NCBI GenBank assembly: GCA_018818205.1
Contig: JAHISJ010000013.1
Coordinates: forward strand, 16,661 to 80,660
From: Patescibacteria group bacterium
GTDB taxonomy: Bacteria > Patescibacteriota > JABMPQ01 > JAHIRA01
Reading direction: 5' to 3'
Length of the DNA stretch: 64,000 nt
Part shown: one piece after another, positions 1 to 64,000 of the stretch
How the letters are laid out: each line of letters starts with the position of its first letter
Numbering within the stretch: the first letter of the stretch is position 1
Notes under the pieces: generated by a model
The model's database searches: none
Told to the model about the DNA's origin: nothing
The model's input: the letters and a program-made list of their open reading frames with translations, nothing else
Made by a program: the position numbers and the translations under genes

Positions 1-1
1 T

Positions 2-193
2 ATTCCAAAGGACAAAGATTCAAACGGTCGTGTATATGACCTTATGGTGTTTAGACGTCGCGTTGGTGAAGTTAATAATTACTCCGCAGACGAATGGATT
101 TGGTATACGGAACTTTCCCCCCAAAACGAGCTTATCAGAGCAAGTCACTACGACTCGCTTATTGGAAAATGGCTCTGGGGAAACAATAATTAG
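2..193 (+). CDS. 3' end (about 63 codons) of an unidentified upstream gene, partial at the window edge
   Basis: Open frame from the window start to TAG at 191-193; no recognisable domain. Followed by a weak hairpin/T-run and then a consensus promoter. Confidence 0.25.
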   Translation: MPKDKDSNGRVYDLMVFRRRVGEVNNYSADEWIWYTELSPQNELIRASHYDSLIGKWLWGNNN

Positions 194-276
194 AATGATA
201 CGTATATTTATAGCCTCATGTCACCTAGTGATGTGAGGTTTTTTGTTACTTTTCCCCATAAACAACCCTAAAAATC

Positions 277-305
277 TTGACAAAACACAAAAAAAGTGAT
301 ATAGT
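277..305 (+). promoter_or_regulatory. sigma70-like promoter TTGACA-17-TATAGT; predicted TSS lies 6-7 nt upstream of the ATG at 312, so the mRNA is probably leaderless
   Basis: ttgaca at 277-282, 17-nt spacer, tatagt at 300-305, ATG at 312. Confidence 0.45.
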
Positions 306-311
306 TTTAAC

Positions 312-1790
312 ATGGAAAAAGTGTTATCCACATCAAAGTCTGTTTTTACCAAAGAGCGAGTTCTTTTGGGGCTCATATTTGTTTTTGGGGCGTTATATAC
401 TGCATCTGCCTATTTTAACCTACAAACAGAGCTTATTTTGCCGTTTGTGCTGCTTTTTTTGCTTATCTTTATTTTGCAGGGCTATTTTGCCGGATTTCTC
501 TCGATCATAGTATTAACTATGATTTTTGAGCACTTTTTTACCCTTGCGCCGCTCACTCTTTTTGGCTCAGAGTTTAAGATCTACGCGCTTGATTTCATTA
601 TCATTTTTTCAATAATCTCCTACTTTTTACACGAACGGATAAGAAATAAGAGAAGGATTACGTTTGGCAGCCTTAAAACACCCCTATTAATCTTTGCAGG
701 ACTTTGTCTTTTTTCTTTTATCTATGGTGTTTTGCGTGGAGGTGACGCTGCAGTTGCGTTTTCAAGCTTTAAAAACTATGCGCTGTACGCGGTTTTGTAT
801 ATTATGACCATCAATTTTGTTAACATTAAAGATAAATTAAGAGAGCTCATTAATACCATATTAGTAACAGGCCTTGGGCTTACTCTTTTTATTGTCGTGG
901 GGATTGTGCGTGGAGAAGGAATATGGGCCGAGTATAACATTCTCTCAACAGAAGGCGCGCGTCTTATTGCGGCAAGTCATGGGTTTTACCTGGGTATTGT
1001 CGTGCTTTTTGCGCTTCCACTTTACTTAAGTTCAAATATCATACTCAAGAAATGGGCGTTTCCGGTTATTGTTTTTCAAATCTTTGGTATTATTATTTCA
1101 CTTTCCAGGCATTTGTGGATTGGCCTAGCAGTCAGTCTCGCACTCATTTTTATACTTGTTCCAAGGATTCAAAAGAAAAAGATGCTTAAATCATTCGCGC
1201 TGTATGGCGGACTTTTTATAGCCGGACTTTCTGTATTAGTGTGGGGGTATGCTCTTGTAATCGGCAATGTTTCTGCACTCATTCCATCCGATTTTTTTGC
1301 AAATATTGCACAGAGGTTTTCGAGTATCAGCTTTATTAACGCGGATGATCCATCCGGTTTATGGCGACTCTTTTTGTGGCAAAAGTCTTTGGCGCTTCTT
1401 GCTCAAAGCCCGTTTATTGGCATTGGCTTTGGGTCTGCAGTGACGTTTGACTTCTTAGGGTACCCTATAGACGCGGAAGTGAGAAGCATGCACAATAGCT
1501 TTTTAGGTATTTTAGTACAGATGGGAGCTATTGGGCTTTTGGCTTTTTTAGCGCTTATCGCCAAAATTTTTTATGGGTTTGTACGAAATTTCAAACAGAT
1601 GTCGGGTATTTATAAAGCGATTGCGATTGGTGCCTTAGCCAATGTGATCTATTTTCTGATACTTGCTAATTTTGGCGTGTATTTTGAGTTGAACTCTCTT
1701 GTTGTTTTCTTTTGGATTTTGGTCGGTATTCTAGAAGTGAGTATTATTTTTTCTAAACGTGAGCATGAAAAAAGTAACCGTTTAAAGTAA
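312..1790 (+). CDS. O-antigen ligase / Wzy_C-family polytopic membrane protein
   Basis: About 10 predicted TM helices. Periplasmic loop with GIGFGS...HNSFLGILVQMGAIGL, matching the Wzy_C/WaaL signature. Confidence 0.65.
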   Translation: MEKVLSTSKSVFTKERVLLGLIFVFGALYTASAYFNLQTELILPFVLLFLLIFILQGYFAGFLSIIVLTMIFEHFFTLAPLTLFGSEFKIYALDFIIIFSIISYFLHERIRNKRRITFGSLKTPLLIFAGLCLFSFIYGVLRGGDAAVAFSSFKNYALYAVLYIMTINFVNIKDKLRELINTILVTGLGLTLFIVVGIVRGEGIWAEYNILSTEGARLIAASHGFYLGIVVLFALPLYLSSNIILKKWAFPVIVFQIFGIIISLSRHLWIGLAVSLALIFILVPRIQKKKMLKSFALYGGLFIAGLSVLVWGYALVIGNVSALIPSDFFANIAQRFSSISFINADDPSGLWRLFLWQKSLALLAQSPFIGIGFGSAVTFDFLGYPIDAEVRSMHNSFLGILVQMGAIGLLAFLALIAKIFYGFVRNFKQMSGIYKAIAIGALANVIYFLILANFGVYFELNSLVVFFWILVGILEVSIIFSKREHEKSNRLK

Positions 1791-1799
1791 TCAAATTAT

Positions 1800-2633
1800 A
1801 TGAAGAAATATTCATTTGTGATTTTGACCTACAATTCAGAGAAGACGATTAAAGACTGCATCCAGTCGGTAATTGATAAAACTACCGGCATTGAGCGTGA
1901 AATTATTGTAGTTGATAACGATTCCAAAGATGGGACAGTCGATTTTCTAAAGAAGGAGTTTGCTGGTTTGATCACCTTGATAGAAAATAAGAAGAATACA
2001 GGCTTTTCCGGCGGCATGAACGTAGGGCTAAAAAAAGCTACAGGTGATTACCTTATTATGCTCAACCCTGATGCGCATATAGAGAAAATTGACTTTGATA
2101 CGATAGAAAAACAGTTTAAAAAAGAGGGGATAGGGGTGATTGCGCCAAAAATTGTTTGGCCAGATGGAACACTCCAGCCTTCATTTGGGTTTTATCCAAC
2201 AAGACTCAGGCTTCTTTTACACTTTTCAAAACTACAAAGAGTGTTACCAAATGGGTTTTTAGTTTATAATAATAAGTGGAACAAGCATTTCTATAAAACT
2301 TTGAGTGATGTTGACTGGGCGTCGGGGTGTTCGCTTGTTATCCCTAAAACTGTTTTAGAGAAAATAGACTATTTTGATGAGAACTTCTTCTTGTATGTTG
2401 AGGACGTTGATCTCTGTAAACGGATTAAAGATGAAGGGTACTCGATCATTGTTGACCCATCTATTGTTATCTCTCACATTCTGCAAGCGAGTGTAAAAGA
2501 AGACTTAGGCAAAAACCTCGACTTTCAAAAAGAGAGCTTTGAGTATTTCTTTAAGAAACATTACAATAAGAATATTAAGGGTTTAATGACGGCGATATAT
2601 GCGTTGATTAAGCGCAAACTGCCGAAGAAGTAA
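1800..2633 (+). CDS. glycosyltransferase family 2
   Basis: N-terminal VILTYNSEKT...VVDNDSKDGT, then GFSGGMNVG and NPDA motifs; paralogous to 25340 and 50702. Confidence 0.8.
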   Translation: MKKYSFVILTYNSEKTIKDCIQSVIDKTTGIEREIIVVDNDSKDGTVDFLKKEFAGLITLIENKKNTGFSGGMNVGLKKATGDYLIMLNPDAHIEKIDFDTIEKQFKKEGIGVIAPKIVWPDGTLQPSFGFYPTRLRLLLHFSKLQRVLPNGFLVYNNKWNKHFYKTLSDVDWASGCSLVIPKTVLEKIDYFDENFFLYVEDVDLCKRIKDEGYSIIVDPSIVISHILQASVKEDLGKNLDFQKESFEYFFKKHYNKNIKGLMTAIYALIKRKLPKK

Positions 2634-2670
2634 GTTTTAAAAATTGTACGCCTTGTTCCTCCCCCTATAA

Positions 2671-2694
2671 CCCTCCCCTTAGTAAAAGGGAGGG
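2671..2694 (+). terminator. GC-rich hairpin (7-bp stem ccctccc/gggaggg) followed by a short T-run, between two GT genes; possible weak terminator or attenuator
   Basis: Direct inspection; the pyrimidine tract ccttgttcctccccctataaccctcccc is unusual for this AT-rich sequence. Confidence 0.3.
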
Positions 2695-2724
2695 GACACC
2701 TTTTACTCACAATCTTAAACACAT

Positions 2725-3972
2725 ATGAAGGTTCTGCACGCAAACAAATTCTACTACCTCCAAGGAGGTACTGAGCGATACTTCATTGAGACAATGGAGC
2801 TTTTGGAAAAGGAAAAAATCCAGTGTGTACCGTTTGCTATGCATCATCCAAAAAACTTAGAAACACCTTATAGCAAGTATTTTGTTAGTAATGTCGATTT
2901 TTCTAAAGTATCGTTTTCTAAAGAGGGGTTTAGGGTTGCTGGACGAATGCTCTACTCATTTGAGGCAAAGAAAAAGGTAGAAAAGCTCATAGAGGATGAA
3001 AAACCGGATATTGCGCATATCCACAACATTTATCATCAGATTTCACCATCGATTCTACCTGTTTTTAAAAATAACAACATTCCCGTTGTAATGTCTGTGC
3101 AGGACCATAAAATTATCTGTCCTGACTTTTTACTCTGTACCAATCATCCTAAACTCAGATATTGTCAAGACTGTAAACGGCATAAATATTACAAGGCGAT
3201 CCAGAATAAGTGTATCAAGGAATCATATATGGCAAGTACGCTTACGGCGCTTGAGATGTCGTTTCACAAGCTGGTGGGATACTATGAACGGTTTGTTGAT
3301 ACCTATATAGCTCCCAGCAATTTTGTCAAAGAACTTCTTATTGAGTGGGGGTATCCAGAAAAGAAAATCGTTACTATTCCGCTTTACGTTAAACATGACG
3401 AGCGTCCATACTCGTTTATGTATGATTCACAGAACCCCTATATTATCTACTGGGGACGCCATTCAAAAGAAAAGGGTGTCAGGTATTTAGTTGCGGCAAT
3501 GGAGAAGCTGCCTCACGTAAAGTGTATTATCTGTGGAACCGGTCCCGAGCATGAAGAGCTTAAACAAATTGCGAAAGACAAGAAGATTGATAACGTGGTG
3601 TTTTTAGGCTTTGTTCCTGACGAGGACTTAACACGAATTGCGCGGGATGCTCAGTTTGTCATTGTGCCATCAGTGTTTCCAGAAAACTTTGGACTGGTAG
3701 TAACAGAGGGGTTTGCGTTTGGAAAGCCGGTTATTGGGCCAAAGAGGGGAGCGCCTACTGAGCTTATTGATGTTGATAGAAATGGTCTCCTTTTTGAGGC
3801 ACAGAATGCAACTGACCTTGCAGAAAAGATTGATTCTTTGTGGAATAAAAAGGATAAGATTTCAGAAATGGGCAAAGAGGCAAGACGTGATGCAGAAACA
3901 CTCTATGATCCAAAATTACATATTGAAAGACTTATAACTACATACAACACTGTTCTTAAAAAAAATAAATAA
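2725..3972 (+). CDS. glycosyltransferase family 4 (GT-B, retaining type)
   Basis: EX7E motif PENFGLVVTEGFAFGKPVIG in the C-terminal half. Confidence 0.8.
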   Translation: MKVLHANKFYYLQGGTERYFIETMELLEKEKIQCVPFAMHHPKNLETPYSKYFVSNVDFSKVSFSKEGFRVAGRMLYSFEAKKKVEKLIEDEKPDIAHIHNIYHQISPSILPVFKNNNIPVVMSVQDHKIICPDFLLCTNHPKLRYCQDCKRHKYYKAIQNKCIKESYMASTLTALEMSFHKLVGYYERFVDTYIAPSNFVKELLIEWGYPEKKIVTIPLYVKHDERPYSFMYDSQNPYIIYWGRHSKEKGVRYLVAAMEKLPHVKCIICGTGPEHEELKQIAKDKKIDNVVFLGFVPDEDLTRIARDAQFVIVPSVFPENFGLVVTEGFAFGKPVIGPKRGAPTELIDVDRNGLLFEAQNATDLAEKIDSLWNKKDKISEMGKEARRDAETLYDPKLHIERLITTYNTVLKKNK

Positions 3973-3975
3973 TTC

Positions 3976-5235
3976 ATGAGAAAACGTGCGCTTGATTTTT
4001 ATGCGTGTCCGGCGTGTAAGACGTTTCCACTGTTTCTTTCACATGATAGAGATGAGGTGATATTCAATAATCTCTTAGATGTCGCGGCAGAAACATATCA
4101 ATGCAAGCAGTATTGTAGCCGTAATCGTCGGATGGTAAATAGCCAGGACGATGCATATGCACTCGGATGTAAGAAATGCCATGAAGAGCAGGTTAAAACA
4201 GCAACGCTTACCTGCAAAAAATGTGGCTATGTTTTTTGTATAGAAAACTTTCTTCCAAACTTTAGACTAGATCATGCTAAAAAGCATAGCAGCGATCATT
4301 GCGAGTCACTGGGGAAAGGCGTTGTTCAGAAGCATGAATCGTTTTATACAAGGGCAGAGCAGGAAAAGGAACTGTATAGAAGAGTTAAAGCACTTTTACC
4401 TTTTAGCAGAGCAAAAAAACCTCGAGCAAAAAAGAATATGGAGGACGATCTTGAGTATCGGTCTAAATATCCTGAGAAAGATAAATATATTCCGGTTTTT
4501 GAGGAATATCTGTCAAAAAAACCTGTATACACTCTAGAGCTCGGTATTGGTCAAGGTGGGTTTACCTCGAGCGTTAAGAAGTTTTTTAAACCTGCAGTGT
4601 CATTTGGCCTAGACTATGAGCCTAAATGGGCAGAGATTGCGTGGATTCGTGATCCGGAAACAGAAGTGCTTACAGCAGACGCGCGTAAACTTCCCTTTAG
4701 AGATAGTTCAATCGATTTAGTATTTTCTGCATATACACTTGAACACATTGTAAACGTTGATCCAGTCATTCATGAAACAGCGCGTGTTGCTGATGAAGCA
4801 TTTTTAGTATTTGGCCCCAGCAAATGGTCTCTTTACGACGTTCATTTTGAAAAGGCGCCGCTTGTGCCACTCTTACCTGCGTTTTTAGCAAAGCGTCTTG
4901 CGTACTTGTGGAAGGTTAAGAAGGTTGGATTTAATTATGCACAGGGTGAAATATTTGATGAGTATGCTACAATGAACTACATACGACCGTCCTACTTTGA
5001 GAGACTTGCTCACAAGGCTGGTTTTAAACCTGTTCCGTTACTAAAAGAACAGCTTACTGAGTCGTTTAAGGAGGCGTATCAGTACCATTCAATTATGAAG
5101 GTTGTACAGAAGTTTGGCTTTATAGTACTTCCCATTGTTTCTTTGGTGGAGAAGATGAAGCTACAACCGTTTATGGTCTACTTTTTAAAAAAAGAAAAAG
5201 CAACGATAGTTGAAAAAAAGAAAGCAAAAAAGTAA
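3976..5235 (+). CDS. Trm112-like zinc-ribbon fused to a class I SAM-dependent methyltransferase
   Basis: N-terminal FYACPACK...LTCKKCGYVFCIENFLPNF matches the Trm112 CPxC...CxxC...IP pattern. Methyltransferase motif I LELGIGQGGF and motif II DLVFSAYTLEHI follow. Confidence 0.6.
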   Translation: MRKRALDFYACPACKTFPLFLSHDRDEVIFNNLLDVAAETYQCKQYCSRNRRMVNSQDDAYALGCKKCHEEQVKTATLTCKKCGYVFCIENFLPNFRLDHAKKHSSDHCESLGKGVVQKHESFYTRAEQEKELYRRVKALLPFSRAKKPRAKKNMEDDLEYRSKYPEKDKYIPVFEEYLSKKPVYTLELGIGQGGFTSSVKKFFKPAVSFGLDYEPKWAEIAWIRDPETEVLTADARKLPFRDSSIDLVFSAYTLEHIVNVDPVIHETARVADEAFLVFGPSKWSLYDVHFEKAPLVPLLPAFLAKRLAYLWKVKKVGFNYAQGEIFDEYATMNYIRPSYFERLAHKAGFKPVPLLKEQLTESFKEAYQYHSIMKVVQKFGFIVLPIVSLVEKMKLQPFMVYFLKKEKATIVEKKKAKK

Positions 5236-5242
5236 TATACAT

Positions 5243-5581
5243 ATGTCAAAGGACATTGACATGAAAAATGAGTACGAAGATGAATCGGATGACAGTTATG
5301 AATACGATGATTATGATGAGGATGAGATAAACGAGTTCTTGGAGAACGAAGAGGAGGAGGGGAAGTCTTTTGATGTAGTAAGAGCTGAAGTTCACGAGGT
5401 ACTTGCTCGCTATTTTGAAAAGAACGAAGTTCCCTTTGCTTGGGAGGCAAAGATTTTGCTAGATAATGTTGCTCAGGCTATTCACGATCAATTTGCGACA
5501 CATGAAGAAGATATTACCAAGTTGTACGAGGAGGTAGATCGGTTGAAGATGAGGGATAGAGAGAAGGATTCTAGGAAATAG
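5243..5581 (+). CDS. hypothetical highly acidic protein (DE-rich N-terminus)
   Basis: ORF with start moved to 5243 to avoid overlap with the upstream gene. Followed by a strong intrinsic terminator. Confidence 0.45.
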   Translation: MSKDIDMKNEYEDESDDSYEYDDYDEDEINEFLENEEEEGKSFDVVRAEVHEVLARYFEKNEVPFAWEAKILLDNVAQAIHDQFATHEEDITKLYEEVDRLKMRDREKDSRK

Positions 5582-5602
5582 GGCTATATTTTGGCTAAGT
5601 TT

Positions 5603-5638
5603 AAAAATACGATCGAATGATCGTATTTTTTTTGTTTG
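5603..5638. terminator. bidirectional rho-independent terminator (8-bp stem atacgatc/gatcgtat, loop gaat, A-run before and T-run after)
   Basis: Hairpin 5607-5626 flanked by aaaa and ttttttttt; lies between convergent genes. Confidence 0.6.
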
Positions 5639-5646
5639 TATTTTAT

Positions 5647-5755
5647 ATGTCATCCCGGACAGTTTTTCCGAAAACTGATCCGGGATCTCGTTGAGTGCAG
5701 CATTAGAAACGAGATCCCGGATATCCACTTAAGAAAGTGAATTCCGAGATGACAT
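5647..5755. repeat. structured palindromic element (closing stem atgtcatc/gatgacat enclosing three hairpins); its core is about 85% identical to the perfect palindrome at 62541-62588
   Basis: Core gtcatcccggacagtttttccgaaaactgatccgggat compared with gtcatcccggatcagtctttccgaagactgatccgggat. Second hairpin gggatctcgtt/aacgagatccc (11 bp). Confidence 0.5.
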
Positions 5756-5805
5756 AAAAAAGGGGAGCGGGCAGTATTACCTATCTCCTCGAACATAAAA
5801 AAGTC

Positions 5806-8800
5806 TTATCTATCTCCCGCAACATCAATGCCACCACGATGTTCTTTAGCAAATGCATAGAAGTTGACCGCAATTGCTTTACCGTTTGCTTCAAATGCAC
5901 GAACTTGTGGGGTACCGCCATTCCCAGCACCGGTAATGACTTCGTCAATGCCATTATTATCAAGATCAGCAGTAGTAACGTGTGCCCCGACGGGGAAGTT
6001 ACCATATGCTTTCCATTCACCCACAACTGTTTTTTGGTTGTTATATCTATACACTTTTACCCACGCATGCGCGTGACCGGATTGTGCGGCGACAATCTCA
6101 TCCTTGCCGTCACCATCAGCGTCGCCTGCAGCAACGGAGATACCGTCTCTATATAATGGATGAAAGGCAAAGAATTGCATGGGGCGCCTGATCCCATTTC
6201 CTTCGTATACTCTAATTAATGGTCCGCCGCCTTTTCCTGCACCTACAATAATCTCATCTTGTCCATCGTTATCAATATCGCCAGCGGCAACATCTGCACC
6301 ACATTGCACTTTTCCAAAAACGTTGAAGTTTGCTAGTACCGTTTTATTTGTGTCTGCTTTATACACTTTTACCCATGCTTCTCCGTCTGATTTTTGTGAG
6401 ACAATAATTTCTGCTTTTCCATCACCATCTACATCACCACCGGCAACGTCAACGCCCCCTCTAAAGTTTGGATGAAAGGGGAAGAAGTTCATTATTTCTT
6501 TTCCTTCATGATCAAAAACACGAACATGCGGCCCACCTCCCGGACCTGCGCCAGTTATAATGTCTTTGTGACCATCTCCGTTTACGTCCGCATAGGCAAC
6601 CGAGACGCCTCCTCTAAAGTTTTTATTATATGCCAAGAAACTTAGGTTAGTAGGAACACCAGATTTATCAAAGGTTTTAACATGCGGATTGCCTCCGGAA
6701 AGCGCTGAAGTGACTATTTTTGTTTCTCTGTCTTTAGCTTTCCTTGGCGGATCTTCAGTAATATCGGTTGTTTTTGGTGCAAATAGTGATTGAGATTGCT
6801 CATTTGAGGGTTCTTCATTTTGTGGTTCATTTTGTGGTTCATTTTGTGGAACTGAAGGCGTTGTTGGATTCGGTTCAGCTAGTGTGGGTATGGGTTCTGT
6901 ATCGGGTGTTTCTTCAGGGGTTAGAGTAATATCAAGTTCAAGTATCGTTACTGAATGAGGGGGAAACGAGTAAGAAAATAGTGGCCCGACATTACTGATT
7001 GAACTTTGCTTGATGGTAACATCGATATAGTTTTCATTGTTTGCCCCAAGAGCATATCCATCTAAAGTATATACTTTTGCTGAAGACCCAGGTGCCGCAT
7101 TCTTGATTTTAATTGAGGTCTGCATTGATGCAAGCTCATGCTTGTTGATACCTGCAATGTACAGTTTCTTGTCACTGGCGTCGCGTGATGCGTAAGAAGT
7201 AAAGTAAGGGGCATCTGAAAGCCCAGGAAGAGAGTCAAGTTCATCCACCGAGTAAACAGGTACGTCAAACAAGTTAACCGGAAGCATAATATCACCAAAG
7301 TGTTCAGAGAAGAGAGATAATGCAAGTGCAGATGGCCGTGCGTTTAAATTATCTGTAAATGCGTGCCAATGTGAATCGCTACTACCGAGTGCATGAAACT
7401 GAGCACGCTCGACATCGTTTTTGGCAGCTTCTGCTAAAAGTTCTGACGTTGCAATACCAAATGCAAGACTCTTTCCTTTGTCTGAGTCGTGCGTGTTGAA
7501 TTCTGTGAGTAACACTTCTATTGATCCTGCTTTGCTGGGCGCATAGTGTCTTAACAAATCTCTCGTTTGCTCAACCTGTCCTTTTGATCCATTGTTGTAC
7601 GATGACTTAAAAGCATTTCCCCAAGAGTAGGGGCTTGCAAGGAGTTGTTGGTTAGATACGTGCGTACCGCCTTCTGTGGGCATGTAGTAGTGTAGAACGA
7701 TAAAGTCAAGATCGTGTGCCGCGGTTTGTAACACATCTCTATCCCAATCAGAAAAGCCAACAAGGAGCGACGCACCAACTTTTATTGTGGGATCGACTGC
7801 TTTCATGGCTTTGGCATATTCTTTGATCTGTTCGCCGTACGTGGCTCCGGGCATGTGATTGTCGCCATATGCCCATATTTCGTTTCCAAGCTCAAAATAT
7901 TCTATGTTGAGCTTTTTGTTCTTATTTAAATCATAGACCAACTGTGCCGCATCTTCCGGTGTTCCCCGGAGATTAACGGTTACCTGTGGTTTGAGACTAG
8001 CATCCTTTGCTGTTTGTAGCTGGCCCTCAAAATCCATTACTTCCCATGGATTATTGGATGAGAAGGGGTGTGGATATGCGCTTTGCCACATAAACCTATA
8101 CCCTGAAAGCGGATCTTTGTGCCTAAAAGCAATACCCATAAAGCCTCTTTCATATGCATGTGCAGCGGCACCACGGATGGTTGCTTTGACACTATAGTTT
8201 TTCCAGCCCTGCTCGCCAACTTTCTTAAGTGAGAGGCTTTGCTGGCCTACATGATGATACGCACCATCTTTGTGTTCCCAGGTTCCATTGTCAAACCATG
8301 AGGGGAATCCATCATTATTCCATGCAGGCGAAATGCCGGCATCAAAATTGTCCTCAAAGAGGGGATTTTCGTATTCGTCTAGGATTTGAACGTTATCAAA
8401 ATACACTTCTTGATTAAAACTTGAATATAATCCGACTTCCCCCTCTGAAAATGCGCTGTCGGTTATATCAAAGATTTGCTGTCCATCAATGTATAATCGG
8501 TAATTATTACCATGCACGACAATTTCAACGCTGTAGTTTTTATTATATTCATATGGGACATTGTCACTTGCGAGTACATTCCATACACCATTGTCTACTT
8601 TTGCTATAAAACGCTTACCGGGGTCGTATGGCGCTGCAAGGCGTATTGATTCAGCGGGATAGTCTCTTAGTGTGCTACTTAAATCAGCGTTATGTACAAA
8701 TTCTGAACTGACGCTGTATCCATAGAGATTGGGGTTGATGCTACTTGTTGCGTTTAAGGCATCTACAGTCATTTTGGGACTAAAACTCTGTCCGACGGAC

Positions 8801-8928
8801 TCAATAATAGTTGATATTACAACAAGAATCGCAATTAATGCGATTACCTTAGAAAATCTTACCACTTGAGAAAATAGAAACCGTGGTGTTTTGTTTGCTC
8901 TTTTTAGAAAAGAGGTTCTTCTCTTCAT
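5806..8928 (-). CDS. membrane-anchored multidomain surface protein: concanavalin/LamG-like lectin domains, clan GH-A glycoside hydrolase, Pro/Gln/Glu-rich linker, C-terminal FG-GAP/VCBS beta-propeller repeats
   Basis: N-terminal TM segment. ELGNE acid/base-like motif and LTEFN nucleophile-like motif. PQNEPQNEPQNE linker. At least 5 repeats of the type DxDGDGxxDIIxGAGxGGGPxVRVF. Confidence 0.75.
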   Translation of the reverse strand: MKRRTSFLKRANKTPRFLFSQVVRFSKVIALIAILVVISTIIESVGQSFSPKMTVDALNATSSINPNLYGYSVSSEFVHNADLSSTLRDYPAESIRLAAPYDPGKRFIAKVDNGVWNVLASDNVPYEYNKNYSVEIVVHGNNYRLYIDGQQIFDITDSAFSEGEVGLYSSFNQEVYFDNVQILDEYENPLFEDNFDAGISPAWNNDGFPSWFDNGTWEHKDGAYHHVGQQSLSLKKVGEQGWKNYSVKATIRGAAAHAYERGFMGIAFRHKDPLSGYRFMWQSAYPHPFSSNNPWEVMDFEGQLQTAKDASLKPQVTVNLRGTPEDAAQLVYDLNKNKKLNIEYFELGNEIWAYGDNHMPGATYGEQIKEYAKAMKAVDPTIKVGASLLVGFSDWDRDVLQTAAHDLDFIVLHYYMPTEGGTHVSNQQLLASPYSWGNAFKSSYNNGSKGQVEQTRDLLRHYAPSKAGSIEVLLTEFNTHDSDKGKSLAFGIATSELLAEAAKNDVERAQFHALGSSDSHWHAFTDNLNARPSALALSLFSEHFGDIMLPVNLFDVPVYSVDELDSLPGLSDAPYFTSYASRDASDKKLYIAGINKHELASMQTSIKIKNAAPGSSAKVYTLDGYALGANNENYIDVTIKQSSISNVGPLFSYSFPPHSVTILELDITLTPEETPDTEPIPTLAEPNPTTPSVPQNEPQNEPQNEEPSNEQSQSLFAPKTTDITEDPPRKAKDRETKIVTSALSGGNPHVKTFDKSGVPTNLSFLAYNKNFRGGVSVAYADVNGDGHKDIITGAGPGGGPHVRVFDHEGKEIMNFFPFHPNFRGGVDVAGGDVDGDGKAEIIVSQKSDGEAWVKVYKADTNKTVLANFNVFGKVQCGADVAAGDIDNDGQDEIIVGAGKGGGPLIRVYEGNGIRRPMQFFAFHPLYRDGISVAAGDADGDGKDEIVAAQSGHAHAWVKVYRYNNQKTVVGEWKAYGNFPVGAHVTTADLDNNGIDEVITGAGNGGTPQVRAFEANGKAIAVNFYAFAKEHRGGIDVAGDR
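6814..6849. repeat. perfect 12-nt tandem repeat (ttcattttgtgg x3) encoding the PQNE repeats of the linker in the 5806-8928 gene
   Basis: Direct inspection; in-frame, so copy number can change by slippage without frameshift. Confidence 0.8.
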
Positions 8929-8956
8929 ATCTTCATACTATCAACTTGTAGTAAAT

Positions 8957-8985
8957 ACTATAGCATTTATTTTTGATGTTGTCAA
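8957..8985 (-). promoter_or_regulatory. sigma70-like promoter TTGACA-17-TATAGT for the 5806-8928 gene
   Basis: Reverse complement gives ttgaca (8980-8985), 17-nt spacer, tatagt (8957-8962); about 25 nt upstream of the start codon. Confidence 0.45.
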
Positions 8986-9045
8986 GAGATTTGGGCTAGA
9001 AATAGAGATTTTCGGTGTATTGTGTATACTCTCCTTCCAAAACCC

Positions 9046-9074
9046 TTGACAAATTTTCTTTCGTATGCTAGTGT
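9046..9074 (+). promoter_or_regulatory. sigma70-like promoter TTGACA-17-TAGTGT for the GT4 gene at 9133
   Basis: ttgaca 9046-9051; -10 tagtgt 9069-9074. Confidence 0.4.
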
Positions 9075-9076
9075 GA

Positions 9077-9116
9077 AACGTTATCAAATTCAACCAAAAC
9101 GATAACACATAACGTT
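9077..9116 (+). promoter_or_regulatory. nested inverted repeat (aacgttat ... ataacgtt with inner gttatc/gataac) in the 5' leader of the 9133 gene; possible operator or RNA hairpin
   Basis: Perfect 8-bp arms 22 nt apart, immediately downstream of the predicted -10. Confidence 0.3.
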
Positions 9117-9132
9117 ACTTCTAACCGATTTT

Positions 9133-10290
9133 ATGAAGATAGCATTCATCGGACAAAAAGGACTTCCTGCCAAGCAGGGAGGAGTAGAAAAGCATGTTCA
9201 TGAGCTTGCAGTTAGACTTGCAAACAACGGACATGATGTTTTTGCGTATTCCAGAAAGAGCTATACTAATACTGATAATACTACATTTCAAGGAGTAACA
9301 CTCAAATATCTTCCGTCAATTGCGACAAAAAACTTTGATGCTATTTCCCATTCATTACTTGCAGCACTTGATGTGCTTAGACAAGATTATGATATTGTTC
9401 ACTTCCACGGTGTTGGTCCATCACTTGTTTCTTTTATTCCAAGACTTCTTAAAAGACGAACCAAAGTTGTTGCAACATTTCATTGTCGTGATCAGTTTCA
9501 TCAGAAATGGGGCATGATTGCGAGGGCATTTCTTTCTTTTGGTGAGTATGCTATTAATAAGTTCCCACATAAAACTATAGCTGTCTCTAAGATTCTACGT
9601 CAGTACTGCAGTGAAAAGTATGGAAGTGAAGCAGCATATGTCCCCAATGGATGTGCAATTACTGATACTGACAAGGCGTCAATGCTTCCTCTCTTTAATA
9701 TTAAGAAAGGTAAGTATATTCTTGCCGTATCAAGACTCGTGAAGCATAAAGGTTTGCATTATTTGATTGATGCGTTTAAAGAGCTAAACGATCCTGAACT
9801 CAAATTGGTGATTGTTGGTGATACCAGTTATACTGACGAATATGTCTCACTACTTAAAGAGCGTGCTCAAGGTGATAATCGTATCGTTTTTGCTGGTCTT
9901 CAGACCGGTGAGGCGCTTGCACAACTCTTTAAGAATGCACGTTTGTACGTGCATCCATCTGAGGCAGAAGGTCTTCCTATCACTGTACTTGAAGCACTCA
10001 AATACGGTATTCCATCAATTGTCAGTAATATTCCTGAAAATATTGAGGCTTCTGGTGGCTACATCTATGTCTTTAAAAATAAAGAGCCCTTAGATCTTGC
10101 AAAGAAGATGAAGCTTGTCTTGGATCATCCAAACGAGGTTTCCGAGCTTGCAAAGGCCGGTCAAAAGTATGTCTCAATTACGTATGATTGGGACAGGATT
10201 ACTGAAACTATTGAGTCGATTTATGAAGACTTACTTGAGGATGTCCGTGAAGACGTAGCTTACGAGCGAGAAGTTCCTTTGGTAAGATAA
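9133..10290 (+). CDS. glycosyltransferase family 4
   Basis: C-terminal SEAEGLPITVLEALKYGIP (EX7E); N-terminal Rossmann-like MKIAFIG...GGVE. Confidence 0.8.
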   Translation: MKIAFIGQKGLPAKQGGVEKHVHELAVRLANNGHDVFAYSRKSYTNTDNTTFQGVTLKYLPSIATKNFDAISHSLLAALDVLRQDYDIVHFHGVGPSLVSFIPRLLKRRTKVVATFHCRDQFHQKWGMIARAFLSFGEYAINKFPHKTIAVSKILRQYCSEKYGSEAAYVPNGCAITDTDKASMLPLFNIKKGKYILAVSRLVKHKGLHYLIDAFKELNDPELKLVIVGDTSYTDEYVSLLKERAQGDNRIVFAGLQTGEALAQLFKNARLYVHPSEAEGLPITVLEALKYGIPSIVSNIPENIEASGGYIYVFKNKEPLDLAKKMKLVLDHPNEVSELAKAGQKYVSITYDWDRITETIESIYEDLLEDVREDVAYEREVPLVR

Positions 10291-10312
10291 AAAAAGTAAA
10301 AGCAAATAGTAT

Positions 10313-10342
10313 AAAACAGCTCCAATGGGGCTGTTTTTGTTT
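10313..10342 (+). terminator. rho-independent terminator (stem aacagctcc/ggggctgtt with T-run)
   Basis: Hairpin followed by tttttgtttg, just after the stop codon of the 9133 gene. Confidence 0.5.
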
Positions 10343-10432
10343 GTGTGTATTAGTAAGCTGTTGATAGCGCCTATTTACTTTTAAGCTAAAATATGCTTAA
10401 ATAAAACAGTCTATAAAGTAACAATCAAAGCA

Positions 10433-10960
10433 ATGATTGATGGTGTTAAAATAAAACAAATGAAGGTCTGGGAGGATATTCCTGATACTCCAGAAGAAGA
10501 GAATCAAAAGAAAGGGTTTCTCATGGAGGTCTTGAGGTCAGACGAGGACCTACTCAAGAAGTATGGACAAACAACGTTTACTGTTGCATACAAGGACACT
10601 ATAAAAGCATTCCATTGGCATAAAAAGCAAGATGATTTGTGGTTCATTGGCAGCGGTAAAGCAGTGATCGTACTTCATGACATGCGTGAAGAGTCACCGA
10701 CATTTGGAGAAACGCAGGAAATTTTTGCAGGAGAAGGGGACTATAAGCTTGTTTTGATTCCCGTTGGGGTTGCTCACGGATATAAAGCACTGAGCGAAGA
10801 ACCGGTTCTTCTTTTTTATCACACAACAGAAGCCTACAATCCAGAAAATCCCGACGAAGAACGAATCCCCTACAATGATCCAAAAATTGACTATGACTGG
10901 AAACAGGACTTTGGAGCTAAGGAAGCAGAGGTTGCCCAGGTAGATGAAAAGGAGGCGTAA
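10433..10960 (+). CDS. rmlC: dTDP-4-dehydrorhamnose 3,5-epimerase (cupin)
   Basis: Matches RmlC motifs: FHWH..., MREESPTFGE, IPVGVAHGY. Confidence 0.7.
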   Translation: MIDGVKIKQMKVWEDIPDTPEEENQKKGFLMEVLRSDEDLLKKYGQTTFTVAYKDTIKAFHWHKKQDDLWFIGSGKAVIVLHDMREESPTFGETQEIFAGEGDYKLVLIPVGVAHGYKALSEEPVLLFYHTTEAYNPENPDEERIPYNDPKIDYDWKQDFGAKEAEVAQVDEKEA

Positions 10961-10968
10961 GGGAAAAC

Positions 10969-11376
10969 ATGGAAGACTGTATCTTTTGCAAAATTGTAAA
11001 CGGTGATGTGCTGTCATCAAAGATATACGAAGACGATGCGTTTCTTGCATTCCTAGACATTGCACCAGTGCATCCCGGACATATCCTAGTTATTCCAAAA
11101 GAACACTACCCGCTTCTTACCAACGTTCCCGAAGAAATCCTCCAGAAATATCTTATTGTAGTCCAAAAAGTATCTCGTGCGCTCGTTGATGGTTTGGAGC
11201 TTAACGGGTTTAACTTGGGAATGAATAATGGTTCTGTCGCAGGGCAGATTGTCCCTCATGTTCATTTTCATGTTATGCCACGCACAGAAGGCGATGGGCT
11301 GAAGCTTTGGTCGCAGCGCAGTTATGCAGAAGGGGAGGCAGATGAGGTGGCAGGGAAGATTAAAGATGCGTTGTAG
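10969..11376 (+). CDS. HIT-family (histidine triad) nucleotide hydrolase/transferase
   Basis: CIFCKI..., canonical HVHFHVMPR histidine triad. Confidence 0.8.
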   Translation: MEDCIFCKIVNGDVLSSKIYEDDAFLAFLDIAPVHPGHILVIPKEHYPLLTNVPEEILQKYLIVVQKVSRALVDGLELNGFNLGMNNGSVAGQIVPHVHFHVMPRTEGDGLKLWSQRSYAEGEADEVAGKIKDAL

Positions 11377-11437
11377 TATCAGTCTTTCTAAGGTTATACT
11401 CGAAGGTTGTTAGTAAAAATTAATTTAAGTAGGTAGT

Positions 11438-12451
11438 ATGAAAATACTTGTCACAGGAGGTTTGGGATTCATTGGGAGTAACTTTGTCAGGTATGTTCTA
11501 AAAAAGTATCCTGAGTACGAAGTAGTTAATCTAGATAAGATGACGTATGCAGGGAATCCAGAGAATCTCAGGGATATTGAGGAGGATGCTCGCTATCATT
11601 TTTATAAGGGGGATATTTGTGATAGTGCTATTGTAGATACTATTTTCTCTGATCATGCTATAGACGCAATTATAAATTTTGCTGCGGAGTCACATGTTGA
11701 CAGGTCCATTGAAGATCCCGGTGCATTTATTCAAACGGATGTGTATGGCACGTTTGTTTTGCTTGAAGCAGTAAAGAAACATGGTGTTAAGCGGTACATT
11801 CAAATTAGCACGGACGAGGTGTATGGCGATTTTGATGACGGGGGATTTGCAACAGAGGAGTCGTCACTTGAACCATCAAGCCCCTACTCTGCTTCAAAAA
11901 CAGGAGGTGATTTACAGGTTATTGCTGCACGTAGAACGTACGATCTTCCCGTAATGATTACGCGGTGTACCAATAATTATGGGCCATACATGTATCCAGA
12001 AAAGCTCATTCCCCTATTTGTCACTAATTTGATTGAAGGGAAGAAGGTGCCGGTGTATGGTGCAGGTGATCAAATACGGGATTGGCTCTACGTTGATGAT
12101 CATTGTAGTGCTATAGATCTTGTACTTCACAAAGGTGAGTTGGGAGAGATTTACAATGTAGCTGCAAATCAAGACCCTGAAGTCACCAATCTGGAGCTCA
12201 CTAAAAGAATCCTTGAAGTGCTAAAGATGGGGGAAGAGATGATTGAGTATGTTAAAGATCGCCCCGGACATGATAAGCGCTATGCTGTTGATTGCAGCAA
12301 GATTAAGTTACTAGGATGGAAGGTTGAGACACCTCTTAAGGAAGGACTAGAAAAAACAGTACAGTGGTATGTTGACCATGAAGATTGGTGGAAGAAGATT
12401 AAGACAGGAGAGTATTTAGAATTTTATAAGAGACAGTACGAAGAACGTTAA
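11438..12451 (+). CDS. rmlB: dTDP-glucose 4,6-dehydratase
   Basis: [22 protein letters not shown], extended SDR with RmlB-type length and motifs. Confidence 0.9.
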   Translation: MKILVTGGLGFIGSNFVRYVLKKYPEYEVVNLDKMTYAGNPENLRDIEEDARYHFYKGDICDSAIVDTIFSDHAIDAIINFAAESHVDRSIEDPGAFIQTDVYGTFVLLEAVKKHGVKRYIQISTDEVYGDFDDGGFATEESSLEPSSPYSASKTGGDLQVIAARRTYDLPVMITRCTNNYGPYMYPEKLIPLFVTNLIEGKKVPVYGAGDQIRDWLYVDDHCSAIDLVLHKGELGEIYNVAANQDPEVTNLELTKRILEVLKMGEEMIEYVKDRPGHDKRYAVDCSKIKLLGWKVETPLKEGLEKTVQWYVDHEDWWKKIKTGEYLEFYKRQYEER

Positions 12452-12487
12452 TCGTGCGCTGTTAACGTGATGGTAAGATAATATACT

Positions 12488-13360
12488 ATGCGAAAAAACA
12501 CTCAAATAGCAAAAAAGATAGCTATTACCGGATCAGAGGGTATGCTCGGCCATGATCTAAAAAAGGTTTTTGGGAGCGATAAAAAGTATGCACTTGTTTT
12601 GTATACAAAAAAAACTCTCGATATCACTGACGAAAAAAAAGTCCTTCAAAAATTAGAAAAAGATAAACCTGATATTATAATTAACGCTGCAGCGTTTACT
12701 GCGGTTGACGATTGTGAGGATAAAAAGCACAAAAAAGCATGTATTGCAGTAAACGGTGTGGGTCCAAAAAATGTTGCAAAAGCGGCAAAGAAGATTGGCG
12801 CGATTCTTGTCCAGATAAGTACTGATTATGTCTTTGATGGAAAGAAAAAAAGTGGGTATACTGAAAGATCGCGAGTGGGTCCTATTAATACGTATGGAAA
12901 GTCAAAGCTTATGGGTGAAGAAACGGTTAAAAAAGAGTGCACTAAGTTTTATATTGTGCGCACATCATGGCTTTTTGGCAAGAATGGACCTAATTTTGTT
13001 GAGACCATGCTTATGCTTGGCAAAAAACATCCAGAGCTTAAAGTGGTGCATGATCAGCATGGTAAACCAACGTGGACGTATGATTTAGCTTTGCATATCA
13101 AGAAACTTCTTGAGCGAAATAAAGCATTTGGAGTGTATCACTGTACCAATGAAGGTGAAACAACATGGTATAATTTTACCCGAGAGATTTTGAAACAAGC
13201 AAAGATTAAAACGCCGGTAAAGCCGTGTACATCTGAAGAGTTTCCACGGCCTGCAAAACGTCCCGAGTATTCCACGCTACTCAATACCAAGTTTTCGCGA
13301 ATGCCACATTGGAAAAAGGCGCTTACAGGATATTTAAAGGATCGAAAGAAGAAAGCATAA
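12488..13360 (+). CDS. rmlD: dTDP-4-dehydrorhamnose reductase
   Basis: IAITGSEGMLGHDL, YGKSK, RTSWLFG; RmlD-typical architecture of about 290 aa. Confidence 0.85.
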   Translation: MRKNTQIAKKIAITGSEGMLGHDLKKVFGSDKKYALVLYTKKTLDITDEKKVLQKLEKDKPDIIINAAAFTAVDDCEDKKHKKACIAVNGVGPKNVAKAAKKIGAILVQISTDYVFDGKKKSGYTERSRVGPINTYGKSKLMGEETVKKECTKFYIVRTSWLFGKNGPNFVETMLMLGKKHPELKVVHDQHGKPTWTYDLALHIKKLLERNKAFGVYHCTNEGETTWYNFTREILKQAKIKTPVKPCTSEEFPRPAKRPEYSTLLNTKFSRMPHWKKALTGYLKDRKKKA

Positions 13361-13384
13361 ATAATAACGATTAAGTCAACAACT

Positions 13385-14458
13385 ATGAAGGCACTCATTG
13401 CTGCAGGTGGACATGGGACGAGGCTCCGTCCGATCACCTTCACCTTAAACAAGCATCTTATCCCTATCGCAAACAAGCCGATGATTTTTCATGCGCTTGA
13501 TAAAATGGCAGAAGCGGGGATAAAAGAGGTTGGAATTAATGTAAATCCTGGAGACACCTCAATTAGCAAGGCATGTGGAAATGGTGAGGACTTTGGGCTT
13601 AATATTACGTATATCGAGCAATCCGGAGGTCCGCTTGGACTCGCTCATATTATAAAAAATGCTGAATCTTTTATTGGAGATGAAGATTTTATATTCTATT
13701 TAGGTGACAATATTATCCTTGGTAGCATTAAACCGTTTATTAAGAAGTTTAAGGATGAGAAGGCGGACTGTTTACTTGCGCTTTCTAGGGTAGAAGATCC
13801 TGAACGATTTGGTGTGCCGGATATTGATGAAAAGGGGAATATTATTGGCGTTGAAGAAAAGCCAAAACGACCTAAAAGTCCCTATGCAGTCACCGGTATT
13901 TATATCTACAACAAAAGCATTTTTGATGCAGTCAAAAAGCTAAAGCCTAGTGCGCGAGGAGAGCTTGAGATTTCTGATGCGCACCAGTATTTGATTGATC
14001 ATGGTTACAAAGTTACTTTTGTTGAGATTACCGGCTGGTGGAAGGATACCGGGAAGCCGGATGACTTGATTCAAGGAAATCAGCTGCTTCTAAACGATAT
14101 TACTTCTACGCAAGAAGGTGCGATAGTTGACGAGCATGTCCAGATTCAAGGGAAGGTGAGTATTGCAAAAGGAGCAAAGATTTTAGGACGAAGCTATATT
14201 AGAGGACCGGTCATGATTGGTCCGTGTGCGGTCATTAGAGATAGCTATATCGGTCCTTTTACTTCTGTTGGTGGTAGAGTAGAGATTTCTGGAGGAGAAA
14301 TAGAAAATTCTATCGTTTTTGATGACGCTGATATTAGTTGTAAAAGAAAAATAGTTGATAGTCTTCTTGGAAAGAACTGTACTATCACAGATGCACACGC
14401 GACATTACCGTCCGGGAATAGACTGATTGTTGGAGAAAATTCAATCGTTGAACTCTAA
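13385..14458 (+). CDS. rmlA: glucose-1-phosphate thymidylyltransferase, long form with C-terminal left-handed beta-helix
   Basis: MKALIAAGGHGTRLRPIT nucleotidyltransferase motif; hexapeptide repeats in the C-terminus. Confidence 0.8.
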   Translation: MKALIAAGGHGTRLRPITFTLNKHLIPIANKPMIFHALDKMAEAGIKEVGINVNPGDTSISKACGNGEDFGLNITYIEQSGGPLGLAHIIKNAESFIGDEDFIFYLGDNIILGSIKPFIKKFKDEKADCLLALSRVEDPERFGVPDIDEKGNIIGVEEKPKRPKSPYAVTGIYIYNKSIFDAVKKLKPSARGELEISDAHQYLIDHGYKVTFVEITGWWKDTGKPDDLIQGNQLLLNDITSTQEGAIVDEHVQIQGKVSIAKGAKILGRSYIRGPVMIGPCAVIRDSYIGPFTSVGGRVEISGGEIENSIVFDDADISCKRKIVDSLLGKNCTITDAHATLPSGNRLIVGENSIVEL

Positions 14459-14474
14459 AGATAACGAGCAGCAC

Positions 14475-15872
14475 ATGAACAGAAAGAAAAACACATTTTT
14501 CAAAACATTATTTGTTATTGTTGTAGCGCTTTTTTTGGTTGTTCCCCAACTATCATATGCGGCAACGTACAAACCAAACAATGTTATCACCGATGAGGAG
14601 TTTAATAACTACAACTCAATGTCCCGGGGATATATTCATGAGTTTTTGGTAAAAAAAGGAAGCGGTCTTGCTGATCTTATGATTCCAACAGAGAAAGGAA
14701 ACAAAAGTGCTGCTGATTTGTTTTATGAAACTGCTCAAGCGTATAAAGTAAACCCGAAGCTACTTATAGTCACTGCACAAAAAGAACAGAGTGCTATTAC
14801 TGACGACACTCTTTCTGATAGGCAAAAGGAAGATTTGATGGGGTACGGTGTATATAAAGGGAGTACCAATGAATGCACTGGAGTGGATAAACAAATTGAT
14901 TGTGCTGCGTGGCAGTTTAGGCGCTATGTGGATCGATACGATAAATATAGCTTTCAAAAAGGAAAAACGAAAACGTCGCAAGATGGCGTTGATGTGACGC
15001 CGGAAAACCATGCGACCGCAGCGCTCTACAACTATACGCCTTATGCGGGTGGAAAAGATGGATACAATGTAAATGACACCGGTGAAGGTGGAAATTTTCT
15101 CTTTTGGAAGGTGTGGCGGCTTTGGTTTGCTCAGTACAGACCATCTGGAACGTTGATTCGTGAGATTGACACTCCGGGCATCTTTTTGCTTAAGGACAAG
15201 AAACGCTATCCGATTTGGAACATGAACGTGTTTAACGCGCATCACTTTTCAAAGGATGAGGTGGTAGATATATCTACGGAAGAAATGGAAGGGTATAGCA
15301 CTATTGCCCCGGTGCGATATCCAGATGGAGCGCTTATTCGTTCACCAAAAGGAACGGTCTATATTATTGATCATGATGAGCGCAGAGGATTTGCCACGCG
15401 TGAGGTTTTTGAGGAACTGGGTTATCAAAACAATATTCTCTATGATGCAACTTGGGAGATAGTCAATGTGTACCCTGAAGGAAAATCGATTTCAAAAGAT
15501 AGTAAAGAATATGCTAATGGTACATTGCTTCAGCCTGTGGGGAGTAAGAGCGTATTTCAACTCTGGGATGGAAAGCTTAGACCAATCCTTGATGTGTCAC
15601 TTTTTGACAGAAATTTTTATTGGAAGAACGTTATACAGGTTGCTCCTGAAGTCATTAACTCTTTTCCATCGGGGAATGCAGTTGCGTTTCGTGATGGATC
15701 CTTAATTAGAAGTAGCAAAGGTGATATTTATGTGATTGAGAATGGGGAAAGAAAGCATATTGCTAGGCCGTCTGTGTTCCATGGATTTGGTTTTAAGATG
15801 AGCAATGTGATTACTGTCCCGGATTCTGTCTTGAATGCGCATCCTGAAGGGGAGAAGTTGGAGACGTATTAA
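14475..15872 (+). CDS. secreted protein: signal peptide, N-terminal domain weakly reminiscent of cell-wall glycosidases, and four tandem repeats of about 58 aa
   Basis: MNRKKNTFFKTLFVIVVALFLVVPQLSYA signal peptide. Repeats share G[TS]LIRxxxGx[IV]Y[IV]I...R...F.... Confidence 0.55.
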   Translation: MNRKKNTFFKTLFVIVVALFLVVPQLSYAATYKPNNVITDEEFNNYNSMSRGYIHEFLVKKGSGLADLMIPTEKGNKSAADLFYETAQAYKVNPKLLIVTAQKEQSAITDDTLSDRQKEDLMGYGVYKGSTNECTGVDKQIDCAAWQFRRYVDRYDKYSFQKGKTKTSQDGVDVTPENHATAALYNYTPYAGGKDGYNVNDTGEGGNFLFWKVWRLWFAQYRPSGTLIREIDTPGIFLLKDKKRYPIWNMNVFNAHHFSKDEVVDISTEEMEGYSTIAPVRYPDGALIRSPKGTVYIIDHDERRGFATREVFEELGYQNNILYDATWEIVNVYPEGKSISKDSKEYANGTLLQPVGSKSVFQLWDGKLRPILDVSLFDRNFYWKNVIQVAPEVINSFPSGNAVAFRDGSLIRSSKGDIYVIENGERKHIARPSVFHGFGFKMSNVITVPDSVLNAHPEGEKLETY

Positions 15873-15929
15873 TTTGAAGAATTTTCAATGTTCAATTTAG
15901 CAATATTAAGGTGTTCTTTGCTTTCGTTA

Positions 15930-15949
15930 TTCCCGCGGAAAGGCGGGAA
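15930..15949 (+). terminator. GC-rich hairpin ttcccgc-GGAAAG-gcgggaa downstream of the 14475 gene, with no clear U-tract
   Basis: Direct inspection; sits at the boundary of the AT-rich KilA-N segment. Confidence 0.3.
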
Positions 15950-15990
15950 GCCATCGAACTTGACCAGCTTAGGTTTTATATTTAAAAAAT

Positions 15991-16797
15991 ATGACTAAAA
16001 AAATACAGGTTCAAGGTGTTGAAATTTCTATCATTTCTAAAAATGAAGATGATTTTATATCTTTAACCAATATGTTAAAAGCAAAAGATGGTGATTTTTA
16101 TATTTCAGATTGGTTAAGAAATAGAAATACGGTTGAATTTCTTGGTGTTTGGGAAAAAATAAATAATCCCAATTTTAATTATGGCGAGTTCGCCATAATT
16201 AAAAGTAAGGCAGGCTTAAATAGTTATAAAATAAGTGTTAAGGAATGGGTTAAAAAGACTCATGCTATTGGGTTACGATCAGTGGCTGGTCGATACGGCG
16301 GAACATATGCTCACAAAGATATTGCTTTTGAATTTGGAATGTGGATTAGCCCAGAATTTAAAATCTATCTTATCAAAGAGTTCCAAAGACTTAAAGAAGA
16401 AGAAAATGAACGTTTATTCCTTGGTTGGGATGCGAAACGAACACTAACAAAAATAAATTATAAAATTCACACAGACGCTATAAAGAAACATATTATTCCA
16501 ACTTTAGTTACCAAGAAACAAATAGATTTTGTTTACGCGAATGAAGCAGATGTCCTGAATGTCGCTCTTTTTGGAATGACCGCAAAAGAATGGACGGATA
16601 AAAACGTGAAACTAAAAGGAAATATGCGAGATTATGCTAATGTTGTACAATTAGTGTGTTTAGCGAATTTAGAGAGTATGAATGCGGAATTTATCAGACA
16701 AGAGCTTTCGCAATCAGAGAGATTGCAAAGACTAAATAAAATCGCGCTTGTTCAGATGAAGTCTCTTGCTAAAAGTGAAAGTATTAAGAAATTTTAA
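15991..16797 (+). CDS. KilA-N domain-containing protein (phage/mobile-element-associated DNA-binding family)
   Basis: KIQVQGVEISIISKNEDDFISLTNM...FYISDWLRNRNTVEFLGVWE...YGGTYAHKDIAFEFGMWISPEFKIYLIKEFQRLK matches the conserved bacterial KilA-N family. The gene is markedly more AT-rich than its neighbours. Confidence 0.6.
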   Translation: MTKKIQVQGVEISIISKNEDDFISLTNMLKAKDGDFYISDWLRNRNTVEFLGVWEKINNPNFNYGEFAIIKSKAGLNSYKISVKEWVKKTHAIGLRSVAGRYGGTYAHKDIAFEFGMWISPEFKIYLIKEFQRLKEEENERLFLGWDAKRTLTKINYKIHTDAIKKHIIPTLVTKKQIDFVYANEADVLNVALFGMTAKEWTDKNVKLKGNMRDYANVVQLVCLANLESMNAEFIRQELSQSERLQRLNKIALVQMKSLAKSESIKKF

Positions 16798-16807
16798 ATT
16801 CAAGACT

Positions 16808-17746
16808 ATGAAAATACTTGTAACCGGTGGCGCCGGGTTTATAGGCTCACACATTGCAGATGCCTATGTATCGGAAGGGCATGATGTCGTTGTTGTTGAT
16901 AACCTTTCAACAGGAAAAAAAGAAAATGTAAACGACAGCGTTCATTTTTATGAAGTAGATATTTGTGATAAAGAAGCTCTAAAAAAGGTTTTTGTCGAAG
17001 AGCAAATCGAGGTGGTAAACCATCAAGCCGCACATGCGAGTGTTCCTGAGTCGGTCAAGGATCCTATACATGATTTAGACGTTAACATAAAAGGAAGTGT
17101 AAACCTTGCTGAGTTGTGTAAAGATTATGGAGTAAAGAAGTTTATATTTGCTTCGACTGGAGGAGCGCTCTATGGGGATGCTGAGATAACTCCTACACCA
17201 GAAACATACCCCGCAAAGCCTATTTCACCTTACGGCGTTGCAAAGCTTTCTTTTGAGCACTATTTACATTACTATTATACCGTTTTTGGTCTTAACTATA
17301 CGGTACTCAGATATGCTAACGTATATGGAGAACGCCAGGATCCTCATGGTGAGGCGGGTGTTGTTGCCATTTTCTCAAAAAAGATTGCAGGTGATGAGCA
17401 GCCGATTATTTTTGGAGACGGAGAGCAGACACGCGATTATGTGTATGTGGGTGATGTGGTAGAGGCAAGCGTTTCAGCGTTTAACAAAGATGCATTAAAT
17501 GGTGCAGTAAATATTGGTACTGGCGTTGAAACCTCAGTCAATGAACTTTTTAGGCACATTGTTTCAGTATCCGGCAAGGAAGTCTCAGAGAAACACGCTG
17601 ACGGGCGAGAGAAGGAGCAGAGGAGAAGTGTGCTTGATTATTCCCAGGCACATGAGCTTTTGGCGTGGGGGCCGGAGTTTGTATTGGGCGAGAAAGCCGG
17701 TGAAGAGGCTTTGAAGAAGACGTATGAGTTTTTTGCATTGCAGTAA
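16808..17746 (+). CDS. NAD-dependent epimerase, UDP-glucose 4-epimerase (GalE)-like
   Basis: [21 protein letters not shown]...[10 protein letters not shown]; YxxxK present. Confidence 0.75.
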
Positions 17747-17771
17747 AGAAATTTATAATTTATCAAAAATT

Positions 17772-18932
17772 ATGGCTAAGGATACGTATCTTTTTACATC
17801 AGAATCGGTAACTGAGGGTCATCCGGACAAAATCTGTGACCAAATTTCTGACGCAGTTTTAGATGAAATTTTGACTCATGATCCTAATGGAAAATGTTGC
17901 TGTGAAGCGTTTACCACAACAGGGATGGTTGTTGTTGGCGGAGAAATTAGTACAAGTCATTATGTTGATATTCCAAAAATTGTTCGTTCAACATTAGAAG
18001 ATATTGGGTATACCGATCCCGCGTATGGCATTGATTGTAATAGTTGTGGCGTTGTTAACGCGATAGATGAACAGAGTGCTGACATTGCGCAAGGTGAAGA
18101 CGTTTCAGAAGGCACGCATAAAGCAATGGGCGCCGGTGATCAAGGGATGATGTTTGGCTATGCGGTAGATGAAACCGGTACTCTTATGCCCCTTCCCATT
18201 TCACTTGCTCATAGTCTTACAAAGAAGCTGGCAGAAGTTAGAAAGGATGGAGATCTGTCATATTTGAGGCCGGATGGGAAGTCGCAGGTCACCGTAGAGT
18301 ATGAAGATGGTAAACCAAAACGAGTTGATGCTGTGGTTATTGCTGCACAGCATGATCCTGATGTTGAACTTGATAGTCTTAGGGATGATGTTAAGTCAAA
18401 AGTAATTGAGCCGGTGTGCGGAGAGTTTATTGACGATGATACGCGAATGTACATAAACGAGACCGGTAGGTTTGTAGAAGGAGGTCCTCATGCAGATACA
18501 GGGCTTACCGGAAGAAAGATTATTGTTGATACGTATGGTGGAAAAGGATCGCACGGCGGCGGTTGTTTTAGCGGCAAGGGGCCAAATAAGCAGGATCGGT
18601 CGGGCGCGTATGTGGGACGGTATATTGCGAAAAACATTGTTGCAGCAGGTCTTGCAAAGGAATGTGAAGTTCAGTTATCATATGCAATAGGGTATCCTGA
18701 GCCGGTTTCAGTCATGGTCAATACGTTTGGAACAGGGGTGGTGCCAGATAGCACTATCGCTGAGCTAGTGAAAGAAGTATTTGACCTTACTCCCTCAGGG
18801 ATAATCGAGTCACTTGATCTTTTGCGTCCTATTTATAAGCCAACAGCAGCGTATGGTCATTTTGGAAGAGAGGATTTGAATGTCCCATGGGAAAAGACGA
18901 ATAAAATAGATTCATTACAAAAAAAGGTATGA
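17772..18932 (+). CDS. metK: S-adenosylmethionine synthetase
   Basis: [31 protein letters not shown]-like motifs; full-length MetK. Confidence 0.95.
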
Positions 18933-19858
18933 ACGTACTAGTAACCGGTGGAGCGGGATTAATCGGAACGCACCTTTGCGAGAAGCTTCTAGATGAAGGT
19001 CACCGTGTTTTTTGCGTTGATAATTTTTCTTCGGGACAAAAAGCGAATATTGTAGTGCTCAGCAATAATTCGCAATTTACTCTTATTGAGCATGATATTT
19101 GTATTCCTCTTACTGTAGATGAAAAAATCGACCAGATCTATAATCTAGCAAGCCCTGCGTCCCCATTAGACTTTACTACTTTGAGTCTTGAGATTCTTCA
19201 TGCAAATTCCCTGGGACTTGAGAATATGCTTAATCTTGCAAAGGAGCATTCGGCTAGAATCGTGCATGCTTCAACGTCTGAGGTGTATGGCGATCCTCTT
19301 GAACATCCGCAAAAAGAGACTTATTTTGGCAATGTTAATTCATATGGGCCACGTTCGTGCTATGATGAGTCTAAGCGGTACGGAGAAGCACTTATATACT
19401 CGTACAGAAAACGATATACTTTAGATACAGGCATTGTACGTATATTTAACACCTATGGTCCGTATATGCGGCCTGATGATGGCCGGGTGATTTCTACATT
19501 TGTGGTTCAGGCACTTAAAGGAGACGATTTGACGGTGATGGGCACTGGCGATCAGACTCGGTCATTCTGCTTTGTCTCTGATATGGTTTCTGGTCTTCAA
19601 TCTATGATGGAAAGTACAGAAGAGGGGCCAATTAACCTGGGGAATCCCGATGAATATGCTATAGTAGATTTTGCAGAAAAAGTGATAGCGTTTACCGGTA
19701 CCGAGTCAAAAATTAACTATATTCCTCTTACTAAAGATGATCCTGAAAAGAGAAGGCCAGACATTTCTCTTGCAAAAGAAAAGCTTGGGTTTAACCCTCA
19801 AGTTGCCTTAAAAGAGGGGATTTCAAAGACTGTTGATTATTTTAAAGGTATAATTTAG
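18929..19858 (+). CDS. UDP-glucuronate decarboxylase (UDP-xylose synthase)
   Basis: [47 protein letters not shown]; UXS-typical length; ATGA overlap with metK. Confidence 0.8.
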
Positions 19859-19866
19859 GAACAACC

Positions 19867-21183
19867 ATGAAGATAACTGTTGTTGGAACAGGGTATGTAG
19901 GATTAGTAACCGGGACTATTTTTGCAGATTTCGGGAACGAGGTTACCTGTATTGACATTGACGAAGAGAAAGTAGAAAATTTAAAAAAAGGGATTTCGCC
20001 TATATACGAGCCGGGACTAGAAGAAGTTATTCAAAGAAATATTGAAAGTGGTAAGCTTTTATTTTCAACGGATATTACATTGCCTGCGCAGGAATCTGAG
20101 GTGATATTCATTGCTGTTGGGACGCCACAAGACGAAGACGGTAGCGCTGATTTGCAGTATGTCCAAGCTGTGGCAAAAGATATTGGTGAGGCACTCAAGA
20201 AATCTGATACACAGAATAGATCGTATAAAGTTATTGTTAATAAAAGTACTGTCCCAGTTGGAACGGGAGACATTGTTAAGAGTATTATTTCTGAGCACTA
20301 TGAAGGACCGCTTGATGTTGTATCCAATCCGGAATTCTTACGAGAAGGACAAGCAGTGCATGATTGTATTAATCCCGACCGTGTAGTAGTTGGTATTGAT
20401 GATATGACTGATAAAGCTAAAGAGGTGATACGAGAGCTTTATAGACCAGTAAAATGTCCGGTTTTATTTACTGACATAAAGAGTGCTGAGCTTATTAAAT
20501 ATGCATCGAATAGCTATCTTGCCATGTCTGTCTCCTTTATTAATGATGTTGCAGCAGTGTGCGAATCACTTGGTGGTAACGTTGATCTTGTGTCAGAGGG
20601 AATGAAGCTTGATAAGCGTATTGGCAAGCACGCGTTTCTCTCTGCAGGGCTTGGCTATGGTGGGTCTTGTTTTCCAAAAGATGTGCAGGCGCTTATTAAT
20701 ATTTCAAATAAGGCAGAAGTAAACTTTGGTATGCTTAAGGCAGCAGAGGAGACGAACATGCGACAAAAGAAAAGTGCTGTAGAGAAACTAAAGATTCTAT
20801 TGGGCGATCTTTCCGGAAAGACGATTGCTCTTTGGGGGCTTGCGTTTAAGCCAAACACTGATGATTTACGGGATGCAGTATCGCTGGTGATTATTGAAGA
20901 TCTTTTGCAAGAAGGAGTTACCGTTAAGGTCTATGATCCGGTTGCAATGGAGAACATGAAGAAAATACACGCTGATCTTACATATAGTGATTCAGCGTTT
21001 GCTGCTGTAGAGGATGCAAATGGTTTGATTGTTGTTACTGAGTGGGATGAGTTTTATCAGATTGATCCTGTTGAGTTAAAAAAGAGGATGAGCGAGCCTA
21101 ATGTGGTGGATGGCAGGAACGTGTTTGATCCCAATGAAATGAGAGAAAATGGCTTTAATTACATAAGCGTAGGGAGATCATGA
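19867..21183 (+). CDS. ugd: UDP-glucose 6-dehydrogenase
   Basis: MKITVVGTGYVGLVTG, catalytic GGSCFPKD motif. Confidence 0.9.
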   Translation: MKITVVGTGYVGLVTGTIFADFGNEVTCIDIDEEKVENLKKGISPIYEPGLEEVIQRNIESGKLLFSTDITLPAQESEVIFIAVGTPQDEDGSADLQYVQAVAKDIGEALKKSDTQNRSYKVIVNKSTVPVGTGDIVKSIISEHYEGPLDVVSNPEFLREGQAVHDCINPDRVVVGIDDMTDKAKEVIRELYRPVKCPVLFTDIKSAELIKYASNSYLAMSVSFINDVAAVCESLGGNVDLVSEGMKLDKRIGKHAFLSAGLGYGGSCFPKDVQALINISNKAEVNFGMLKAAEETNMRQKKSAVEKLKILLGDLSGKTIALWGLAFKPNTDDLRDAVSLVIIEDLLQEGVTVKVYDPVAMENMKKIHADLTYSDSAFAAVEDANGLIVVTEWDEFYQIDPVELKKRMSEPNVVDGRNVFDPNEMRENGFNYISVGRS

Positions 21184-22130
21184 GAGTTCTTGTTACCGGA
21201 GTTGCTGGGTTTATAGGGAGTCATGTTGCGGGGAATCTTTTAGAACGTGGCGACACGGTTGTTGGTGTTGATAACTTTTGTGACTACTATGATCCGCAGA
21301 TAAAAAAGAGGAATATTAGAGAGTTGGAATCGAATGAGCGTTTTACATTGTACCAAGAGGACGTTGAGGATTATCTACACATAAAGCTTATATTTGAGGA
21401 AGAAAAGCCGGATAAAGTTGTTCATCTTGCTGCGAGAGCAGGTGTTAGAGCCTCTATTGAGGATCCGCTTACCTATTCTCATGTAAATAATATTGGCACC
21501 TCAACCTTACTTGAGATGTCCCGGGTGTTCGATGTACAAAATTTTGTGTTTGCGTCTTCTTCTTCCGTGTATGGGAATAATACAAAGGTGCCGTTTTCAG
21601 AAAAAGATTCCGTCGATTTTCCTATTTCTCCGTATGCTGCAACCAAAAAGGCCGGTGAGTTACTCTGTCATGTATATAGTCATCTGCATAATCTTCCCTG
21701 TACGTGCCTTAGGTTCTTTACAGTGTATGGACCAAAGGGAAGACCGGATATGGCGCCATACAAGTTTGTTAAGGTGGTTTCTGAGGGTACTGAGCTTACG
21801 AAGTTTGGTGATGGTACTACCAGTAGAGATTATACGTATATTGATGATATCGTAGATGGTGTGGTTTCGGCAGTTGATGCTAATCTTCAGTATGAGATAA
21901 TCAATCTTGGAAATTCTCAAACGGTGACCCTAAATCAGTTTATTGACGTTGTGGAAAGGCTTATAGACAAGCAGGCACACATTGTTCAGATGCCAATACC
22001 ACCTGGAGATGTAGAGCGTACGTATGCGGATATTTCTCGGGCTAAAGAACTTTTGGGGTATAATCCAATTACCAAGTTTGAAGATGGAATGGAGAAGTTT
22101 GTTGAGTGGTATTTAGAAGAGAGAGTGTAG
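21180..22130 (+). CDS. NAD-dependent epimerase, UDP-glucuronate 4-epimerase-like
   Basis: MRVLVTGVAGFIGSHV...VGVDNFCDYYD, YAATK; ATGA overlap with ugd. Confidence 0.65.
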   Translation: MRVLVTGVAGFIGSHVAGNLLERGDTVVGVDNFCDYYDPQIKKRNIRELESNERFTLYQEDVEDYLHIKLIFEEEKPDKVVHLAARAGVRASIEDPLTYSHVNNIGTSTLLEMSRVFDVQNFVFASSSSVYGNNTKVPFSEKDSVDFPISPYAATKKAGELLCHVYSHLHNLPCTCLRFFTVYGPKGRPDMAPYKFVKVVSEGTELTKFGDGTTSRDYTYIDDIVDGVVSAVDANLQYEIINLGNSQTVTLNQFIDVVERLIDKQAHIVQMPIPPGDVERTYADISRAKELLGYNPITKFEDGMEKFVEWYLEERV

Positions 22131-22142
22131 TGTTTCTAAATT

Positions 22143-22207
22143 ATCAATGATCAATTCTCATTTTTCTGACAGAATTAAGTGTTGAAAATTGGTAATTGAT
22201 CATTGAT
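22143..22207. promoter_or_regulatory. long AT-rich inverted repeat (atcaatgatcaatt ... aattgatcattgat, 14-bp perfect arms) between the UDP-sugar operon and gmd
   Basis: Direct inspection; additional inner complementarity (cattttt/gaaaatt). Confidence 0.35.
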
Positions 22208-22229
22208 CATTTCAAGATGACTAACATAA

Positions 22230-23231
<1,002 letters not shown>

Positions 23232-23276
23232 GGGGAATTTGACAAATAGAGCCCATAAAGATTACAATTCAGAGCT

Positions 23277-24221
23277 ATGAATGATCATAAGATTTTAGAG
23301 TATTCTGTTGTTGTTCCATTTTACAATGAGCAGGGGAATGTCACTCCTCTTTATTCTGATCTAAAAAAAGTATTTGAAGAAATAAGTGGAGAGTACGAAA
23401 TTATTTTTGTCAATGACGGTTCAATCGACAACACATTGCAGGAAATGAAGGAGCTTAAGCCTCTCAAGATAATCAATTTTAGGAAAAATTTTGGGCAAAC
23501 TGCTGCACTAGATGCGGGTTTCAAAGAAGCGAAAGGAAAGTATATTATTACCTTGGACGGTGACGGGCAAAATCCTCCTTCAGAAATTCCTATACTGATA
23601 TCAAAAATGGAGGAAGGTGGTCTTGATGTTGTCTGTGGGTGGCGGTATAAGCGCAAGGACACTACATTGAAACGAGTTTTTTCACGAGGAGCGTATTTTT
23701 TGAGAGGGTTTTTGGTTAAAGATCATGTGCATGATGCGGGGTGTACGCTTAGATTGTATAAAAAAGAGTGTTTTGATGATTTTGATTTATTCGGGGAGAT
23801 GCACAGGTTCATTCCTGCGGCATTGTATTGGAGAGGTTTTAGGGTAGGTGAAATAAAGGTGTCACACAAACCTCGTGTGCATGGTCTAAGCAAGTACAAT
23901 TGGACACGAGCGCTTAAAGGGTTTATTGACATGATTTCTATTTGGTTTTGGAGAAAGTTCTCTAATCGGCCCCTTCATTTATTTGGAGGCGCAGGAATAT
24001 TTTTTGTTCTTATTGGTGTACTGTTTTTTATTGTTCTTGGTTTGTTAAGACTTTTTCTTGGGTATAGTCTTTCTGACAAGATTTGGCCACTTGTTGCAAC
24101 GTTGCTTATTGTTGTTGGTGTCCAGCTTTTTGTATCAGGAATAATGACCGATATTCTAATTAAGGGCTATTATTCTAACGGAAAGACATCGTATAATATC
24201 AAAGACATTATTGTAAATTAG
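23277..24221 (+). CDS. GT2 polyprenol-phosphate glycosyltransferase (DPM1/GtrB/ArnC-like) with C-terminal TM helices
   Basis: VVVPFYNE...FVNDGSIDNT...TLDGDGQNPP; two C-terminal TM segments. Confidence 0.75.
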   Translation: MNDHKILEYSVVVPFYNEQGNVTPLYSDLKKVFEEISGEYEIIFVNDGSIDNTLQEMKELKPLKIINFRKNFGQTAALDAGFKEAKGKYIITLDGDGQNPPSEIPILISKMEEGGLDVVCGWRYKRKDTTLKRVFSRGAYFLRGFLVKDHVHDAGCTLRLYKKECFDDFDLFGEMHRFIPAALYWRGFRVGEIKVSHKPRVHGLSKYNWTRALKGFIDMISIWFWRKFSNRPLHLFGGAGIFFVLIGVLFFIVLGLLRLFLGYSLSDKIWPLVATLLIVVGVQLFVSGIMTDILIKGYYSNGKTSYNIKDIIVN

Positions 24222-24225
24222 AGGG

Positions 24226-25335
24226 ATGAGGATACTCGTACTCAACCATGAATTTCCCCCTGTCGGAGGCGGTGCGAGCCCGGTTAGTTTTGGTTTAGCT
24301 GAATACTATGCTAAAGCCGGTCATGAAGTATCTGTAGTTACTATGGCATTTTCAGATTTGCCTGAAAAACAGAAAGTAAATGAGAAACTTACTATTTTTA
24401 GGGTGACCCCAGGTAGGAAGCATAAGGAAAAATCTAAAATGAGTGAACACATAACATATATCCAAAGAGGGTATGCGATGTGTAAACATCTGCATCGGGA
24501 GAAACAATTTGATGTATGCCACACGCATTTTGCTTTACCAGGGGGAATCCTTGCCCTACGGTTAAAGAATAAGCTCGGATTACCCTATATTTTGTCAGTG
24601 CATGGTAGTGATGTTCCAGGTCATAATCCAGGCTTTAATACTATCCACACAATAATGAGTTCATTGACCAAGAGGGTTTTCAGCAATGCTCGTAACGTTA
24701 CTTATCCATCAAGAAGCTTGAAGGATATAGTGATAAAGCTATATCCTTCGTTGTCAAATAAAAGTGTCACTATTGCAAATGGATCAAAAGACTATTATCG
24801 GGAGGCTATCAAGGAAGAGAATATTGTTATTTTTGTGGGGAGACTGCAGAATATAAAAAGGGTTGATGTATTGATTGAGGCTTTTAAGAGAGCTAATAAT
24901 TCACATTGGAAACTCTATATTATTGGCGATGGTCCGGAAAAGGAGAATTTGAAGGCTAATTCAGAAGGCAAAGAAAATATCATTTTTACTGGGTGGATGA
25001 GCAATGAAAGTAATGAATATACTGAATTGCTTAACAAGGCTAAGATTTTTTGTTCACTTTCTTCGACTGAATCTCAGGGGATAGCCCTTGTGGAAGCAAT
25101 GAGTGCAGGCTGTGCACTGGTAGTGTCTAATATTGATGCGCATAGAGAGACAACAGACAAAAGCACAGCAGTGTTTATTAATGGCGAGAAAATTGATGAG
25201 GCGCGTAAAGCCATTCAGTGGTTAATAGATAATCCTAGTGAATGTCGAAAGAAGGGAAGTAATGCACGTCAAATGTATAAAGAAAGATTTATTTGGGATA
25301 CTATTTCACCTCGATATTTAGATCTGTTCACTTAG
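24226..25335 (+). CDS. glycosyltransferase family 4
   Basis: STESQGIALVEAMSAGCALV (EX7E). Confidence 0.8.
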   Translation: MRILVLNHEFPPVGGGASPVSFGLAEYYAKAGHEVSVVTMAFSDLPEKQKVNEKLTIFRVTPGRKHKEKSKMSEHITYIQRGYAMCKHLHREKQFDVCHTHFALPGGILALRLKNKLGLPYILSVHGSDVPGHNPGFNTIHTIMSSLTKRVFSNARNVTYPSRSLKDIVIKLYPSLSNKSVTIANGSKDYYREAIKEENIVIFVGRLQNIKRVDVLIEAFKRANNSHWKLYIIGDGPEKENLKANSEGKENIIFTGWMSNESNEYTELLNKAKIFCSLSSTESQGIALVEAMSAGCALVVSNIDAHRETTDKSTAVFINGEKIDEARKAIQWLIDNPSECRKKGSNARQMYKERFIWDTISPRYLDLFT

Positions 25336-25339
25336 TAAT

Positions 25340-26251
25340 ATGAGTATAAATAGCACAACTTATTCATATGCATTACTTATTTTGCATTGGAAGAATGTCG
25401 ATGATACCCTTGCATGCGTCGATTCGCTCTTAGGAAGTGTAAGTGACTCATGTATGCTGTATTTGCTTTGCAATGGTTCGTCTGAAGGAGATAATTCAGT
25501 AATTAAAAAAAAGTGTGCAAGCATTCCCTTCGTTACTATAATAAACTCTGAGTATAATCGTGGCTTCGCAGGCGGAAGCAATTATTTGATAAAGACAGCT
25601 AAAGAGAATGATCACGACTTTTACATTCTTATTAATAATGACACAATTCTTGACCGACAGTTTGTTCAAAAAGTTGATAGAGAATTAGTAGCCATAAATG
25701 ATGATAAGATAGGTATTTTTGTTCCCACAATTTATTATTATGACTCAGATTTAAGTAAGAAGAATATTTGGCGTGCAGGTGATTCAAAAAAGGTTCTTTT
25801 AGAAAGTAACAAAATTAAGAGACCTGTTGGCTGTATATATGGCATAAGTGAGAAACTTATAAACAAAATAGGGTATTTTGATGAGAATTTTTTTGCATAC
25901 GGTGAAGAGGTTGATTATAATTATAGAGCAAAAAAAGCAGGCTTTTCATTGTGTTATCTTCCAAAGGTCAATGCATGGCATAAAGTTGTTGAACATGCAG
26001 ATTCGGAGTTAAAGACGTATCTTAGTGTGCGGAATAACTATTATCTGTACAATAAAAGGAACTTCCTTGATAGATACCTCTATTTCACTTATTTTTTTAT
26101 TGTTAAATTACCGCGTAAATTTTTTTTGATATTATATAAAAACAAAAAAAATTTACCCGTATTTTTTAGGGCTAATAAAGATGGATTGGCCTGGATAAAA
26201 ACAGGGAAAAAGCCTCGGAGTGATTTTATAACTGAAACCGAACGGACATGA
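25340..26251 (+). CDS. glycosyltransferase family 2
   Basis: ALLILHWKNVDDTLACVDSL, GFAGGSNY, LINNDT; paralogue of 1800 and 50702. Confidence 0.75.
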   Translation: MSINSTTYSYALLILHWKNVDDTLACVDSLLGSVSDSCMLYLLCNGSSEGDNSVIKKKCASIPFVTIINSEYNRGFAGGSNYLIKTAKENDHDFYILINNDTILDRQFVQKVDRELVAINDDKIGIFVPTIYYYDSDLSKKNIWRAGDSKKVLLESNKIKRPVGCIYGISEKLINKIGYFDENFFAYGEEVDYNYRAKKAGFSLCYLPKVNAWHKVVEHADSELKTYLSVRNNYYLYNKRNFLDRYLYFTYFFIVKLPRKFFLILYKNKKNLPVFFRANKDGLAWIKTGKKPRSDFITETERT

Positions 26252-27354
26252 AAAAAGTATTGATTATTAATGATGGAAATTCAATTGGAGGTGGAGTGAT
26301 TGTTACAAATCGTATAGTAAATTATATTCGTGAACATTATAGCAGTGATGTTGATATTAAAGTTTTAAGCCCATTTGACGGTCTGGAAGATCTTCCTAAA
26401 GAACGCAAAATTTCTGTCCGCGTGTTCAATATCTTTGACGAATACTTGTTCTACCCAACGAGCTTTATTCGTCTTATTAAGTCAATAAGAGAAGTAGATA
26501 TTGTTCATTTTCATAATGTATGGACATTTTCTTCCCTTATTCCTTTATTTCTCTCATTTTTGCTTAGAAAAATAATAATTTCTACTCAGCATGCGATGCC
26601 TGGGGATCCCTGTAAAAAGGGGATTCAGAAGGTTATTATGGCAACGAGGCACTCAGTTATTATCCAGTGCATTGCTCTTATTCCAAAGACAGTGGTTTTT
26701 TTAACGAATGCTCAAAAGAATGAGTTTCTAAAGCGAACACTCTTTAAGTCTAGTCTTAGCAAAAAGAGTATTATTATTCCAAACTGTCTTAGTAAATCAT
26801 ATTTACAAAAAAAACAGCAAGTAAGCCAAAAGCGAATGAAGCTGCTTTATGTCGGTAGATTGAGCTACAGTAAAGGGTTTGATACAATGCTTGCATTGAT
26901 TACTGAGCTTGGTTTAATAGATTGCTGCTATACAATAGTTGGTAAGGTAAAAGAGGACGATTTACTTATGAGAATGAAGCGTTTGCAAGAAATTGGTTAT
27001 CCTGTTACCTATGTTGAAGTGGTTGAATCAAATGATATGGTTTGCTATTATGATAGCAATGACGTGCTTATAGTACCGTCATGTTCAGAGGTTTCTCCAC
27101 TTGTAGTGCTAGAAGCAAAAGCACGTGGGTTATCTATTGTTATTTCAGACATTCCTGGTATGAATGAATGTGTCGTTGAAGGAGAAAATGGATTTAGGTT
27201 TACGCTTTTAGATGCAAAGGAAGCAGCATGCAAAGTGCGTGCATTGCGTAATGACTCTGGACTAATGCATTATATCTCAGAAAATAATAATAAGAATGCT
27301 GAGGCACAAACATTAGACAAGATTGTACCTCAAGTTTTAGAATTGTATTCATAA
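26248..27354 (+). CDS. glycosyltransferase family 4
   Basis: PSCSEVSPLVVLEAKARGLSIV...ENGF. Confidence 0.7.
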   Translation: MKKVLIINDGNSIGGGVIVTNRIVNYIREHYSSDVDIKVLSPFDGLEDLPKERKISVRVFNIFDEYLFYPTSFIRLIKSIREVDIVHFHNVWTFSSLIPLFLSFLLRKIIISTQHAMPGDPCKKGIQKVIMATRHSVIIQCIALIPKTVVFLTNAQKNEFLKRTLFKSSLSKKSIIIPNCLSKSYLQKKQQVSQKRMKLLYVGRLSYSKGFDTMLALITELGLIDCCYTIVGKVKEDDLLMRMKRLQEIGYPVTYVEVVESNDMVCYYDSNDVLIVPSCSEVSPLVVLEAKARGLSIVISDIPGMNECVVEGENGFRFTLLDAKEAACKVRALRNDSGLMHYISENNNKNAEAQTLDKIVPQVLELYS

Positions 27355-28119
27355 ATGGTTATCCAGCCGTATCATAAGGATTTATTTTTAGAGCTTCTTA
27401 AGGCAGACTTTAAGGTTCGTTACCAAGGGTCGATTTTGGGTTTTGTCTGGGTATTGCTCAGACCCTTTCTCTTGTTTATGATTTTTTATATTATCTTCTC
27501 GTATATTTTTTCACGAGGGGATAGTCACTTTGCGATTCGATTAATACTAGGACTAATCATTTTTACGTATTTTTCTGAGGCGACAACTCATGGTCTTACC
27601 TCCCTGATAAATAAAGCTGATGTTATTCTAAAGGTGAATTTTCCAAGACAAATTGTTGTTATTTCCTCTATAGTAAATTCTTTACTTACACTCTTTTTTA
27701 GTTTTGTTATTTTTATTGCATTTTGGGTTTTTAATCCAACCTCAGTTTCCGCGCTTTGGCTTTTGTTTCCAGTGTATCTGCTTGTCCTCTCAATTCTTAT
27801 TACTGGACTTTCTTTTTTTCTAAGTGTTCTATCTGTTAAATTCAGAGATATGCAGATGATTTGGGAGCTTTTTATCCAGATCCTTTTTTATGGCAGTGCA
27901 ATTTTTTATCCAATTTCTATATTATCGCCAAAGTTGCAAGAGTATATGTATTGGAATCCTATTTTTGTTATAATTCAGCAATGCAGGGAAATTTTGATAG
28001 ACAACACTATGCCTGATTTAAAGTTTCTTTTTGTTATTTCGCTCGCAAGTGTTGCATTTTTTATTTTGGGATATGTTTATTTCAAACGTAATATTAAGCG
28101 AATAGCAGAATACTTCTAG
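27355..28119 (+). CDS. ABC-2 type polysaccharide export permease (Wzm/TagG-like)
   Basis: 6 TM helices; ABC-2 permease topology; immediately upstream of the ATPase. Confidence 0.8.
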   Translation: MVIQPYHKDLFLELLKADFKVRYQGSILGFVWVLLRPFLLFMIFYIIFSYIFSRGDSHFAIRLILGLIIFTYFSEATTHGLTSLINKADVILKVNFPRQIVVISSIVNSLLTLFFSFVIFIAFWVFNPTSVSALWLLFPVYLLVLSILITGLSFFLSVLSVKFRDMQMIWELFIQILFYGSAIFYPISILSPKLQEYMYWNPIFVIIQQCREILIDNTMPDLKFLFVISLASVAFFILGYVYFKRNIKRIAEYF

Positions 28120-28120
28120 T

Positions 28121-28852
28121 ATGAACGAAGCTATAATACAAGTTAAAAATATTTCTAAGGTTTTTATGATCCCTGAAGAAAACAGGAATACTTTACGGGA
28201 ACATTTTTGGAATTTTTTTCGTCCGATGAAACACAAAAAGTTTCAAGCGCTTGATAATGTTTCTTTTGAAGTGAACAGGGGTGAGTGGCTAGGTATAATA
28301 GGAAGGAACGGTTCAGGGAAGTCGACTCTACTTAAAATTTTAGCTGGGATTTATTTGCCGGATTCAGGAAGGTTTTGTAGAAATGGTTCCCTTGTTCCTT
28401 TCTTGGAGCTTGGTGTTGGTTTCAATTTTGAACTTTCAGCTCGTGAAAATATTTTCTTGAATGGAACAATTCTAGGAATGACTCGAAAAGAAATCAATGC
28501 TGTTTTTGACGCGATTGTAGAGTTTGCTGAGATTAAAGAATTTTTAGACTTGCCTCTTAAAAACTATTCTTCAGGAATGAAGGTGCGTCTTGCATTTGCA
28601 ATAGCTACAAAAGTTGATGCTGACATTTACCTTTTAGACGAGGTAATGGCTGTTGGCGATTACGTTTTTAAGGAGAAATGTACCAGTGTTTTTGAAGAAA
28701 TGAAGGAAAAGGGGAAAACAATTATTTTTGTAAGTCATAGTATGGATGACATTAAAAGGTACTGTGACAAAGCGCTTATAATTAAGAAGGGTGTGCTCGA
28801 TAAATTTGGAGATGCTGATACTATTACTTCCTTATATGAAGTACAAGAGTAG
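28121..28852 (+). CDS. polysaccharide ABC exporter ATP-binding protein (Wzt/TagH-like), short form without a C-terminal carbohydrate-binding domain
   Basis: Walker A GRNGSGKST, signature YSSGM, Walker B IYLLDE; only 243 aa. Confidence 0.85.
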   Translation: MNEAIIQVKNISKVFMIPEENRNTLREHFWNFFRPMKHKKFQALDNVSFEVNRGEWLGIIGRNGSGKSTLLKILAGIYLPDSGRFCRNGSLVPFLELGVGFNFELSARENIFLNGTILGMTRKEINAVFDAIVEFAEIKEFLDLPLKNYSSGMKVRLAFAIATKVDADIYLLDEVMAVGDYVFKEKCTSVFEEMKEKGKTIIFVSHSMDDIKRYCDKALIIKKGVLDKFGDADTITSLYEVQE

Positions 28853-28903
28853 TTAAGTTTTGGAATTGATATTTACTTTAATTACAAAGTTAGTGGTTTA
28901 TAG

Positions 28904-31900
28904 ATGAGAAAAGTGAAAACACCTCATTTCGACATGTATCTTTTACCAGGGTTTGAGAGCTATTATTGTGACGATTTTGAACCTCTTTCTGTTTCCATTT
29001 TTAATTCTATAATAAAAAATGGAAATGTTGTTGTTGATGTTGGAGCCCACTTTGGTTATTTTACTTTACTTGCTTCAAAAAAGACTGATCGAGTTTATGC
29101 TATTGAGCCAGTAAAGAAAAATAATGAGGTTTTAAGGCAGAATATTGTACTTAATAACTCTCAAGCAATCGTATTTGATTGTGCAATTTCTGATCGTTTA
29201 GGAAAGAAAAAAATAAATGTAGCTACTTCTTCTGACTGCTCAGGTTTTTATGTGCATCCATTCTCTAAGCCGATTGATCAAGAATTGGTTTCAGTAAAGA
29301 CCCTTGACGATCTTTTCCATAATAAACGTATAGACTTGCTTAAAGTTGATACTGAAGGGAATGAATATAAGGTTCTTATGGGAATGGAAAGTGTATTGCT
29401 GCAAAATTCAAATCTTAAGCTGTTATTTGAGTTTAACCCCAAATGTTTAATATGTGCTGGAGACAAGCCTAGTGTTTTTTTAGAAACACTTAAACAACAT
29501 AATTATTCAATCTTTTTTATAGATGACAAAAGTCAAAAGATTGAAAATTATACGCAGTCTCCTGCTAGATGGTCTGAGATGATAGATGAAGATGCGTGTG
29601 TTAATTTGCTTTGCGTTCGCACAAGTGATCCAGATTACAACAATGTACTTTGCACAATTGATACTATAAAAAGAAAAATAGAAACTGCAAAAACTAGGGC
29701 TCGTAGTATTAGGTTTACTATTGGCATTACTGTATACAATAGAAAAGAGTACTTGGAAGAATGCGTTGAAAGTGCATTATCTCAGACGTATAAACCAGAT
29801 GAAATTATTATTGTTGATGACTTTTCACAAGATAAGGGCGTGATTGATATTCTTGAGAAATATAGGAATCGAGAAAATATCAAACTTATTTATAATAAAG
29901 AGAATTTAGGCATTGCTGGATCTTGGAATACAGTGCTAGATAATATGAGTAGTGAATGGTTGGTCATGCTAGATGGTGATGATGTTCTTGAAAAAAATGC
30001 TCTTGAAGAGATAACAAAGTATATTGCGCTTCACAATGAAATCGAATTTATTTCAACCTTGCATACAATTATTAATAGTAAAGGAGAAACACTCGGGGTT
30101 TTTGATAGGCCCCTAGGTAAAGATCCAAAGAAGTTGATTTTAGAGGGAATGTATTTGTCACATCTTAAAGTTTTTAATAAAATGTGCTTTGAAAAAGTGG
30201 GGAGCTTCAGAGGCAAGATAGCAGTTGACTATGACATGGTAGTAAGGGTTCTGGAAATGTGCAAGATGGGCATGCTTCATAAGTGTTTGTACAAATATCG
30301 TTTTCATGAAGATTCGTGTACCAAGAAAAGAGCTAAAGAACAATATGAAAAAGGATGCAAGATTCTATTGGGCACTTACAAAAGGCAAATGATCGATGAA
30401 AATCTCTATATAGACTCTATCATTGAGCGAGGGGCCCTGGCCCATTCCACAAATCTCGGATTACAGAGTAAAATTACACAGAATATTTACCGTATAAAGG
30501 AATTAACTAGCAAGATTGTACAGGAAACAGCTGAAAAAGAAAGAATAGATGTACTTTATAACAAGGAAGCAAAAAGTCATTCTACAGATCTAAATTCATT
30601 GGAATGGAGACTTGGGTGGTGTATTTGCAATCCGTTGAAAGCAGCAAAAAAAATACCTGTATTCGTTGATTATGTGTATGCTAAACGTAAAAAAGACATT
30701 ATCTGGGCAAAAAATAATCCAATTAGGTGTTGTAAAAAATATTTGAAAGTGCTTGTTTCTAAGGGAAAAACATGTGAAGAAGATTTAGAAAGAAGTATCT
30801 ATGATTCACTTACGTATACCGAAATAAATATTGATAAGTGGTCAGAAGATACGCCGCTTATCAGTGTGATTATCCCTTGCTATAATTATGGAAATTATAT
30901 TAGCGAAGCTTTAAATTCTATTTTTGCACAAACACTTCAAGATTTTGAGGTAATTATTATTGATGATGGGTCAACAGATCCTGGAACAGAGAAGGAGTTA
31001 AAAACGATAAAGCATCCTAAGGTCCAGGTTATTTTTCAAGAGAATTCCGGAGTCTCTAATGCTAGAAACAAGGGAATTAGTAAAGCAAAAGGAAAATATA
31101 TTTGTTGTCTAGATCCGGACGACATTCTTGATCCGACCTATTTTGAAAAATGTTTATTGGTTCTGGAAAGAGATGCACAATTAGGCCTTGCATATTCATG
31201 GGTAAAGGAAATTGGGGCTAGGGATATTTTATGGAAGACTACTGATTTGGATATTGACACATTACTTTCATCAAATCATGTACCAATAAGTGCGATTTTC
31301 AGAAAAGAAATAGCTGATAGCGTGTTCTTTGATCCAGATATTCGTCATGAAGACTGGGATTTTTGGCTTTCCGTTGTGGGAAAAGGGTGGCGTGGAAAAG
31401 TAATTCCCGAAGTTCTTATGTATAGCAAGAGACATGGAAACAATAAATCGTTACAAGATGAGCAATTTTATAAAGAAACACTATTAGCACTGAAAGAAAA
31501 GCATAAAAACCTTTTGAAGAAAGATTTCAGAGAAAAAGTGAAAGAGGAGTACATAAAAAAAATAGCGTTAAATCCTTTTACGAATTTAAATAGATCCGTC
31601 TATCAAGAAAAACACAAGAAAAGAGTGTTTGTTGTTGTTCCATTTTTAATATGTGGAGGAGCGGAGACACTTCTTTATAATTTTGCATCAAAGCTTAAGA
31701 ATGAAGTCGATTTTACTTTTATTTCCGTGATTAAGTCAAAAAATGAATGGGAAGACAGGTTTAAGGGAATTAGCTCTCGAGTGTATCATTTACCCAAACT
31801 TTTTGAAAGTAAAAATGTTTGTGATGATTTTTTACTCAATTATATTCAGACAAGAAATATTGATGTATTGCATTTCTTTCACTGTGGTTATTTTTATGAC

Positions 31901-32725
31901 ATACTTCCGATAATTGGCAGAAAATTTTCTTCATTAAAGATAGTTGTAACCCTGTTTAATTCATATGTTGACCACTTTGTTGATGCTACCAAGTATCATG
32001 AGAATGTAAGTATGTATACCTCAGATAATCAAGCTACCATTTCTACGTTTAAGAAACTCGGGGTTTCTGAAGAAAAGTTGCAGCTTTTGCCAAACGCAAT
32101 TGATCCTTTTGAAACGTATAATCCTGCAACTATCGATAGAGAAAATGAAAGAAAAAAGATTGGAGTAAAGGAAAATGAAATAGCCGTCTTTTTTATTGGA
32201 CGCTTATCAGAAGAGAAAAATCCGGATGTATTTTTGAAGATTGCAAGGCAGGTAGTGGCAAAAAAGAAGAATGTAAAATTTTTCGTTGTGGGTGATGGTA
32301 ACATGAAGAAAGAAATCATGCGGATGATTAAGCGGATTGGTAGTGCTAACATCACCTATCTAGGATATAGAAGTGATATCCCAAATTTGCTTACCGCAGC
32401 GGATATTTTTGTTCTACCTTCTAGGATTGAAGGATTTCCCTCATCTATGCTCGAGGCTATGGCAACAGAAAACTGTGTTATTGCTTCAGACGTTGGTGCT
32501 GTAGGAGATGTGATAGAGGACGGAAAGACAGGATTTGTGGTAAATAAAAAGGATTACAGGCGTTTTGTTGAGAGAATCCTTCAACTGGTTGATTCAAGAG
32601 AGACAATTGTTAACATGGGGAGAAAGGCACGAGAGGTTGTTGTACAAAACTATACTACTGAAAAATTAGCCAACAATTATAGAAAACTATACTCAAATGA
32701 AGAAAGTTCTCGTTTTGGGGAGTAG
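28904..32725 (+). CDS. four-domain glycan synthase: FkbM-family methyltransferase + GT2 + GT2 + GT4
   Basis: VVDVGAHFGYFT...LLKVDTEGNE (FkbM); TIGITVYNRKEYLEECVES...IIVDD (GT2); VIIPCYNYGNYISEALNS...IIIDDGS (GT2); RLSEEKNP...PSRIEGFPSSMLEAMA (GT4). Confidence 0.8.
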   Translation: MRKVKTPHFDMYLLPGFESYYCDDFEPLSVSIFNSIIKNGNVVVDVGAHFGYFTLLASKKTDRVYAIEPVKKNNEVLRQNIVLNNSQAIVFDCAISDRLGKKKINVATSSDCSGFYVHPFSKPIDQELVSVKTLDDLFHNKRIDLLKVDTEGNEYKVLMGMESVLLQNSNLKLLFEFNPKCLICAGDKPSVFLETLKQHNYSIFFIDDKSQKIENYTQSPARWSEMIDEDACVNLLCVRTSDPDYNNVLCTIDTIKRKIETAKTRARSIRFTIGITVYNRKEYLEECVESALSQTYKPDEIIIVDDFSQDKGVIDILEKYRNRENIKLIYNKENLGIAGSWNTVLDNMSSEWLVMLDGDDVLEKNALEEITKYIALHNEIEFISTLHTIINSKGETLGVFDRPLGKDPKKLILEGMYLSHLKVFNKMCFEKVGSFRGKIAVDYDMVVRVLEMCKMGMLHKCLYKYRFHEDSCTKKRAKEQYEKGCKILLGTYKRQMIDENLYIDSIIERGALAHSTNLGLQSKITQNIYRIKELTSKIVQETAEKERIDVLYNKEAKSHSTDLNSLEWRLGWCICNPLKAAKKIPVFVDYVYAKRKKDIIWAKNNPIRCCKKYLKVLVSKGKTCEEDLERSIYDSLTYTEINIDKWSEDTPLISVIIPCYNYGNYISEALNSIFAQTLQDFEVIIIDDGSTDPGTEKELKTIKHPKVQVIFQENSGVSNARNKGISKAKGKYICCLDPDDILDPTYFEKCLLVLERDAQLGLAYSWVKEIGARDILWKTTDLDIDTLLSSNHVPISAIFRKEIADSVFFDPDIRHEDWDFWLSVVGKGWRGKVIPEVLMYSKRHGNNKSLQDEQFYKETLLALKEKHKNLLKKDFREKVKEEYIKKIALNPFTNLNRSVYQEKHKKRVFVVVPFLICGGAETLLYNFASKLKNEVDFTFISVIKSKNEWEDRFKGISSRVYHLPKLFESKNVCDDFLLNYIQTRNIDVLHFFHCGYFYDILPIIGRKFSSLKIVVTLFNSYVDHFVDATKYHENVSMYTSDNQATISTFKKLGVSEEKLQLLPNAIDPFETYNPATIDRENERKKIGVKENEIAVFFIGRLSEEKNPDVFLKIARQVVAKKKNVKFFVVGDGNMKKEIMRMIKRIGSANITYLGYRSDIPNLLTAADIFVLPSRIEGFPSSMLEAMATENCVIASDVGAVGDVIEDGKTGFVVNKKDYRRFVERILQLVDSRETIVNMGRKAREVVVQNYTTEKLANNYRKLYSNEESSRFGE

Positions 32726-33584
32726 AGGATTCATTGGAAGAGCGGTCACCAGTTACTTGCAAAATAAAGAAGTGTTTGTGGTAACTGCAGATAGATCTGA
32801 CACCACGTGTGATTTTACTGTAGATTTAAAGAATAAAGATGATGTTCTTGATCTTGTAAGAAAAACGTTACCAAGTTATATTATTAATTGCGCGGGAATT
32901 TTAACTGCTGAGCATTGTTTTCTAAACCCTGTTTTTAGCATGAATGTTCTTAGTGCTCTAGAGGTATTTAAGAGTCAAATAACCTGTAAACTTATCGTCT
33001 TAGGATCTGCGTCAGAGTATGGAATAGTTGGTAAGCTTCCGGTATCTGAAGATGCTCCGTTGATGCCCCAGAACGCATATGACATGAGTAAGGTTATTGA
33101 AACATTGAGTGCACTAAAATATGCAGAGCTCCATGGTCTTAATGTCGTAATTGCACGGCTTTTTAATCCAATTGGTGCTTTAATGCACGAGCGAACACTC
33201 ATTCCAAGTCTTATTAGACAGGTGAAAGAATTAGCACGTAGCAGTCAAAAAAAGCTAGAGGTCAATAGGCTTGATTCTAAAAGGGATTTTTTGGCGGTTT
33301 CTGATGTAGCAGAAGCTATTGCCACAATTGCCCTATCGGAAGAGAATAAAGAGAAGGTATATAACATTGGCTCTGGGGAAGAGGCAAGCGTGGAGCAACT
33401 GATTCAGTCGTTTCTTGAAACTGTTAATTTTTCTCGGAATATAGAAATCGTTGAGACTAGTGAACAACCCGAGCCTCAATATGCATCTAGGGCGGATATT
33501 AGTAGAATTTCAACAGAGTTTGGCTGGAAACCTAAGAATAATTTAAGGGAAGTTGTTAACGAGCTGGTTAATGAGCAAGAATGA
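32697..33584 (+). CDS. NAD(P)-dependent sugar-nucleotide 4-reductase, Rmd-like (GDP-4-keto-6-deoxy-D-mannose reductase candidate)
   Basis: VLVLGSRGFIGRAV, YDMSK, RLFNPIG...RDFLAVSDVAEAI; architecture parallels Rmd; gmd is in the same window. Confidence 0.55.
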   Translation: MKKVLVLGSRGFIGRAVTSYLQNKEVFVVTADRSDTTCDFTVDLKNKDDVLDLVRKTLPSYIINCAGILTAEHCFLNPVFSMNVLSALEVFKSQITCKLIVLGSASEYGIVGKLPVSEDAPLMPQNAYDMSKVIETLSALKYAELHGLNVVIARLFNPIGALMHERTLIPSLIRQVKELARSSQKKLEVNRLDSKRDFLAVSDVAEAIATIALSEENKEKVYNIGSGEEASVEQLIQSFLETVNFSRNIEIVETSEQPEPQYASRADISRISTEFGWKPKNNLREVVNELVNEQE

Positions 33585-34342
33585 AGAATAAAATAAAGAT
33601 AATTATTGTAGGAGCAGGGGAGGCTGGTTCTCTTATTTCAAAGAATATTTATGATGATAAAAACTCTCCTTTTGAACTTGTAGGCTTTGTTGATGATGAT
33701 TTGAAGAAGAAAGAAAAAAAGATTAATGGGAAAAAGGTTTTGGGGGAGCTTAAAAATCTGAAAGAATTAATTGATGAGTTTTCAATAAAAGAATTGCTTA
33801 TAGCTATGCCCTCCGGACGCGGTGATGTCATTCGGAAGGTTCTGGATTGCACTAAAGATAGGCGGGTTCGGTATAAAATAATTCCCAGAAGTACCAAGGT
33901 GTTGATACAGGACTTTGGCGAGAGCTATCTTAAACATATCCGAGATGTATCGGTTGAAGATTTGCTTGGAGGTGAGATTGTAAAATCTGAACTTAAGGTA
34001 ATTGGAAAATATCTCAAGAATAAATGCATATTGATAACCGGTGCGGCAGGGTCAATTGGCTCTGAGCTTGCACGGCAAGTTGCCGCTTTTAGCAATGCTA
34101 AAAAGGTTATTTTGTTTGATTGGTCAGAAAACGGTATGTTCTTGTTGCAAAATGATATTCAGGGGAGCTATCCGAACCATCCCGTTGAGTTTGTTATTGG
34201 TGATATTAAAGATAAACAAAGATTGAATTATATTTTTGACACTTTTTCTCCTGATCTTGTGTTTCATGCTGCAGTGTATAAGCACGTACCTTTAATCTCT
34301 CCAGGGGTTCTATCCCCCGCCGCTTGCGGCGTGATATACTAG
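33581..34342 (+). pseudogene. 5' fragment of a CapD/PglF/WbpM-like NDP-sugar 4,6-dehydratase, truncated at the IS200 left end
   Basis: ILITGAAGSIGSELARQV...FHAAVYKHVPL, then the reading frame runs into the IS left end and stops; about half the expected length. Confidence 0.6.
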
Positions 34343-34825
34343 AGCTATGAGCACATATGTACATAAAAGTCATAATGTAAGCGTGTTACTGTATCACCTG
34401 GTATTTCCTGCAAAGTATCGTCGTGTGGTTATCGATGCACAGGTAGATGAAATTATCAAAGAAACATGCTTGGAAATTGCACAGAGGTACGAAGTACATT
34501 TCCTTGAAATAGGTACAGACAAGAACCACATACATCTGTTGGTACAAAGTGTTCCCACATACACGGTGACCAAACTTGTTACGATGATAAAAAATATTAC
34601 AGCCAGACACGTTTTCAACCAATGTCCCGATGTGAAAAAACAACTTTGGGGTGGAGAATTCTGGTCAGACGGATACTTTGCAAGTACGGTAAGTAAACAC
34701 GGAAATGAAGATATGATATCAAATTATGTAAAAAAGCAGAGAGAAGAGTACACAAAGCTACACAATAATCATCAACTTCGGTTATTCTAGCGGATACCCC
34801 GTCCGCTTGCGGCGGGGTAGTTTAT
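34300..34825 (+). mobile_element. IS200/IS605-family insertion sequence (tnpA only) with subterminal hairpins at both ends
   Basis: Left-end hairpin ccgccgcttgcggcg (about 34317-34331). Right-end hairpin ccccgtccgcttgcggcgggg (34797-34817). Y1 transposase gene between them. Confidence 0.75.
34347..34790 (+). CDS. tnpA: IS200/IS605 family transposase TnpA (HUH Y1)
   Basis: HUH motif HIHLLV, catalytic Tyr in SDGYFASTV; 147 aa. Confidence 0.85.
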   Translation: MSTYVHKSHNVSVLLYHLVFPAKYRRVVIDAQVDEIIKETCLEIAQRYEVHFLEIGTDKNHIHLLVQSVPTYTVTKLVTMIKNITARHVFNQCPDVKKQLWGGEFWSDGYFASTVSKHGNEDMISNYVKKQREEYTKLHNNHQLRLF

Positions 34826-34882
34826 TCTACATATAGGCCAGAATTTAACTATCTGACAATATCCAAATGGAATGAACGTGAA

Positions 34883-35467
34883 TTGGAAAATCATGGCTAT
34901 AGCTCAACTATTGCTTCTCCTGGAATAAACCAGGAAGTTTATAAATGTTATGATGACGTAGGAAGAAGAGATGATTTACTTCTTTCTGTTGGCTGGTCAC
35001 ATTACTTAAAGAATTTAGATTATCTTTTAGATGGGTGGAGAGGAATGAAAACCAAGCCGAAATTAGAGCTTTTTAGAATTGAGCCTCGTCTAGGTAAGAA
35101 GAATGGTGTAAAGTATTATTACAAACCAAATGATATTCAAGTGGCACGCTTGTATAACAGGGCAACCGTTTTTGCTCAAACTTCGCTTCATGAAGGGTTT
35201 TGTTTACCGATTCTTGAGGCTATGGCATGTGGATGTCCAGTTGTTTGTACGGATGCAGATGGCAATTTGGATTTTTGTGTTGATGGTAAGAATTGTTTAA
35301 TAGTTGCAAAAGATGATGTTAATGCTTTAACTGGTGCTCTTGAATCTTTGCTTAGAGATGAAGGCTTGAGAGAGAGACTTTCTCGAGAAGGGAAGAGAAC
35401 GGCTGAGAAATATGTGTGGGATATGCAAAATACTTTACTTGAAGCGTTTATGTATGATCTCAAATAG
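34883..35467 (+). pseudogene. 3' fragment of a GT4 glycosyltransferase (C-terminal half only), fused in frame to the IS right end
   Basis: [19 protein letters not shown] (EX7E) present but the N-terminal Rossmann half is absent. The open frame extends upstream into the IS right-end hairpin. Confidence 0.6.
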
Positions 35468-35514
35468 TATTTGATTTAATTTTATTGTTACTTTATTCAA
35501 AAAAATTGCGAGTC

Positions 35515-36492
35515 ATGGAGATAGTAAAGAAAAAAACACTTATTTCAGTAGTCATTCCTGTATATGGCTGTTATTCATGCTTAGAAGAGCTTTGCAATAG
35601 GATCAATAAAGTTTTTAAGCTTAAAATGCCAGACACTGAATATGAAGTTCTGCTCGTCAATGATGCTAGCCCAGATGAATCTTGGAAAAAAATTGAGGAA
35701 TTGGCTAAAATAGATAAACGTATTATGGGGATAAGTTTATCAAGGAATTTTGGACAGCATAGAGCAATCACAGCAGGTCTTGACTTTTCAGGTGGGGATT
35801 GGGTTGTTGTGATGGATTGTGACTTACAGGACCCTCCTGAAGAGATTGCAAGACTTTACAATGAAGCTCTTATGGGCTATGACATAGTGATGGGGAGGAG
35901 AAGTGTTCGGATAGATTCGTTTTTCAAAAAGGTATCATCAAAGCTTTTTCATTTGATTCATAATTGGCTGTCTGGTACAAAAACTGATCCAGATGTTGCA
36001 AATTTTTGTATTTGCTCGAGAAAAGTGGTTAATGCTATTAAGAAAATTCGAGAGCAAAGCAGATTTTTCCCAAGTTTACTACAATGGGTTGGATTCAAGA
36101 AAACATACATAGATATAAACCATGCGAAGAGAAGAGAAGGAAAGTCGTCGTATAGTTTGAGAAAGTTGATTAGCTTAGCCATTGAAGATATTGTTGCATT
36201 TTCTAATAAGCCTCTCAAAATGGCAGTCTATTTTGGTTTCTTTGTTTCTCTTTTTTCTTTCTCTTATGCGTTTTATTTAGTCGTAAGGTATATATTTTTT
36301 AGCTTTTCTGTTGAGGGTTGGACAAGCGTTATTGTTTCGATATGGCTTGCGACTGGTTTAATCATTATGATTGCTGGTATTGTTGGAATTTATGTTAGTA
36401 GAATCTTTGATGAGGTTAAAGGGAGGCCCATTTATATAGTTAAAGATACTACTGAAAATAGAACAATAGAGCGTGATTTACTTGTTGAATAA
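35515..36492 (+). CDS. GT2 polyprenol-phosphate aminosugar/hexose transferase (ArnC/GtrB-like) with two C-terminal TM helices
   Basis: ISVVIPVYG...LLVNDASPDES...GQHRAITAGL...VVMDCDLQDPPEEI. Confidence 0.75.
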   Translation: MEIVKKKTLISVVIPVYGCYSCLEELCNRINKVFKLKMPDTEYEVLLVNDASPDESWKKIEELAKIDKRIMGISLSRNFGQHRAITAGLDFSGGDWVVVMDCDLQDPPEEIARLYNEALMGYDIVMGRRSVRIDSFFKKVSSKLFHLIHNWLSGTKTDPDVANFCICSRKVVNAIKKIREQSRFFPSLLQWVGFKKTYIDINHAKRREGKSSYSLRKLISLAIEDIVAFSNKPLKMAVYFGFFVSLFSFSYAFYLVVRYIFFSFSVEGWTSVIVSIWLATGLIIMIAGIVGIYVSRIFDEVKGRPIYIVKDTTENRTIERDLLVE

Positions 36493-36591
36493 AAGTTTAC
36501 TAATTTCTATATTATAATAAATTTGTGTATATGGTAGAGTTTATTGCATGATTATCCATTCTGTTAGTTAACAATACGATTTGTATCAGAA

Positions 36592-36963
36592 ATGAACGCT
36601 ATATTATTTATCATTCTTACAATAATTTTCACGGTTTCAAGTCAGCTTCTCTTAAAATGGAGAGTTACAGCTATAATTGAGGAACATGGGCTATTAGAAA
36701 GTAAAGTTAGTATTATCTCTAAAACATTATTGGACCCATTAGCTCTTTTAGCTTTGTTTTTTGCCTTTGTTGCATCATTGTCTTGGATATTAGCACTTTC
36801 GAAAAAAATTGAACTAAGTATTGCTTATCCTTTAACAAGCATGAGTTTTGTATTAGTCTTTATATTTTCGATAGCTGTCTTTAACGAGTCTTTTAGTATA
36901 TTTAAGGTTATTGGTCTTCTCATAATCATAACAGGGGTAGTTTTTTTAAGTTTTAGTTTATGA
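36592..36963 (+). CDS. small 4-TM DMT/SMR-like protein, ArnE/ArnF-like lipid-linked sugar flippase subunit candidate
   Basis: C-terminal IAYPLTSMSFVLVFIFSIAVFNESFSIFKVIGLLIIITGVVFL aligns with the ArnE IAYPMLSLNFVWV...GGIVIL region. Confidence 0.6.
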   Translation: MNAILFIILTIIFTVSSQLLLKWRVTAIIEEHGLLESKVSIISKTLLDPLALLALFFAFVASLSWILALSKKIELSIAYPLTSMSFVLVFIFSIAVFNESFSIFKVIGLLIIITGVVFLSFSL

Positions 36964-37415
36964 TAGTTTTCCCAAAGTGCTTAATGAAAATAGAAACTGA
37001 TAAAAAGTGTGAACACATTTTATTTCGAGATGGCGTATATTATTTTGATAAAGATAAGTCCAAAGATTATCTAGAAGCGTTTGATCCTCGTTCATTTAAG
37101 GCTCTTTGTAACGCTGAAACGACACATTTTTGGTTTCAACAGAGAAAAAAATAAGAGCGAATATTTTTGTAGAGTATATTCCTAAGGAAAGTTCTGTACT
37201 TGAAATAGGTGCAGGAACAGGTATCATTACAAAAGAAATAAGAAATCCTGGATACTATTTCAGCAGCAGATATACATGGAGAGTCGCTTAAGCTCTAAAA
37301 CAAGTTAAAATAGGAAAAATCTCTAATACAATGTTAAATATTGTTACAAAAGCAGAAGAAGGGTTGACTCGATTTAAGCTGCCATTCGGAAGTAGCATAT
37401 TAATTATTGCCCAAA
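36960..37415 (+). pseudogene. degraded class I SAM-dependent methyltransferase (frameshift in an A7 run plus internal loss)
   Basis: ...THFWFQQRKK then a frame change at agagaaaaaaataag, continuing ...EYIPKESSVLEIGAGTGIITKEI (motif I) followed by a stop. A separate C-terminal remnant ends at 37415. Confidence 0.5.
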
Positions 37416-37419
37416 AAAA

Positions 37420-38568
37420 ATGATTCCTTTCAATATTCCTACTTTTTTAGGTAAAGAAAAAAGTTATCTATTAGATGCTATTGATAAATTAAAGCTTTGT
37501 GGCGATGGTTCTTACACAAAGAAGTGTCAAGAGCTAATGGAAAAAAAATTTCATTGTAAAAAGGTTTTACTGACAACTTCTTGCTCTCATGCTTTGGATA
37601 TGTCAGCTATCCTTATTGATGTAAAGGAGGGCGATGAAGTTATAATGCCTTCGTACACCTTTGTTTCAACTGCAAATGCTTTTGTGTTAAGGGGCGCTAA
37701 AGTTGTGTTTGTTGACATTCGGCCCGATACTATGAATATTGATGAAAACCTAATAGAAGAGGCAATTACAGAAAAGACTAAGGCTATTGTAGTTGTTCAC
37801 TATGCAGGGGTAGGTTGTGAAATGGACACAATTATTGATATTGGAAAAAAATATAATTTGAAAGTGATTGAAGACGCTGCTCAAGGAGTAAATGCAAAAT
37901 ACAATGGGAAGTATTTAGGAACAATAGGAGACATTGGGTGTTATAGTTTCCACGAGACTAAGAATTATACTTGTGGAGAAGGTGGAGCTCTTTTGCTTAA
38001 TGATGAGCAAATGATTGAAAGGGCTGAGATTATTAGAGAAAAAGGTACTAATAGAGCGAAGTTTTTTAGAGGGCAGGTTGATAAATACTCATGGGTTGAT
38101 ATAGGTTCATCTTTTTTGCCTAGTGAGTTGAATGCAGCTTATCTCTTGGCACAATTGGAAGATATCGAAAAAGTAAACGAACGTCGATTATCTATTTGGA
38201 ATATGTATCGTAAGAAACTCAATTTACTTGATCAAAATATTCACATTGAATTCCCATTCATTCCTAGCTCCTGCAAGCAAAATGGACACATGTTTTATAT
38301 TAAGGTTAAAGATTTAACTGAAAGACAGAATTTAATAGATTTTTTAAAAAATAGAGACATAATGACTGTTTTTCATTATATTCCTTTACATTCTTCTAAA
38401 GCAGGGAAAAAAAATGGAAGATTTTTTGGGAAGGAAATTTATACTACTAAGGAGAGCGAGAAACTGTTGCGTTTGCCGATGTTTTATAGTCTATGCGAAG
38501 AAGATATTGATTATGTCTCAAGTGAAATAATAAATTATTATAAGCAAAATGATCTTTCAATATCTTAA
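37420..38568 (+). CDS. wecE: DegT/DnrJ/EryC1-family PLP aminotransferase, dTDP-4-keto-6-deoxyhexose 4-transaminase (WecE-like)
   Basis: MIPFNIPTF...KLCGDGSYTKKCQELMEKKF...EVIMPSYTFVSTANAFVLRGAKVVFVDIRPDTMNIDE...SFHETKNYTCGEGGALLLND closely parallels E. coli WecE. Confidence 0.75.
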   Translation: MIPFNIPTFLGKEKSYLLDAIDKLKLCGDGSYTKKCQELMEKKFHCKKVLLTTSCSHALDMSAILIDVKEGDEVIMPSYTFVSTANAFVLRGAKVVFVDIRPDTMNIDENLIEEAITEKTKAIVVVHYAGVGCEMDTIIDIGKKYNLKVIEDAAQGVNAKYNGKYLGTIGDIGCYSFHETKNYTCGEGGALLLNDEQMIERAEIIREKGTNRAKFFRGQVDKYSWVDIGSSFLPSELNAAYLLAQLEDIEKVNERRLSIWNMYRKKLNLLDQNIHIEFPFIPSSCKQNGHMFYIKVKDLTERQNLIDFLKNRDIMTVFHYIPLHSSKAGKKNGRFFGKEIYTTKESEKLLRLPMFYSLCEEDIDYVSSEIINYYKQNDLSIS

Positions 38569-40015
38569 ATTAAATAAAAGTGAATTTAAGTATTTCTTGT
38601 ATGCTTTCTTAGCCTCACTTTTGGCAAGGGGCGTAGTATTGTTTAATCTTTCTTACGCGATAGATGATTACTCATATATGTTTACCCATATTACTTTGGA
38701 TAGAAATTGTATATCTTTTGGTAGGTGGGGGCTTGGTATTGTTAATGATTTTTTCTTTTATTTAGGAATTGAGGGTCCATACGCTTTTCCTTTTGTTGCT
38801 ATATTATCTTTTCTAACTTTGGCTTATGTTAGTGTTTTAATATGTAGAATGTGGGACGTGAAGGGGTTTTGGGCTTGTATATTGGTTTCACTTTTTTTCA
38901 TTCTCCATCCATATCAGTCTGAAATTTATACCTTTAGGATAGCATCAATTTCCTTTTTCGTTGCGCTTTTGTTTGCATTTACCTCTTTTTATTTAGCGGG
39001 AGTTTTAAAAAGAAGGCTATTGTTCTTACCGATAATGCTATTTGTTTTTTCTTTGAGCGTATACCAAATAGTATTGAATTACGTTTTTGTAGTATATTTT
39101 TTCTCTTTAATAGTCTTCTTACTCTTTAAACAAAATGAGAGGAGGAATAGAGAGTCTTTATTCTCGCAATTTATTTTGCTTATAGGGGGTACTTTTGTCT
39201 ACTTCATAGTAAATAAGCTAATTTTATACTTAACTCAGATAGAAACTCCTAAGCGTGCAGAATTTGTGACTTTCGATCAAATTCCTGATCGAGTGAAAGA
39301 AATTTCCTTGTTGGTTTTTGGGATGTTTTATCAAGCTGAAAGTATTCTACCTTTTTTGACAAAAATATTATTACTTTTATTTCTTTTACTCTTTATTTTT
39401 TCTGTCTCTATTTTTTTACTAAAAAAGAAATTGTATTTAAAATTAGCACTTTTTATTTTTGTTTTCATTTTGGCTTATTTTTCAACAATAGGCGTCAATA
39501 TGATGAATGGTGTTTGGTGGCCAGCTCCTAGGGTTCTGGCTAGTGTCGGTATTTTCTGGGGAGGCATTTTGGCAATTACATATAAGCTTAAAATGAAACT
39601 AATTTTGAAGATTTCCTTGACTCTTTCAATAGTAGTTTTATTTAGTTTTGTAGGAGTCAACAATAAAGTTTTTGTTGATCAAATACGTATTAACAAGTTC
39701 GATTTTAGTTCAGCAATAAGAATTACTAGTTTACTTGAAAAACAGCCTAATTTTTCACCTTCTATGCCATTGTACATAGATGGGCGTATACAATATACTT
39801 ATTTACCAGTTACTATGATGTATGACATGAATGTATCTGCTTTATTACAGCCTTGGTCAAAAGTTTCTCTTCTTAATGAATCCGTTGGGTATAGTTTTTT
39901 ACAACCAAATCCAATGCAGGTTGATATAGGTAGAAAGGCATGTGAAGACGCTGCAAAATGGCCTAGCGAGAAATCTGTCTTTGTTGTTGAAGGGGTAGGT
40001 GTTGTTTGTCTATAA
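38549..40015 (+). CDS. polytopic membrane protein, GT-C-fold glycosyltransferase candidate (ArnT/GtrII-like role)
   Basis: About 12 TM helices; acidic first-loop motif YAIDDYSYM about 40 aa from the N-terminus. Follows the polyprenol-P GT2 / flippase-like / aminotransferase genes. Confidence 0.5.
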   Translation: MIFQYLKLNKSEFKYFLYAFLASLLARGVVLFNLSYAIDDYSYMFTHITLDRNCISFGRWGLGIVNDFFFYLGIEGPYAFPFVAILSFLTLAYVSVLICRMWDVKGFWACILVSLFFILHPYQSEIYTFRIASISFFVALLFAFTSFYLAGVLKRRLLFLPIMLFVFSLSVYQIVLNYVFVVYFFSLIVFLLFKQNERRNRESLFSQFILLIGGTFVYFIVNKLILYLTQIETPKRAEFVTFDQIPDRVKEISLLVFGMFYQAESILPFLTKILLLLFLLLFIFSVSIFLLKKKLYLKLALFIFVFILAYFSTIGVNMMNGVWWPAPRVLASVGIFWGGILAITYKLKMKLILKISLTLSIVVLFSFVGVNNKVFVDQIRINKFDFSSAIRITSLLEKQPNFSPSMPLYIDGRIQYTYLPVTMMYDMNVSALLQPWSKVSLLNESVGYSFLQPNPMQVDIGRKACEDAAKWPSEKSVFVVEGVGVVCL

Positions 40016-40055
40016 AAAAAGAACGCATAAGGCTGCGTTCATAAATAATTAAGAT

Positions 40056-41936
40056 TTACTTTGCTTGAAGTGAGTATGCAATGCTAATTTCCTTATCACT
40101 TAATGCTCTGCTAATGTAAGCAATCTTTGCATAGCGAGCTTTCATGTGATAATCGGTATAGACTCCTGTTAGAGGGTTCCAAGAAATGAACATGTACGAG
40201 GAAGAGGTAGCTGCACTACATGTAATATTGGTGGATGTTCCATCAAGTTTGCCATCAATGTAGAACTTTACGGTCGATGCTGCCTTGTTGTATACATATG
40301 TAAGGTGCACATATTTGTTGATTACAAGCGAGGTTTTTGGGCTTCTATCCATACCTGTCCCACAGTACCCAACATATTTGTTTGCCCAATGACTAAGGCT
40401 TAGTGATGTTCCAGGTGATCTAATAATAAATGACGCACCATAGCTAGGAGTTGTTGTTATTTGTGCATAAACCATGACAGTGAAGGATTCAACAGAAGTT
40501 GTCTGAAGTGTTCCTACATTTGTGATAACAGCATATCCTTTGATAGAGGTATCAAAATATGTTTTGGCCCCAAGGGTCACTACACGGCCACCGTTTTTGA
40601 TTCCCGCGTGCCTTCCTTTACCGGAGACATCTGGAATTTTGATGTTGTCGTTTTTTTGTGGTACTAACAAGAATTCGAGGGCAGAGCAATTAGATTCATC
40701 TGTTTGACCATCGCAGTTATCGTCGATGTTGTTGCTACAGACTTCAACACCGTAACTACCGCCGCAACATCTACCATGCAGGCATAGCTGTCCCAACGTA
40801 CACTGTGTGCCGCATTTTCCACAGTTATTCTTGTCTACTTGGAGGTTAAACCCATTATCAACAACTCCATCACAATCATTATCCTTCCCATCACAGATCT
40901 CTTTTGAGGAGGGCATAGGTGTACAGGTCTGAGCTACGCCACCAACACATTTCTGAACCGTATTGGAGCACTCTCCAACACCACATGCTAACGTTCCAAG
41001 ATTCTCATCAATTTGGCCGTTGCAGTTGTTGTCTTTGCCATCGCAGACTTCCGTAGAAGGCTGTTTTGGCACACAACTTTGCGGTTTTCCGCTTGAGCAG
41101 TTGTTAACTTCAACAAAGCACTCTCCAACACCACAAGAACTTTTCCCTAAATCTTCATCAATCGCACCATCACAGTCGTTATCAAGACCGTCACAAGTCT
41201 CAGGCTTTGGTTCAACGAGGCCTATACAAGGTCCCCATGATCCATCAGATAAGCACGTTTGCCTTCCTCTCTTACAAAGTCCTTTAAGCGGTACTGTTCC
41301 ACAATCTAGGGTATTTCCTGCTGTACAACAAGGGATACCATCATCAATCTGACCGTTGCAGTCGTTGTCAAGTCTGTCGCAGGTCTCCTTAGCAGGTTGA
41401 TTCTTTTGAATGCAAATTAGTTTACCGGATGCACAAGTATATGAACCTTCAGTACAAATTCCCGGTTTTCCTGTTACACAAGGCTTACCAAATAATTTCT
41501 TGTATTTATCACAGGGATCAATTTTTTCAGATTCAGGGAGAATCTCTGGAGAAACCTTTTCTTCAGATGATGTAGATTCTTCGTGAACAAAACGTTCTTC
41601 TTGAATGGTGCGTTCAGGTTCCCGAGGGATTTCCTCAGGAAGTTCTCCTGCATCATTTAACTCAGCAGTGTATTCATCAATACGCTGTTCATTAATATCT
41701 TCACCAAATTCATGATCAATTAACTGTTCTTTTGTGTCAACAAGAATTTTTTCTTTGTCACCACCTGTTTCAATTTTATCTTTGGGGATACAATATTCAC
41801 CACTTCGGCAGTAATGGTTTGCTGGGCAATCACTATCAACGTCACATTCGAGCATACCTGAGGGGTTTGAACAATTCAGTGTAAAAATAGCAGAAAAAAG
41901 AAAAATTACATACAAAAACTTCGGCATTTTTGTCAT
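40056..41936 (-). CDS. secreted Cys/Asp-rich repeat protein (MopE-type putative metal-binding repeats) with acidic linker and C-terminal LamG/concanavalin-like domain
   Basis: Start set at ATG 41936 with AGGAGG SD. Signal peptide MTKMPKFLYVIFLFSAIFTLNCS. At least 5 repeats ending CDGxDNDCDGxxD. C-terminal jelly-roll-like region. Confidence 0.7.
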   Translation of the reverse strand: MTKMPKFLYVIFLFSAIFTLNCSNPSGMLECDVDSDCPANHYCRSGEYCIPKDKIETGGDKEKILVDTKEQLIDHEFGEDINEQRIDEYTAELNDAGELPEEIPREPERTIQEERFVHEESTSSEEKVSPEILPESEKIDPCDKYKKLFGKPCVTGKPGICTEGSYTCASGKLICIQKNQPAKETCDRLDNDCNGQIDDGIPCCTAGNTLDCGTVPLKGLCKRGRQTCLSDGSWGPCIGLVEPKPETCDGLDNDCDGAIDEDLGKSSCGVGECFVEVNNCSSGKPQSCVPKQPSTEVCDGKDNNCNGQIDENLGTLACGVGECSNTVQKCVGGVAQTCTPMPSSKEICDGKDNDCDGVVDNGFNLQVDKNNCGKCGTQCTLGQLCLHGRCCGGSYGVEVCSNNIDDNCDGQTDESNCSALEFLLVPQKNDNIKIPDVSGKGRHAGIKNGGRVVTLGAKTYFDTSIKGYAVITNVGTLQTTSVESFTVMVYAQITTTPSYGASFIIRSPGTSLSLSHWANKYVGYCGTGMDRSPKTSLVINKYVHLTYVYNKAASTVKFYIDGKLDGTSTNITCSAATSSSYMFISWNPLTGVYTDYHMKARYAKIAYISRALSDKEISIAYSLQAK

Positions 41937-41981
41937 AATCTCCTCCTCTTGAGGTGTAAAAGGGTTCAAAGTTTGCGCTTT

Positions 41982-42010
41982 ATTATGGAACGTTTTGCCG
42001 AAAAAAGCAA
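41982..42010 (-). promoter_or_regulatory. candidate promoter TTGCTT-17-CATAAT for the 40056-41936 gene
   Basis: Reverse-complement inspection; about 45 nt upstream of the start codon. Confidence 0.35.
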
Positions 42011-42047
42011 GTCCTTTTGGTAATGTGCACACACATATGGCGGTTTT

Positions 42048-42076
42048 TTGACAGGGTCCAGGAAGTTGAATACAAT
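42048..42076 (+). promoter_or_regulatory. sigma70-consensus promoter TTGACA-17-TACAAT, about 380 nt upstream of the 42456 gene
   Basis: ttgaca 42048-42053; tacaat 42071-42076. Confidence 0.45.
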
Positions 42077-42455
42077 CTCTACTAATGTACAAGAAGAGCA
42101 CTATCGATGGATAGCACTCATTATGGTGGAAAAGATATCCATAGCATTGATTGCAGGGATTTCTCCTTTCCCTGATAGAACCATTAGGTATTGGCTTCCT
42201 CGGTTGGCATTGTAAACCTTGTAAGTATGTCTAGAAGACCAAAATCATATTCTTGTGAAACACTAATATGTGTCCAAAATTATCAAGGAGAAGAGAATAA
42301 GATGAAAAACTGCTAATTTTTTTTATCAAATAGATTGTTTTACATGATTATTTCTAAGGCACTGGAGTTTAAGCCCATAACGTTATCTATTTGAACGGAT
42401 GCGTATATCTGCTATTCTTGATTTATTAGTAGTAAAAATTTTGTCAGTGAAAAAA

Positions 42456-45400
42456 ATGAAGAGAGTTGGAAAAGTAAAAAAAGTTGTCATATTTTTTGTT
42501 TTAATGGCGATCTGTACGCTTATCTTGTTACCAAGTCTTATTTCTTTGTCAGAGAATGAAATTTTTGGTGTAGAAGGTGACGCCTATCAAGTATACTCTA
42601 CAACCTTTTACAAAGATGCAATAAAAGGAGATTCAATTTTTGAAAAGATTTTTGGTTATAAAAAAGGCATTGATGTTCCTCTTGACTTACTCAGTTTACA
42701 CACATATCGATATATGTCATTTAAGCTTATAGGTAATCCTCTTGGCTTTAATCTAGTGTGGATCGCTTCTTTCTATTTAACTATCGTTGCTGGTTATCTT
42801 CTTATTAAAGTTTTTACCAAATCAGATTTAGCGGCAATAATTGGCGGGACATTAATAACTTTTGTCCCAACACATTTTGCATTTGGTTTGGGTTTTGGAG
42901 GTGCGACGCATATTGAATTTATTGTTTTTTTTCTGTATTTTTTCTTTTCTTTTTTTCAAAAACCAAAAATTTGGAAATTTATTGGAACTCTTGTAAGTTT
43001 AGCCATAATGGTGGCCAACGAACATCATTTTGCATTTTTTTCAATTATTTTTGTCCTAGTATATCTGTGTTATCTATGCATAGCAAAGAGAGATATTTTA
43101 AAAAAAGTTGCAACAACGAACTATGTAATAGCTTCTTGCATATTTTTCTTGGTTAGTTGTATCTATTTAGTCATATTCTATATCAATTTAGATAAAGTAG
43201 CTGAATTACAACTAGGAATAGAGGAAACAGTAAGCCGGTCCGTTGATGTTCTTGGCTTTTTTGTTCCTTACCAATTTCATCCTATTTGGGGAGATTTCTT
43301 TTCTAGAGGGATAACAAGTAAATTTATCACTCCCGTTTCGGAAACGACAGCGTATCTTGGGTTTGTATCGATTTTTTTGATTATAATCTTTTTTGTGAAA
43401 AGCAAAAAGAAATTTGATTATAATCAAAAAGCCTTATTCTTGATTGGCTTTATTTTTTTATGCATAGCCTTAGGGCCGTTATTACATCTAAATGGCTTAT
43501 TTAACCCTCAAATTCGACTTCCATATTATCTGGTGTACTCATTTTTACCAATATTTTCATCAATGAGAGCTGTCGGAAGAGCGGTAATTTACTTAGAAAT
43601 TATAGCTTTTATTTTTGCATCAACTGGTTTTGCTTTACTTATTAAAAAAAAGTCAATCAAGAAACAGTTTTTTTATGCCGGAGCAGTAATTATTCTTATC
43701 GCTATAGAATTTCTAGCTATCTCTCCGACAGTTTCCACAAACTATCCCGATTTCTATAACAAGATTGCCAACGAAGAAGGTAATTTCAAAATATTGCAAA
43801 TTCTAAACTCAACTAGTTATGCATATGCTTCAAGGGCGCTCTATTTCAATTCTCATCATAATAAAACAGCTGTTGGTGGATACACTTTTGCACGCCCGGT
43901 ACCGGGTATGTTTCAAATGGAGACTGGCACCCCGGTAATCGAGGACTTACTCTATCGAATACCGAAAGGTGAAGGTATTGACCCCTCGTTGGTATATGAT
44001 CCAAAAGAAGTATCAAATCTCGTTCTTAATTACAATAATATTAAATATATTGTGCAAGAAAAAGAATATATTTCAAACAAGAATGTTGGTCCAGAGCATC
44101 AATTGACGCCCGAAAAGTTTTCAGAAATAAAAGAGTATATAACTTCAAATATTAAAGGTGAGGTTGTGCAAGATGACAATGAAATATATGTTTTTAAGGT
44201 TAAAGAAATAAATAATCAAGATATGTTTGTTTCAAGAGGAATAGGCTTTAAAGAAGTTCCAGAAAAACATACTACTAAGCTTTATAAAGAAGATGGCTAT
44301 TTTTACGTTAATAATCCTTCTGATCACGTCCGGAAGGGATATTTGACTTTTAAGGCTTCTGCACGGGGTGAAAGTAGGAAACTATCGGTGTCATTTAACG
44401 AGAATGATTTTCAAGATGTTGAACTGGGGAAAACAGAAAATATCTTTTCTCTCGAGCTCGGTAACATTTTACCGGGACAAAATCGAGTGAAATTTATTTC
44501 TCCTAGTTACAATGAATCTGAGATCGAATTGTCTGATTTTATAATTTTTGAAGATCTTGTCAATAATCATGGTTTACTATCCAATCAATCAATCAATGAT
44601 ACTCTTGAGTTTCCACCTACTATTAGGAGTAAAGAAGGAAGTAATCAGTATCCAAAATCCCTTTTAAACAGCGATTGTATTTCAAGTGGTGTCGCATGTT
44701 CACTGTTGCCGAAAAATTTTTCAGAAAAAAAAGGGATTCTTTCAGATTTCCAGTATGGAGTTAATTATGCAAAATTTTTACAAAACAAAGGTATAAATCG
44801 TATTGTAATTCATAAAGATCGTTTAACATTACAGGATCTTTTTTACGCTCAATATTTTTTCACTTTCCATTTGAAAAATTATGAGTTGATTAATGAAGAC
44901 AACAATACATTACTTTACGTGAAAGATGTAGATGCTCCTTCACTTGATACTAGTGTTTTTGTAGATTTTTCTGAGAGTTTAGAGGGAAGTGAATCAAAAA
45001 GTTTGTTAGATCACCGTAAGCTTTTGGATACTAATTCATTGATTCGTTTGAGTTCAGAAAAACAAATAGCTGGAAATTTGAATGTTGATTTATTCCTTGA
45101 CACAATTAGCACTAAAAAGTATCAAATTGAAGTAGCAGATGAACAGGGCAAGATTTTAGAGAACGTGCTAATTGAGCCGAATAAACCAATAAATTTGAGT
45201 TTTGCCGTGAATAGTTCAGAGCTTATTAGGTTCAATATTTTAGAGGAAGATAGATCTCCAGTAGAAACTGTTCCGCCGGTATATATTTCTAACATGTGGT
45301 TTGATGATTCTGAGGGAATATATAACTACTTTGATAGTAAAACGTTGGAGGATAACAAGTATAATGATCTCGTGGCTTTTAAAAACTTTGCAGGCGATAT

Positions 45401-45845
45401 CTCAGACTTGTCTGTTGTAACAGAGTCTATAGGAAGAGAGTCTAAATACATTCTTTTTAGAGATCCGACAAAACAGGTAAGTTTTGAAACAGAGGTCAGA
45501 ATTAATGATTGGATCGGCTCAACCATAGGTATTGGCTTTGTTAAGGATTACGGTGAAGTAAAAGACACTATTTCTACTGGTGTTTTGAGCATGCAATGTT
45601 CCGGTGTGAGGACATGCTCATTTGCTGGTAAACAATTTTCATTAAAACAACCACTCACGGACAACGGAAAATTGAACTTTAGTTTTAACGATGGCAAGGT
45701 TGTTATTAAGCAAGACGGCGAGAAAGTTTTTGAAGATAGGATTGAAATTGAAGCAGTCTATGGTATAGTGTTTGGTAGTTTTAACAACACGGATAATTTA
45801 AAGATTGATTTTGATTTACTTCATTTTAGCCTATTTTTCCCATGA
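42456..45845 (+). CDS. large membrane protein: N-terminal polytopic domain (about 450 aa, YfhO/GT-C-like) plus about 680-aa extracytoplasmic C-terminal region of unknown function
   Basis: Start moved to the internal ATG at 42456. At least 10 TM helices, then a long hydrophilic region with no recognisable motifs. Confidence 0.6.
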   Translation: MKRVGKVKKVVIFFVLMAICTLILLPSLISLSENEIFGVEGDAYQVYSTTFYKDAIKGDSIFEKIFGYKKGIDVPLDLLSLHTYRYMSFKLIGNPLGFNLVWIASFYLTIVAGYLLIKVFTKSDLAAIIGGTLITFVPTHFAFGLGFGGATHIEFIVFFLYFFFSFFQKPKIWKFIGTLVSLAIMVANEHHFAFFSIIFVLVYLCYLCIAKRDILKKVATTNYVIASCIFFLVSCIYLVIFYINLDKVAELQLGIEETVSRSVDVLGFFVPYQFHPIWGDFFSRGITSKFITPVSETTAYLGFVSIFLIIIFFVKSKKKFDYNQKALFLIGFIFLCIALGPLLHLNGLFNPQIRLPYYLVYSFLPIFSSMRAVGRAVIYLEIIAFIFASTGFALLIKKKSIKKQFFYAGAVIILIAIEFLAISPTVSTNYPDFYNKIANEEGNFKILQILNSTSYAYASRALYFNSHHNKTAVGGYTFARPVPGMFQMETGTPVIEDLLYRIPKGEGIDPSLVYDPKEVSNLVLNYNNIKYIVQEKEYISNKNVGPEHQLTPEKFSEIKEYITSNIKGEVVQDDNEIYVFKVKEINNQDMFVSRGIGFKEVPEKHTTKLYKEDGYFYVNNPSDHVRKGYLTFKASARGESRKLSVSFNENDFQDVELGKTENIFSLELGNILPGQNRVKFISPSYNESEIELSDFIIFEDLVNNHGLLSNQSINDTLEFPPTIRSKEGSNQYPKSLLNSDCISSGVACSLLPKNFSEKKGILSDFQYGVNYAKFLQNKGINRIVIHKDRLTLQDLFYAQYFFTFHLKNYELINEDNNTLLYVKDVDAPSLDTSVFVDFSESLEGSESKSLLDHRKLLDTNSLIRLSSEKQIAGNLNVDLFLDTISTKKYQIEVADEQGKILENVLIEPNKPINLSFAVNSSELIRFNILEEDRSPVETVPPVYISNMWFDDSEGIYNYFDSKTLEDNKYNDLVAFKNFAGDISDLSVVTESIGRESKYILFRDPTKQVSFETEVRINDWIGSTIGIGFVKDYGEVKDTISTGVLSMQCSGVRTCSFAGKQFSLKQPLTDNGKLNFSFNDGKVVIKQDGEKVFEDRIEIEAVYGIVFGSFNNTDNLKIDFDLLHFSLFFP

Positions 45846-46513
45846 AGGAAAAAGTTTGTCTAGTAATCCCTGCTTATAATGAAGTAGGATCTCTTGAAGG
45901 AGTCGTAAAGGAGGCGTCTCGCTATTCTGATACAATAATTGTCGTAGATGACGGTTCACGTGATAAAACAGGGGATTTTTGTATAGAAAAAAATGAAAAG
46001 GACGTATATTTTCTTAGACATGTTGTCAATTTAGGTAAAGGGGCTGCCATGAGGACGGGAGCTATTTTTGCACAAAACCTCAAGTGTGATTTTTTGGTCT
46101 TTATGGATGCCGATGGACAACATGATCCTCAAGACATCAAAAAGTTGGTGGATTGTGTAAAAGAGAAAAAAGGACTGGCCATTGGTAAGCGTGAAAAAAA
46201 TAAAAATATGCCCTTAGCTATGAAAGTAGGGAATTTTTCACTTTCTTTACTGATAAAGACTCTTTTTAAACTTTCAGTTGAAGATACACAGTCGGGTTTT
46301 AGAGCAATAAGATTAGAGGATTTGGATAAGATTCTCTGGACTAGTTGTGATTATAATGTAGAAACGGAAATGCTTATCAAAGCTAAAAAGAATCAAATAT
46401 CGATATTTGAGGTTCCAATAAAAACAGTATATAATGATAAATATAAGGGAACGACATTTATTGATGGAATTAAAATTTTTTTACAACTTTTAAAACTTAG
46501 ATTTTATGATTAA
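45842..46513 (+). CDS. GT2 polyprenol-phosphate glycosyltransferase, soluble DPM1-like short form
   Basis: VCLVIPAYNE...VVDDGSRDKT...GKGAAMRTG...MDADGQHDPQDI. Confidence 0.8.
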   Translation: MKEKVCLVIPAYNEVGSLEGVVKEASRYSDTIIVVDDGSRDKTGDFCIEKNEKDVYFLRHVVNLGKGAAMRTGAIFAQNLKCDFLVFMDADGQHDPQDIKKLVDCVKEKKGLAIGKREKNKNMPLAMKVGNFSLSLLIKTLFKLSVEDTQSGFRAIRLEDLDKILWTSCDYNVETEMLIKAKKNQISIFEVPIKTVYNDKYKGTTFIDGIKIFLQLLKLRFYD

Positions 46514-46841
46514 TGGAGTAGCAACACTAGGTGTGTTTTTTGGCTTGTTTATGGGTTATTATACCTTTGTTAAGTATAAAAGAAAGGAAATTAGTTCGTG
46601 GCAAGCTTTAGGCTGGGAAGTAATATGGACTGGTATTATTGTTGTGGTATTGATTCCGGGTCAAATTAGTAATTTTCTTGATAAGGTTAAGATTGCGCGT
46701 GCTCTCGATCTTTTTTTAGTTTTAGGGATGATTTTTTTGCTCGCAGTGTCTTTCTATCTATTTGTAAACATAAATAAGCAAAAGAGGAAACATGAGGAGC
46801 TCGTGCAAATTTTAGCTATAAAGAAAGCCGAGAAGAGATGA
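46506..46841 (+). CDS. small membrane protein, DUF2304-like (typical partner of DPM1-like GT2)
   Basis: 111 aa, 3-4 TM helices; gene overlap with the upstream GT2. Confidence 0.5.
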   Translation: MINGVATLGVFFGLFMGYYTFVKYKRKEISSWQALGWEVIWTGIIVVVLIPGQISNFLDKVKIARALDLFLVLGMIFLLAVSFYLFVNINKQKRKHEELVQILAIKKAEKR

Positions 46842-47965
46842 GGATTCTTTTTGTTTTAGAATATTATTATCCTAATGTGGGTGGCGTGGAGACGTTGTTT
46901 AAGAATCTCGCCGAAGGTTTAGCTAAGGAAGGACATCATGTTTGTGTGGTAACAAGTAAAATTCAAGCGTCTCCGTTTCGTGAAAAAGTTAACGGAGTAG
47001 AAATAGTTCGAGTGTTTTGTCCTAATATTTTTGATCGACGATACTGGTTTACATTTACTGCTATTCCAAAGGTGTTAGTTTTAGCTAGAAAGTATGATAT
47101 TGTGCACACAACTACCTATAATGCGATAATTCCAGCAAAAATTGCTAGTGTACTACTAGGGAAACCAATAGTGTTAACAGTTCTTGAGGTGATGGATCAT
47201 TTATTCTATAAAATAAACTTATCTAAAGTTTCTGCGTTTTTTCACTGGTGTTTTGAGAGGTTAGTTCTAAGATTTTATTATAGTAAAATTATTGCAATTT
47301 CTGATTTTACCAAGAGTAGGGTAGTAGATTTAGTACAGAAAAAAATGAGGGGTAATGTTGTTAGAGTCTATCATGGATTAGATTATAATAATTTTTGTTT
47401 TGAAAATATTAGAAAGCGAAACCTGAAAAAAGAATTAGGGCTTGATGATCGTTTTGTGTTCTTGTACTTTGGCAGACCTGGTTTTTTAAAGGGCGTAGAT
47501 ATGTTGGTTGATTCGTTTAACCTCTTAAGTAAGACTCACAAAGATGTTTTTTTGTTGCTAATTCTTTCTAAAAAGCCTTTAAAGCAATATAAGAGTATAC
47601 AAAATAAAGTTAATGTATCTGAAAATAAATCTATAAAAATAATTGATTCTGTACCTTATAGTGATCTTCCGTCTTATATACATATGGCGGACAGAGTGGT
47701 TATTCCATCAATTTCAGAAGGGTTTGGATATACTGCGGCAGAAGCATGCACGTTAAAAAAACCAGTAATCGTAAATATCAAAGAGACATCGTTAGGTGAA
47801 GTAGTGGGCGGTGCATACACTCAGGTCATACAAGCAGATATAGATTCACTTTTTGACGCTCTTTTGAAGTCTTGCAGGGGAGAATTTGAGTATGCTGTCC
47901 CAAAACGTTTTGAATGGAAGGATACTATTTTGACGACAATTAAGTTGTATAAGGAAATCATTTGA
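46838..47965 (+). CDS. glycosyltransferase family 4
   Basis: PSISEGFGYTAAEACTLKKPVIV (EX7E). Confidence 0.8.
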   Translation: MRILFVLEYYYPNVGGVETLFKNLAEGLAKEGHHVCVVTSKIQASPFREKVNGVEIVRVFCPNIFDRRYWFTFTAIPKVLVLARKYDIVHTTTYNAIIPAKIASVLLGKPIVLTVLEVMDHLFYKINLSKVSAFFHWCFERLVLRFYYSKIIAISDFTKSRVVDLVQKKMRGNVVRVYHGLDYNNFCFENIRKRNLKKELGLDDRFVFLYFGRPGFLKGVDMLVDSFNLLSKTHKDVFLLLILSKKPLKQYKSIQNKVNVSENKSIKIIDSVPYSDLPSYIHMADRVVIPSISEGFGYTAAEACTLKKPVIVNIKETSLGEVVGGAYTQVIQADIDSLFDALLKSCRGEFEYAVPKRFEWKDTILTTIKLYKEII

Positions 47966-48984
47966 TGAAGATTGCTATTCTTACACCTACTTTATATAAA
48001 TATAGCGGTATAGATAGGGTTGCATATAAGCAAGCTAAAGAATTTGCTGCTCAAGGGAATACTGTAAAATTTATTACTTTTAAATCTGAGATTGAGAGTC
48101 ATGGAAGGAATATTGAAGTAATTGAACTTGGTATGCCGTCCTCGTCTTTTTTTGAACGAGTGTATCGATTATTCTTTTTTTTAGATTATTTCAAAGTAAT
48201 TACCGCAAAAAAAGCAATACACGACTGTCAGAAAATTATTTGTCACTCATATCCTATGAGTGTAATTGCTTGTAAGGTAAAAAAAGAGAGACCACAGATA
48301 AAATATATTTATTATAATCATGGAGTGGCAGAACCTAGCGCATTTGAATCTATAATTGAAAAGGTGTATTTGCGTATTTTTGGTAAACTATCTAACCATT
48401 TTCTCAAAAATGCTGATGAAGTTATTTGTATTAGCAAATATTTACAAAACGTTCTTGAAAATGAAACTGGTATTGGGAGCAAGGTTGTATATAATGAGCT
48501 AGTTCTAGATCATAGTATTAAACCTAAAACAAAAATAAAGAGTAAGTTTGGTATTGGAGAAGACCGTTTTATTCTATTCGTAGGGAGAGTTTCTCCTCAT
48601 AAAGGTGTGCATTTGCTCATTAAGGCATTTAAGTTGGTTCAAGAGAAGGACAAAGATCTTAAATTAGTAATAGTTGGAAAAAATACCTTTGGGAAATATG
48701 CTAAACGGCTTAAAGATATAGCGGCTGATAATGTTATCATTACAGGTTCCGTTTCAGACGAAGAACTTATAGATTTTTATAGGCATTGTAGTTTGTATGC
48801 TACTGCATCACTTTGGGAAGGTTTTGATTTGCCAATTATTGAAGCTCAAAAAGAAGTTAAGCCTATTGTTGCCTTTGATATAGGACCACATTTTGAAATA
48901 GCAGATAAAAATACAATGCTCGTTGAAAAAGGCGATGTACAAGCTTTTGCTCTCGCAATAAATAAAGCACTCAATGAAGAGTAG
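47962..48984 (+). CDS. glycosyltransferase family 4
   Basis: SLWEGFDLPIIEAQKEVKPIVAFD. Confidence 0.8.
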   Translation: MMKIAILTPTLYKYSGIDRVAYKQAKEFAAQGNTVKFITFKSEIESHGRNIEVIELGMPSSSFFERVYRLFFFLDYFKVITAKKAIHDCQKIICHSYPMSVIACKVKKERPQIKYIYYNHGVAEPSAFESIIEKVYLRIFGKLSNHFLKNADEVICISKYLQNVLENETGIGSKVVYNELVLDHSIKPKTKIKSKFGIGEDRFILFVGRVSPHKGVHLLIKAFKLVQEKDKDLKLVIVGKNTFGKYAKRLKDIAADNVIITGSVSDEELIDFYRHCSLYATASLWEGFDLPIIEAQKEVKPIVAFDIGPHFEIADKNTMLVEKGDVQAFALAINKALNEE

Positions 48985-50524
48985 ATTTACAGATAAACTT
49001 ATTTTGCTACTTGTAATTTTTGTAGTTTTTATTGGTATTTTTTCTTTTTATCAAAGTAATCCAAAGTACCTTACTGGTGATGATGCGGCTATTCATTTGA
49101 GCAAAGCTGTTTTTAACGTTAATAAAGCGAGTGTCAATTACATAAATCCTTTTAAGCCTTTTTCTGAAGAACCAGCGTATGGTAATCTTTATATTGATGA
49201 ATTTCCTTTCCATGTTCTGGTTTCTGGGATTATGCTTAGCACAGGAACAGACGTGATTTCGGCAACAAAAGTTGTCATTTTTGTTTTGCAAATTTTTCTT
49301 TTTATTGGTTTGTTTCTTTTTCTTGAATGTATATTCAGAGATAGAATGTTTTCGTTTCTTGCAGCTTTTTTTGCAATGTTTAGTTATTGGATTGCAATTA
49401 TGTATTTTGAAGGAACTTACGCACAAATTATGGGCATGGTGTTTATACCTTTCTACTTATTATTAGTTAACGATTATTTCAATAAAAAAAACAATCCATC
49501 TCTTATTGGCGCAATAGCAATTAATGGGTTGCTTTTTTTCGTTCATCCTTTAACTTTTATTTTTGTATGTGTTCTTAGTTTCTCTTATCTTCTCTATTTT
49601 TTAGTACTTAATAAAAAATACATTGTATTAGCCTTACTTATCATAGCTACTGTTGTTATTCTTATTGTTATTGCTCTTTTTCCAAACTTGCCATATCCTA
49701 AATTCTACTCTGGGAATATTACTGATAACCCAAGTTTTGAGTTAAAAGATTTTTATGGTAAGCTAATTTCAGGCTTGTCGCCATACATTATTTTAGGACT
49801 TTTTGTTGCGGGTATTGTAAGCTCTTTAAAGTCTAAAAAAATAGTATTGATAGCTCTTCTCATATCATATCTTTTTATCTCGAGTGAAACATTCGGAGTT
49901 CCTTTCTTTCCACACCGGTTTAATCCTTATTTCATGGTTCTAGTGATTATTACTGTTTTTTATGGTTTTAAAGAGCTTTTCATAAGAATAAAGAATTATC
50001 GTTTAGCATATTTACTCCTTGTATTGTTTTTTATTGTTATTTCGGTGGGAGTGGTATATTCTTTCCAAGCGGTTAAAGAAGCACATGTCCATTTTTCCAA
50101 AGGACTGAGCCCGGCTATTATTACTGATAATGATTATGCGGCACTATCGTGGATTAAAGAAAATATACCGGGTGATGAAACAATACTGGCGACAAATAAA
50201 TGGGGGTACTTTGTTCCTTCATTGGCAGAGCATACTGTATTACTAGGAGATTCATTCGAATTACACGATGTTGAGAAAAAAGATCTAAAGAACAGACAAG
50301 AGATTGCTCAACAGAATGGACATGCTGTTTTTCGGGAGACTGATTCAAGAGTAAAGGCAGAATTATTACAAAGTATTGGTGTTAAGTATATTTTTGTACC
50401 TGATCAAATGAGAAAATATATCAGTGACTATGCACCATATGAAATCTATAATACTGATTTTGATTCAAAGTATTTTAGTGTTTTTTATAAGAGAGGCGAT
50501 GCAATTGTATATAAGTTGAGGTAA
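48974..50524 (+). CDS. polytopic membrane protein, GT-C-fold glycosyltransferase candidate
   Basis: About 12 TM helices; first-loop acidic motif LTGDDAAIH; C-terminal soluble domain. Confidence 0.5.
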   Translation: MKSRFTDKLILLLVIFVVFIGIFSFYQSNPKYLTGDDAAIHLSKAVFNVNKASVNYINPFKPFSEEPAYGNLYIDEFPFHVLVSGIMLSTGTDVISATKVVIFVLQIFLFIGLFLFLECIFRDRMFSFLAAFFAMFSYWIAIMYFEGTYAQIMGMVFIPFYLLLVNDYFNKKNNPSLIGAIAINGLLFFVHPLTFIFVCVLSFSYLLYFLVLNKKYIVLALLIIATVVILIVIALFPNLPYPKFYSGNITDNPSFELKDFYGKLISGLSPYIILGLFVAGIVSSLKSKKIVLIALLISYLFISSETFGVPFFPHRFNPYFMVLVIITVFYGFKELFIRIKNYRLAYLLLVLFFIVISVGVVYSFQAVKEAHVHFSKGLSPAIITDNDYAALSWIKENIPGDETILATNKWGYFVPSLAEHTVLLGDSFELHDVEKKDLKNRQEIAQQNGHAVFRETDSRVKAELLQSIGVKYIFVPDQMRKYISDYAPYEIYNTDFDSKYFSVFYKRGDAIVYKLR

Positions 50525-50715
50525 TGTCGATAATTTGTATTCTATTAGCTCTTCCGATATGGTTGGTGAAAAACTTTTCACTTTTATTGAATATTGATGG
50601 AGATAATGTCGTTTTTATATCCCTTTTCTTAGGCTTTCCCTTTGAAGTACTTTATTTATATATTTTGCTTGTAGGTGTTAGAAAATTTCTTTTACTATTC
50701 AATGAAAAACACTAG
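50524..50715 (+). CDS. possible small hydrophobic protein (63 aa)
   Basis: Fills the gap between flanking genes; 2 predicted TM helices; no other support. Confidence 0.25.
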   Translation: MSIICILLALPIWLVKNFSLLLNIDGDNVVFISLFLGFPFEVLYLYILLVGVRKFLLLFNEKH

Positions 50716-51655
50716 AATTGGAATAATTATCCTAAACTACAACGGTTTTAAAGACACTGTGGCTTGTGTTAATTCTCTTAAAAAGTCTATAGATACTGAT
50801 TTTGAAATTCTTTTAATTGATAACCATTCAGTAATAGATGAAGCTGCTAAATTAAGAAAAATATTTTCTGAGATAGAATGCATTAGAACACAAAAAAACT
50901 TAGGTTTTGCTGAAGGAAATAATGTAGGTATACGATATTTTTTAAATAAGGATGATATACATGCAATTATGCTTTTAAATAATGATACTGAAGTTAGTGA
51001 CAATCTCATATCAGAAATGAAGGTTGAGGTTGCCGGGGACAAAAAAGTAATGGTTGGGGTTTCTATTTATGCATATAAAGATCATAAAAGATTGGATAGT
51101 CAAGGGGTAGTCTTATATAAATCGTTTTTAGCAAATTCTGCAAAAGAGGATGATCTTTCTTTTGCACCTAATGGGTGTTGTGCATTATTTCATCGAAACT
51201 TTTTTAAGGATATAGCAATTAATAACGAATATTTAGATAAAGACTTCTTTTGTTATGGAGAGGATGTTGACATTGGAATACGAGGCAGACTTTGTGGCTA
51301 CAAATCAAGGATTGTGAAAAGTGCCCAAGTGTTCCATAAGGGTTCTGCTACTGCCATAACTATGTCTGATTTCTCTGTTTTCTATGGTCATCGAAACAAT
51401 GTTTTATATGTTTTTAAGTCAATGCCCCTTTGGTTATTAATAAAGAAGTTACCGTATTTTATTGTTGGCCAAATTGCAACACTTGTTTATTATTTGAAGA
51501 TTAGGCGTCCTACAATTTTCATGAAAGCTAAATGGGATAGCCTAAAATTTCTTCCAAGAATGATTAAAAAAAGAAAGTTTGTCATGAGAAAAAGAGTCAT
51601 TTCTACGAGAGATCTCGAAAGTTATCTAGACAATAAATTATTCCATGCAAGATAA
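50702..51655 (+). CDS. glycosyltransferase family 2
   Basis: IGIIILNYNGFKDTVACVNSL, GFAEGNNVG, LLNNDT; start moved to 50702. Confidence 0.75.
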   Translation: MKNTRIGIIILNYNGFKDTVACVNSLKKSIDTDFEILLIDNHSVIDEAAKLRKIFSEIECIRTQKNLGFAEGNNVGIRYFLNKDDIHAIMLLNNDTEVSDNLISEMKVEVAGDKKVMVGVSIYAYKDHKRLDSQGVVLYKSFLANSAKEDDLSFAPNGCCALFHRNFFKDIAINNEYLDKDFFCYGEDVDIGIRGRLCGYKSRIVKSAQVFHKGSATAITMSDFSVFYGHRNNVLYVFKSMPLWLLIKKLPYFIVGQIATLVYYLKIRRPTIFMKAKWDSLKFLPRMIKKRKFVMRKRVISTRDLESYLDNKLFHAR

Positions 51656-52784
51656 GAAAAGAATTGCCATAGTAAGAGGCACTAAACTTTCCAAAGTAGA
51701 GTGTCAAACATACGAACCTCTTTTAGATGCTTTCGTTATTGATGGTATCGTTGCAAAGCCAAATTCTGTAGATTTTTCCTCAGAGCTGAGCATCGGTATA
51801 AAAGAATTTTTTTCCCCTTCTTATTTTTTTGAGAAGCTTGGGTTTGATGTACAGTATCTTCTGGGTGCTTCAACGGGTTTATCAAATTATGATTTAGTAT
51901 TAACACCTGAACTATCATCGGTAAGTACATGGCATGGAATGAAAGCAAAAGAAAAAAATCCAAAGATGATTATAGCTACTTTGGTATGGGAAAATATTCC
52001 TTTTGTGCATGAAAACTATTCTATTCAAAAGAAGATAAAAAAGCGAGCTCTAAAGGAAGTCGATCATTTTATTGCAGTAACAAAAAGAGCAGAGTTTGCT
52101 TTGCGTAAAGAAGGAGTGTCAAAAGATAAGATTAGCGTTATTCCAGTAGGAATCGATGTCAAAAGATTTATACCCCAAGGCAAAGATACCGCGCTTATGA
52201 GTAAGTATGAGCTAGCCGAAAGCGATTTTGTTATTCTAACTTCAGCAAGAAATGTTTGGGAGAAGGGCATTCAGGACATAATCATTGGCTCATCAAGCCT
52301 GCTAAAAAAACACAAAGAGGCTAAGATTTTAATCCTTGGTGCAGGTCCTTTGCATCAGGCGTATCTGGATCTTTCCGCTCGTCTTGGTATTAAAAATCAG
52401 ATTAGAATTGTTGGTAAAGTTCCATATGATGAGGTTCCAAAATTCTATAATCTTGCTGACATTTTTGCTTTACTTAGTATTCCAGTTCCAAGTTGGCAAG
52501 AACAGTTTGGGATGGTTTTGGTTGAAAATATGTCTTCAGGAAATGCGATCATTACTACAAATACTGGATCTATTCCGGAAGTAGTCGGCGATGCTGCATA
52601 TCTTATAGGTCCTTCAGATCCTTATTTGCTTGGACAGAAAGTTGAATTCCTTCATTCAAATTTGGATGAAAGAATGAGACTTGGAGGGGTCGCTCGGAGG
52701 AGAGCTCTTGAACATTTTTCCCTTGAATTGATCTCTGAAAGATTTAAAGAAATTTTTCAAAAACTTTTATATATCCAACAATGA
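51645..52784 (+). CDS. glycosyltransferase family 4
   Basis: QEQFGMVLVENMSSGNAIITTNTGSIPEVV. Confidence 0.75.
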   Translation: MQDKKRIAIVRGTKLSKVECQTYEPLLDAFVIDGIVAKPNSVDFSSELSIGIKEFFSPSYFFEKLGFDVQYLLGASTGLSNYDLVLTPELSSVSTWHGMKAKEKNPKMIIATLVWENIPFVHENYSIQKKIKKRALKEVDHFIAVTKRAEFALRKEGVSKDKISVIPVGIDVKRFIPQGKDTALMSKYELAESDFVILTSARNVWEKGIQDIIIGSSSLLKKHKEAKILILGAGPLHQAYLDLSARLGIKNQIRIVGKVPYDEVPKFYNLADIFALLSIPVPSWQEQFGMVLVENMSSGNAIITTNTGSIPEVVGDAAYLIGPSDPYLLGQKVEFLHSNLDERMRLGGVARRRALEHFSLELISERFKEIFQKLLYIQQ

Positions 52785-54262
52785 AGGTGAATTTTAAAAG
52801 GATGTTTCAGGTTTTAAGCGTTTTTTTCACTCTTTTGATTCTTGGATATGCCGGGGTCTACACAATCAATTATTTTGGTTTTTTGGGATTTAAGGTAATT
52901 ACGTATAGTCCGGATTATTACTTTCTTAATGGAAATTCTTCTTTAGATGTATCAAAAAGTGGAGGCAAAACGTATTTGGAATTTGTAAAAAATGAGTTAG
53001 ATTTTAATTTGAATAAAAAGTTCAAGGAAGCTTATTTGGAAGTAAAAACTGATATGCCGAATGAAGTTTTTCAGGTCGAGCAGCTCACTGATAAAGGCAA
53101 AGAGATGGATTCAATTATTCTAGGAGGGGAGTATATTTCTAATACTCAGTTTAGAAGAATACAAAATGGCGAAAATATTTTTTATACACTGGACAAAGAT
53201 TTAAATGTGAACGATAAAACATTTTCTGACTTGATTACTGAATCCTTAAAAGGTCAACAGGATATAGCGCTAACACGCCCAATTTCTGAAAATGATATCA
53301 ATTTGATGGCTTACAAACCAAGTGATAAAAAAACATTTTATAATCTTTTTTTACGGGGTCACCATAAGTTATTAGTATATGTAAAAGATGAAGTACTTGA
53401 TTTTGTATTTAATTACTATGATATTAATAGAAAAGAAGGTCCAGATAGATTTAATATTATTTTGAAAAAAAACGGAGTTTTTAAGGGTATTGTTCAGGAA
53501 GATGATCGTGAAATTAAAAATCAACAAAATGTACATATCAGTGTTCCTGACTTGGAAGAAGGTATTTACGAACTTGATATTGATATTAGCGATGATTTAA
53601 TAATCTCTGGCATAGAAACAAGTCAGAGTGAATTCGTGTTTAAGGATAATTTTTTCCCGGTTGAAAATATTGAATATAGTTCTATTCCTCAGATCATAAA
53701 TAATAAGGAATCGTCATTTTTTACTAATTCTGATTTTTTCTGGTTAAAAACGTTGCATGAAAACGGTGTACAAAAGGTTGAGGTGAATAGTCATGTTTTT
53801 GACTTAAAGGAGTATCCAAAAAAATATTTATTTTATGATTATTTAAACTATAGCGAGTGCAATGATTTTAAAGAAGAGAATAGTGTTTTTTGCTTTTTAC
53901 CAAGTAACGATCTAAATGAAATAGTACTTGAAAAGCAAAATGTGTTTTTAGATTTAGATGGTAAATACCTGGCTCTCGGGAACAATGCATTAATTCACGC
54001 TTTAAATTGGCGAGAAATCAACTTTGCTAACTTCAAAGAAGCTAAAACGATCATTACAAAACCATCACAAGGTTTTAGTAAGAACAAAGAGGGATATATT
54101 GTGTGGAATATTTTTAATGTTAATGATGCAGGTAAGCTCAAATATAGATTTAGTTCAGTAGATGAAAAAAGAACTAGGGTGAAAAGCATCCGATTTGTTT
54201 TTTACAATCCTGATTCAATTTTCTATCGTACCTATAAAAAGTTATTCTTGCATGATGAGTAA
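52781..54262 (+). CDS. membrane-anchored protein with large extracytoplasmic domain, unknown function
   Basis: Single N-terminal TM segment, then about 450-aa hydrophilic region. Confidence 0.5.
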   Translation: MKVNFKRMFQVLSVFFTLLILGYAGVYTINYFGFLGFKVITYSPDYYFLNGNSSLDVSKSGGKTYLEFVKNELDFNLNKKFKEAYLEVKTDMPNEVFQVEQLTDKGKEMDSIILGGEYISNTQFRRIQNGENIFYTLDKDLNVNDKTFSDLITESLKGQQDIALTRPISENDINLMAYKPSDKKTFYNLFLRGHHKLLVYVKDEVLDFVFNYYDINRKEGPDRFNIILKKNGVFKGIVQEDDREIKNQQNVHISVPDLEEGIYELDIDISDDLIISGIETSQSEFVFKDNFFPVENIEYSSIPQIINNKESSFFTNSDFFWLKTLHENGVQKVEVNSHVFDLKEYPKKYLFYDYLNYSECNDFKEENSVFCFLPSNDLNEIVLEKQNVFLDLDGKYLALGNNALIHALNWREINFANFKEAKTIITKPSQGFSKNKEGYIVWNIFNVNDAGKLKYRFSSVDEKRTRVKSIRFVFYNPDSIFYRTYKKLFLHDE

Positions 54263-54641
54263 AAAAATATTTTTTAAGAAAATAGTTGATCTAATTGTAT
54301 TTTTATCTTTTGTTCTTCTCGTTTTCTTTGTTTTTATGAATTTCTTTTTTGCTAGTTTTGCGAGCAAAATATTCATTAATAATTTAACAATTGTTGTATT
54401 GGTTCTTTTGGTAATTCAAGCAATAATGTCCTATTTTATTCAAAATAATAGCCAAAGTAAACATTCTCGTGTTTTTGATAGAGCAATGATTTTACTTGTG
54501 TTTCTTACTTGTTTAGTAGTAATAGTAAAATTGTATATCGACCTTGAAACAAAGTTATTCGTGGTTTCACTGGTGTTGGCTTTTGTACTCCTATCTTTTT
54601 TATATGTTAAGGAATTTCATGTTTCTAAAAAAGTACAGTAA
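54252..54641 (+). CDS. small 4-TM membrane protein
   Basis: Start set at 54252; hydrophobicity pattern. Confidence 0.4.
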   Translation: MMSKKIFFKKIVDLIVFLSFVLLVFFVFMNFFFASFASKIFINNLTIVVLVLLVIQAIMSYFIQNNSQSKHSRVFDRAMILLVFLTCLVVIVKLYIDLETKLFVVSLVLAFVLLSFLYVKEFHVSKKVQ

Positions 54642-56142
54642 ACTTTTTTTATTTGGTTTTTTATTACTATTTGTAAGTAGTTTCTATATTACTCAATATA
54701 GAGATTTTTTTGAACCAATAACGACCGATGGTATTAGGGTAGCTCTTGGTGCGGAACGGTTAATAGAAAAAGGTGAAATTCAGCCTGATTATGAGGTTCT
54801 AGGTGGAACTGCGAATGTTGAAGCGCGCGGTTCCTTGTATCCTTTTATACAAATAAATGTAGCTATTCTCTCAGATATCAGTGGGATTTCGACGTATCAT
54901 GCGATTTTTTTGTTTTATTTGATTATTTTTGTTATTTTAGCATTAACGCTCTATATATTATTAGGTCGATTTACAAAGAGTCGAGAGACACAGATTATTT
55001 CCTTCTTATTATCTATTCTATTTTTGCCTCTTTTGCGATCAATACTATTAACTCCTCAAAACTTAATTGGGTATTTGTTGATTGTGACGATTATAAATCT
55101 TCTTTTTTTAGTGCAAGGGAAGAAGTTGCTTCTTCTCCTTTTTATGATTATAGGTTGTATGGCTTTCTACCATCATCTGACTCTCTTTATTGTGCTTATT
55201 TTTTTGTTTGTATACTTGATAACTGGTAAGCATTTTAGCAAACTGTTGGTTTTTTTTGTTATTAGCCTTGCTGCCGTATTCTTGGCAAGTAAGATTTTAT
55301 TAGGGTCATATGATATTCTATTTTTTGTAAAGAGTATTTTTAGTAGTTTTTTCTCTCCATCTGAGCTCGATTATTTCAATTTGAATACACCACTTGATTT
55401 TCCTTATGTACTTGGAATTTACCAGACACTTTTAGGTATTTTTGGAGCGTTAATTTTGGCACTTAGTAGAAAAAAGTTTGTAATGGGTTATCATATAGCT
55501 ATTTCTCTGGGTTTTGTAATATTATTTCTTTCGAATATTTTATTTTTTGGTATTGGATTTCACCCGGATAGATTTTTAAACTATCTTTTTATTCCTCTGG
55601 CACTTTGCATTCCGCTGTGTATTGATTTTATAAAAAATATTTTCTTCGTAAAGCGGCGGCTCATTGCGACTGGACTATGTGCGTTTATTATTATTGTTTC
55701 CTTTGTTCAGAATGTAAGTGTTTCCGCTCATGAGCAAAGTTATTTTGGTGAAACTTTTATTCTTTCAAGGGGAGAGTTAGAAGCTGCTGAATTTCTGAAG
55801 AAAAAAATGAGTGATACTGAAGTTGTACTTATAGCTTCAAGAGAAAGAACTAGGAAGGCGGATTCATATGCACGTTATTTGGGGAATAAAAAGACACTAA
55901 TTTTTGATGAACCTTCTTTAGCTTCTATTCCTCAAAAGAATGAACAAAGTCTTCGGTTTGATATATGGCAAATGACAGTTTTCCCTTCCATTAAAAACTC
56001 AGAAGATTTGTTTAAGAAATATGGTGTTGAATTTTTCTTGTTTCCTGCTGGTTCAAAAGAAAGAATTGCATTTGAAAATTTTTCGTATGTGATAATACTA
56101 TTTGAAAATGAAAATGTTGTTATTTTTGCAAAAAAGAAATAA
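54619..56142 (+). CDS. polytopic membrane protein (about 13 TM helices), GT-C-like or polymerase-like candidate
   Basis: Start set at 54619; first extracytoplasmic loop after TM1; no recognisable soluble domain. Confidence 0.45.
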   Translation: MFLKKYSKLFLFGFLLLFVSSFYITQYRDFFEPITTDGIRVALGAERLIEKGEIQPDYEVLGGTANVEARGSLYPFIQINVAILSDISGISTYHAIFLFYLIIFVILALTLYILLGRFTKSRETQIISFLLSILFLPLLRSILLTPQNLIGYLLIVTIINLLFLVQGKKLLLLLFMIIGCMAFYHHLTLFIVLIFLFVYLITGKHFSKLLVFFVISLAAVFLASKILLGSYDILFFVKSIFSSFFSPSELDYFNLNTPLDFPYVLGIYQTLLGIFGALILALSRKKFVMGYHIAISLGFVILFLSNILFFGIGFHPDRFLNYLFIPLALCIPLCIDFIKNIFFVKRRLIATGLCAFIIIVSFVQNVSVSAHEQSYFGETFILSRGELEAAEFLKKKMSDTEVVLIASRERTRKADSYARYLGNKKTLIFDEPSLASIPQKNEQSLRFDIWQMTVFPSIKNSEDLFKKYGVEFFLFPAGSKERIAFENFSYVIILFENENVVIFAKKK

Positions 56143-56368
56143 AGTATTAAATATTCTCACTCGTTTATTTACTTCATTGCTTTTTTTGCTTGGATTGAGT
56201 ATTATTATTGCTCCTGGAAGCGTACAAGGGAAATGGTTGTTAGGAGATATTTATATTCAAGTTAAAGATGGTTTTTATACTGTATTACCTGCTACTTTTA
56301 TTGTTTTTTATACTAGCTTGCTTGTAGGAATTATTATTGTATTAATCTATAAATATGAAAAAAAGTGA
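56102..56368 (+). CDS. small membrane protein (88 aa)
   Basis: Two TM helices; weak support. Confidence 0.3.
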   Translation: MKMKMLLFLQKRNKVLNILTRLFTSLLFLLGLSIIIAPGSVQGKWLLGDIYIQVKDGFYTVLPATFIVFYTSLLVGIIIVLIYKYEKK

Positions 56369-56744
56369 CTTTTTTTATGACATAGCATTGTACCCTTTAA
56401 CCTTTACTGTTTTTCTTTTTTTTGCTTCAGTTCTATTGTTTAAGTTTGATTTTTTTCAAGGAATTTTAGTCTCTTTGTTTTTTATCCTTTTCCTATATTT
56501 ACCCGGGCTTCTTTTTTTTAAAATTATTTTTGGAACGAAATTTAAAAACCTGAATCTTTTTGCTTTCTCGGTTGTATTTTCTTTGTTAATCGTTCCACCA
56601 ATTGTTTTTTTTACATTAAGGACAGGATTGCTATTTAATCTCCTTAACTCTGTGTTAATCATAGGTGTTGTTTTGTTTTTAGAATCAGTTATTTTGATAA
56701 TAAAGAATGTCAGAGCAAAGAAGAAAATTAAAAGTCGGGATTGA
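56355..56744 (+). CDS. small 4-TM membrane protein (GtrA-like size and topology)
   Basis: 129 aa, four hydrophobic segments. Confidence 0.4.
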   Translation: MKKSDFFYDIALYPLTFTVFLFFASVLLFKFDFFQGILVSLFFILFLYLPGLLFFKIIFGTKFKNLNLFAFSVVFSLLIVPPIVFFTLRTGLLFNLLNSVLIIGVVLFLESVILIIKNVRAKKKIKSRD

Positions 56745-57843
56745 TGTTTCCGAAGCCTTTTTTGAAGGCTATGGGGGAGTTATTTTGTATGCAAAAGAAA
56801 TAATCAAGTCATTCATTGGCAGTGATGAATTTGATATTTTTTTATTTTCTTTTAAGAATATTCCCCTAAATGAAATGAAAAAATTATCAGATGTCTCAGT
56901 GTACATTTCTCCAATTCACATCGAGACTCTTTGGGATTTAATAATATTGCCAGTTCAAATTAAGATAAAGAGAATTGATGTTTTCCTTTCATTAACACAT
57001 AATGGTCCATTCTTTGTTCCATCATCAACAAGATATATCTGCGTTATTCATGATGTGGCATATAGATTTTTTCCTCAAAGCTTTAAATTAAGAGAACGTT
57101 TTTTTCATAATCTAGGGATTAAAAGAGCGTTACGAATATCGGATCAAGTCATTGTAGATTCAAAAAACACCAAAAATGATTTGATTACATTGTATAATTA
57201 TCCGGAAGAAAAGATTACTCCGATTTATCTTGGAATCAAGAAAAACGTTCAAATTTTTAAATTGCGTGAAAAGCAGGAAGTTCTTAAGAAGTTCGGCATA
57301 AGTGATAGATTTATGCTATTTGTCGGAAATATATCTCCGAGAAAAAATTTGTCAAAAGTAATTGAAGCATATAAAAAATTACCGAAAGACTTAGGATACC
57401 AGTTAGTTATTGTTGGGGCCAGAGGATATAAGGCGGACTCGGAGATTAAAAAAAATGCAACAGAGAACGCTGATATCATTATTTTACATGCGGTTAATTC
57501 TTTTGAAATGGAAGTTATTTATCGAGCCGCCTCACTTTTAGTGTTTATGTCTCTTTATGAAGGCTTTGGTCTTCCATTACTTGAAGCAATGGCATGTGGA
57601 ACTCCTGTGCTTACTTCGAATGTTTCTTCTATGCCCGAGGTTGCGAAAGACGCAGCACTATATGTTGAAGATCCAAACGACTCTAGTGAAATTTCATTGA
57701 AAATGCAATATATATTGCGTGACAAAAAGCTACAGTCTAAACTTATTAGTAATGGATACAAGAGAGTTAAGGACTTCTCTTGGAAAAAATGTGCGCATGA
57801 AGCAACACAAGTAATAAATAATGTTTATAGAAATAATGAATAG
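56707..57843 (+). CDS. glycosyltransferase family 4
   Basis: [31 protein letters not shown]. Confidence 0.8.
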   Translation: MSEQRRKLKVGIDVSEAFFEGYGGVILYAKEIIKSFIGSDEFDIFLFSFKNIPLNEMKKLSDVSVYISPIHIETLWDLIILPVQIKIKRIDVFLSLTHNGPFFVPSSTRYICVIHDVAYRFFPQSFKLRERFFHNLGIKRALRISDQVIVDSKNTKNDLITLYNYPEEKITPIYLGIKKNVQIFKLREKQEVLKKFGISDRFMLFVGNISPRKNLSKVIEAYKKLPKDLGYQLVIVGARGYKADSEIKKNATENADIIILHAVNSFEMEVIYRAASLLVFMSLYEGFGLPLLEAMACGTPVLTSNVSSMPEVAKDAALYVEDPNDSSEISLKMQYILRDKKLQSKLISNGYKRVKDFSWKKCAHEATQVINNVYRNNE

Positions 57844-58969
57844 AAAGTTACGAATTGGAATAGACGCAAGACCGCTATTTGTAGAAAAAAAGACAGGAAT
57901 CGAAGTGTATTTAACTAATTTACTTAGAGAGCTTAGGGAGGTTGATACACAGAATGAGTATTTACTCTTTACTCACAAAATAGATTCCAAAAATATAGTA
58001 GAAAGTAATAATTTTAAGTATATTACAGTAAACGGCCCAAATTTTGCTTGGCCTCAACTTTCCTTGGCAAGATATCTAAAAAAGAACCAAGATGACATAG
58101 ATGTATGCTTGTTCACGCATCATTCAATTCCTTTGCGTTCTCCAGTAAAAACAGTTGCGGTGATTCTTGATCTGGCTTTTATTGATTATAAAGAATATTT
58201 TCCTTACTTTTCATATTTATTAAACACAAAGCTAACGACAAATTTTACCGTTAAAAAGGCAGATCATTTAGTAGCTATTTCCCAGCAAACTAAAAAAGAT
58301 ATTCTTACACATTATCAGGTAGATGAAAAGAAAATTGATGTAATTTATTTGGGGTTCAACTCAAAAAAATACCATCCTAGAGGTTCTGTAGAAATCAGTT
58401 CAGTTTTGAATAAATATCACATAAAAAATGATTATGTTTTGTATGTAGGTACTATGCAGAAAAGGAAGAATTTGATTAATTTACTTAAAGCTTTTGCAGT
58501 AGTAAAAAAATCAAAACCATCAATGCAAATGGTTTTTGCAGGGAAAAAAGGTTGGTTTTTTGAAGAAATTCAGGAAACTGTCAGGAAAGAAAAATTGGTA
58601 GATTCGGTAATGTTCCTTGGCTATGTTCCAGAGAATGATTTACCTGCGTTATATTCAGGATCAAAAGTCTTTGCTTTAGTTTCTTTATATGAAGGCTTTG
58701 GGATTCCTTTGCTTGAAGCAATGGCCTGTGGATGCCCGGTAATTACCAGTAATATTTCCTCGCTTCCCGAGGTCGCAGGTGATGCAGGTGTTTTAATACA
58801 TAATCCTCACGATTATGAAGAGATAGCGAAAAAACTCATTCATGTGTTATCAGATCAAAAATTGTTAAGTGAGATGTCAAAAAAAAGTCTTAGTAGGGCA
58901 AAAGAATTTAGTTGGAAGAAATGTGCTGCTGAGACCTTAAATACTCTAACTCATGTTGCTAACTCATAG
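57836..58969 (+). CDS. glycosyltransferase family 4 (tandem paralogue of the preceding gene)
   Basis: [14 protein letters not shown]...[31 protein letters not shown]; start set at 57836. Confidence 0.8.
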
Positions 58970-59924
58970 ATGTCTTGATTGAGTAGTATAAAAATAAAAT
59001 TGGTGAGAGGAGATGGACAGGTGTATCAGCAATGAGATTTTGTAAAATGCTTCTTATACCTTTTGCTTGCCTACCGTTTGCGTTGAAAAAATATATTAGT
59101 CCAATAGTGGCAAAAATTCCTAGATATTGCCATGTAATTATTGACGCTACGAATAGTGCTAGGCTCCCATAAATAACTAGTGTTTGAATTCCAATGTAGG
59201 TATTAATTGGAGACCCAAAATTCTCTTTAAATACTTTTGGGGTTTTTTTGTAAAAATACAAATCCATAAGAATTCTTGTTTTAAGCTTCTTTAGTTCTGC
59301 AAAGAAGGATATCTCTCTTGGAGGATGAAGAACATAGACTTCAGGAGCAAAAATAATTTTGCCGATTTTTTTAACTCTCAGTGCGAAATCGGAATCTTCT
59401 CTGTGCATCAATGTAAAACCCTCATCAAAAAATCCCGCTTTTTCAATAATTTCTTTAACATATGCTACGTTGCAGGTAATGTATAAATCCCCCGAAGTGT
59501 TTTGAACGGAATGCGTACCAAGAAAGTTTTTATTGGAAGTTACGACACATCCTTCAATACCGACTATTTCTGGATAATCATCAAAATATCTGTTAATCAT
59601 TTCGATCCAATAATGACTGGGAAGACAATCGTCATCGGTAAAGGCTATTATTTCCCCAGAAGCATTTTTGATTCCAGTGTTTCGAGCTTTTGCCGCTCTT
59701 CCGTTTTCTTGGTATATATATTTTAGGTTAAGATCCGTTTCTTTTTTTATTTTTTGTATTTGTTTAGCCGTATTGTCCGTTGACCCATCATCAACAACAA
59801 TAACTTCAAAATTGTTCTTTGGAAATGACTGATTCTCTAGCGCGTGAAGGACGTGTGTCAGTTTTTCTTCTCTATTAAAGGTTCCGATTACAACAGATAT
59901 TTTATACTTGTTTTGGTTGATCAT
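58959..59924 (-). CDS. glycosyltransferase family 2 with C-terminal TM helices
   Basis: ISVVIGTFNREEKL...VIVVDDGSTDNT. Confidence 0.8.
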   Translation of the reverse strand: MINQNKYKISVVIGTFNREEKLTHVLHALENQSFPKNNFEVIVVDDGSTDNTAKQIQKIKKETDLNLKYIYQENGRAAKARNTGIKNASGEIIAFTDDDCLPSHYWIEMINRYFDDYPEIVGIEGCVVTSNKNFLGTHSVQNTSGDLYITCNVAYVKEIIEKAGFFDEGFTLMHREDSDFALRVKKIGKIIFAPEVYVLHPPREISFFAELKKLKTRILMDLYFYKKTPKVFKENFGSPINTYIGIQTLVIYGSLALFVASIITWQYLGIFATIGLIYFFNANGRQAKGIRSILQNLIADTPVHLLSPILFLYYSIKTSMS

Positions 59925-61380
59925 TTTTACGGCTTGTTATTTTCTTAAAAATATCAATACTCTCAAGGAGTATTGATTTGTCAAAAAGTACTGCACAACC
60001 AAAGTAGATAAAAATTGAAACGACAATAATTACCAGGAGAATATAGATACTTGAAATAGTCATATTGTATTTTAACACTGTCAAAGAAATTCCCATTATA
60101 ATGCTTGGGAAAGAAATTCTTATCAGCAACATTAATGATTTTTTGATTCCTTCTTCAATAATTTTTGAACCATAATATAAGCTAATGAAGAATTGAACAA
60201 TAACAGGTAATGTTAATGCCAAGGCTGTGCCTTGCATACCATAAGACTTTGTTAACGGGTAGATTATTATTGCCATTAAGAGTAGTTGAAATAGAATAAT
60301 TCTAGAAAAAAGCTTGGTTTTTCCAACGGCCTTAATGACATCATGGACTACCCAAGTTATGGATCTAAGACATCCGTAAACAGAAATTATTTGGAGAGCA
60401 GGAATCATGGGGAGCCATTTTTCGCCAAAAACATATTTTGTGATTTCAGGAGCAAGGATTATCATTCCAACTGAAATGGGGATAGCAAGTAAGGCAATAA
60501 ATTGGATATTCTTATAGTAGGCTGACCTTAACACTTTTATATCGTTTCTGATTTTTGAAAAAGCTGGGAAAGATACTTGTTGAACAACTGCTGAAATACT
60601 AAGAGCAGGTAAGTTCGCGAGATTATATGAAAGGGTATAGTAACCTAAATCAACAGAACCTTTCATTCTACCAAGAACAAATTTATCACCTTGATCAATT
60701 GCTGTTAGAAAGATATCAGATTTAATAAGGTGTTTTCCATAGTTGAAAATTTGACTAAAAACTTTTTTGTCAAATGTTTGACTAGGTTTCCAAGGAGAAA
60801 GAATAAAAAACAAAATAGTATTTATCAAAACTCCTGATAAGTTACCAATAACAAGACTCCAAACGTGGAAATTATTTAGAGCAAGAACGACAGTAATGAG
60901 AATTGAAGAAATTGATGAAACTACCGTTGTCACTGAGATCCAGAAGAACTTAAATTTCTTTTGTAAAAGAGCCAAGCTTGTAAGTCCAAGATAATGAAGG
61001 ATAAATTGAAAAGAAAGAACTTGAATAACTAGCTTTGATTCCGGGCTTTTAAAAAAGTCTGCCAAATAAGGTGCTAGAAAAAACGTTAAGCTTGTATATA
61101 GAAGGCCAAGGATGACGTTAATATAAAAAACAGTATCAGCTGCTATTTTTATTTTCTCTCTTTGAAATATTAACGCATCTTTTATTCCAAGATTTCCAAG
61201 TATGCCAACAAAAGCAATTATGGTAGTCGCAATTGCAATTAACCCAAAATCATTTGGGTTAAGGATTCTCGCTAAAATTATTCCTGAAATCACAATAGCT
61301 GACTTTTGTATCAAGTGTGCGATTCCAACCCAAAAATAGCTTTTGGCAACTGTTGTCTTTAGTGACTTGATCTTATCCAT
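59902..61380 (-). CDS. Wzx-like oligosaccharide flippase (MOP superfamily polysaccharide biosynthesis protein)
   Basis: About 14 TM helices, typical Wzx N-terminus ...SGIILARILNPNDFGLIAIATTII... Confidence 0.75.
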   Translation of the reverse strand: MDKIKSLKTTVAKSYFWVGIAHLIQKSAIVISGIILARILNPNDFGLIAIATTIIAFVGILGNLGIKDALIFQREKIKIAADTVFYINVILGLLYTSLTFFLAPYLADFFKSPESKLVIQVLSFQFILHYLGLTSLALLQKKFKFFWISVTTVVSSISSILITVVLALNNFHVWSLVIGNLSGVLINTILFFILSPWKPSQTFDKKVFSQIFNYGKHLIKSDIFLTAIDQGDKFVLGRMKGSVDLGYYTLSYNLANLPALSISAVVQQVSFPAFSKIRNDIKVLRSAYYKNIQFIALLAIPISVGMIILAPEITKYVFGEKWLPMIPALQIISVYGCLRSITWVVHDVIKAVGKTKLFSRIILFQLLLMAIIIYPLTKSYGMQGTALALTLPVIVQFFISLYYGSKIIEEGIKKSLMLLIRISFPSIIMGISLTVLKYNMTISSIYILLVIIVVSIFIYFGCAVLFDKSILLESIDIFKKITSRKNDQPKQV

Positions 61381-61388
61381 GGCTTCTC

Positions 61389-61601
61389 TTACCTCTTCTT
61401 AAATATCAACATCACCCCAAAAAACAACACAATATACTTCAGAATATTCAAATCAAAATAGTCACTAATAAATCCCGGATTTAACGTATCAATAAGTAAA
61501 AATACAATAAAGGTGATACACGCTATAATAAAACAAAAAGTCGTGATATCAAAAATAAATGTAAGTGTAGGATTATCTGATTGTTCTTTGCTGTCCATCA
61601 T
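61389..61601 (-). CDS. small membrane protein (70 aa)
   Basis: Two TM helices; tightly packed between flanking genes. Confidence 0.3.
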   Translation of the reverse strand: MMDSKEQSDNPTLTFIFDITTFCFIIACITFIVFLLIDTLNPGFISDYFDLNILKYIVLFFGVMLIFKKR

Positions 61602-62452
61602 ATCTTAAAGAATTTTCTTGCTTTAGTTATCACTTTCTCAAAGGTGAGCGGTTCTTTTTCTAATGTAATCTTAATTTCTGCAATTTCAATTTCACTGTCT
61701 TTCTCTTTTAAACCCGGTGCTGCAAGCATGAATCTGATAGTGTTTTTGTTGTCAACGTAAGCATTTTTGTAGTCGAACGTATTTTTGGCAACGGTCCAAC
61801 CATTAACGTTGTCTGGGGGAGTGTAGTGTGCAAGAATATAGTCAATTCCCTCCAAATCGACGTTGTGCCTTAGAGGACTTATTAGTGTTGGCTCAATCTT
61901 TTCCTTAGGTACGTATTTTGTTATATCAAAATTGTATACTAGTATTCGCTTGTCATTTGGATAGTTAGTGTAAAATTCTTCAAGAGAGGAAAAGTCATTG
62001 TTTTTCTGGTATAAAGTTCCTTCTGGCCCTTCGACTTTGTTCCAGTCACTGGTATTAAGTAGTTTTGACTCAAGAGGGAGTTTTTTGTAGTTATCCTTAT
62101 CATTGATTCTGAGTCCCAGATCAAAAATGGTAGCGCCTGGATTTTTGTAGGTAATCTGAACCGTTATTTTCTCAAAAGGGTCCTTTTTTTCTAAATCAAA
62201 ATAGACTGCATCGTCATGCATTTTCTGAAAATAGATCCCATCTTGCTCCAAAATAGGGGAGAGTCGTTCCCAAGGCTCAAGGTGGGAAATAAGTGCGTTA
62301 TCCTCGCTAAAATCGTATACAAGCTCTCTTTTGCCTGAGAATACGAAATTTTTTTCTAAAATCCAAAAAAGAAGCAGGATTGGTAGTATGCAAATGACTA
62401 CTTTTAGCGCAATAGACAGTATTTTGAGCGACTTACTTTGTCGTTTTTCCAT
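61598..62452 (-). CDS. membrane-anchored extracytoplasmic protein, unknown function
   Basis: N-terminal TM segment, then a 250-aa hydrophilic region. Confidence 0.5.
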   Translation of the reverse strand: MEKRQSKSLKILSIALKVVICILPILLLFWILEKNFVFSGKRELVYDFSEDNALISHLEPWERLSPILEQDGIYFQKMHDDAVYFDLEKKDPFEKITVQITYKNPGATIFDLGLRINDKDNYKKLPLESKLLNTSDWNKVEGPEGTLYQKNNDFSSLEEFYTNYPNDKRILVYNFDITKYVPKEKIEPTLISPLRHNVDLEGIDYILAHYTPPDNVNGWTVAKNTFDYKNAYVDNKNTIRFMLAAPGLKEKDSEIEIAEIKITLEKEPLTFEKVITKARKFFKI

Positions 62453-62540
62453 ATACTTATTATACGGGTTTTTAGGTGAAATCCAAGGTTTCTTTTGTGA
62501 AAAGTAGGGTATGAAGCAGCGTGATCTTACTCATAAATAG

Positions 62541-62588
62541 TCTGTCATCCCGGATCAGTCTTTCCGAAGACTGATCCGGGATGACAGA
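62541..62588. repeat. perfect 21-bp-arm palindrome (ctgtcatcccggatcagtctt tccg aagactgatccgggatgacag) in a divergent intergenic region; related to the element at 5647-5755
   Basis: Direct inspection; the two arms are exact reverse complements. Confidence 0.6.
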
Positions 62589-62687
62589 TAGTTTATTGTA
62601 TTTCGGTGCCTACTGGGGTTATAGGATGGTAGGCTTACTATTTTTTCTCTTGAAAAGCATCAAGAATTATGCTAGAGTATTAGCAAT

Positions 62688-64000
62688 ATGTCAACTATCA
62701 AACATGCGTCAAAAAATGCGCTCTGGCTTACGATTGCAGAAATTGTTGCCAAGGTTGTTGCGTTTATTTCAGTTATTCTAATCACGCGCTATTTAACCAA
62801 AGATTCCTTTGGACAATACACGTTTGTCATGTCTATGGGTATTATCTTTGGTGTTTTGGCCAATTTTGGCTTTGGGGTGTACGTCACCAGAGAAATAGCA
62901 AGAAGTAAAGAGAAAGCAGGGAAGATTGTGGGGAATTTGCTTTCACTAAAGCTTATTCTCTCGGGTGTGGTGCTGGTTTTACTTTTTCTTACTGCGCAGT
63001 TCTTAGATAAACCTTCGTACGTTGTTATTGCAATTTACGTTGTTAGTTTCTTGACAGTGTTTGATGCACTGAGGTCTTTTTTAGGTGGCGTGTTTCAAGC
63101 CTATGAAAAAATGGGCTATTTGGCCGTAGTCAAGGTAGGGGAGCGACTTCTCTACTTAGTACTTGTGCTTGTTGCTATTTATCTCGATAAAGGCATTGTT
63201 TTTATAGTCGGGTCTGCTGCTGCAGCATCCTTTATTTTTGCGCTCGTTTCTTTTGCTCTTGTTCATTACAAATTTACTCCAATCAGGCTCAGATGGGACA
63301 AGGTTTTTATCTTACAGATTTTGCTTGGCACCGTCTTTTTCCTTATTAACGATATATTCATTGTTGTCTTTTTTAGAATCGACACTGTGATGCTTTCACT
63401 TATGACGAGTGATGCGCTTACGGCAACGTATAGTGCAGCCTATAACCTGATTTACGCGGTTACCTTTATCCCTGGAGTCCTTTCTGCGGTATTATTTCCC
63501 GTTCTTACGCGATTCTACAAGACCAATAAAGATGTTTTTAAAAGCAATCTTACCCTCATTTTCAAGTACTTTATGCTTGTGTCTCTTCCGGTCATGGCAT
63601 TTTTTATTATTTTTTCTGAAAAGCTTATTGTTATTATTTACAAAGAGAAGTATATAGATTCAGTACCGATATTTCAGCTGTTGACGTTTGGGCTTGGCTT
63701 TGTCTTTTTGAACTTTATTTTTAGTACCATTTTGAACACGGTAAATAAGCAAAAATTGGTAGCTGCATCATCGTTTATTGCTATGATATTAAACATTGTT
63801 TTAAATTTTATCCTTATTCCTCAGTTCACTATGTATGGTGCAGCGGTAGCAACAATTATTACCGAATTCACTTTTTGCCTTGCCTTAGCACTATTTGTCC
63901 ATAAACAGTTTAAGATAGTAAATACTGTTATTCTAAAAAAGCTTTTGTTTGTTTGCATTTCACTAGTGGTTGCTATTGTCTGTGCGTATATTGCTCGGTT
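62688..64000 (+). CDS. Wzx-like flippase (MOP superfamily), 3'-partial at the window edge; not in the supplied ORF track because it has no stop
   Basis: Manual translation from ATG 62688 is open to the window end (437 codons): MSTIKHASKNALWLTIAEIVAKVVAF... multi-TM, ...YGAAVATIITEF... Confidence 0.7.
   Translation, partial: MSTIKHASKNALWLTIAEIVAKVVAFISVILITRYLTKDSFGQYTFVMSMGIIFGVLANFGFGVYVTREIARSKEKAGKIVGNLLSLKLILSGVVLVLLFLTAQFLDKPSYVVIAIYVVSFLTVFDALRSFLGGVFQAYEKMGYLAVVKVGERLLYLVLVLVAIYLDKGIVFIVGSAAAASFIFALVSFALVHYKFTPIRLRWDKVFILQILLGTVFFLINDIFIVVFFRIDTVMLSLMTSDALTATYSAAYNLIYAVTFIPGVLSAVLFPVLTRFYKTNKDVFKSNLTLIFKYFMLVSLPVMAFFIIFSEKLIVIIYKEKYIDSVPIFQLLTFGLGFVFLNFIFSTILNTVNKQKLVAASSFIAMILNIVLNFILIPQFTMYGAAVATIITEFTFCLALALFVHKQFKIVNTVILKKLLFVCISLVVAIVCAYIAR

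What the first reader, a model, noticed from the sequence alone, without database searches (positions are those of the whole stretch)
27355..32725. Polymerase/terminator fusion (FkbM-GT2-GT2-GT4, 1273 aa) next to a CBD-less Wzm/Wzt exporter
In ABC-transporter-dependent O-polysaccharide systems such as E. coli O9a, the serotype-defining polymerase (WbdA) and the chain-terminating methyltransferase (WbdD) are separate proteins, and Wzt carries a C-terminal carbohydrate-binding domain that reads the terminal methyl.

Here an FkbM-family methyltransferase domain is fused N-terminally to three GT domains in one polypeptide. The Wzt is the short type (243 aa) with no binding module.

This suggests a self-contained polymerise-and-cap enzyme whose product is exported without terminal-residue recognition. 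It is an unusual architecture worth structural and biochemical follow-up.
Basis: partly seen in the sequence, partly recalled or inferred. Interest (0 to 1): 0.65.

Follow-up and report, generated by a model that had tools for sequence, protein, structure and literature searches.

The report
Methyltransferase-glycosyltransferase fusion beside short Wzm/Wzt exporter
A candidate-phylum (Patescibacteria) bacterium encodes one 1273-residue enzyme that joins a sugar-methylating module to three sugar-adding modules, next to a polysaccharide exporter that lacks the usual cap-reading domain; the layout is real, but it is a recurring variant of a surface-glycan assembly line that is already known.

Summary
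The region holds wzm (27355-28119), a 243-aa Wzt with a nucleotide-binding domain only (28121-28852), and a 1273-aa ORF (28904-32725). The ORF reads FkbM methyltransferase, GT2, GT2, GT4, with all catalytic motifs intact. The genes gmd and rmd flank the operon, so GDP-D-rhamnose is a likely sugar donor. The source is a Patescibacteria MAG.

Polymerase-terminator fusions are already described: WsaE of Geobacillus (methyltransferase plus two rhamnosyltransferases, gene order wzm-wzt-wsaE), Klebsiella O12 WbbB and Klebsiella O7 ORF6.

The N-terminal FkbM module belongs to a large uncharacterised subfamily, with 125 cluster representatives at E<=1e-30. About two thirds of its 150 closest relatives are fused to glycosyltransferases. 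Two relatives share the same four-domain order. All nine informative neighbourhoods place the module beside wzm/wzt. Five have a Wzt carrying the Wzt_C binding domain and four, this one included, have a short Wzt.

No extended coiled-coil ruler is predicted.

The best reading is a WsaE-like polymerase that also methylates the chain end, with export that does not depend on cap recognition. Methylation of internal residues is not excluded. I rate it a new variant of a known kind, of moderate interest.

The parts
22254..23231 (+). gmd, GDP-mannose 4,6-dehydratase (first step to GDP-D-rhamnose)
   Evidence: NCBIfam TIGR01472 scores 427.7 bits against a cut-off of 415.
23277..24221 (+). GT2 of the polyprenyl-phosphate glycosyltransferase type (PgfS/ArnC-like). 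It probably makes a lipid-linked sugar for decoration outside the cytoplasm.
   Evidence: NCBIfam PgfS E 7e-43 and ArnC-type PRK10714 E 2.4e-42, both below the equivalog cut-offs.
24226..25335 (+). Stand-alone GT4 (candidate primer/adaptor glycosyltransferase)
   Evidence: Pfam Glyco_transf_4 and Glycos_transf_1; NCBIfam GT4 hits.
25340..26251 (+). Stand-alone GT2 with a weak rhamnosyltransferase-like match
   Evidence: TIGR01556 E 1.4e-8, below cut-off; weak Pfam GT2 hit.
26248..27354 (+). Stand-alone GT4. Its stop codon abuts the wzm start codon.
   Evidence: Pfam Glycos_transf_1; coordinates.
27355..28119 (+). wzm, ABC-2 type permease
   Evidence: PF01061 scores 52.4 bits. NCBIfam Wzm/RfbD gives E 3.6e-17, below the equivalog cut-off.
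28121..28852 (+). wzt, nucleotide-binding subunit, 243 aa, with no carbohydrate-binding domain
   Evidence: PF00005 only. The protein is 50-54% identical to the NBDs of CBD-bearing Wzt proteins from related loci. No Wzt_C-like sequence occurs anywhere in the window.
28904..29635 (+). aa 1-244 of the 1273-aa protein: the FkbM-type SAM methyltransferase module
   Evidence: PF05050 and TIGR01444 both score above their cut-offs. Motifs VDVGAHFG (aa 44-51) and KVDTEGNE (aa 147-154) are present. All 19 invariant residues of the subfamily are kept. The AF2 model has pLDDT mostly above 90 here.
29636..29713 (+). aa 245-270: a single amphipathic helix joining the methyltransferase to GT2a
   Evidence: AF2 predicts helix 245-268 at pLDDT 94-97. 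It is the only segment of the protein with a heptad-like pattern.
29714..30403 (+). aa 271-500: GT2 module a (GT-A fold)
   Evidence: Pfam GT2. Motifs IIVDDFS (aa 302-308) and DGDD (aa 357-360) are present. The AF2 model is confident. Foldseek hits include K4 chondroitin polymerase, WrtF and TarP.
30404..30853 (+). aa 501-650: lineage-specific, mostly helical linker of unknown role
   Evidence: No homologue among the hits and no Pfam family. AF2 pLDDT is 28-62.
30854..31453 (+). aa 651-850: GT2 module b
   Evidence: Pfam GT2 from aa 654. Motifs IIIDDGS (aa 684-690) and DPDD (aa 737-740) are present. The best PDB sequence hit is chondroitin synthase K4CP, E 5.4e-28. The AF2 model is confident.
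31454..31618 (+). aa 851-905: short helical linker
   Evidence: AF2 predicts helices at low confidence. There is no Pfam hit above threshold.
31619..32725 (+). aa 906-1273 plus the stop codon: GT4 module (GT-B fold)
   Evidence: Pfam Glyco_transf_4 at aa 918-1068 and Glycos_transf_1 at aa 1078-1244. The EX7E motif EGFPSSMLE lies at aa 1176-1184. PDB hits include TarM, PglA and PimB.
32697..33584 (+). [quoted passage not shown] Its start overlaps the 3' end of the big ORF by 29 nt.
   Evidence: The best solved-structure hits are 2pk3 (E 8e-25) and 6x3b (E 7e-22), both Rmd enzymes. Coordinates.

Best explanation
The 1273-aa protein is a multi-module enzyme of an ABC-transporter-dependent surface-glycan pathway in a Patescibacteria bacterium. 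It is of the same kind as Geobacillus WsaE and Klebsiella WbbB / O7-ORF6.

Inferred mechanism:
1. A lipid-linked primer is made by a phosphoglycosyltransferase that is not in the window.
2. The three stand-alone GTs (24226-27354) extend this primer.
3. The GT2a, GT2b and GT4 modules then polymerise a repeat on the cytoplasmic face. GDP-D-rhamnose, made by Gmd and Rmd, is the likely donor for at least one step.
4. The N-terminal FkbM/RfbT-like module uses SAM to O-methylate the non-reducing end.
5. Only a 24-residue helix separates the methyltransferase from the polymerase, so there is no molecular ruler. Capping would then compete kinetically with elongation.
6. Wzm/Wzt exports the chain. Because Wzt lacks a carbohydrate-binding domain, export is not gated by recognition of the cap.

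Shown here: the domain identities, the intact catalytic motifs, the operon layout, the conserved synteny and the absence of a CBD.

Inferred: polymerase activity, the sugar donors, the terminal (rather than internal) site of methylation, and the export logic.
For: Domains and motifs.

GT2-GT2 pair: its best match among solved structures is the bifunctional K4 chondroitin polymerase.

Operon packing: the GT4 stop codon abuts the wzm start, wzm and wzt are 1 nt apart, and the big ORF overlaps rmd by 29 nt.

Sugar supply: gmd and rmd are identified.

Conserved cassette: the order wzm, wzt, FkbM-GT recurs in the loci of P0005, P0011, P0048, P0053 and L010, a Dehalococcoidia MAG. P0003 and P0050 have the C-terminus of a Wzt directly upstream.

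Link to cap reading: five of nine subfamily loci pair the module with a Wzt carrying Wzt_C, the domain known to read terminal caps (PMC11231755). This argues that the subfamily makes a terminal modification.

Specificity control: only about 10 of 79 generic FkbM loci have any Wzt nearby.

Precedents:
- WsaE has an N-terminal methyltransferase plus two GT domains, lies right after wzm-wzt, and methylates independently of chain length in vitro.
- The CBM-less Klebsiella O1/O2a transporter exports chains with or without the terminal pyruvate.
- V. cholerae Inaba strains lack the WbeT/RfbT terminal methyl but still display O1 antigen (abstracts).
- The query has a sub-threshold RfbT match (23.1 bits against a cut-off of 27.9). 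Its relatives P0003 and P0008 pass that threshold.
Against: - There is no biochemical or glycan-structure data.
- According to PMC11231755, every experimentally characterised terminated O-polysaccharide has a CBM on Wzt and a coiled-coil protein. Both are missing here, which weakens the 'terminator' label.
- A SAM synthetase gene lies in the island. A relative's locus carries metK, AdoHcyase and an adenosine-kinase-like gene. This suggests a higher methyl demand than one cap per chain.
- The initiating phosphoglycosyltransferase is not in the window.
- aa 500-650 and the N-terminal half of the GT4 module are modelled with low confidence, so a short coiled coil there cannot be excluded.
Confidence: 0.55

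Rival explanations
1. The layout is the same, but the FkbM module methylates an internal sugar of every repeat unit, or many of them. The methyl group is then a decoration and not a chain terminator. Chain length would be set, as in Klebsiella O2a, by coupling of polymerisation to the CBD-less exporter.
For: - Wzt has no CBD.
- There is no coiled-coil ruler, and the methyltransferase is tethered directly to GT2a.
- metK lies in the island, and SAM-cycle genes lie next to the relative P0049. This fits stoichiometric methylation.
- The O2a precedent shows obligatory coupling with a CBM-less transporter.
Against: - The same subfamily sits beside CBD-bearing Wzt proteins in 5 of 9 loci. Such Wzt proteins read terminal residues in the systems studied so far.
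- The nearest characterised relatives by family, RfbT/WbeT, act on the terminal sugar. So does WsaE, the nearest by architecture.
- Many of these loci carry additional class-I methyltransferases that could account for internal methylation and the SAM demand.
Confidence: 0.3
2. The three GT modules are not a polymerase. Together with the stand-alone GTs they assemble a short, defined oligosaccharide, for example for protein or lipid glycosylation. The methyltransferase finishes this oligosaccharide before ABC export.
For: - Domain content alone cannot distinguish processive or repeating action from single additions.
- A Wzy_C-type candidate oligosaccharyltransferase is in the window (312-1790).
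- Patescibacteria have small genomes and no LPS.
Against: - Multi-GT proteins placed directly after wzm-wzt are polymerases in every characterised case cited (WsaE, WbbB, O7-ORF6, WbdA).
- The GT2-GT2 pair most resembles a bifunctional polymerase.
Confidence: 0.1
3. The ORF is an artefact. Either two or more genes were joined by an assembly chimera or frameshift error, or it is a decaying pseudogene.
For: - The source is a metagenome assembly (MEGAHIT-style contig name).
- No other protein has exactly this sequence arrangement without inserts.
- An IS200-like element has disrupted genes 1.6 kb downstream.
Against: - The reading frame is uninterrupted for 3822 nt, with all catalytic motifs intact.
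- GC content is even across the ORF, at 0.32-0.37.
- No repeat of 31 nt or more exists in 27-34 kb that could seed a mis-join.
- The identical protein is on record on 3 contigs and from several sources: ncbi, jgi, Logan and ENA.
- P0003 and P0005 are collinear with it.
- AF2 models the FkbM-to-GT2a junction as one confident helix.
Confidence: 0.05

Closest known systems
WsaE of Geobacillus stearothermophilus NRS 2004/3a (S-layer glycan pathway)
   Same: - It has an N-terminal O-methyltransferase domain followed by two or more glycosyltransferase domains in one soluble polypeptide.
- The gene lies directly after wzm-wzt.
- The polymer is a deoxyhexose (rhamnose) glycan.
- A Wzy_C-type transferase and rml genes are in the neighbourhood.
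- Methylation is not ruled by chain length in vitro, and no ruler has been described (PMC2943079).
   Different: - WsaE has two GT domains and uses dTDP-L-rhamnose. This protein has three (GT2, GT2, GT4) and sits between gmd and rmd, which make GDP-D-rhamnose.
- The authors predicted that the WsaE-system Wzt binds the methylated end. Here Wzt has no binding domain.
Klebsiella pneumoniae O12 WbbB and O7 ORF6 (single-chain polymerase-terminators)
   Same: The terminating enzyme and two polymerase GT modules are in one protein, encoded next to wzm/wzt. O7 ORF6 has an N-terminal methyltransferase and two C-terminal GT2 modules (PMC11231755).
   Different: - Both Klebsiella proteins have an extended coiled-coil ruler between terminator and polymerase, and both systems have a CBM on Wzt. 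Neither feature is found here.
- O7 uses a methyltransferase-kinase pair that makes methyl-phosphate. This protein has an FkbM-type methyltransferase only.
E. coli O8/O9a WbdA, WbdD and Wzt with a CBD
   Same: An ABC-transporter-dependent pathway with a multi-module polymerase and SAM-dependent capping of the non-reducing end.
   Different: - The terminator (WbdD) is a separate coiled-coil protein that recruits WbdA.
- Export strictly needs the cap, which is read by the Wzt CBD.
- WbdD's methyltransferase is not annotated as FkbM-type (stated from my own knowledge; not tested here).
Klebsiella pneumoniae O1/O2a Wzm-Wzt (CBM-less exporter)
   Same: - A short Wzt without a CBM.
- Export is not dependent on a terminal residue.
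- In O1 a terminal pyruvate exists, but chains are exported with or without it.
   Different: - The polymerase WbbM carries no methyltransferase.
- The window Wzt scores only 181 bits against the galactan Wzt equivalog, whose cut-off is 400. It resembles that exporter in design but is not an orthologue.
Vibrio cholerae O1 RfbT/WbeT
   Same: A methyltransferase whose Pfam family (PF05575) is matched above its cut-off by relatives of this module. It methylates the terminal perosamine of an O antigen. Loss of the methyl group (Inaba serotype) does not abolish O-antigen display.
   Different: - RfbT is a stand-alone 286-aa protein that is not fused to GTs.
- The query's match to PF05575 is below threshold (23.1 bits against 27.9).
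Pseudomonas CPA D-rhamnan loci (P. aeruginosa, P. syringae TET operon)
   Same: - The genes gmd, rmd, wzm and wzt occur together with multi-domain GT4 polymerase(s) and O-methyltransferase(s).
[quoted passage not shown]
   Different: - These are Gram-negative LPS systems.
- The Wzt has a C-terminal binding domain.
- The methyltransferases are described as WbdD-like SAM methyltransferases, not FkbM-type.

Membership tests
FkbM-family SAM methyltransferase (Pfam PF05050 / NCBIfam TIGR01444) | Profile score above the curated cut-off | tested here: met
   PF05050 scores 67.5 bits against a cut-off of 22.7. TIGR01444 scores 91 bits against 37.7.
FkbM-family SAM methyltransferase (Pfam PF05050 / NCBIfam TIGR01444) | Intact SAM-binding and family motifs | tested here: met
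   VDVGAHFG at aa 44-51, E68-P69 and KVDTEGNE at aa 147-154 are present. All 19 invariant columns of a 27-sequence subfamily alignment are retained.
GT2 glycosyltransferase (two modules) | Pfam score above cut-off and a DXD metal/nucleotide motif in each module | tested here: met
   PF00535 scores 208.9 bits over 2 stretches. DD at aa 305-306 with DGDD at aa 357-360, and DD at aa 687-688 with DPDD at aa 737-740.
GT4 glycosyltransferase | Pfam GT-B halves and the EX7E motif | tested here: met
   PF13439 at aa 918-1068 and PF00534 at aa 1078-1244, 140.1 bits. EGFPSSMLE at aa 1176-1184.
Wzm/Wzt ABC-transporter-dependent glycan pathway | Adjacent ABC-2 permease and ABC ATPase genes inside a glycosyltransferase cluster | tested here: met
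   PF01061 and PF00005. The genes are 1 nt apart and flanked by GT genes.
Cap-gated Wzt (E. coli O8/O9a, Klebsiella O12/O4/O7 type) | C-terminal carbohydrate-binding domain (Wzt_C, PF14524) on Wzt | tested here: not met
   Wzt is 243 aa with no PF14524 hit at E<=10. No Wzt_C-like sequence occurs in any frame of the window. Only 51 nt separate wzt from the next gene.
Single-chain polymerase-terminator (WbbB / O7-ORF6 type) | Terminating enzyme and polymerase GT modules in one polypeptide | tested here: met
   Met at the level of domains only. Enzyme activities were not tested.
Single-chain polymerase-terminator (WbbB / O7-ORF6 type) | Extended coiled-coil molecular ruler between the terminator and the polymerase | tested here: not met
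   The methyltransferase and GT2a are joined by one 24-residue helix at pLDDT above 90. A crude heptad scan finds only aa 242-275. The longest other helix, about aa 518-557, has pLDDT around 50 and lies between GT2a and GT2b, not after the methyltransferase.
Single-chain polymerase-terminator (WbbB / O7-ORF6 type) | A non-reducing terminal residue or modification on the mature glycan that stops elongation | not testable with these tools
   This needs the glycan structure and enzymology.
WsaE-like trifunctional methyl-rhamnosyltransferase | N-terminal methyltransferase plus GT domains, encoded directly after wzm-wzt | tested here: met
   Gene order. The description of WsaE is in PMC2943079.
WsaE-like trifunctional methyl-rhamnosyltransferase | Sequence homology to WsaE itself | not tested
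Klebsiella O2a-type galactan exporter (NCBIfam NF050108/NF050109) | Equivalog score above cut-off | tested here: not met
   Wzt scores 181.5 bits against 400, and Wzm scores 62.8 bits against 380. The design is similar (short Wzt), but these are not orthologues.
V. cholerae RfbT (PF05575) | Profile score above the gathering threshold | tested here: not met
   The query scores 23.1 bits against 27.9. Of its relatives, P0003 (34.3 bits), P0008 (37.7 bits) and P0005 (28.6 bits) pass the cut-off; P0011 (27.5 bits) falls just short.
GDP-D-rhamnose pathway (Gmd + Rmd) | Both enzymes present in the locus | tested here: met
   Gmd is above the equivalog cut-off. The Rmd assignment rests on the best solved-structure hits 2pk3 and 6x3b. 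Stereochemistry (rhamnose versus 6-deoxytalose) is not determinable from sequence.

The most novel reading that the evidence does not exclude
The FkbM-GT proteins encoded after wzm-wzt form a widespread, so far uncharacterised class of 'rulerless' polymerase-terminators. In this class the methyltransferase is tethered directly to the polymerase, so chain length would be set by kinetic competition between capping and extension.

The cap-reading domain of Wzt has been lost or gained repeatedly within the class. In the CBD-less members, such as this Patescibacteria locus, capping and export are uncoupled. That regime lies between the two textbook models (E. coli O9a and Klebsiella O2a).

In an episymbiotic candidate-phylum bacterium the product could be a methyl-capped D-rhamnan on an S-layer, on pili or on the cell wall.
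Probability: 0.3. Interest if true: 0.55.

Novelty: new variant of a known kind. Interest (0 to 1): 0.35.

Why it matters
ABC-transporter-dependent glycan assembly is currently explained by two models:
- cap, ruler and cap-reading Wzt (E. coli O8/O9a; Klebsiella O12, O4 and O7);
- no cap, with export coupled to polymerisation (Klebsiella O2a).

This locus and at least three relatives combine a terminator-type methyltransferase with an exporter that cannot read caps, and they have no ruler. Sister loci keep the cap-reading domain. This natural with/without series offers a simple test of two questions: is a methyl cap alone enough to control chain length, and how easily can the export checkpoint be dispensed with?

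The locus also documents a large (at least 60 kb) and elaborate glycan island in a Patescibacteria genome, a group whose surface chemistry is essentially unknown.

The finding is not a new principle. Fused polymerase-terminators and CBM-less exporters are each already known.

Tried and rejected
1. The word-indexed protein search with the N-terminal 270 aa and with the subfamily alignment returned only short stand-alone FkbM proteins. These searches were of no use for surveying fusions. The exhaustive HMMER search was used instead.

Only L010 is a true subfamily member. I reused the remaining loci as a negative control for Wzt association.

3. The Foldseek search of the N-terminal model was dominated by the GT2 domain and gave no information on the methyltransferase fold.

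4. The idea that the presence of a CBD goes with a coiled-coil after the methyltransferase was rejected. P0003 has a short heptad-like stretch, but P0048 and P0053, which are also paired with a CBD-bearing Wzt, have no room for a coiled coil between FkbM and GT4.

5. The idea that the CBD sits elsewhere in the window, or inside the big protein as in O7-ORF6, was rejected.

6. Repeat-mediated mis-assembly between the two GT2 modules was rejected. The longest shared DNA match is 22 nt at 86% identity.

7. My heptad scan is a crude home-made score, not COILS or DeepCoil. I use it only together with the AF2 secondary structure.

8. No paper in the searchable library links an FkbM-type domain to an ABC-transporter O-antigen terminator. 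No paper describes Wzm/Wzt systems in Patescibacteria.

Full report
**Observation**

- 27355-28119 encodes a 254-aa ABC-2 permease (Wzm).
- 28121-28852 encodes a 243-aa ABC ATPase (Wzt).
- 28904-32725 encodes a 1273-aa protein.

Pfam places four domains in the large protein:
- an FkbM methyltransferase domain at aa 45-176 (67.5 bits, cut-off 22.7);
- two GT2 domains starting near aa 271 and aa 654 (208.9 bits in total);
- a GT4 domain at aa 918-1244 (140.1 bits).

NCBIfam fkbM_fam also scores above its cut-off. The Wzt contains only the nucleotide-binding domain. It has no Wzt_C hit even at E<=10. An HMM that I built from five Wzt_C domains of related loci finds nothing in any frame of the 64-kb window.

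**Source and surroundings**

The identical protein is on record as 'FkbM family methyltransferase [Patescibacteria group bacterium]', on an 82.9-kb ENA contig and two further contigs.

The whole window is a glycan-biosynthesis island. The finding sits in a tightly packed, same-strand block. In order, the block holds:
- gmd (22254);
- a PgfS/ArnC-like polyprenyl-phosphate GT2;
- a GT4, a GT2 and a second GT4;
- wzm and wzt;
- the 1273-aa gene;
- an Rmd-like reductase (32697). Its best solved-structure matches are the GDP-6-deoxy-D-lyxo-4-hexulose reductases 2pk3 and 6x3b.

Gmd plus Rmd point to GDP-D-rhamnose, or an epimer of it, as a building block. No initiating phosphoglycosyltransferase family appears in the window.

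**Anatomy of the big protein**

All catalytic signatures are intact:
- SAM motif VDVGAHFG (aa 44-51) and KVDTEGNE (aa 147-154);
- DD with DGDD in GT2a, and DD with DPDD in GT2b;
- EX7E (aa 1176-1184) in GT4.

AlphaFold2 models were built with alignments of the hits. They show:
- a confident 240-residue methyltransferase module;
- one confident 24-residue helix (aa 245-268);
- a confident GT2a (aa 271-500);
- a lineage-specific helical linker of low confidence (aa 500-650), with no homologue and no Pfam family;
- a confident GT2b;
- a short helical linker;
- a GT4 whose C-terminal half is confident.

Neither the models nor a crude heptad scan show an extended coiled coil of the WbdD/WbbB kind. 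Among solved structures, the GT2-GT2 pair is most similar to the bifunctional K4 chondroitin polymerase.

**Is the ORF a chimera?**

Read coverage could not be examined, but several observations argue against a chimera:
- The reading frame is uninterrupted.
- GC content is even across the ORF.
- No repeat of 31 nt or more exists in 27-34 kb that could seed a mis-join.
- The same protein is recorded from several sources.
- The FkbM-to-GT2a junction is modelled with confidence.
- Two relatives are collinear with it. P0003 reads FkbM-GT2-GT2-GT4 plus a C-terminal class-I methyltransferase. P0005 reads FkbM, class-I methyltransferase, GT2-GT2-GT4.

**The family**

I ran an exhaustive HMMER search with aa 1-270 against 1.84 billion cluster representatives. 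It gave 125 hits at E<=1e-30. Among the best 150, about 98 carry recognisable GT domains downstream of the module. The dominant form is FkbM-GT4 of about 700-740 aa, with 79 representatives. The exact FkbM-GT2-GT2-GT4 order is rare: the query, P0003 and P0005 only. The query keeps all 19 residues that are invariant in the subfamily.

**Genomic context of relatives**

Every informative neighbourhood places the module beside wzm/wzt.

The Wzt carries a Wzt_C domain in five loci:
- P0003;
- P0048;
- P0050;
- P0053;
- P0054, a stand-alone Parcubacteria homologue.

The Wzt is short and lacks the CBD in four loci:
- this window;
- P0005;
- P0011;
- L010, a Dehalococcoidia MAG.

The window's Wzt is 50-54% identical to the NBDs of CBD-bearing Wzt proteins and 47% identical to the other short ones. 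The two types therefore do not form separate lineages, and the CBD has been lost or gained more than once. As a control, only about 10 of 79 loci holding generic FkbM genes have any Wzt nearby.

**Mechanism**

The recurrent pairing with cap-reading Wzt proteins argues that this FkbM subfamily modifies the non-reducing end of ABC-exported glycans. Two characterised enzymes support the same reading. The family neighbour RfbT/WbeT methylates the terminal perosamine of V. cholerae O1. WsaE has an N-terminal methyltransferase that caps the Geobacillus S-layer rhamnan.

I therefore read the protein as a three-module polymerase with a built-in capping methyltransferase. There is no ruler, so capping would compete kinetically with elongation. 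There is no CBD, so export cannot be gated by cap recognition.

Precedents exist for export that ignores a terminal group. The CBM-less Klebsiella O1/O2a transporter exports chains with or without the terminal pyruvate. V. cholerae Inaba strains display unmethylated O antigen.

The main rival is that the methyl group is an internal, per-repeat decoration. Three observations favour it: the missing CBD, the missing ruler, and SAM-supply genes in this island (metK) and next to a relative. I give the cap model about 0.55 and the decoration model about 0.3.

**Comparison with what is known**

But fused polymerase-terminators are established in several systems:
- WsaE: methyltransferase plus two rhamnosyltransferases, with gene order wzm-wzt-wsaE;
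- Klebsiella O12 WbbB;
- Klebsiella O7 ORF6: methyltransferase-kinase, coiled coil, then two GT2 modules;
- fused GT/O-methyltransferase genes in some P. syringae CPA loci.

This locus differs in three ways: the methyltransferase is FkbM-type, there is no coiled coil, and Wzt lacks a CBD. According to PMC11231755, all terminated O-polysaccharide systems studied so far have both a coiled-coil protein and a CBM. The combination seen here is therefore a variant that has not been characterised experimentally. It recurs in at least four unrelated metagenomic lineages.

**Verdict**

This is a real feature, correctly described. It is best classed as a new variant of a known kind of system. The claim of an unusual architecture is overstated. 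The open question of interest is what the cap does when the exporter cannot read it, and the CBD-bearing sister loci make that question testable. Interest is moderate, at 0.35.

Noticed in passing
window 33581-35467: An IS200-like Y1 transposase gene (34347-34790, 124.7 bits) lies between two gene fragments. The first is a CapD-like gene that stops after 93 of the 293 Polysacc_synt_2 profile positions (33581-34342). The second is a fragment holding only the C-terminal half of a GT4 (34883-35467). This looks like an insertion/deletion scar directly downstream of rmd.
   Followed up: partly
window 17724-18932; L092:418-3957: A SAM synthetase gene (metK) lies inside the glycan island. The locus of the FkbM-GT4 relative P0049 has metK, AdoHcyase and a PfkB-family kinase next to it. 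SAM-supply genes therefore seem to travel with these loci.
   Followed up: partly
window 312-1790: A Wzy_C (O-antigen-ligase-like) membrane protein in a Patescibacteria genome, which should have no LPS. It is a candidate O-oligosaccharyltransferase, comparable to WsaB of the Geobacillus S-layer pathway.
   Followed up: no
window 59902-61380 (-) and from about 62.6 kb (+); 52781-56142: Wzx-type flippase genes (Polysacc_synt) and several roughly 500-aa proteins without Pfam hits. Together they suggest a second, Wzx/Wzy-type glycan pathway in the same island.
   Followed up: no
window 15991-16797: A KilA-N domain gene (87.4 bits) sits in a low-GC patch (0.33) in the middle of the sugar-nucleotide genes. 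It may be a remnant of mobile DNA.
   Followed up: no
L090:4072-5994: The Wzt next to P0048 is 640 aa long. Ahead of the NBD and the Wzt_C domain it carries an extra N-terminal extension of about 230 aa with no Pfam match.
   Followed up: partly
window 5806-8928 (-), 40056-42101 (-), 42399-45845 (+): Three large putative surface or secreted proteins are interspersed in the island: a 1040-aa FG-GAP repeat protein, a Laminin_G_3 protein, and a 1148-aa DUF6311 protein.
   Followed up: no
window 32697-32725: The rmd start codon lies 29 nt inside the 3' end of the 1273-aa ORF. The upstream GT4, wzm and wzt genes abut one another or are 1 nt apart. This packing is consistent with translational coupling along the operon.
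   Followed up: no

Follow-up and report, generated by a model that had tools for sequence, protein, structure and literature searches.

A cell-surface polysaccharide locus of an uncultured Patescibacteria bacterium, analysed here over a stretch of 64,000 nt (hereafter the window), raises the question of how a single insertion sequence (IS) has come to stand between the front half of one gene and the back half of another, and of whether the element itself removed what is missing, as the original prediction made from this DNA had claimed.

The element lies on the + strand at positions 34296-34826 (531 bp) and carries tnpA only. Its ends were fixed against ~64 related copies (from Microcystis, Ca. 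Megaera and others) at the point where the sequences diverge, and in these multi-copy relatives the left boundary opens with TCTCT.. and the right boundary closes with ..GTAGTT(T/C)ATT, the right end of the window copy finishing in ..GTAGTTTATT. The tnpA gene (34347-34790, + strand) is intact and encodes a 147-aa protein that had been predicted to be an HUH Y1 transposase of the IS200/IS605 type, and this holds: residues 11-131 cover positions 2-121 of the 121 of the Pfam Y1_Tnp profile (E 2.8e-36), the best solved relatives are the TnpA proteins of ISDra2 (2xm3, E 2.3e-17) and IS608 (2a6m), and both the HUH motif (HIH) and the region of the catalytic tyrosine (SNYVKKQ) align with these two, the counterparts in ISDra2 TnpA being DHVHLL and QKYIESQ. 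The NCBI label, IS200/IS605 family transposase (MBU1118703.1), is the same. No other ORF with a family match is found within the 531 bp, tnpB being absent, and an Rfam scan of 33000-36000 gave zero matches, for example to omega RNA.

Both ends are predicted to fold as single-stranded DNA on the + strand, and the sequences of both are conserved in related copies. The left end (34296-34346, -8.5 kcal/mol) forms two adjoining stem-loops at 34304-34317 and 34318-34331, and the right end (34791-34826, -10.1 kcal/mol, z = -2.5) forms an imperfect hairpin at 34795-34819 that is followed by GTTTATT. Near-identical subterminal hairpins on one strand had been predicted, and indeed the 64 kb contain just two instances of the 12-mer CCGCTTGCGGCG, at 34320 within the second left-end stem-loop and at 34803 within the right-end hairpin, both on the + strand; by shuffling 0.02 occurrences are expected per window, and two copies were reached in 0 of 100 shuffles. 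In the minimum-energy fold of the right end a T at 34802 is bulged and extrahelical, in a form (CCCCG-T-CCGC) common to many relatives; the extrahelical base in the right-end hairpin of IS608 serves strand and end discrimination (PMC5027513). Terminal inverted repeats are absent, as TCTCTCC.. is no inverted copy of ..GTTTATT.

Directly 5' of the left end stands the pentanucleotide TTTAA (34291-34295, + strand), a form of the TTNAA that marks the target in related copies. In 53 of 65 entries (64 related copies and this window) the conserved start of the left end has TTNAA directly before it, and in 22 the form is TTTAA. As TTTAA is found there against a TTNAA background in the window of 1.0% per position, the left junction is, by its signature, a canonical insertion junction made by the transposase 3' of TTTAA and no random deletion endpoint. 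The target is not repeated in the right flanks of the relatives, and the right flank of the window copy is non-cognate.

These features place the element beside IS200 of Salmonella, IS608 of H. pylori and ISDra2 of D. radiodurans, with which it shares a Y1 HUH transposase of ~150 aa (PMC3201880, PMC5027513), imperfect same-strand subterminal hairpins, that of the right end with an extrahelical T, the lack of terminal inverted repeats and a left end that adjoins a short specific target. We take 34296-34826 to be confirmed, on sequence, as a complete IS200-group element of the IS200/IS605 family, and it is apparently functional. As in IS200 itself there is a tnpA gene and nothing else; IS200 is ~700 bp long, so that the window element is the shorter, and its TnpA is only distantly related to those with solved structures (E ~1e-17). 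The target of ISDra2 is TTGAT, as against TTNAA here. That of IS608 is TTAC (PMC5027513). Among GTDB species representatives the closest TnpA, 77% identical, is in a Candidatus Uhrbacteria genome, the host of the window element being a member of the Patescibacteria (CPR). Copies of the same lineage, with TnpA 67-72% identical, are found in Microcystis, Ca. Megaera polyxenophila, Verrucomicrobiae, Elainella and others (L002-L080); these have end cores near-identical to those of the window element, …CCCCGCCGCTTGCGGCG… and …CCCCG(T)C(C/T)GCTTGCGGCGGGGTAGTT(T/C)ATT, and share the TTNAA left flank. Whilst those genomes hold many copies in varied contexts, the window holds a single copy whose flanks derive from two different genes.

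On the upstream side is the 5' remnant (33581-34295, + strand, codons 1-238) of a CapD/PglF-like NDP-sugar 4,6-dehydratase gene without transmembrane segments. The annotated ORF (33581-34342) extends past the remnant into the left end of the IS, where its stop codon lies at 34340-34342, and its Pfam matches are CoA_binding_3 and only positions 1-93 of the 293 of Polysacc_synt_2, which bears out the prediction that just the front half of such a gene is present. The remnant is 54-57% identical to residues 7-242 of two homologues of ~478-485 aa (L083 and L084). Homology ends at the IS target site, at codon 238 of ~480: the native sequence stops at ..YKHVPL where the homologues go on ME.NP.EAIKNN...STDKAV, the stretch past the break reading MEHNPAEAIKNN..STDKAV.. 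and carrying ..VSTDKAVNPTNIMGATKR.. ~35 residues beyond it. As in UDP-HexNAc 4,6-dehydratases of the CapD/PglF/WbpM type, a CoA_binding_3-like N-terminal domain leads into an SDR domain that opens with the nucleotide-binding motif TGAAGSIG; the remnant differs from them in having no N-terminal membrane segments, a trait of its CPR homologues too, and in being broken at profile position 93 of 293, so that it is not a working member. The SDR domain is incomplete, the region of the S/T-D-K motif being missing, and STDK is the catalytic motif, as in PglF.

The downstream side presents the reverse picture. Here only the 3' part of a GT4 glycosyltransferase gene is left, at 34827-35467 on the + strand, with 212 codons from 34829, and the annotated ORF begins at a TTG at 34883. 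Only Glycos_transf_1 and Glyco_trans_1_4 match, both to the C-terminal Rossmann domain, in which the EX7E residues E122..E130 are kept; the two-domain GT-B architecture is not there, as the N-terminal acceptor domain is missing. In our alignment (A1) with homologues of 343-363 aa, homology begins TYRPEF.., at the first codon that follows the IS, and the homologues have 125-146 extra N-terminal residues without counterpart. The prediction that this is the back half of a GT4, and that both truncated frames run into the ends of the IS, is thereby borne out from the alignments and the reading frames. A natural stand-alone GT4 of half size was considered and rejected, because homology to the full-length proteins reaches the IS end, upstream of any start codon. 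Several GT4 homologues are only 173-212 aa long, and these lie on long contigs.

The missing halves were sought with tblastn, using the C-terminal part of the dehydratase and the N-terminal part of the GT4 against all six frames of the window and 9.7 kb upstream of it, and only weak matches to paralogues or noise were obtained. Because the halves are absent from all six frames of this region, a frameshift is rejected, as is relocation nearby, and no frameshift correction could restore either gene, which agrees with the original prediction. The alignment to full-length homologues that it had proposed as a means of sizing the deletion shows that at least ~1.1 kb has gone (~0.72 kb of the dehydratase and 0.38-0.44 kb of the GT4), plus whatever stood between. 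Both fragments are, judged by their domains, pseudogenes, since the dehydratase is without the STDK region and the GT4 without its N-terminal domain.

What this cost the locus is probably less than had been supposed. The aminotransferase at 37420-38568 scores 629 bits against dTDP-4-amino-4,6-dideoxygalactose transaminase and 626 bits against the WecE subfamily model, and an intact RmlB (11438-12451, 467 bits) is present in the locus. The WecE aminotransferase is thus predicted to be supplied by RmlB and not by the truncated dehydratase, and the claimed loss of an amino-sugar branch was overstated; what has likely been lost is one step of the UDP-HexNAc 4,6-dehydratase type and one GT4 transfer. 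Furthermore, the right-end hairpin fits a terminator-like pattern on the + strand and may lower transcription of the genes downstream. The IS is co-oriented with the operon.

Deletions and pseudogenes associated with IS are known from capsule, O-antigen and exopolysaccharide loci, where they arise by recombination of two direct copies of an IS, and they have usually been described for families with DDE transposases. The lone IS between non-cognate fragments in a surface-glycan locus found here is the same arrangement as in capsule and O-antigen loci deleted in this way; it differs from the DDE-family deletions in that a single-strand HUH element is involved and no two-copy intermediate was found. 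The explanation which, taken as a whole, we consider the best, and rather probable, is of this kind. Two copies in the same orientation would have been inserted, one in each gene and each 3' of a TTNAA, and homologous recombination by the host between them would then have deleted the interval along with one copy. A single IS would be left, its left flank from the first insertion and its right flank from the second, with the consequent loss of one precursor step of the 6-deoxy-HexNAc type and of one glycosyl transfer. When the GT4 junction is modelled with the preceding A of a TTTAA it reads ..TTA ACT ACA TAT.. (L-T-T-Y-R), which matches V-L-N-T-Y-R in the A1 homologues and so makes a second TTTAA target at this junction plausible. 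The active strand of the IS is the G-rich + strand, on which GC skew is positive in every 8-kb bin of the window and ORFs of at least 120 aa take up 50.3 kb, as opposed to 8.5 kb on the - strand; provided that G>C marks the leading strand, it would be the lagging-strand template, which is the preference of the IS200/IS605 family (PMC5027513). Neither an IS-free relative, the nearest dehydratase homologue being 57% identical, nor a second copy was found, the search for the latter covering the 64-kb window. Of the earlier claim of an IS-mediated deletion there stands the part by which an IS joins two non-cognate truncated genes; that the IS itself was the remover is less likely than host recombination, the peel-and-paste transposition of the IS200/IS605 family being precise and deleting nothing beside the element (PMC5027513).

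The final sequence would be equally expected if a deletion had started at the right IS end or if the transposase reaction had gone astray, and the main competitor is accordingly a one-sided deletion, to which we give a distinctly smaller chance. Here a single IS would have entered the dehydratase gene on the 3' side of TTTAA, and the DNA between its right end and a point midway in the GT4 gene would have been lost later, either by illegitimate recombination or by aberrant strand transfer by TnpA on single-stranded DNA at a replication fork; in a mirror case the insertion in the GT4 gene would have come first and TnpA would have joined the distant TTTAA of the dehydratase to the left end. A history of this sort predicts exactly the sequence observed, and it is in keeping with the canonical target at the left end and with the only copy in the data. 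We know of no documented case of an adjacent deletion made by TnpA. A wrong partner site is nevertheless conceivable, because TnpA cuts single-stranded DNA on the 3' side of both the target and the right end (PMC3201880, PMC5027513), although the IS200/IS605 family is described as excising and integrating precisely (PMC5027513). The sequence features are identical under this history and under recombination between two copies.

It would seem improbable that the junctions are an artefact of assembly, in which two direct copies of the IS, or copies in two different loci, had their flanks misjoined and what lay between was left out or ended up on a different contig. The metagenome-assembled genome derives from short reads and has a contig name in the style of MEGAHIT (k141_365028), a repeat of 531 bp exceeds the k-mer size, and the pattern is that expected of a collapsed direct repeat. 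Against this, identical copies of the TnpA and of the dehydratase fragment (P0001) are found on four contigs with the same neighbours in all, in records drawn from ENA, NCBI, JGI and Logan; their lengths include 82,950 bp, 54,276 bp (for the contig on which JGI calls the GT4 fragment) and a length class of 20-50 kb. From source names and sizes alone the four appear to represent three assemblies, a branching repeat normally breaks contigs, and identical bridging three times is unlikely; the shared arrangement therefore argues against misassembly. The missing halves are, moreover, absent from 73.7 kb of the 82.95-kb contig. At 90% identity the TnpA cluster has a single member, so that one copy of the IS would remain, and the collection holds neither a variant within that identity nor any other context for this TnpA. 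The same arrangement on all four contigs on record, with no sign of heterogeneity, gives no support to the claim that remodelling is ongoing.

Less probable still is that the IS had no part in the loss, an older fusion of dehydratase and GT4 or an exchange of cassettes between glycan loci having come first, with the IS later hitting a TTTAA at the junction or acting as the site of crossover when a right-hand cassette was acquired horizontally. In relatives the conserved block runs from a giant glycosyltransferase through a 295-aa epimerase to the CapD-like gene and ends there, the content downstream differing from genome to genome; glycan loci are mosaic, and two GT4 homologues (P0151 and P0138) lie in contexts that share no synteny with this locus or with its right-hand module. 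For such a history, however, the insertion must have fallen exactly on a prior junction, yet there are ten TTNAA sites in the 5' fragment alone, and there is no abrupt change in GC content at the IS, which is steady at 0.38-0.41 on either side.

It is just as doubtful that TnpA itself made the deletion. In this reading it would have cut the lagging-strand template at an end of its own element and on the 3' side of a remote TTNAA and joined the wrong partners, so that the intervening DNA looped out as a single-stranded circle and the IS was left; adjacent deletion catalysed by a transposase is, to our knowledge, undescribed for IS200/IS605 elements. Were TnpA indeed responsible, it would give small, IS-poor CPR genomes a route by which to trim their surface-glycan loci.

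Recombination between two copies, the reading we prefer, makes this an ordinary case of gene loss associated with a transposon, IS-linked decay of surface-polysaccharide genes being commonplace, and it opens no new question. For the annotation of this genome it means that of MBU1118702-704 the middle gene is best read as an IS transposase and the outer two as pseudogene remnants, for which remnants the labels "polysaccharide biosynthesis protein" and "glycosyltransferase family 4 protein" are wrong, and that one dehydratase step and one transferase should be removed from reconstructions of the glycan pathway of this CPR bacterium. For the family, exact ends and a TTNAA target are now defined for an IS200 lineage that is spread over many phyla with its end sequences almost unchanged.

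The long polysaccharide locus in the window (nearly all ORFs on the + strand, GC ~35-40%) lies on a contig of 82,950 bp from a metagenome-assembled genome named "Patescibacteria group bacterium", and the three ORFs at the insertion site are the NCBI proteins MBU1118702-704, a dehydratase remnant, a transposase (TnpA) and a GT4 remnant. The original prediction of an IS200/IS605 element between two non-cognate gene remnants is borne out, well above chance, by a Y1_Tnp match, end hairpins and the truncation of both the dehydratase and the GT4. The tnpA gene (34347-34790, + strand) has a 147-aa product whose residues 11-131 align with positions 2-121 of 121 of the Pfam Y1_Tnp profile (E 2.8e-36), and which can also be aligned to two TnpA proteins of known structure, from ISDra2 (2xm3, E 2.3e-17) and IS608 (2a6m), the HUH motif (HIH) and tyrosine region (SNYVKKQ) being in register with theirs. 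As tnpA is its sole gene, the 531-bp element is assigned to the IS200 group; no Rfam family matched the IS region.

With a single genome scanned for each GTDB species, hundreds of TnpA relatives at 67-77% identity came to light, in cyanobacteria, Ca. Megaera, Verrucomicrobiae, several CPR lineages and others. Comparison of the DNA around 64 related copies, many of them within single genomes, defined a conserved element that starts TCTCT/TCCCT and finishes ..GGGGTAGTT(T/C)ATT, with differing flanks outside, which places the complete IS at 34296-34826 (+ strand) and a TTTAA target at 34291-34295 directly 5' of its left end. TTNAA forms the five bases 5' of the left end in 53 of 65 entries (the 64 copies and the window; TTTAA 22, TTGAA 13, TTAAA 10, TTCAA 8), several of the exceptions being search-pattern offsets, and since just 1.0% of the window's positions carry it, the left junction looks like a genuine insertion junction made by the transposase. 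In two loci of the Verrucomicrobiae MAG OY969777.1 (L006 and L022, each ~2920-3000) the sequence upstream of tnpA has a right end (..GCGGCGGGGTTCTTTATT) immediately next to a left end (CTCTCCGGG.. or CTTTTTGGG..), which points either to tandem copies or to an RE-LE joint, like a circle junction, that has become fixed.

The near-identical same-strand hairpins noted originally are also present: the 12-mer CCGCTTGCGGCG occurs exactly twice in the 64 kb (34320 and 34803, both +), where shuffles give 0.02 expected. When the single-stranded DNA is folded, two stem-loops (34304-34317 and 34318-34331, +) stand side by side in the left end, and the right end gives a longer, imperfect hairpin (34795-34819, +) from which the T at 34802 bulges, likewise a feature of IS608, in which the extrahelical T of the right-end hairpin is key to recognition (PMC5027513). 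The top strand of the IS is the G-rich + strand, with skew positive in all bins of the window; the family prefers its top strand on the lagging-strand template (PMC5027513), and this would be the arrangement here if G>C marks the leading strand.

The stop codon of the dehydratase read-through ORF (TAG, 34340-34342) lies four bases ahead of the tnpA ATG (34347), and translation of the host operon could open the left-end hairpins and couple into tnpA. Related copies (L002-L060) carry a -10-like hexamer (TACAAT, TATAAT, TAAGAT or TAAAAT) 6-8 nt 5' of the tnpA ATG, with TATACT as the window counterpart (within 34332-34346), and lack a Shine-Dalgarno sequence between the left-end hairpin and the tnpA start, which suggests a very short-leader or leaderless mRNA. 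The right-end hairpin followed by GTTTATT matches a terminator pattern on the operon strand and is predicted possibly to lower downstream transcription to some extent.

Both truncated frames run into the IS ends, as had been proposed. On the left, the dehydratase ORF (33581-34342, +) contains CoA_binding_3 and only positions 1-93 of 293 of Polysacc_synt_2, its final 15 codons being read-through of the IS left end. Its closest relatives, 55-57% identical, are P0003 and P0002 of loci L083 and L084 respectively, which share with the window the gene order giant multi-domain glycosyltransferase, 295-aa epimerase/reductase, CapD-like gene, the last being ~478-485 codons in these two loci. The remnant keeps residues equivalent to homologue 7-242 and its native sequence ends ..HAAVYKHVPL, where the homologues go on with ME.NP.EAIKNN… and reach, ~35 residues further, the STDKAV motif, of which the T-D-K is presumably catalytic in PglF. 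In both loci (L083 8001-9435; L084 3917-6246) gene calling divides the CapD-like gene into two overlapping ORFs (396+100 aa in L083, 341+150 aa in L084), and the upstream epimerase of L084 is split too (151+132 aa); these are probably frameshift errors of long-read assemblies and not real pseudogenes. The window glycosyltransferase is a single 1273-aa ORF (28904-32725) in which Methyltransf_21 and two GT2 domains are joined to a GT1/GT4 domain at the C-terminus; the same Methyltransf_21/GT2/GT4 fusion has 1097 aa in L083, upstream of the epimerase/CapD-like pair, and in L084 its position is taken by a 447-aa protein that matches the C-terminal (GT4) region only.

On the right, the frame ending at 35467 stays open back through the IS right end, and similarity to full-length GT4 homologues (343-363 aa) starts TYRPEF.., the first full codon past that end and 18 codons upstream of the annotated TTG start. 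The homologues have 125-146 extra N-terminal residues, the entire first Rossmann domain; the C-terminal domain and the EX7E glutamates are intact in the remnant. Homologues of only 173-212 aa with the C-terminal domain alone (P0144, P0148, P0160, P0162, P0164, P0166) are called on long contigs of 39 kb to 634 kb and could reflect genes split by a frameshift, truncations of another kind or a GT4 form that is genuinely half-size.

Alignment to full-length homologues, the sizing originally suggested, gives at least ~1.1 kb of absent DNA: ~0.72 kb from the dehydratase, 0.38-0.44 kb from the GT4 and any interval between the two genes. IS200/IS605 transposition is a precise single-strand "peel and paste", in which the top strand is excised, circularises and inserts 3' of a short target, and base pairing with guide bases beside the hairpins sets where cleavage occurs (PMC3201880, PMC5027513). 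Adjacent DNA is not deleted in this process. Plain insertion at the dehydratase TTTAA predicts the rest of the dehydratase (TG GAA.., ..ME..) after the right end; the GT4 gene is there instead. Most likely, as the simplest route, two same-orientation copies would have inserted, one in the dehydratase gene and one in the GT4 gene, and host homologous recombination between them would have removed the interval and one copy, so that one IS remains, flanked on its left by the sequence from the first insertion and on its right by that from the second, as seen. A second target at that spot is plausible, because with the final A of an assumed TTTAA before the right flank the GT4 junction would read ..TTA ACT ACA TAT.. 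(L-T-T-Y-R), matching the V-L-N-T-Y-R of homologues. The same sequence would result from a deletion running from the IS right end, from aberrant TnpA strand transfer joining a distant TTNAA to an IS end, or from a cassette swap or an IS insertion at a junction that already existed, none of which is separable from recombination between two copies.

It is unlikely that a collapsed repeat created the junction in assembly, since a repeat that branches the assembly graph normally breaks contigs and is not normally bridged identically each time. TnpA and the dehydratase fragment each have exact matches on four contigs (from ENA, NCBI, JGI/IMG and Logan), with identical neighbours in 4/4; the contigs seen are of 82,950 bp, 54,276 bp (where JGI calls the GT4 fragment as a gene) and, in one case, the 20-50 kb class, and sources and lengths suggest that three assemblies are represented. 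In the collection this TnpA has no other context, and no other protein is within 90% identity of it. Frameshift repair of either gene is ruled out, in keeping with the original prediction, as six-frame searches of the window and 9.7 kb of contig upstream returned only weak paralogue or noise matches to the missing dehydratase C-terminal and GT4 N-terminal parts, and the genes are therefore not rebuildable.

What remains of the dehydratase cannot be active, and what remains of the GT4 has no acceptor domain. That the CapD-like gene and the upstream 295-aa SDR gene occur as a conserved pair suggests a two-step route to a 6-deoxy-HexNAc-type sugar, and the SDR gene is now orphaned. The predicted loss of an amino-sugar branch is too broad, as a WecE-type aminotransferase (37420-38568; 629 bits, cut-off 375, as dTDP-4-amino-4,6-dideoxygalactose transaminase, and 626 bits with the WecE subfamily model) is supplied with substrate by an intact RmlB (11438-12451; 467 bits, cut-off 365). 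Just downstream of the IS are an ArnC/PgfS-like polyprenyl-phosphate GT2 (35515-36489) and an ArnF-like 123-aa small membrane protein (36592-36960), both scoring under their family cut-offs, which with the WecE-type enzyme form a module independent of the broken gene. This Arn-like module (35485-40015), which also includes a 488-aa polytopic membrane protein, suggests from its gene content a possible lipid-linked amino-sugar modification pathway in a CPR bacterium. Elsewhere in the locus a palindrome with near-perfect 30-nt arms (62533-62596; ATAAATAGTCTGTCATCCCGGATCAGTCTT / AAGACTGATCCGGGATGACAGATAGTTTAT) has relatives at 5644-5686 (near 5660, 93% over 27 nt) and 50325-50351, and could represent either a terminator shared by intergenic sites of the locus or a small palindromic element repeated there.

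Gene decay of this form, with an IS flanked by non-cognate remnants of two genes within a surface-glycan locus, is familiar. The suggestion that remodelling is "ongoing" finds no backing, as nothing points to heterogeneity and four contigs have the same neighbours. With its nearest TnpA 77% identical, the IS is a new element of a well-known family. The main practical value of these observations is correct pseudogene annotation, and they further provide defined ends and a TTNAA target for a widespread IS200 lineage.

Follow-up and report, generated by a model that had tools for sequence, protein, structure and literature searches.

Four intact genes and one decayed gene, all reading in the same direction, lie side by side in a 64-kb stretch of Patescibacterium DNA (hereafter the window). 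In our judgement, they probably constitute a three-component Gtr-type ("multi-component transmembrane") glycosylation module that carries its own sugar-synthesis step. The module is composed of a polyprenyl-phosphate glycosyltransferase (GT2), a small SMR-like membrane protein, a WecE-type aminotransferase, and a GtrII-family GT-C protein, with a methyltransferase remnant in between. All five were found where the original prediction had placed them (Table 1). The assignment of the host is based on MetK, whose relatives with 70-75% identity all belong to the CPR; this makes the host a Patescibacterium, of a monoderm type and without lipid A.

Table 1. Location of the module (35515-40015) and of neighbouring features in the window
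Feature	Position	Strand	Evidence or remark
dTDP-sugar supply: RmlC-like, HIT protein, RmlB, RmlD, RmlA	10433..14458	+	NCBIfam
Second GtrB-type GT2 of the window	23277-24221		31% identical to module GT2
ABC-2 permease, ABC ATPase, 1273-aa multidomain enzyme	27355..32725	+	Pfam
Truncated CapD/PglF-like gene	33581-34342		directly before IS200/IS605 transposase
IS200/IS605 transposase	34347..34790	+	Pfam Y1_Tnp 124.7 bits, NF033573 127.9 bits
GT4 C-terminal fragment	34883-35467		between IS200/IS605 transposase and module GT2
GT2, GtrB/ArnC-type polyprenyl-phosphate glycosyltransferase	35515..36492	+	Pfam, NCBIfam, TM helices, PDB matches
123-aa SMR/ArnE-F-like 4-TM membrane protein	36592..36963	+	NCBIfam below cut-off, TM
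Class I SAM methyltransferase remnant	~36960..37420	+	three-frame translation, Methyltransf_23 weak
WecE-type aminotransferase	37420..38568	+	NCBIfam equivalog, E. coli WecE 4PIW
488-aa GtrII-family GT-C protein	38549..40015	+	Pfam PF14264, structure model

Genes of the module and their surroundings

The GT2 matched Pfam Glycos_transf_2 (98 bits) and, over its full length, the solved structures of GtrB (217 bits) and ArnC (167 bits). Its top NCBIfam matches, PgfS (231 bits) and ArnC (196 bits), were both below cut-off. The protein has two C-terminal TM helices (238-256 and 272-290), and it shares 73 invariant columns, together with the DCDLQD motif, with 29 homologues. The earlier identification of this protein as an ArnC/GtrB-like polyprenol-phosphate GT2 is therefore upheld, and its predicted product is polyprenyl-P-4-amino(acylamino)-4,6-dideoxyhexose. 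To our knowledge, UDP-sugars are the donors of all GtrB/ArnC-type enzymes that have been characterised; we infer a dTDP donor here only from the gene neighbourhood.

The 123-aa protein has approximately four TM segments and matched ArnF (52.6 bits), ArnE (29.7 bits), and then SMR efflux proteins in NCBIfam, all below cut-off, with an additional weak Pfam match to EamA. This is consistent with the small, ArnE-like 4-TM protein that had been proposed. It is 51% identical to its equivalent in the most closely related cassette (L005) and 45% identical to that of Bacillus mesophilus (L008). We regard it as a candidate flippase of the lipid-linked sugar, on the assumption that it is this protein that does the flipping.

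The aminotransferase groups with the dTDP-sugar transaminase WecE and not with the UDP-sugar enzymes ArnB/PglE, a distinction on which the original prediction had been staked beforehand. It scored 629 bits against the WecE equivalog NF008687 (cut-off 375) and 626 bits against TIGR02379 (cut-off 435), but only 203 bits against the ArnB model (cut-off 631). Among solved structures, E. coli WecE (4PIW) gave 522.7 bits with 62% identity over 375 columns, as compared to 172 bits for QdtB and 156 bits for ArnB. The Lys of the SFHETKNY motif (Lys181) is retained. Based on these matches, the protein is most likely a dTDP-4-keto-6-deoxy-D-glucose 4-aminotransferase, with dTDP-Fuc4N as the product expected by orthology. 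The upstream supply route that had been suggested is present as well: RmlB (11438-12451, 467 bits, cut-off 365), RmlD (12488-13360, 314 bits, cut-off 224), and RmlA (13385-14458, 416 bits, cut-off 320) all exceed their NCBIfam cut-offs, and a weak match marks an RmlC-like gene (10433-10960). RmlA and RmlB give the WecE substrate, dTDP-4-keto-6-deoxyglucose.

The 488-aa protein matched Pfam GtrII with 82.9 bits (cut-off 30), and its structure model (pLDDT 96) has the anticipated GT-C fold together with a C-terminal extracytoplasmic domain. It keeps the invariant residues D39, R59, P121, and R328 and is predicted to move the sugar from the lipid carrier onto an envelope glycan. Its gene overlaps that of WecE by 20 nt, and the overlap is conserved in L005 (23 nt).

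Three-frame translation of the region between the SMR-like and WecE genes revealed a 64-aa N-terminal ORF that ends in an HFWF motif and, in another frame, motif I (VLEIGAGTG, 37196-37222) followed by a stop and a C-terminal fragment. The motif I fragment gave the weak Methyltransf_23 match, and the gene is disrupted by a stop and a frameshift and has lost an internal segment. Intact homologues with the order HFWF ... LEIGxGTG adjoin the SMR gene in five related loci (L028, L007, L044, L075, and L072); the one in L028 (5771-6595) matched Methyltransf_23 with 68.9 bits. The decayed methyltransferase noted originally is thus confirmed frame by frame, and among related cassettes the enzyme is an optional accessory. 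Immediately 5' of the module, the IS200/IS605 element, which has a hairpin at 34795-34819 just 3' of its transposase gene, and its truncated neighbours mark a rearrangement.

Related cassettes and alternative readings

When one genome per species was scanned with the GT2 alignment, at least 600 matches were obtained. We examined the best 80 loci (GT2 47-55% identity), which are the top of the similarity ranking and no random sample. In 67 of these 80, a WecE-type gene lies within 10 kb of the GT2, spanning about a dozen phyla; Bacillota, Bacteroidota, Pseudomonadota, Campylobacterota, Desulfobacterota, Planctomycetota, Chloroflexota, Acidobacteriota, Nitrospirota, and others are represented among the best 80. 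The expected synteny therefore extends to other genomes, and the cassette is widespread in bacteria. The GT2 ORF was callable in 76 of the best 80 loci, where we found WecE within 6 kb (57 loci), a WecD-like GNAT (43), an SMR-like gene (30), and a polytopic membrane protein (56). The usual compact cassette consists of GT2, an N-acyltransferase, SMR, WecE, and a polytopic membrane protein, and the SMR-like gene went undetected in most Bacteroidota versions. A self-contained form in Bacillaceae has the order RmlA-RmlB-GT2-GNAT-SMR-WecE-DUF6044, and the presence of RmlA-RmlB within it connects the GT2 with a sugar derived from dTDP-glucose chemistry, i.e. a dTDP-sugar. The nearest relative, L005, comes from the same sample as the window; its GT2 is 59% identical, and it encodes a WecD-like GNAT (170.8 bits against the WecD model, full length), SMR, WecE, GtrII, and an intact methyltransferase. 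We found no study of the cassette in the literature.

This conservation bears on whether the adjacency is coincidental, with WecE feeding a cytoplasmic glycosyltransferase of the main polymer (compare WecF in ECA) and the GT2/SMR/GT-C trio transferring an ordinary hexose such as Glc/GlcNAc. The GT2 family is large (7997 matches at E<1e-20), the characterised structural relatives use UDP-sugars, and many other glycosyltransferases in the locus could use dTDP-Fuc4N(Ac). However, WecE is kept beside this GT2 subfamily across phyla, the Bacillaceae cassettes contain nothing beyond the seven genes listed above, and WecE is absent from the neighbourhood of the second GtrB-type GT2 in the window. Chance adjacency is accordingly very improbable.

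The acylation state is where the window differs from its relatives. Nearly all related cassettes encode an N-acylating enzyme, be it a WecD-like GNAT, a formyltransferase (three loci), a hexapeptide transferase, an ATP-grasp enzyme, or LuxC/LuxE with a GNAT, and even L027, which at first seemed free of one, has such an enzyme. The normal product would thus be a neutral N-acyl sugar, which speaks against the "charge-modifying" decoration originally proposed. Only the present window is without an acyltransferase: no WecD-like GNAT, hexapeptide acetyltransferase, or formyltransferase was detected in the 64 kb (tblastn E<=1; Pfam, ORFs >=110 aa), and merely 99 bp separate the GT2 and SMR genes, the place that the acyltransferase occupies in relatives. 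The decoration could therefore be a cationic free amine here, though this is unproven. In its full form, free-amine Fuc4N/Qui4N would be attached to polyprenyl phosphate, passed on outside, and give the envelope additional positive charge, as a monoderm analogue of the Ara4N modification of lipid A. The four intact ORFs with conserved catalytic motifs would fit. Even so, we consider this unlikely, given the WecD of L005 and the acylating enzymes of essentially every other cassette. Moreover, the Arn pathway itself transfers an N-formyl sugar and then requires a deformylase, no deacylase was seen in the window, the Patescibacteria host is without lipid A, and an acyltransferase could be encoded in the ~19 kb of contig outside the window or in the remaining genome.

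The same missing acyltransferase, together with the methyltransferase pseudogene and the IS200 element with its truncated CapD-like and GT4 neighbours, could indicate that the module is impaired. That these losses and the rearrangement have already inactivated the pathway, leaving ORFs that are merely still undegraded, is quite doubtful. Compared with homologues, none of the four core ORFs is shortened, the invariant residues are retained (the GT2 DCD motif, WecE Lys181, and the four GT-C residues), the WecE/GT-C overlap persists, and the methyltransferase is only an optional accessory in relatives.

Comparison with known systems

Gtr-type three-component systems include GtrA-GtrB-Gtr(type) of Shigella/Salmonella, gmlABC of Klebsiella, GtcA-CsbB/GtlA-YfhO/GtlB of Listeria/Bacillus, GacI/J/K/L of Streptococcus, and ORF12/14/15 of Citrobacter, and their general mechanism is textbook knowledge. 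As in these systems, charging of polyprenyl phosphate would fall to a GT2 with C-terminal TM helices, flipping presumably to a small membrane protein, and completion of the transfer outside the membrane to a GT-C. The GT-C shares the GtrII family with a Shigella serotype-specific Gtr, and, like its counterparts in Klebsiella, Streptococcus, and Xanthomonas, the module sits in an ABC-transporter-type polysaccharide locus. Glycosylation by three-component systems is established (PMC11127046, PMC8035078), and the Citrobacter Ribf system also uses an EmrE/ArnE-like small membrane protein (PMC11127046). The sugars transferred by characterised systems are Glc, Gal, GlcNAc, or pentofuranoses, drawn from the general UDP-sugar/PRPP pool (PMC8035078, PMC11127046). 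In contrast, the present module has its own WecE, and relatives also have WecD and RmlA/B, so the predicted donor is a dTDP-derived 4-amino/acylamino-4,6-dideoxyhexose. Our literature search found no description of a dTDP-derived 4-amino/4-acetamido-4,6-dideoxyhexose donor in such a system. The original claim of an undescribed combination stands to that extent; it does not extend to the mechanism, and a close precedent exists in Xanthomonas campestris.

There, wxc region 3 (wxcK, wxcL, wxcM, wxcN, and wxcO; PMC13133917) attaches Fuc3NAc as a side branch of the rhamnan O-antigen. This rhamnan is of the ABC-transporter type, and its FucNAc branch is missing in mutants of wxcK (aminotransferase) as well as in those of wxcN (small membrane protein) (PMC4878081). 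Both loci group together a GT2, a small membrane protein, and a DegT-family aminotransferase for a dTDP-amino-dideoxyhexose, and a lipid-linked intermediate is presumed for wxc too. In wxc, an FdtA-type isomerase leads to a 3-amino sugar, whereas the window sugar would be 4-amino, via WecE, and the wxc product is the LPS O-antigen of a diderm. The wxc small membrane protein was reportedly described by Vorhölter in 2001 as GtrA-like, not SMR-like. The closest word-search relative of the window GT-C (P0002) belongs to a locus (L003) with DegT, GT2, a hexapeptide+FdtA fusion, GtrA, and GtrII, a wxc-like Fuc3NAc-type gene set that applies the same logic to a 3-amino sugar.

The module had also been called Arn-like, which holds for the analogy of steps: a 4-aminotransferase acting on a 4-keto nucleotide sugar, a GT2 to Und-P, a small SMR-like flippase, and a GT-C. 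Related cassettes with a formyltransferase even mimic N-formylation by ArnA. Membership in the Arn pathway is rejected. None of the Arn equivalog models reaches its cut-off (ArnB 203 vs 631, ArnC 196 vs 529, ArnF 53 vs 99, ArnE 30 vs 92), neither ArnA nor ArnD is present here, and the GT-C is GtrII-type and not ArnT-type. A dTDP-hexose replaces the UDP-pentose, and a single SMR gene replaces the heterodimer pair. The WecE is a clear orthologue of that in the dTDP-Fuc4NAc branch of ECA in Enterobacterales (RmlA/B, WecE, WecD, and WecF), and the WecD-like GNAT of related cassettes points to the same nucleotide-sugar chemistry. In ECA, WecF adds Fuc4NAc in the cytoplasm to Und-PP-linked lipid II; here, no WecF, WzxE, or WzyE is present, and Und-P is predicted to carry the sugar as a monosaccharide, which an extracytoplasmic GT-C would use as its donor.

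Proposed pathway and acceptor

Comparative genomics strongly supports the load, flip, and transfer logic first proposed, and the gene identities fit it. RmlA and RmlB would produce dTDP-4-keto-6-deoxy-D-glucose, which WecE would aminate at C4 to a dTDP-4-amino-4,6-dideoxyhexose, by orthology most likely the galacto form, Fuc4N. The GT2 would load the sugar on polyprenyl (undecaprenyl) phosphate at the cytoplasmic face, the SMR-like protein, probably as a homodimer, would flip it, and the GtrII-family GT-C would transfer it to a glycan outside the cytoplasmic membrane. Because the host is a Patescibacterium, lipid A is ruled out as the acceptor, contrary to what the Arn comparison had implied. 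The GT-C partner differs across related loci (DUF6044 in 14, PMT_2 in 7, GtrII in 2, and many unclassified), so relatives give no guide to the acceptor. The most likely acceptor would be the polysaccharide of the same locus, which is exported by an ABC transporter and probably contains rhamnose; its machinery is probably represented by the ABC-2 permease, the ABC ATPase, and the 1273-aa enzyme (an FkbM methyltransferase, two GT2 domains, and one GT4 domain). In almost all related cassettes, an N-acyltransferase, mostly WecD-like, would act between amination and lipid loading, making Und-P-Fuc4NAc or another N-acyl form the usual donor. In the present host, the sugar would either be acylated by an enzyme encoded elsewhere or be transferred as the free amine.

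Architecture of the WecE-centred module

Four intact, co-directional genes and one wrecked gene make up the module at 35515-40015, as the original prediction had described it. The GT2 aligned over its full length to solved polyprenyl-phosphate glycosyltransferases, with 217 bits for GtrB and 167 bits for ArnC; its top NCBIfam models, PgfS and ArnC, both scored under cut-off. The 123-aa SMR/EmrE-type protein is, by sequence, a candidate flippase. The aminotransferase had been proposed to be of the dTDP-type (WecE) rather than the UDP-type, and this assignment held. In addition to the NF008687 match, the protein shares 62% identity with E. coli WecE (4PIW) and keeps the PLP Lys of the SFHETKNY motif. 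A UDP-sugar transaminase of the ArnB, PglE or PseC type was rejected on scores of ~200-210 bits as compared to 629 bits for WecE, and ArnB and QdtB both fall far under WecE. The WecE sequence does not separate galacto from gluco at C4 because the TIGR02379 score nearly equals that of NF008687.

Features of the module and of the surrounding glycan locus (window positions; TM counts of window proteins are from a simple hydropathy scan)
Feature	Coordinates	Strand	Description
1040-aa protein	5806-8928	-	FG-GAP repeats, 3-keto-disaccharide-hydrolase-like domain; opposite strand within glycan locus
KilA-N region	14427-16797		KilA-N domain protein (15991-16797) and 481-aa protein without family match, amid sugar-nucleotide genes
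GDP-sugar region	22254-24221		GDP-mannose-4,6-dehydratase-like gene directly 5' of second GT2
Second GtrB-type GT2	23277-24221		Two C-terminal TM helices; 31% identical to module GT2
1273-aa polypeptide	28904-32725		FkbM methyltransferase, two GT2 and one GT4 domain; directly after ABC transporter
Truncated genes	33581-35467		CapD/PglF-type dehydratase (N-terminal 253 aa) and GT4 (C-terminal 194 aa)
IS200/IS605 transposase	34347-34790		Between the two truncated genes
Hairpin	34795-34819		9-bp stem; just 3' of transposase gene
GT2	35515-36492	+	GT-A domain (Pfam Glycos_transf_2, 98 bits); two C-terminal TM helices
SMR-like 123-aa protein	36592-36963	+	~4 TM segments; closest families ArnF, ArnE and SMR, all under curated cut-offs
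Methyltransferase remnant	36960-37420	+	HFWF-type N-terminus; in other frame, motif I VLEIGAGTG, stop, C-terminal fragment
WecE orthologue	37420-38568	+	NF008687 629 bits (cut-off 375), residues 1-374 covered
GtrII-family protein	38549-40015	+	Pfam PF14264 82.9 bits (cut-off 30); 20-nt overlap with WecE gene
Hairpin	40021-40040		Between convergent genes
681-aa protein	40056-42101	-	Secreted-looking; four MopE-type Cys-rich CDGxDNDCDG repeats, C-terminal LamG/ConA-like domain; convergent with module
Membrane protein/GT region	42399-50524		1148-aa DUF6311 membrane protein; 223-aa soluble GT2 with DUF2304 small membrane protein immediately after it; GT4 enzymes (two); DUF6541 membrane protein

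The last protein of the module, 488 aa long, had been predicted to adopt a GT-C fold, and an AlphaFold2 model built from 74 family members agrees with this prediction (pLDDT 96.2, pTM 0.94). The protein is not an orphan; a word-indexed search gave three proteins and an exhaustive search recovered 543 clusters at 50% identity. Within this family, Asp39 is invariant and lies directly after TM1, and the C-terminal domain carries two nearly invariant cysteines, a pair that fits a putative extracytoplasmic site for this domain. A GT-C fold glycosyltransferase is thus encoded beside the GT2 and the SMR-like gene, and the window holds the gene set of a three-component Gtr-type system, namely a membrane-anchored GT2, a small multi-TM protein and a GT-C fold enzyme.

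The original prediction framed the module as Arn-like and charge-modifying, which is supported only in part: the pathway logic of loading onto a lipid, flipping and transfer is backed by comparative genomics, whereas membership in the Arn pathway was rejected. Each Arn equivalog scored under its cut-off, with 203 bits against 631 for ArnB (NF008658), 196 against 529 for ArnC, 52.6 against 99 for ArnF, and 29.7 against 92 for ArnE. Neither a formyltransferase (ArnA) nor a polysaccharide-deacetylase (ArnD) domain is present in any window ORF of ≥110 aa. In addition, a single SMR gene stands in place of the ArnE/ArnF pair, and the GT-C protein belongs to GtrII, not PMT_2/ArnT. Nor does the module match the enterobacterial-type ECA cluster, in which WecD, WecF, WzxE and WzyE accompany WecE; the window has no WecD-like gene, and its WecE is instead found with the GT2, SMR and GT-C genes.

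A GT2/WecE cassette in related genomes

Homologues of the GT2 at 50-59% identity number in the thousands. A scan with the GT2 alignment, using one genome per species, returned at least 600 matches, and gene contexts were taken from the best 80 loci. These span Bacillota, Bacteroidota, Pseudomonadota, Campylobacterota, Desulfobacterota, Planctomycetota, Chloroflexota, Acidobacteriota, Nitrospirota, Verrucomicrobiota, Fibrobacterota and Spirochaetota. A WecE-type gene (40-64% identical) lies ≤10 kb from the GT2 in 67 of the best 80 loci, which are the top of a similarity ranking and not a random sample, and several of the remaining 13 are short contig fragments. The synteny anticipated for related genomes is strongly conserved. 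Among the 76 loci with a callable GT2 ORF, WecE was found ≤6 kb away in 57, a polytopic membrane protein in 56, an SMR-like gene in 30, and a WecD-like GNAT in 43, where the GNAT calls were made at 23-45% identity and may include non-WecD enzymes. The window GT2, which is 47-59% identical to the GT2s of these cassettes, likewise has an adjoining WecE.

Two loci illustrate the cassette. Bacillus mesophilus (L008) encodes RmlA, RmlB, the GT2, a GNAT, the SMR-like protein and WecE beside a 557-aa polytopic protein. On another Patescibacteria-labelled contig from the same sample (L005), the GT2 is accompanied by a GNAT, SMR-like and WecE genes, GtrII and a methyltransferase that is intact; the top family of its GNAT is WecD (170.8 bits over the full length, under the cut-off of 219). 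This copy is complete (1482-6824 and 9569-10366 of L005), lies outside any glycan locus, and is ~2.7 kb from the gene for BacA, the undecaprenyl-pyrophosphate phosphatase. Intact homologues of the dead window methyltransferase adjoin the SMR gene in five loci (L028, L007, L044, L075 and L072), and the methyltransferase is therefore a recurrent accessory gene.

Loci lacking a GNAT have other N-modifying genes between GT2 and WecE, including formyltransferases, WbqC, ATP-grasp enzymes, hexapeptide transferases and methyltransferases. In a cassette sub-variant (L021, L028, L034, L048, L059, L061 and L027), three proteins of ~360-510 aa are encoded between GT2 and SMR or divergently upstream. In Saccharibacillus deserti (L027) the inserts are an AMP-binding ligase, a LuxE-like and a LuxC-like protein, with a further, separate GNAT of 181 aa alongside, divergently upstream; a pooled family census of the sub-variant also gave ATP-grasp domains. 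These inserts hint that the sugar may carry N-acyl substituents of an unusual kind.

The polytopic partner varies, with DUF6044 in 14 loci, PMT_2 in seven, GtrII in two and the others unclassified, and tblastn of the window GtrII, the L005 GtrII and the 557-aa B. mesophilus protein gave no match in the 80 related loci. Since the GT-C partner is not conserved, the acceptor is not inferable from relatives. This variation mirrors that of the serotype-specific Gtr enzymes. In Bacillaceae a DUF6044 protein closes the cassette (L010-L026; e.g., L010 12961-14757; best E 2e-235), a context which suggests that DUF6044 is a GT-C-like transferase for a lipid-linked aminosugar. The closest word-search relative of the window GT-C protein, P0002, is encoded in a locus (L003, 6095-11557) with DegT, GT2, a hexapeptide+FdtA fusion (WxcM-like), GtrA and GtrII. 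This set is of the same design, for a 3-acetamido-3,6-dideoxyhexose.

Predicted lipid-linked sugar and the missing acyltransferase

The tight, phylum-spanning linkage of the GT2 to WecE and an N-acyltransferase, and to RmlA/B in Bacillaceae, argues for a GT2 subfamily that would load a dTDP-derived 4-acylamino-4,6-dideoxyhexose onto polyprenyl phosphate; the lipid-linked sugar would then serve an extracytoplasmic GT-C enzyme. Three-component glycosylation is an established mechanism (PMC11127046, PMC8035078), and the module is predicted to use it with a new sugar. The nearest experimental precedent is the wxc genes of Xanthomonas campestris, where mutation of either wxcK (aminotransferase) or wxcN (small membrane protein) removes the FucNAc branch from an ABC-transporter-type rhamnan (PMC4878081; gene set, PMC13133917). 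In the open-access literature we found no description of a 4-amino- or 4-acetamido-4,6-dideoxyhexose version of the cassette, nor one under Und-P-linked Fuc4NAc, Qui4NAc or viosamine, WecE with ArnC, ArnT or GT-C, or surveys of GtrB/ArnC neighbourhoods. A widespread cassette with a testable predicted product appears to be uncharacterised.

The window copy is atypical in being acyltransferase-less. Neither tblastn nor Pfam detected a sugar N-acylating enzyme (WecD-like, hexapeptide or formyl) in the 64-kb window; as tblastn queries, the L007 hexapeptide transferase and two WecD-like GNATs (from L005 and L008) gave nothing at E≤1, and the gap between GT2 and SMR is only 99 bp. The acyltransferase is encoded elsewhere, or the free amine is transferred, or the module is impaired. 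Bearing on the first reading, the adjoining 10 kb of upstream contig encodes mostly proteins without a Pfam match and nothing recognisable as an acyltransferase. S. deserti had been considered as an acyltransferase-free precedent and was rejected, as its AMP-ligase/LuxE/LuxC/GNAT set lies directly upstream. With regard to impairment, the methyltransferase is wrecked, and the DNA directly upstream carries an IS200 element and truncated CapD-like and GT4 genes, an arrangement that resembles the scar of an insertion or a deletion. All four module ORFs retain their invariant residues, which argues against advanced decay. That the N-acetyltransferase was lost with function kept, such that free-amine polyprenyl-P-Fuc4N is flipped and transferred to place positive charge on a wall polysaccharide, is in our judgement unlikely. 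Promoter and terminator scans of the window did no better than shuffles, except for the hairpins at 40021-40040 and at the IS200 element, and no tRNAs were found in the window.

Host, acceptor and significance

The contig proteins are labelled "Patescibacteria group bacterium" at NCBI, and every named MetK relative at 70-75% identity belongs to a CPR lineage (Falkowbacteria, Magasanikbacteria, Vogelbacteria and Parcubacteria). CPR bacteria, to our knowledge, have no LPS, and lipid A, which the Arn pathway modifies, is therefore not the acceptor here; the window showed no lpx genes. Further genes of the locus are those for RmlA, RmlB, RmlD, an RmlC-like protein, an ABC-2 transporter, a 1273-aa multidomain GT, a Wzx-like flippase and a Wzy_C protein. 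The most plausible acceptor would be a polysaccharide made by this locus, as streptococcal rhamnose polysaccharides and the rhamnan of Xanthomonas suggest by analogy.

Several neighbouring genes were also observed. The 1273-aa protein resembles chain-terminating or polymerising enzymes of ABC-transporter-dependent O-antigen systems. The second GT2 may make another lipid-linked donor from a GDP-6-deoxyhexose, and the region at 42399-50524 is a candidate for a further extracytoplasmic glycosylation set, in which the GT2/DUF2304 pair resembles GacI/GacJ. The KilA-N region is possibly mobile or phage-derived DNA within the glycan locus.

Known lipid-linked donors for extracytoplasmic glycosylation comprise Glc, Gal, GlcNAc, Ara4N, GalN, GalA and pentofuranoses. 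Should the prediction be correct, a new donor would join these, namely Und-P-Fuc4NAc, another N-acyl form or the free amine; functions would follow for a large GT2 subfamily, an SMR-like subfamily and DUF6044, and a route would be provided by which 4-amino-6-deoxy sugars become side branches on ABC-transporter-made polymers. At least 600 species-level genomes from many phyla carry the cassette, among them those of culturable Bacillaceae, Bacteroidota and Campylobacterota, and the idea is therefore directly testable. Were free-amine Fuc4N to be transferred, the LPS-less, ultra-small bacterium would have a monoderm parallel to charge modification of the Ara4N type, and one that arose by gene loss from a widespread, apparently uncharacterised, neutral Und-P-Fuc4NAc cassette. 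For CPR biology, several separate lipid-linked decoration modules would be brought together in one >60-kb surface-glycan locus of a small-genome organism.

Follow-up and report, generated by a model that had tools for sequence, protein, structure and literature searches.

Introduction

Proteins with PF11617 repeats, termed "MopE-related protein" by NCBI, are abundant in the Myxococcota/Polyangia and are also found in Bacteroidota and Patescibacteria. They are characterized by a repeat of roughly 50 amino acids with six cysteine residues which ends in the motif C-D-G-x-D-N-D-C-D-G-x-x-D-E. Among these proteins no experimentally characterised one was found in the searched literature. The Cu(I) site of Methylococcus MopE is formed by His132, His203 and kynurenine-130 within the MopE* domain, which also has an Asp-rich segment (GLDTLDRDGDGSTADADC; PMC3423442). 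This segment is probably the stretch that is matched by PF11617. The PF11617-type motif was aligned by Tucker et al. to the C-rich core of the teneurins (PMC3278476). A 1.5 Å structure of the teneurin-4 C-rich core contains three Ca2+ ions in a geometry like that of thrombospondin type-3 (TSP3) repeats and LDL-receptor class A (LDL-A) modules (PMC9058538). These three types of module and the bacterial repeats have the same disulfide-braced acidic D-x-D-x-D-G-x-x-D cluster, a likeness at the level of the motif only. In contrast to teneurin, TSP3 and LDL-A, the bacterial repeats possess an extra beta-hairpin module (C-G-x-G-x-C...C...C) and occur in tandem copies.

Several systems for glycosylation outside the membrane have been described. 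Rv3632 is a helper of PpgS, and PpgS, Rv3632 and Rv3779 decorate arabinogalactan (PMC9671496). The Pgf cluster of S. mutans consists of the GT-A enzyme PgfS, the YfhO-domain GT-C proteins PgfM1/M2 and glycosylated surface adhesins (PMC12041528). Both systems, as well as CsbB/GtcA/YfhO, follow the same logic: a GT-C transferase works with a GT2 polyprenyl-phosphate sugar synthase and a small helper in the membrane.

Patescibacteria are tiny, mostly uncultured bacteria whose presumed way of life is attachment to other cells. To our knowledge, very little has been learned about the proteins and glycans on their surface. Here we describe a gene for a PF11617 repeat protein from a Patescibacteria group bacterium and its surroundings on a stretch of 64,000 nucleotides, referred to as the window. 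The entire window of 64 kb is a glycan locus.

Results and Discussion

The Gene and Its Expression Signals

The features of the locus are summarized in Table 1. The encoded protein is the same as the NCBI entry KKH43_02435 (Patescibacteria group bacterium; 626 amino acids, 100% identity and coverage). The gene has its own AGGAGG Shine-Dalgarno sequence, as had been claimed in the original prediction. A longer open reading frame of 681 amino acids starting with GTG at position 42101 was rejected in favour of the ATG at 41936, because the latter has the Shine-Dalgarno site, begins the signal peptide and agrees with the NCBI call. The RNA fold of the terminator behind the gene has a free energy of -10.4 kcal/mol (z -3.5). 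Promoter-like sites were observed at chance level (8 seen, 7.9 expected from shuffled sequence), which leaves the promoter of the original prediction a putative one. Neither Rfam families nor tRNAs were detected in the window.

With 41% the GC content of the gene exceeds that of its flanks (31–33%). The GC3 value of 0.327 lies within the spread of the window (mean 0.312, sd 0.051). It is codon position 2 that accounts for the surplus, through Cys, Gly, Ser and Thr codons. Therefore, the raised GC content was rejected as evidence of horizontal transfer.

Table 1: Features of the predicted lipoprotein gene and its neighbours (positions in the window; aa, amino acids).
Feature	Position	Strand	Basis
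Complete CDS, 626 aa plus stop: predicted lipoprotein with PF11617 repeats and LamG-like C-terminus	40056..41936	-	ORF, translation, Pfam
AGGAGG Shine-Dalgarno site, 5 nt upstream of the ATG at 41936	41942..41947	-	direct sequence reading
Signal peptide ending in lipobox-like FTLN-C22, aa 1–22	41871..41936	-	Cys conserved across family
Small 4-Cys module, aa 23–60 (C31, C37, C43, C49)	41757..41870	-	C-x5-C-x5-C-x5-C pattern
Acidic Glu/Pro-rich, Cys-free linker, aa 61–140, presumed disordered	41517..41756	-	composition
Five PF11617 Cys/Asp repeats, 36 Cys, aa 141–417	40686..41516	-	Pfam, regex, alignment
Repeat R1	41337..41516	-	
Repeat R2	41151..41336	-	
Repeat R3	41001..41150	-	
Repeat R4	40851..41000	-	
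NCGxCG module and repeat R5	40692..40850	-	
C-terminal LamG/ConA-like domain, predicted jelly roll, aa 418–626	40059..40685	-	Laminin_G_3
Laminin_G_3 match, aa 468–618	40083..40535	-	Pfam
Intrinsic terminator with a GC-rich stem of 7 bp, a loop of 6 nt and a U7 run; 16 nt past the stop codon	40011..40040	-	consensus scan
Convergent neighbour: GtrII-like polytopic glucosyltransferase, predicted to act outside the membrane as well	38549..40015	+	Pfam Glucos_trans_II E 3e-23, multiple TM
Divergent neighbour: YfhO-like / DUF6311, presumed GT-C glycosyltransferase, 1148 aa	42399..45845	+	NCBI name, PF19830, TM profile
Small GT2, PpgS-like polyprenyl-phosphate sugar synthase, linked	45842..46513	+	NCBIfam
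Small DUF2304 membrane protein, Rv3632-type helper of PpgS, linked	46506..46841	+	Pfam E 4.9e-19

Signal Peptide, Probable Membrane Anchor, and Linker

The family sharing this architecture comprised only four members in our searches, and two of these lie on short contigs. The claimed signal peptide of the window protein consists of a KxxxK n-region and a hydrophobic core of 14 amino acids which is followed by Cys22. A cysteine residue after the hydrophobic region is present in all four members (FTLNC, LTLNC, LLGGC and FSAC). Two of these sequences are canonical lipoboxes (LLGG-C and FSA-C). The window protein and its orthologue from locus L001 carry TLN-C, with a non-canonical Asn at position -1. 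After subtraction of the lipobox cysteine the cysteine counts of the four proteins are even (42, 22, 58 and 44). Since the cysteine behind the signal peptide is kept in all members, the protein is probably a membrane-anchored lipoprotein rather than freely secreted. Thus, the original description as a secreted protein was correct with regard to the signal peptide, but free secretion gives way to a predicted lipid anchor. The genes lgt and lspA were both absent from the 64-kb window, the part of the genome which was covered.

The small 4-Cys module recurs at the equivalent place in the L001 protein and in the homologues P0096 and P0067 with slightly varying spacings. The subsequent linker contains 26% Glu and about 11% Ser plus Thr. 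Its net charge of -18 agrees with the acidic linker that had been predicted. An acidic linker is common to all family members, while its Ser/Thr content is not conserved.

The Cys/Asp-Rich Repeats and Their Probable Metal

The Pfam profile PF11617 matches five stretches of the protein (E 8.2e-24, 84 bits, cut-off 27), much better than chance would allow. This test with the profile named in the original prediction was positive, and the claim of at least five MopE-type repeats can be narrowed to exactly five. The motif C-[DSN]-x-x-D-[ND]-[DN]-C-[DN]-G-x-x-D closes every repeat and is located at amino acids 198, 260, 310, 360 and 413. The resulting spacing of 62, 50, 50 and 53 amino acids corresponds to a period of about 50 (range 50–62) and replaces the estimate of about 45. 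A logo calculated from 1115 repeats reads E97%-x-C-[DN]-G-x-D100%-[ND]-[DN]-C-[DN]-G100%-x-x-D99%-[ED], and its conserved core is found in all five repeats of the window protein. At the DNA level no tandem repeats were detected. Consequently, the copies are old and diverged.

Within its large, widespread and uncharacterised family the protein is fairly ordinary, and we infer its function from context alone. At E≤1e-3 it is matched by 5188 database proteins, with 35–50% identity over the repeat region. Five repeats compare with a median of ten in the top PF11617 matches. Some of the PF11617 homologues bear separate TSP_3 domains; TSP_3 (PF02412) was absent from the Pfam matches of the window protein at E≤1. 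An AlphaFold2 model of amino acids 201–417, calculated from an alignment of 54 sequences, exhibited pLDDT values above 90 for three repeats (amino acids 201–360). Neither a profile search (E≤10) nor Foldseek retrieved a PDB homologue of the repeat region. The PF11617 repeat thus has a confident predicted fold and no solved homologue.

The metal of the repeats is most likely Ca2+ rather than copper, because the motif is of the DxDxDG type and maps onto the residues that bind Ca2+ in the C-rich domain of teneurin. The acidic positions conserved in PF11617 are the Ca2+ ligands of the teneurin-4 domain (PMC3278476, PMC9058538), a homology which stands on the motif alignment, the repeat profile having retrieved no PDB chain. 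The Pfam name Cu-binding_MopE would instead suggest a copper-handling protein like Methylococcus MopE/CorA in which the PF11617 motif captures copper. The Asp-rich N-terminal segment of MopE* has indeed been tentatively tied to weak Cu(II) binding (PMC3423442). However, the high-affinity domain of MopE with His132, His203 and kynurenine-130 is absent from the window protein, which resembled no PDB chain, either over its whole length (E≤1) or by its repeat profile (E≤10), and the MopE* crystal structure should be among the structures searched. Nothing in the protein could be aligned to the MopE* domain, and a His/His/Trp (kynurenine) site was not found, the repeats holding just one His, one Met and one Trp. 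Moreover, the window contains no copper-homeostasis genes. MopE-like copper binding was rejected on these grounds, and a role in copper handling is highly improbable. Both MopE/CorA and the window protein are surface-associated or secreted, but the latter lacks the MopE* copper domain and its site and stands outside the MopE/CorA family. The original prediction had offered Ca2+ and copper side by side; the TSP3-like Ca2+ reading is supported, whereas the copper site of MopE belongs to an unrelated domain. The name Cu-binding_MopE is probably a misnomer. This label would then be wrong for thousands of database proteins, whose conserved residues correspond to a thrombospondin/teneurin-type Ca2+ site.

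The C-Terminal Domain

The C-terminal domain was recognized by the Laminin_G_3 profile (PF13385) with E 3.9e-10 and 40.5 bits (cut-off 27.6) over 146 of its 151 positions (6–151), as anticipated from the predicted LamG-like fold. P0088 and P0096 are further PF11617 proteins which end in Laminin_G_3. The AlphaFold2 model of the domain is all-beta and of low confidence (mean pLDDT 52.7). With this low-confidence model, Foldseek matched PDB entries 255 times at E≤0.001; all of the 50 matches listed were chains of clostridial neurotoxins or NTNH. The best matches were receptor-binding (Hc) fragments of clostridial neurotoxins (E about 3e-8), and several of the matched Hc structures were solved with bound ganglioside or galactose. 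The N-terminal half of the neurotoxin Hc is a lectin-like jelly roll. LamG domains in general bind proteins as frequently as sugars.

The LamG subfamily of the window protein is rare, with two representatives at E<1e-30 among 1.84 billion. This rare subtype, the low-GC CPR host, the predicted lipoprotein anchor, the acidic tether and the residence in a glycan locus distinguish the window protein from other PF11617 proteins.

The Neighbouring Genes

Between positions 9133 and 58969 all open reading frames of at least 150 amino acids are located on the plus strand, with the sole exception of the lipoprotein gene; this count leaves out an antisense frame of 161 amino acids (14760..15245) which lies wholly inside a plus-strand gene. 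The predicted position on the opposite strand of an otherwise co-directional locus was thereby confirmed. Further minus-strand genes are found at 5806..8928 and 58959..62452. The first of these encodes a second surface protein, in which FG-GAP repeats of the Ca type are combined with a ConA-like domain.

The divergent neighbour is a polytopic protein with about 11 transmembrane segments, a domain of roughly 700 amino acids outside the membrane and a conserved [GD]DA[FY] motif after the first transmembrane segment. It gave no direct match in Pfam or NCBIfam searches, and its YfhO-like identity rests on the NCBI name "YfhO family", the precomputed PF19830 assignment, the topology and the conserved motif. 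DUF6311 and the extra domain of 700 amino acids distinguish it from the GT-C enzymes of the described systems. With 29% identity (E 3e-74) it resembles the divergent neighbour of P0096. The best NCBIfam matches of the adjacent GT2 were PpgS (1e-27), AglJ, dolichyl-P-hexose transferase, PgfS (1.6e-12) and ArnC, and this enzyme is 37% identical to the GT2 beside P0096. A DUF2304 gene follows the GT2 gene also in locus L002. Thus, a set of three components, a PpgS-like GT2, a DUF2304 protein and a YfhO-named DUF6311 GT-C candidate, is encoded together in the window. Judged by its sequences, this cassette may decorate polymers or proteins outside the membrane.

The original link of the protein to the surrounding glycan genes was strengthened by its relatives. 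All four members of the family are encoded in glycan loci. In the window and in the distant locus L002 the lipoprotein gene adjoins the genes of the YfhO-like protein, the PpgS-like GT2 and the DUF2304 protein, while the two lipoproteins share only about 28–38% identity (28% by BLASTP, 38% in the alignment). P0088, which stems from a GC-rich, non-CPR genome and combines PF11617 with LamG, is encoded outside any glycan locus. The association is therefore specific to the lipoprotein subfamily. The closest orthologue, from L001, is 62% identical. Its locus encodes a PMT_2-type GT-C 6 kb away and no other GT-C, and synteny with the window past the gene itself was limited to generic GT2/GT4 genes. 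Locus L024, which contains a YfhO-like homologue, showed no copy of the lipoprotein gene within 5.8 kb. A scan of genome contigs with the C-terminal alignment hit Bacteroidota and Myxococcota sequences through the generic repeat motif only, and a metagenome scan for loci of the family recovered the L001 contig alone.

Proposed Function

We propose, with a probability of roughly one half, that a Ca2+-stiffened stalk holds a lectin-like head which acts with, or on, the surface glycan. The protein would be exported by the Sec system and lipidated at Cys22, which would anchor it at the outer face of the cytoplasmic membrane. The acidic linker of 80 residues would serve as a flexible tether. It would be followed by five disulfide-knotted modules of about 50 amino acids with about 18 predicted disulfides. 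In each module the E-x-C-D-G-x-D-N-D-C-D-G-x-x-D-E cluster may bind Ca2+ in the manner of TSP3 and LDL-A modules. The modules would form a rigid stalk and hold the C-terminal jelly roll at a distance from the membrane. This head could bind carbohydrate. Its most likely ligand would be the envelope glycan which the genes of the surrounding locus build and decorate, and the protein would then be a lectin for a locally made glycan, as in the original prediction. If the head binds this glycan, the lipoprotein would work together with the adjacent cassette and might, for instance, hold the polymer or present it.

The conserved proximity to the cassette also permits the converse relationship. The lipoprotein could be its substrate, O-glycosylated outside the membrane in the linker or the Ser/Thr-rich head by the YfhO-like GT-C, with a polyprenyl-phosphate sugar from the PpgS-like GT2 and the DUF2304 protein as donor. 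Such a role has a direct precedent: besides the adhesins of the Pgf cluster, PrsA of S. mutans is glycosylated via the Pgf pathway, and the YfhO-family protein PgtC2 of S. pyogenes glucosylates membrane proteins including the lipoprotein PrsA1 (PMC12041528). The match of the window GT2 to PgfS, the four-gene arrangement kept in two loci and the 26% Ser plus Thr of the LamG region would fit such a role. Known protein substrates of YfhO-type enzymes, however, possess Ser/Thr-rich disordered regions. Here the linker is Glu/Pro-rich and poor in these residues, its Ser/Thr content varies within the family, and Ser and Thr are instead abundant in the predicted beta domain, which is folded. A polysaccharide is an equally conceivable target of the cassette, in analogy to the decoration of arabinogalactan by PpgS/Rv3632/Rv3779 (PMC9671496). 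Overall, we regard a substrate role as unlikely.

The proposed layout of anchor, long tether, rigid Ca2+ repeat stalk and terminal jelly roll is also that of an adhesin. The head might accordingly contact a foreign surface, such as the host of a presumably episymbiotic CPR bacterium, a mineral or a biofilm matrix, and the location of the gene in a glycan locus might reflect no more than the shared clustering and turnover of surface-structure genes. The second surface protein of the locus with FG-GAP repeats and the rare, fast-evolving LamG subfamily are in line with this possibility, and the L001 gene, situated in a glycan locus without the shared neighbours, fits a mobile surface-variation gene. 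Nevertheless, the adjacency to the YfhO-like, PpgS-like and DUF2304 genes persists at about 28–38% protein identity, so loose clustering alone is a poor explanation, and the GC3 value given above gives no indication of recent transfer. An adhesin for foreign surfaces therefore appears doubtful.

We know of no description of such a Cys-rich Ca-repeat/LamG lipoprotein as an accessory part of multi-component transmembrane glycosylation systems. Tentatively, and with low probability, a CPR cassette for extracytoplasmic glycosylation might include it as a dedicated fourth component beside the YfhO-like GT-C, the PpgS-like synthase and the DUF2304 protein. It would then be either a Ca2+-dependent lectin by which the acceptor polymer is recruited or measured on behalf of the GT-C, or the glycoprotein product of the cassette which forms the surface of an episymbiont in contact with its host. 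The lipoprotein is a candidate for the means by which a CPR cell reads its own sugar coat or displays it, and a glycan locus of 64 kb is a very costly one for so small a genome.

Architecture and probable membrane anchoring of KKH43_02435

The domains of the protein and the genes around it are compiled in the table.

Features of KKH43_02435 (aa) and of the surrounding window (nt)
Feature	Position	Strand	Remark
Signal peptide	aa 1-22		ends FTLN-C22
Four-Cys module	aa 23-60		small
Linker	aa 61-140		Cys-free, 26% Glu, net charge -18
Five Cys/Asp repeats	aa 141-417		36 Cys; ends at aa 198, 260, 310, 360, 413
Laminin_G_3 domain	aa 418-626		Pfam match aa 468-618, E 3.9e-10
KKH43_02435	40056..41936	-	626 codons, ATG at 41936
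Hairpin and U7	40040..40011		7-bp GC-rich stem; -10.4 kcal/mol, z -3.5
Sigma-70-like site	42048..42076	+	TTGACA, 17 nt, TACAAT; 11/12 positions
GtrII-like transferase	38549..40015	+	polytopic, convergent with KKH43_02435
YfhO-like/DUF6311 protein	42399..45845	+	1148 aa, divergent from KKH43_02435; NCBI name "YfhO family", precomputed PF19830/DUF6311
GT2	45842..46513	+	223 aa
DUF2304 protein	46506..46841	+	E 5e-19
FG-GAP protein	5806..8928	-	1040 aa; N-terminal membrane anchor, FG-GAP (Ca-binding type) repeats, PF06439 ConA-like jelly-roll match
Fusion protein	28904..32725	+	1273 aa; FkbM methyltransferase, two GT2 and GT4 in a single polypeptide
Polysacc_synt_2 dehydratase	33581..34342	+	253 aa, N-terminal part only
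GT4/Glycos_transf_1	34883..35467	+	194 aa, C-terminal half of domain only
Large uncharacterised ORFs	48974..50524, 52781..54262, 54544..56142	+	one with DUF6541 match (E 5e-11)

PF11617, the Cu-binding_MopE repeat family, matched five stretches of the protein (E 8.2e-24), and the Laminin_G_3 match exceeded the gathering score with 146 of 151 profile positions covered. The MopE-type repeats, C-terminal LamG domain, signal peptide and acidic linker of the original prediction were all recovered; the repeats, described there as about 45 aa long, have a period of about 50 aa (50-62). No tandem repeat was found at the DNA level; the copies must therefore be old.

The whole architecture is common to three other proteins, namely L001 ORF 9812..11215 (62% identity; annotated in truncated form as database entry P0012), P0096 and P0067. 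In 4 of 4 family members a Cys directly follows the hydrophobic signal core (FTLNC, LTLNC, LLGGC, FSAC). The Cys totals, leaving out the anchor Cys and any Cys within the signal peptide, are even in all four (42, 22, 58 and 44), as expected for one acylated Cys with all others paired. The lipobox of KKH43_02435 is non-canonical, with Asn at -1. Judged from these sequence features, the protein predicted to be secreted is probably a membrane-anchored lipoprotein. It consists of an anchor, an acidic tether, a stalk stiffened by Ca2+ and disulfides and a lectin-like head, with lipidation, Ca2+, disulfides and stalk being predicted. KKH43_02435 is a further member of a known, widespread, uncharacterised protein kind, and its sequence is identical to the NCBI entry carried on an 82,950-bp MAG contig.

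The AGGAGG originally pointed out lies 5 nt upstream of the ATG, and the hairpin follows 16 nt past the stop codon. With these signals of its own the gene looks like a self-contained transcription unit. In a consensus scan the number of promoter matches in the window was not above chance. One near-perfect match, the sigma-70-like site, is situated between the two divergent genes, some 320 bp ahead of the YfhO-like gene and within a spurious GTG-extended frame of KKH43_02435. By its GC3 (0.327; window mean 0.312, sd 0.051) the gene shows no sign of recent transfer; its higher overall GC is due to amino-acid composition.

Metal and fold of the repeats

When 1115 repeats taken from the 120 best homologues were combined in a logo, a near-invariant E-x-C-[DN]-G-x-D-[ND]-[DN]-C-[DN]-G-x-x-D-[ED] motif with a DxDxDG-type cluster emerged. 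Tucker et al. aligned the PF11617 consensus with the teneurin Cys-rich core (PMC3278476). The 1.5 A structure of this core contains three Ca2+, whose ligands are exactly the acidic positions of the PF11617-like motif, in thrombospondin-type-3-like, LDL-A-like geometry (PMC9058538). By contrast, the copper site of MopE (His132/His203/kynurenine-130) resides in the MopE* domain (PMC3423442), the repeats of KKH43_02435 contain a single His, a single Met and a single Trp, and no PDB chain had detectable similarity to the protein. From these comparisons, Ca2+ is most likely the metal of the repeats, and copper handling as in MopE is highly improbable; of the Ca/Cu binding originally proposed, the Ca part is supported and the Cu part is not.

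AlphaFold2 modelled three consecutive repeats within aa 201-417 (54-sequence alignment) as short beta-hairpins with pLDDT above 90; prediction was poor for the NCGxCG module and for repeat five. A Foldseek search of the PDB with this model gave no match at E<0.001. Going by the model, the fold of the PF11617 repeat is predicted with confidence and has no solved homologue.

The model of the head (aa 366-626), computed from only five aligned sequences, is all-beta and poor (pLDDT 52.7). It nevertheless matched clostridial neurotoxin receptor-binding fragments (Foldseek, E about 3e-8), in supportive agreement with the Laminin_G_3 call. Among 1.84 billion cluster representatives searched exhaustively with HMMER, only two reached E<1e-30, the protein itself and P0012, and 164 reached E<1e-3, most of them multi-LamG proteins of very large size. 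Consequently, this LamG subtype is rare and divergent.

Genomic context and proposed function

The entire 64-kb window is a glycan locus with Wzy-type, Wzx-type, rhamnose-pathway, DegT, epimerase and many GT2 and GT4 genes. For the small GT2 next to the YfhO-like gene, every one of the best matches is a polyprenyl-phosphate sugar synthase: PpgS (1e-27), AglJ, dolichyl-P-hexose transferase, PgfS and ArnC. The YfhO-like protein has about 11 TM segments, a conserved [GD]DA[FY] past TM1 and an extracytoplasmic C-terminal region of about 700 aa without Pfam or NCBIfam match. In mycobacteria and corynebacteria polyprenyl-P-GalNAc is made by PpgS with the helper Rv3632, and a GT-C enzyme moves the sugar onto arabinogalactan outside the membrane (PMC9671496). 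YfhO enzymes perform the same transfer onto teichoic acids and proteins (PMC5836110; PMC12041528). The window likewise encodes a PpgS-like GT2, a DUF2304 protein and a YfhO-like membrane protein.

All four family members sit amid glycan genes. In locus L002 the homologue P0096 (28% identity by BLASTP, 38% in the alignment) is also divergent from a YfhO-like gene (29% identity, E 3e-74), after which come the orthologous small GT2 (37% identity) and DUF2304. L001, the locus of the closest orthologue, has no specific neighbours in common with the window, and L024, with a YfhO-like homologue, has no KKH43_02435-type gene within its 5.8 kb; both count against a strict gene unit. P0088, a PF11617 plus LamG protein from a GC-rich, non-CPR source, lies amid regulators, not glycan genes.

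We propose, with a probability of about one half, that the head binds envelope glycan and that the protein would cooperate with the adjacent decoration cassette outside the membrane. The original idea of a lectin for the local glycan is strengthened by the conserved gene context but is still a hypothesis. That KKH43_02435 is instead a glycoprotein substrate of the cassette, the role that adhesins play in the Pgf cluster of S. mutans (PMC12041528), appears unlikely, its linker being acidic and Ser/Thr-poor. An adhesin for host or foreign surfaces, merely co-located with surface-glycan genes, is similarly improbable. At a comparably low probability, a CPR glycosylation cassette may have the protein as its dedicated accessory or product, which would be the most novel of the readings.

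Further observations

The FG-GAP protein, the second opposite-strand gene of the locus, shares the design logic of KKH43_02435 (Ca-type repeats plus lectin-like fold). Polysaccharide pyruvyl transferase genes are found close to other CPR PF11617 proteins (L026, Patescibacteria MAG GCA_043820285.1, 9284..13282; L003 2251..3390): P0067 has such a gene directly downstream, and P0008 has one ~3 kb upstream. L026 carries two PF11617 genes in tandem. The YfhO-like protein is conserved with its L002 and L024 homologues over about the first 650 aa only. The L024 1..831 gene (short Logan contig) shares 65% protein identity with window ORF 23277..24221, pointing to a related organism or shared glycan gene pool in run SRR22387952.

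Further polytopic transferases or polymerases may be encoded by the two large ORFs lacking a Pfam match (493 and 532 aa) and by the ORF with the DUF6541 match. The partial dehydratase and GT4 ORFs, separated by 540 bp, are probably gene fragments and suggest decay or rearrangement within the locus. Between positions 1..24000 and 24000..62000 GC falls from about 0.39-0.44 to about 0.30-0.34 and GC3 from about 0.33-0.40 to about 0.24-0.29, which gives the locus the look of a mosaic made up of two or more blocks.
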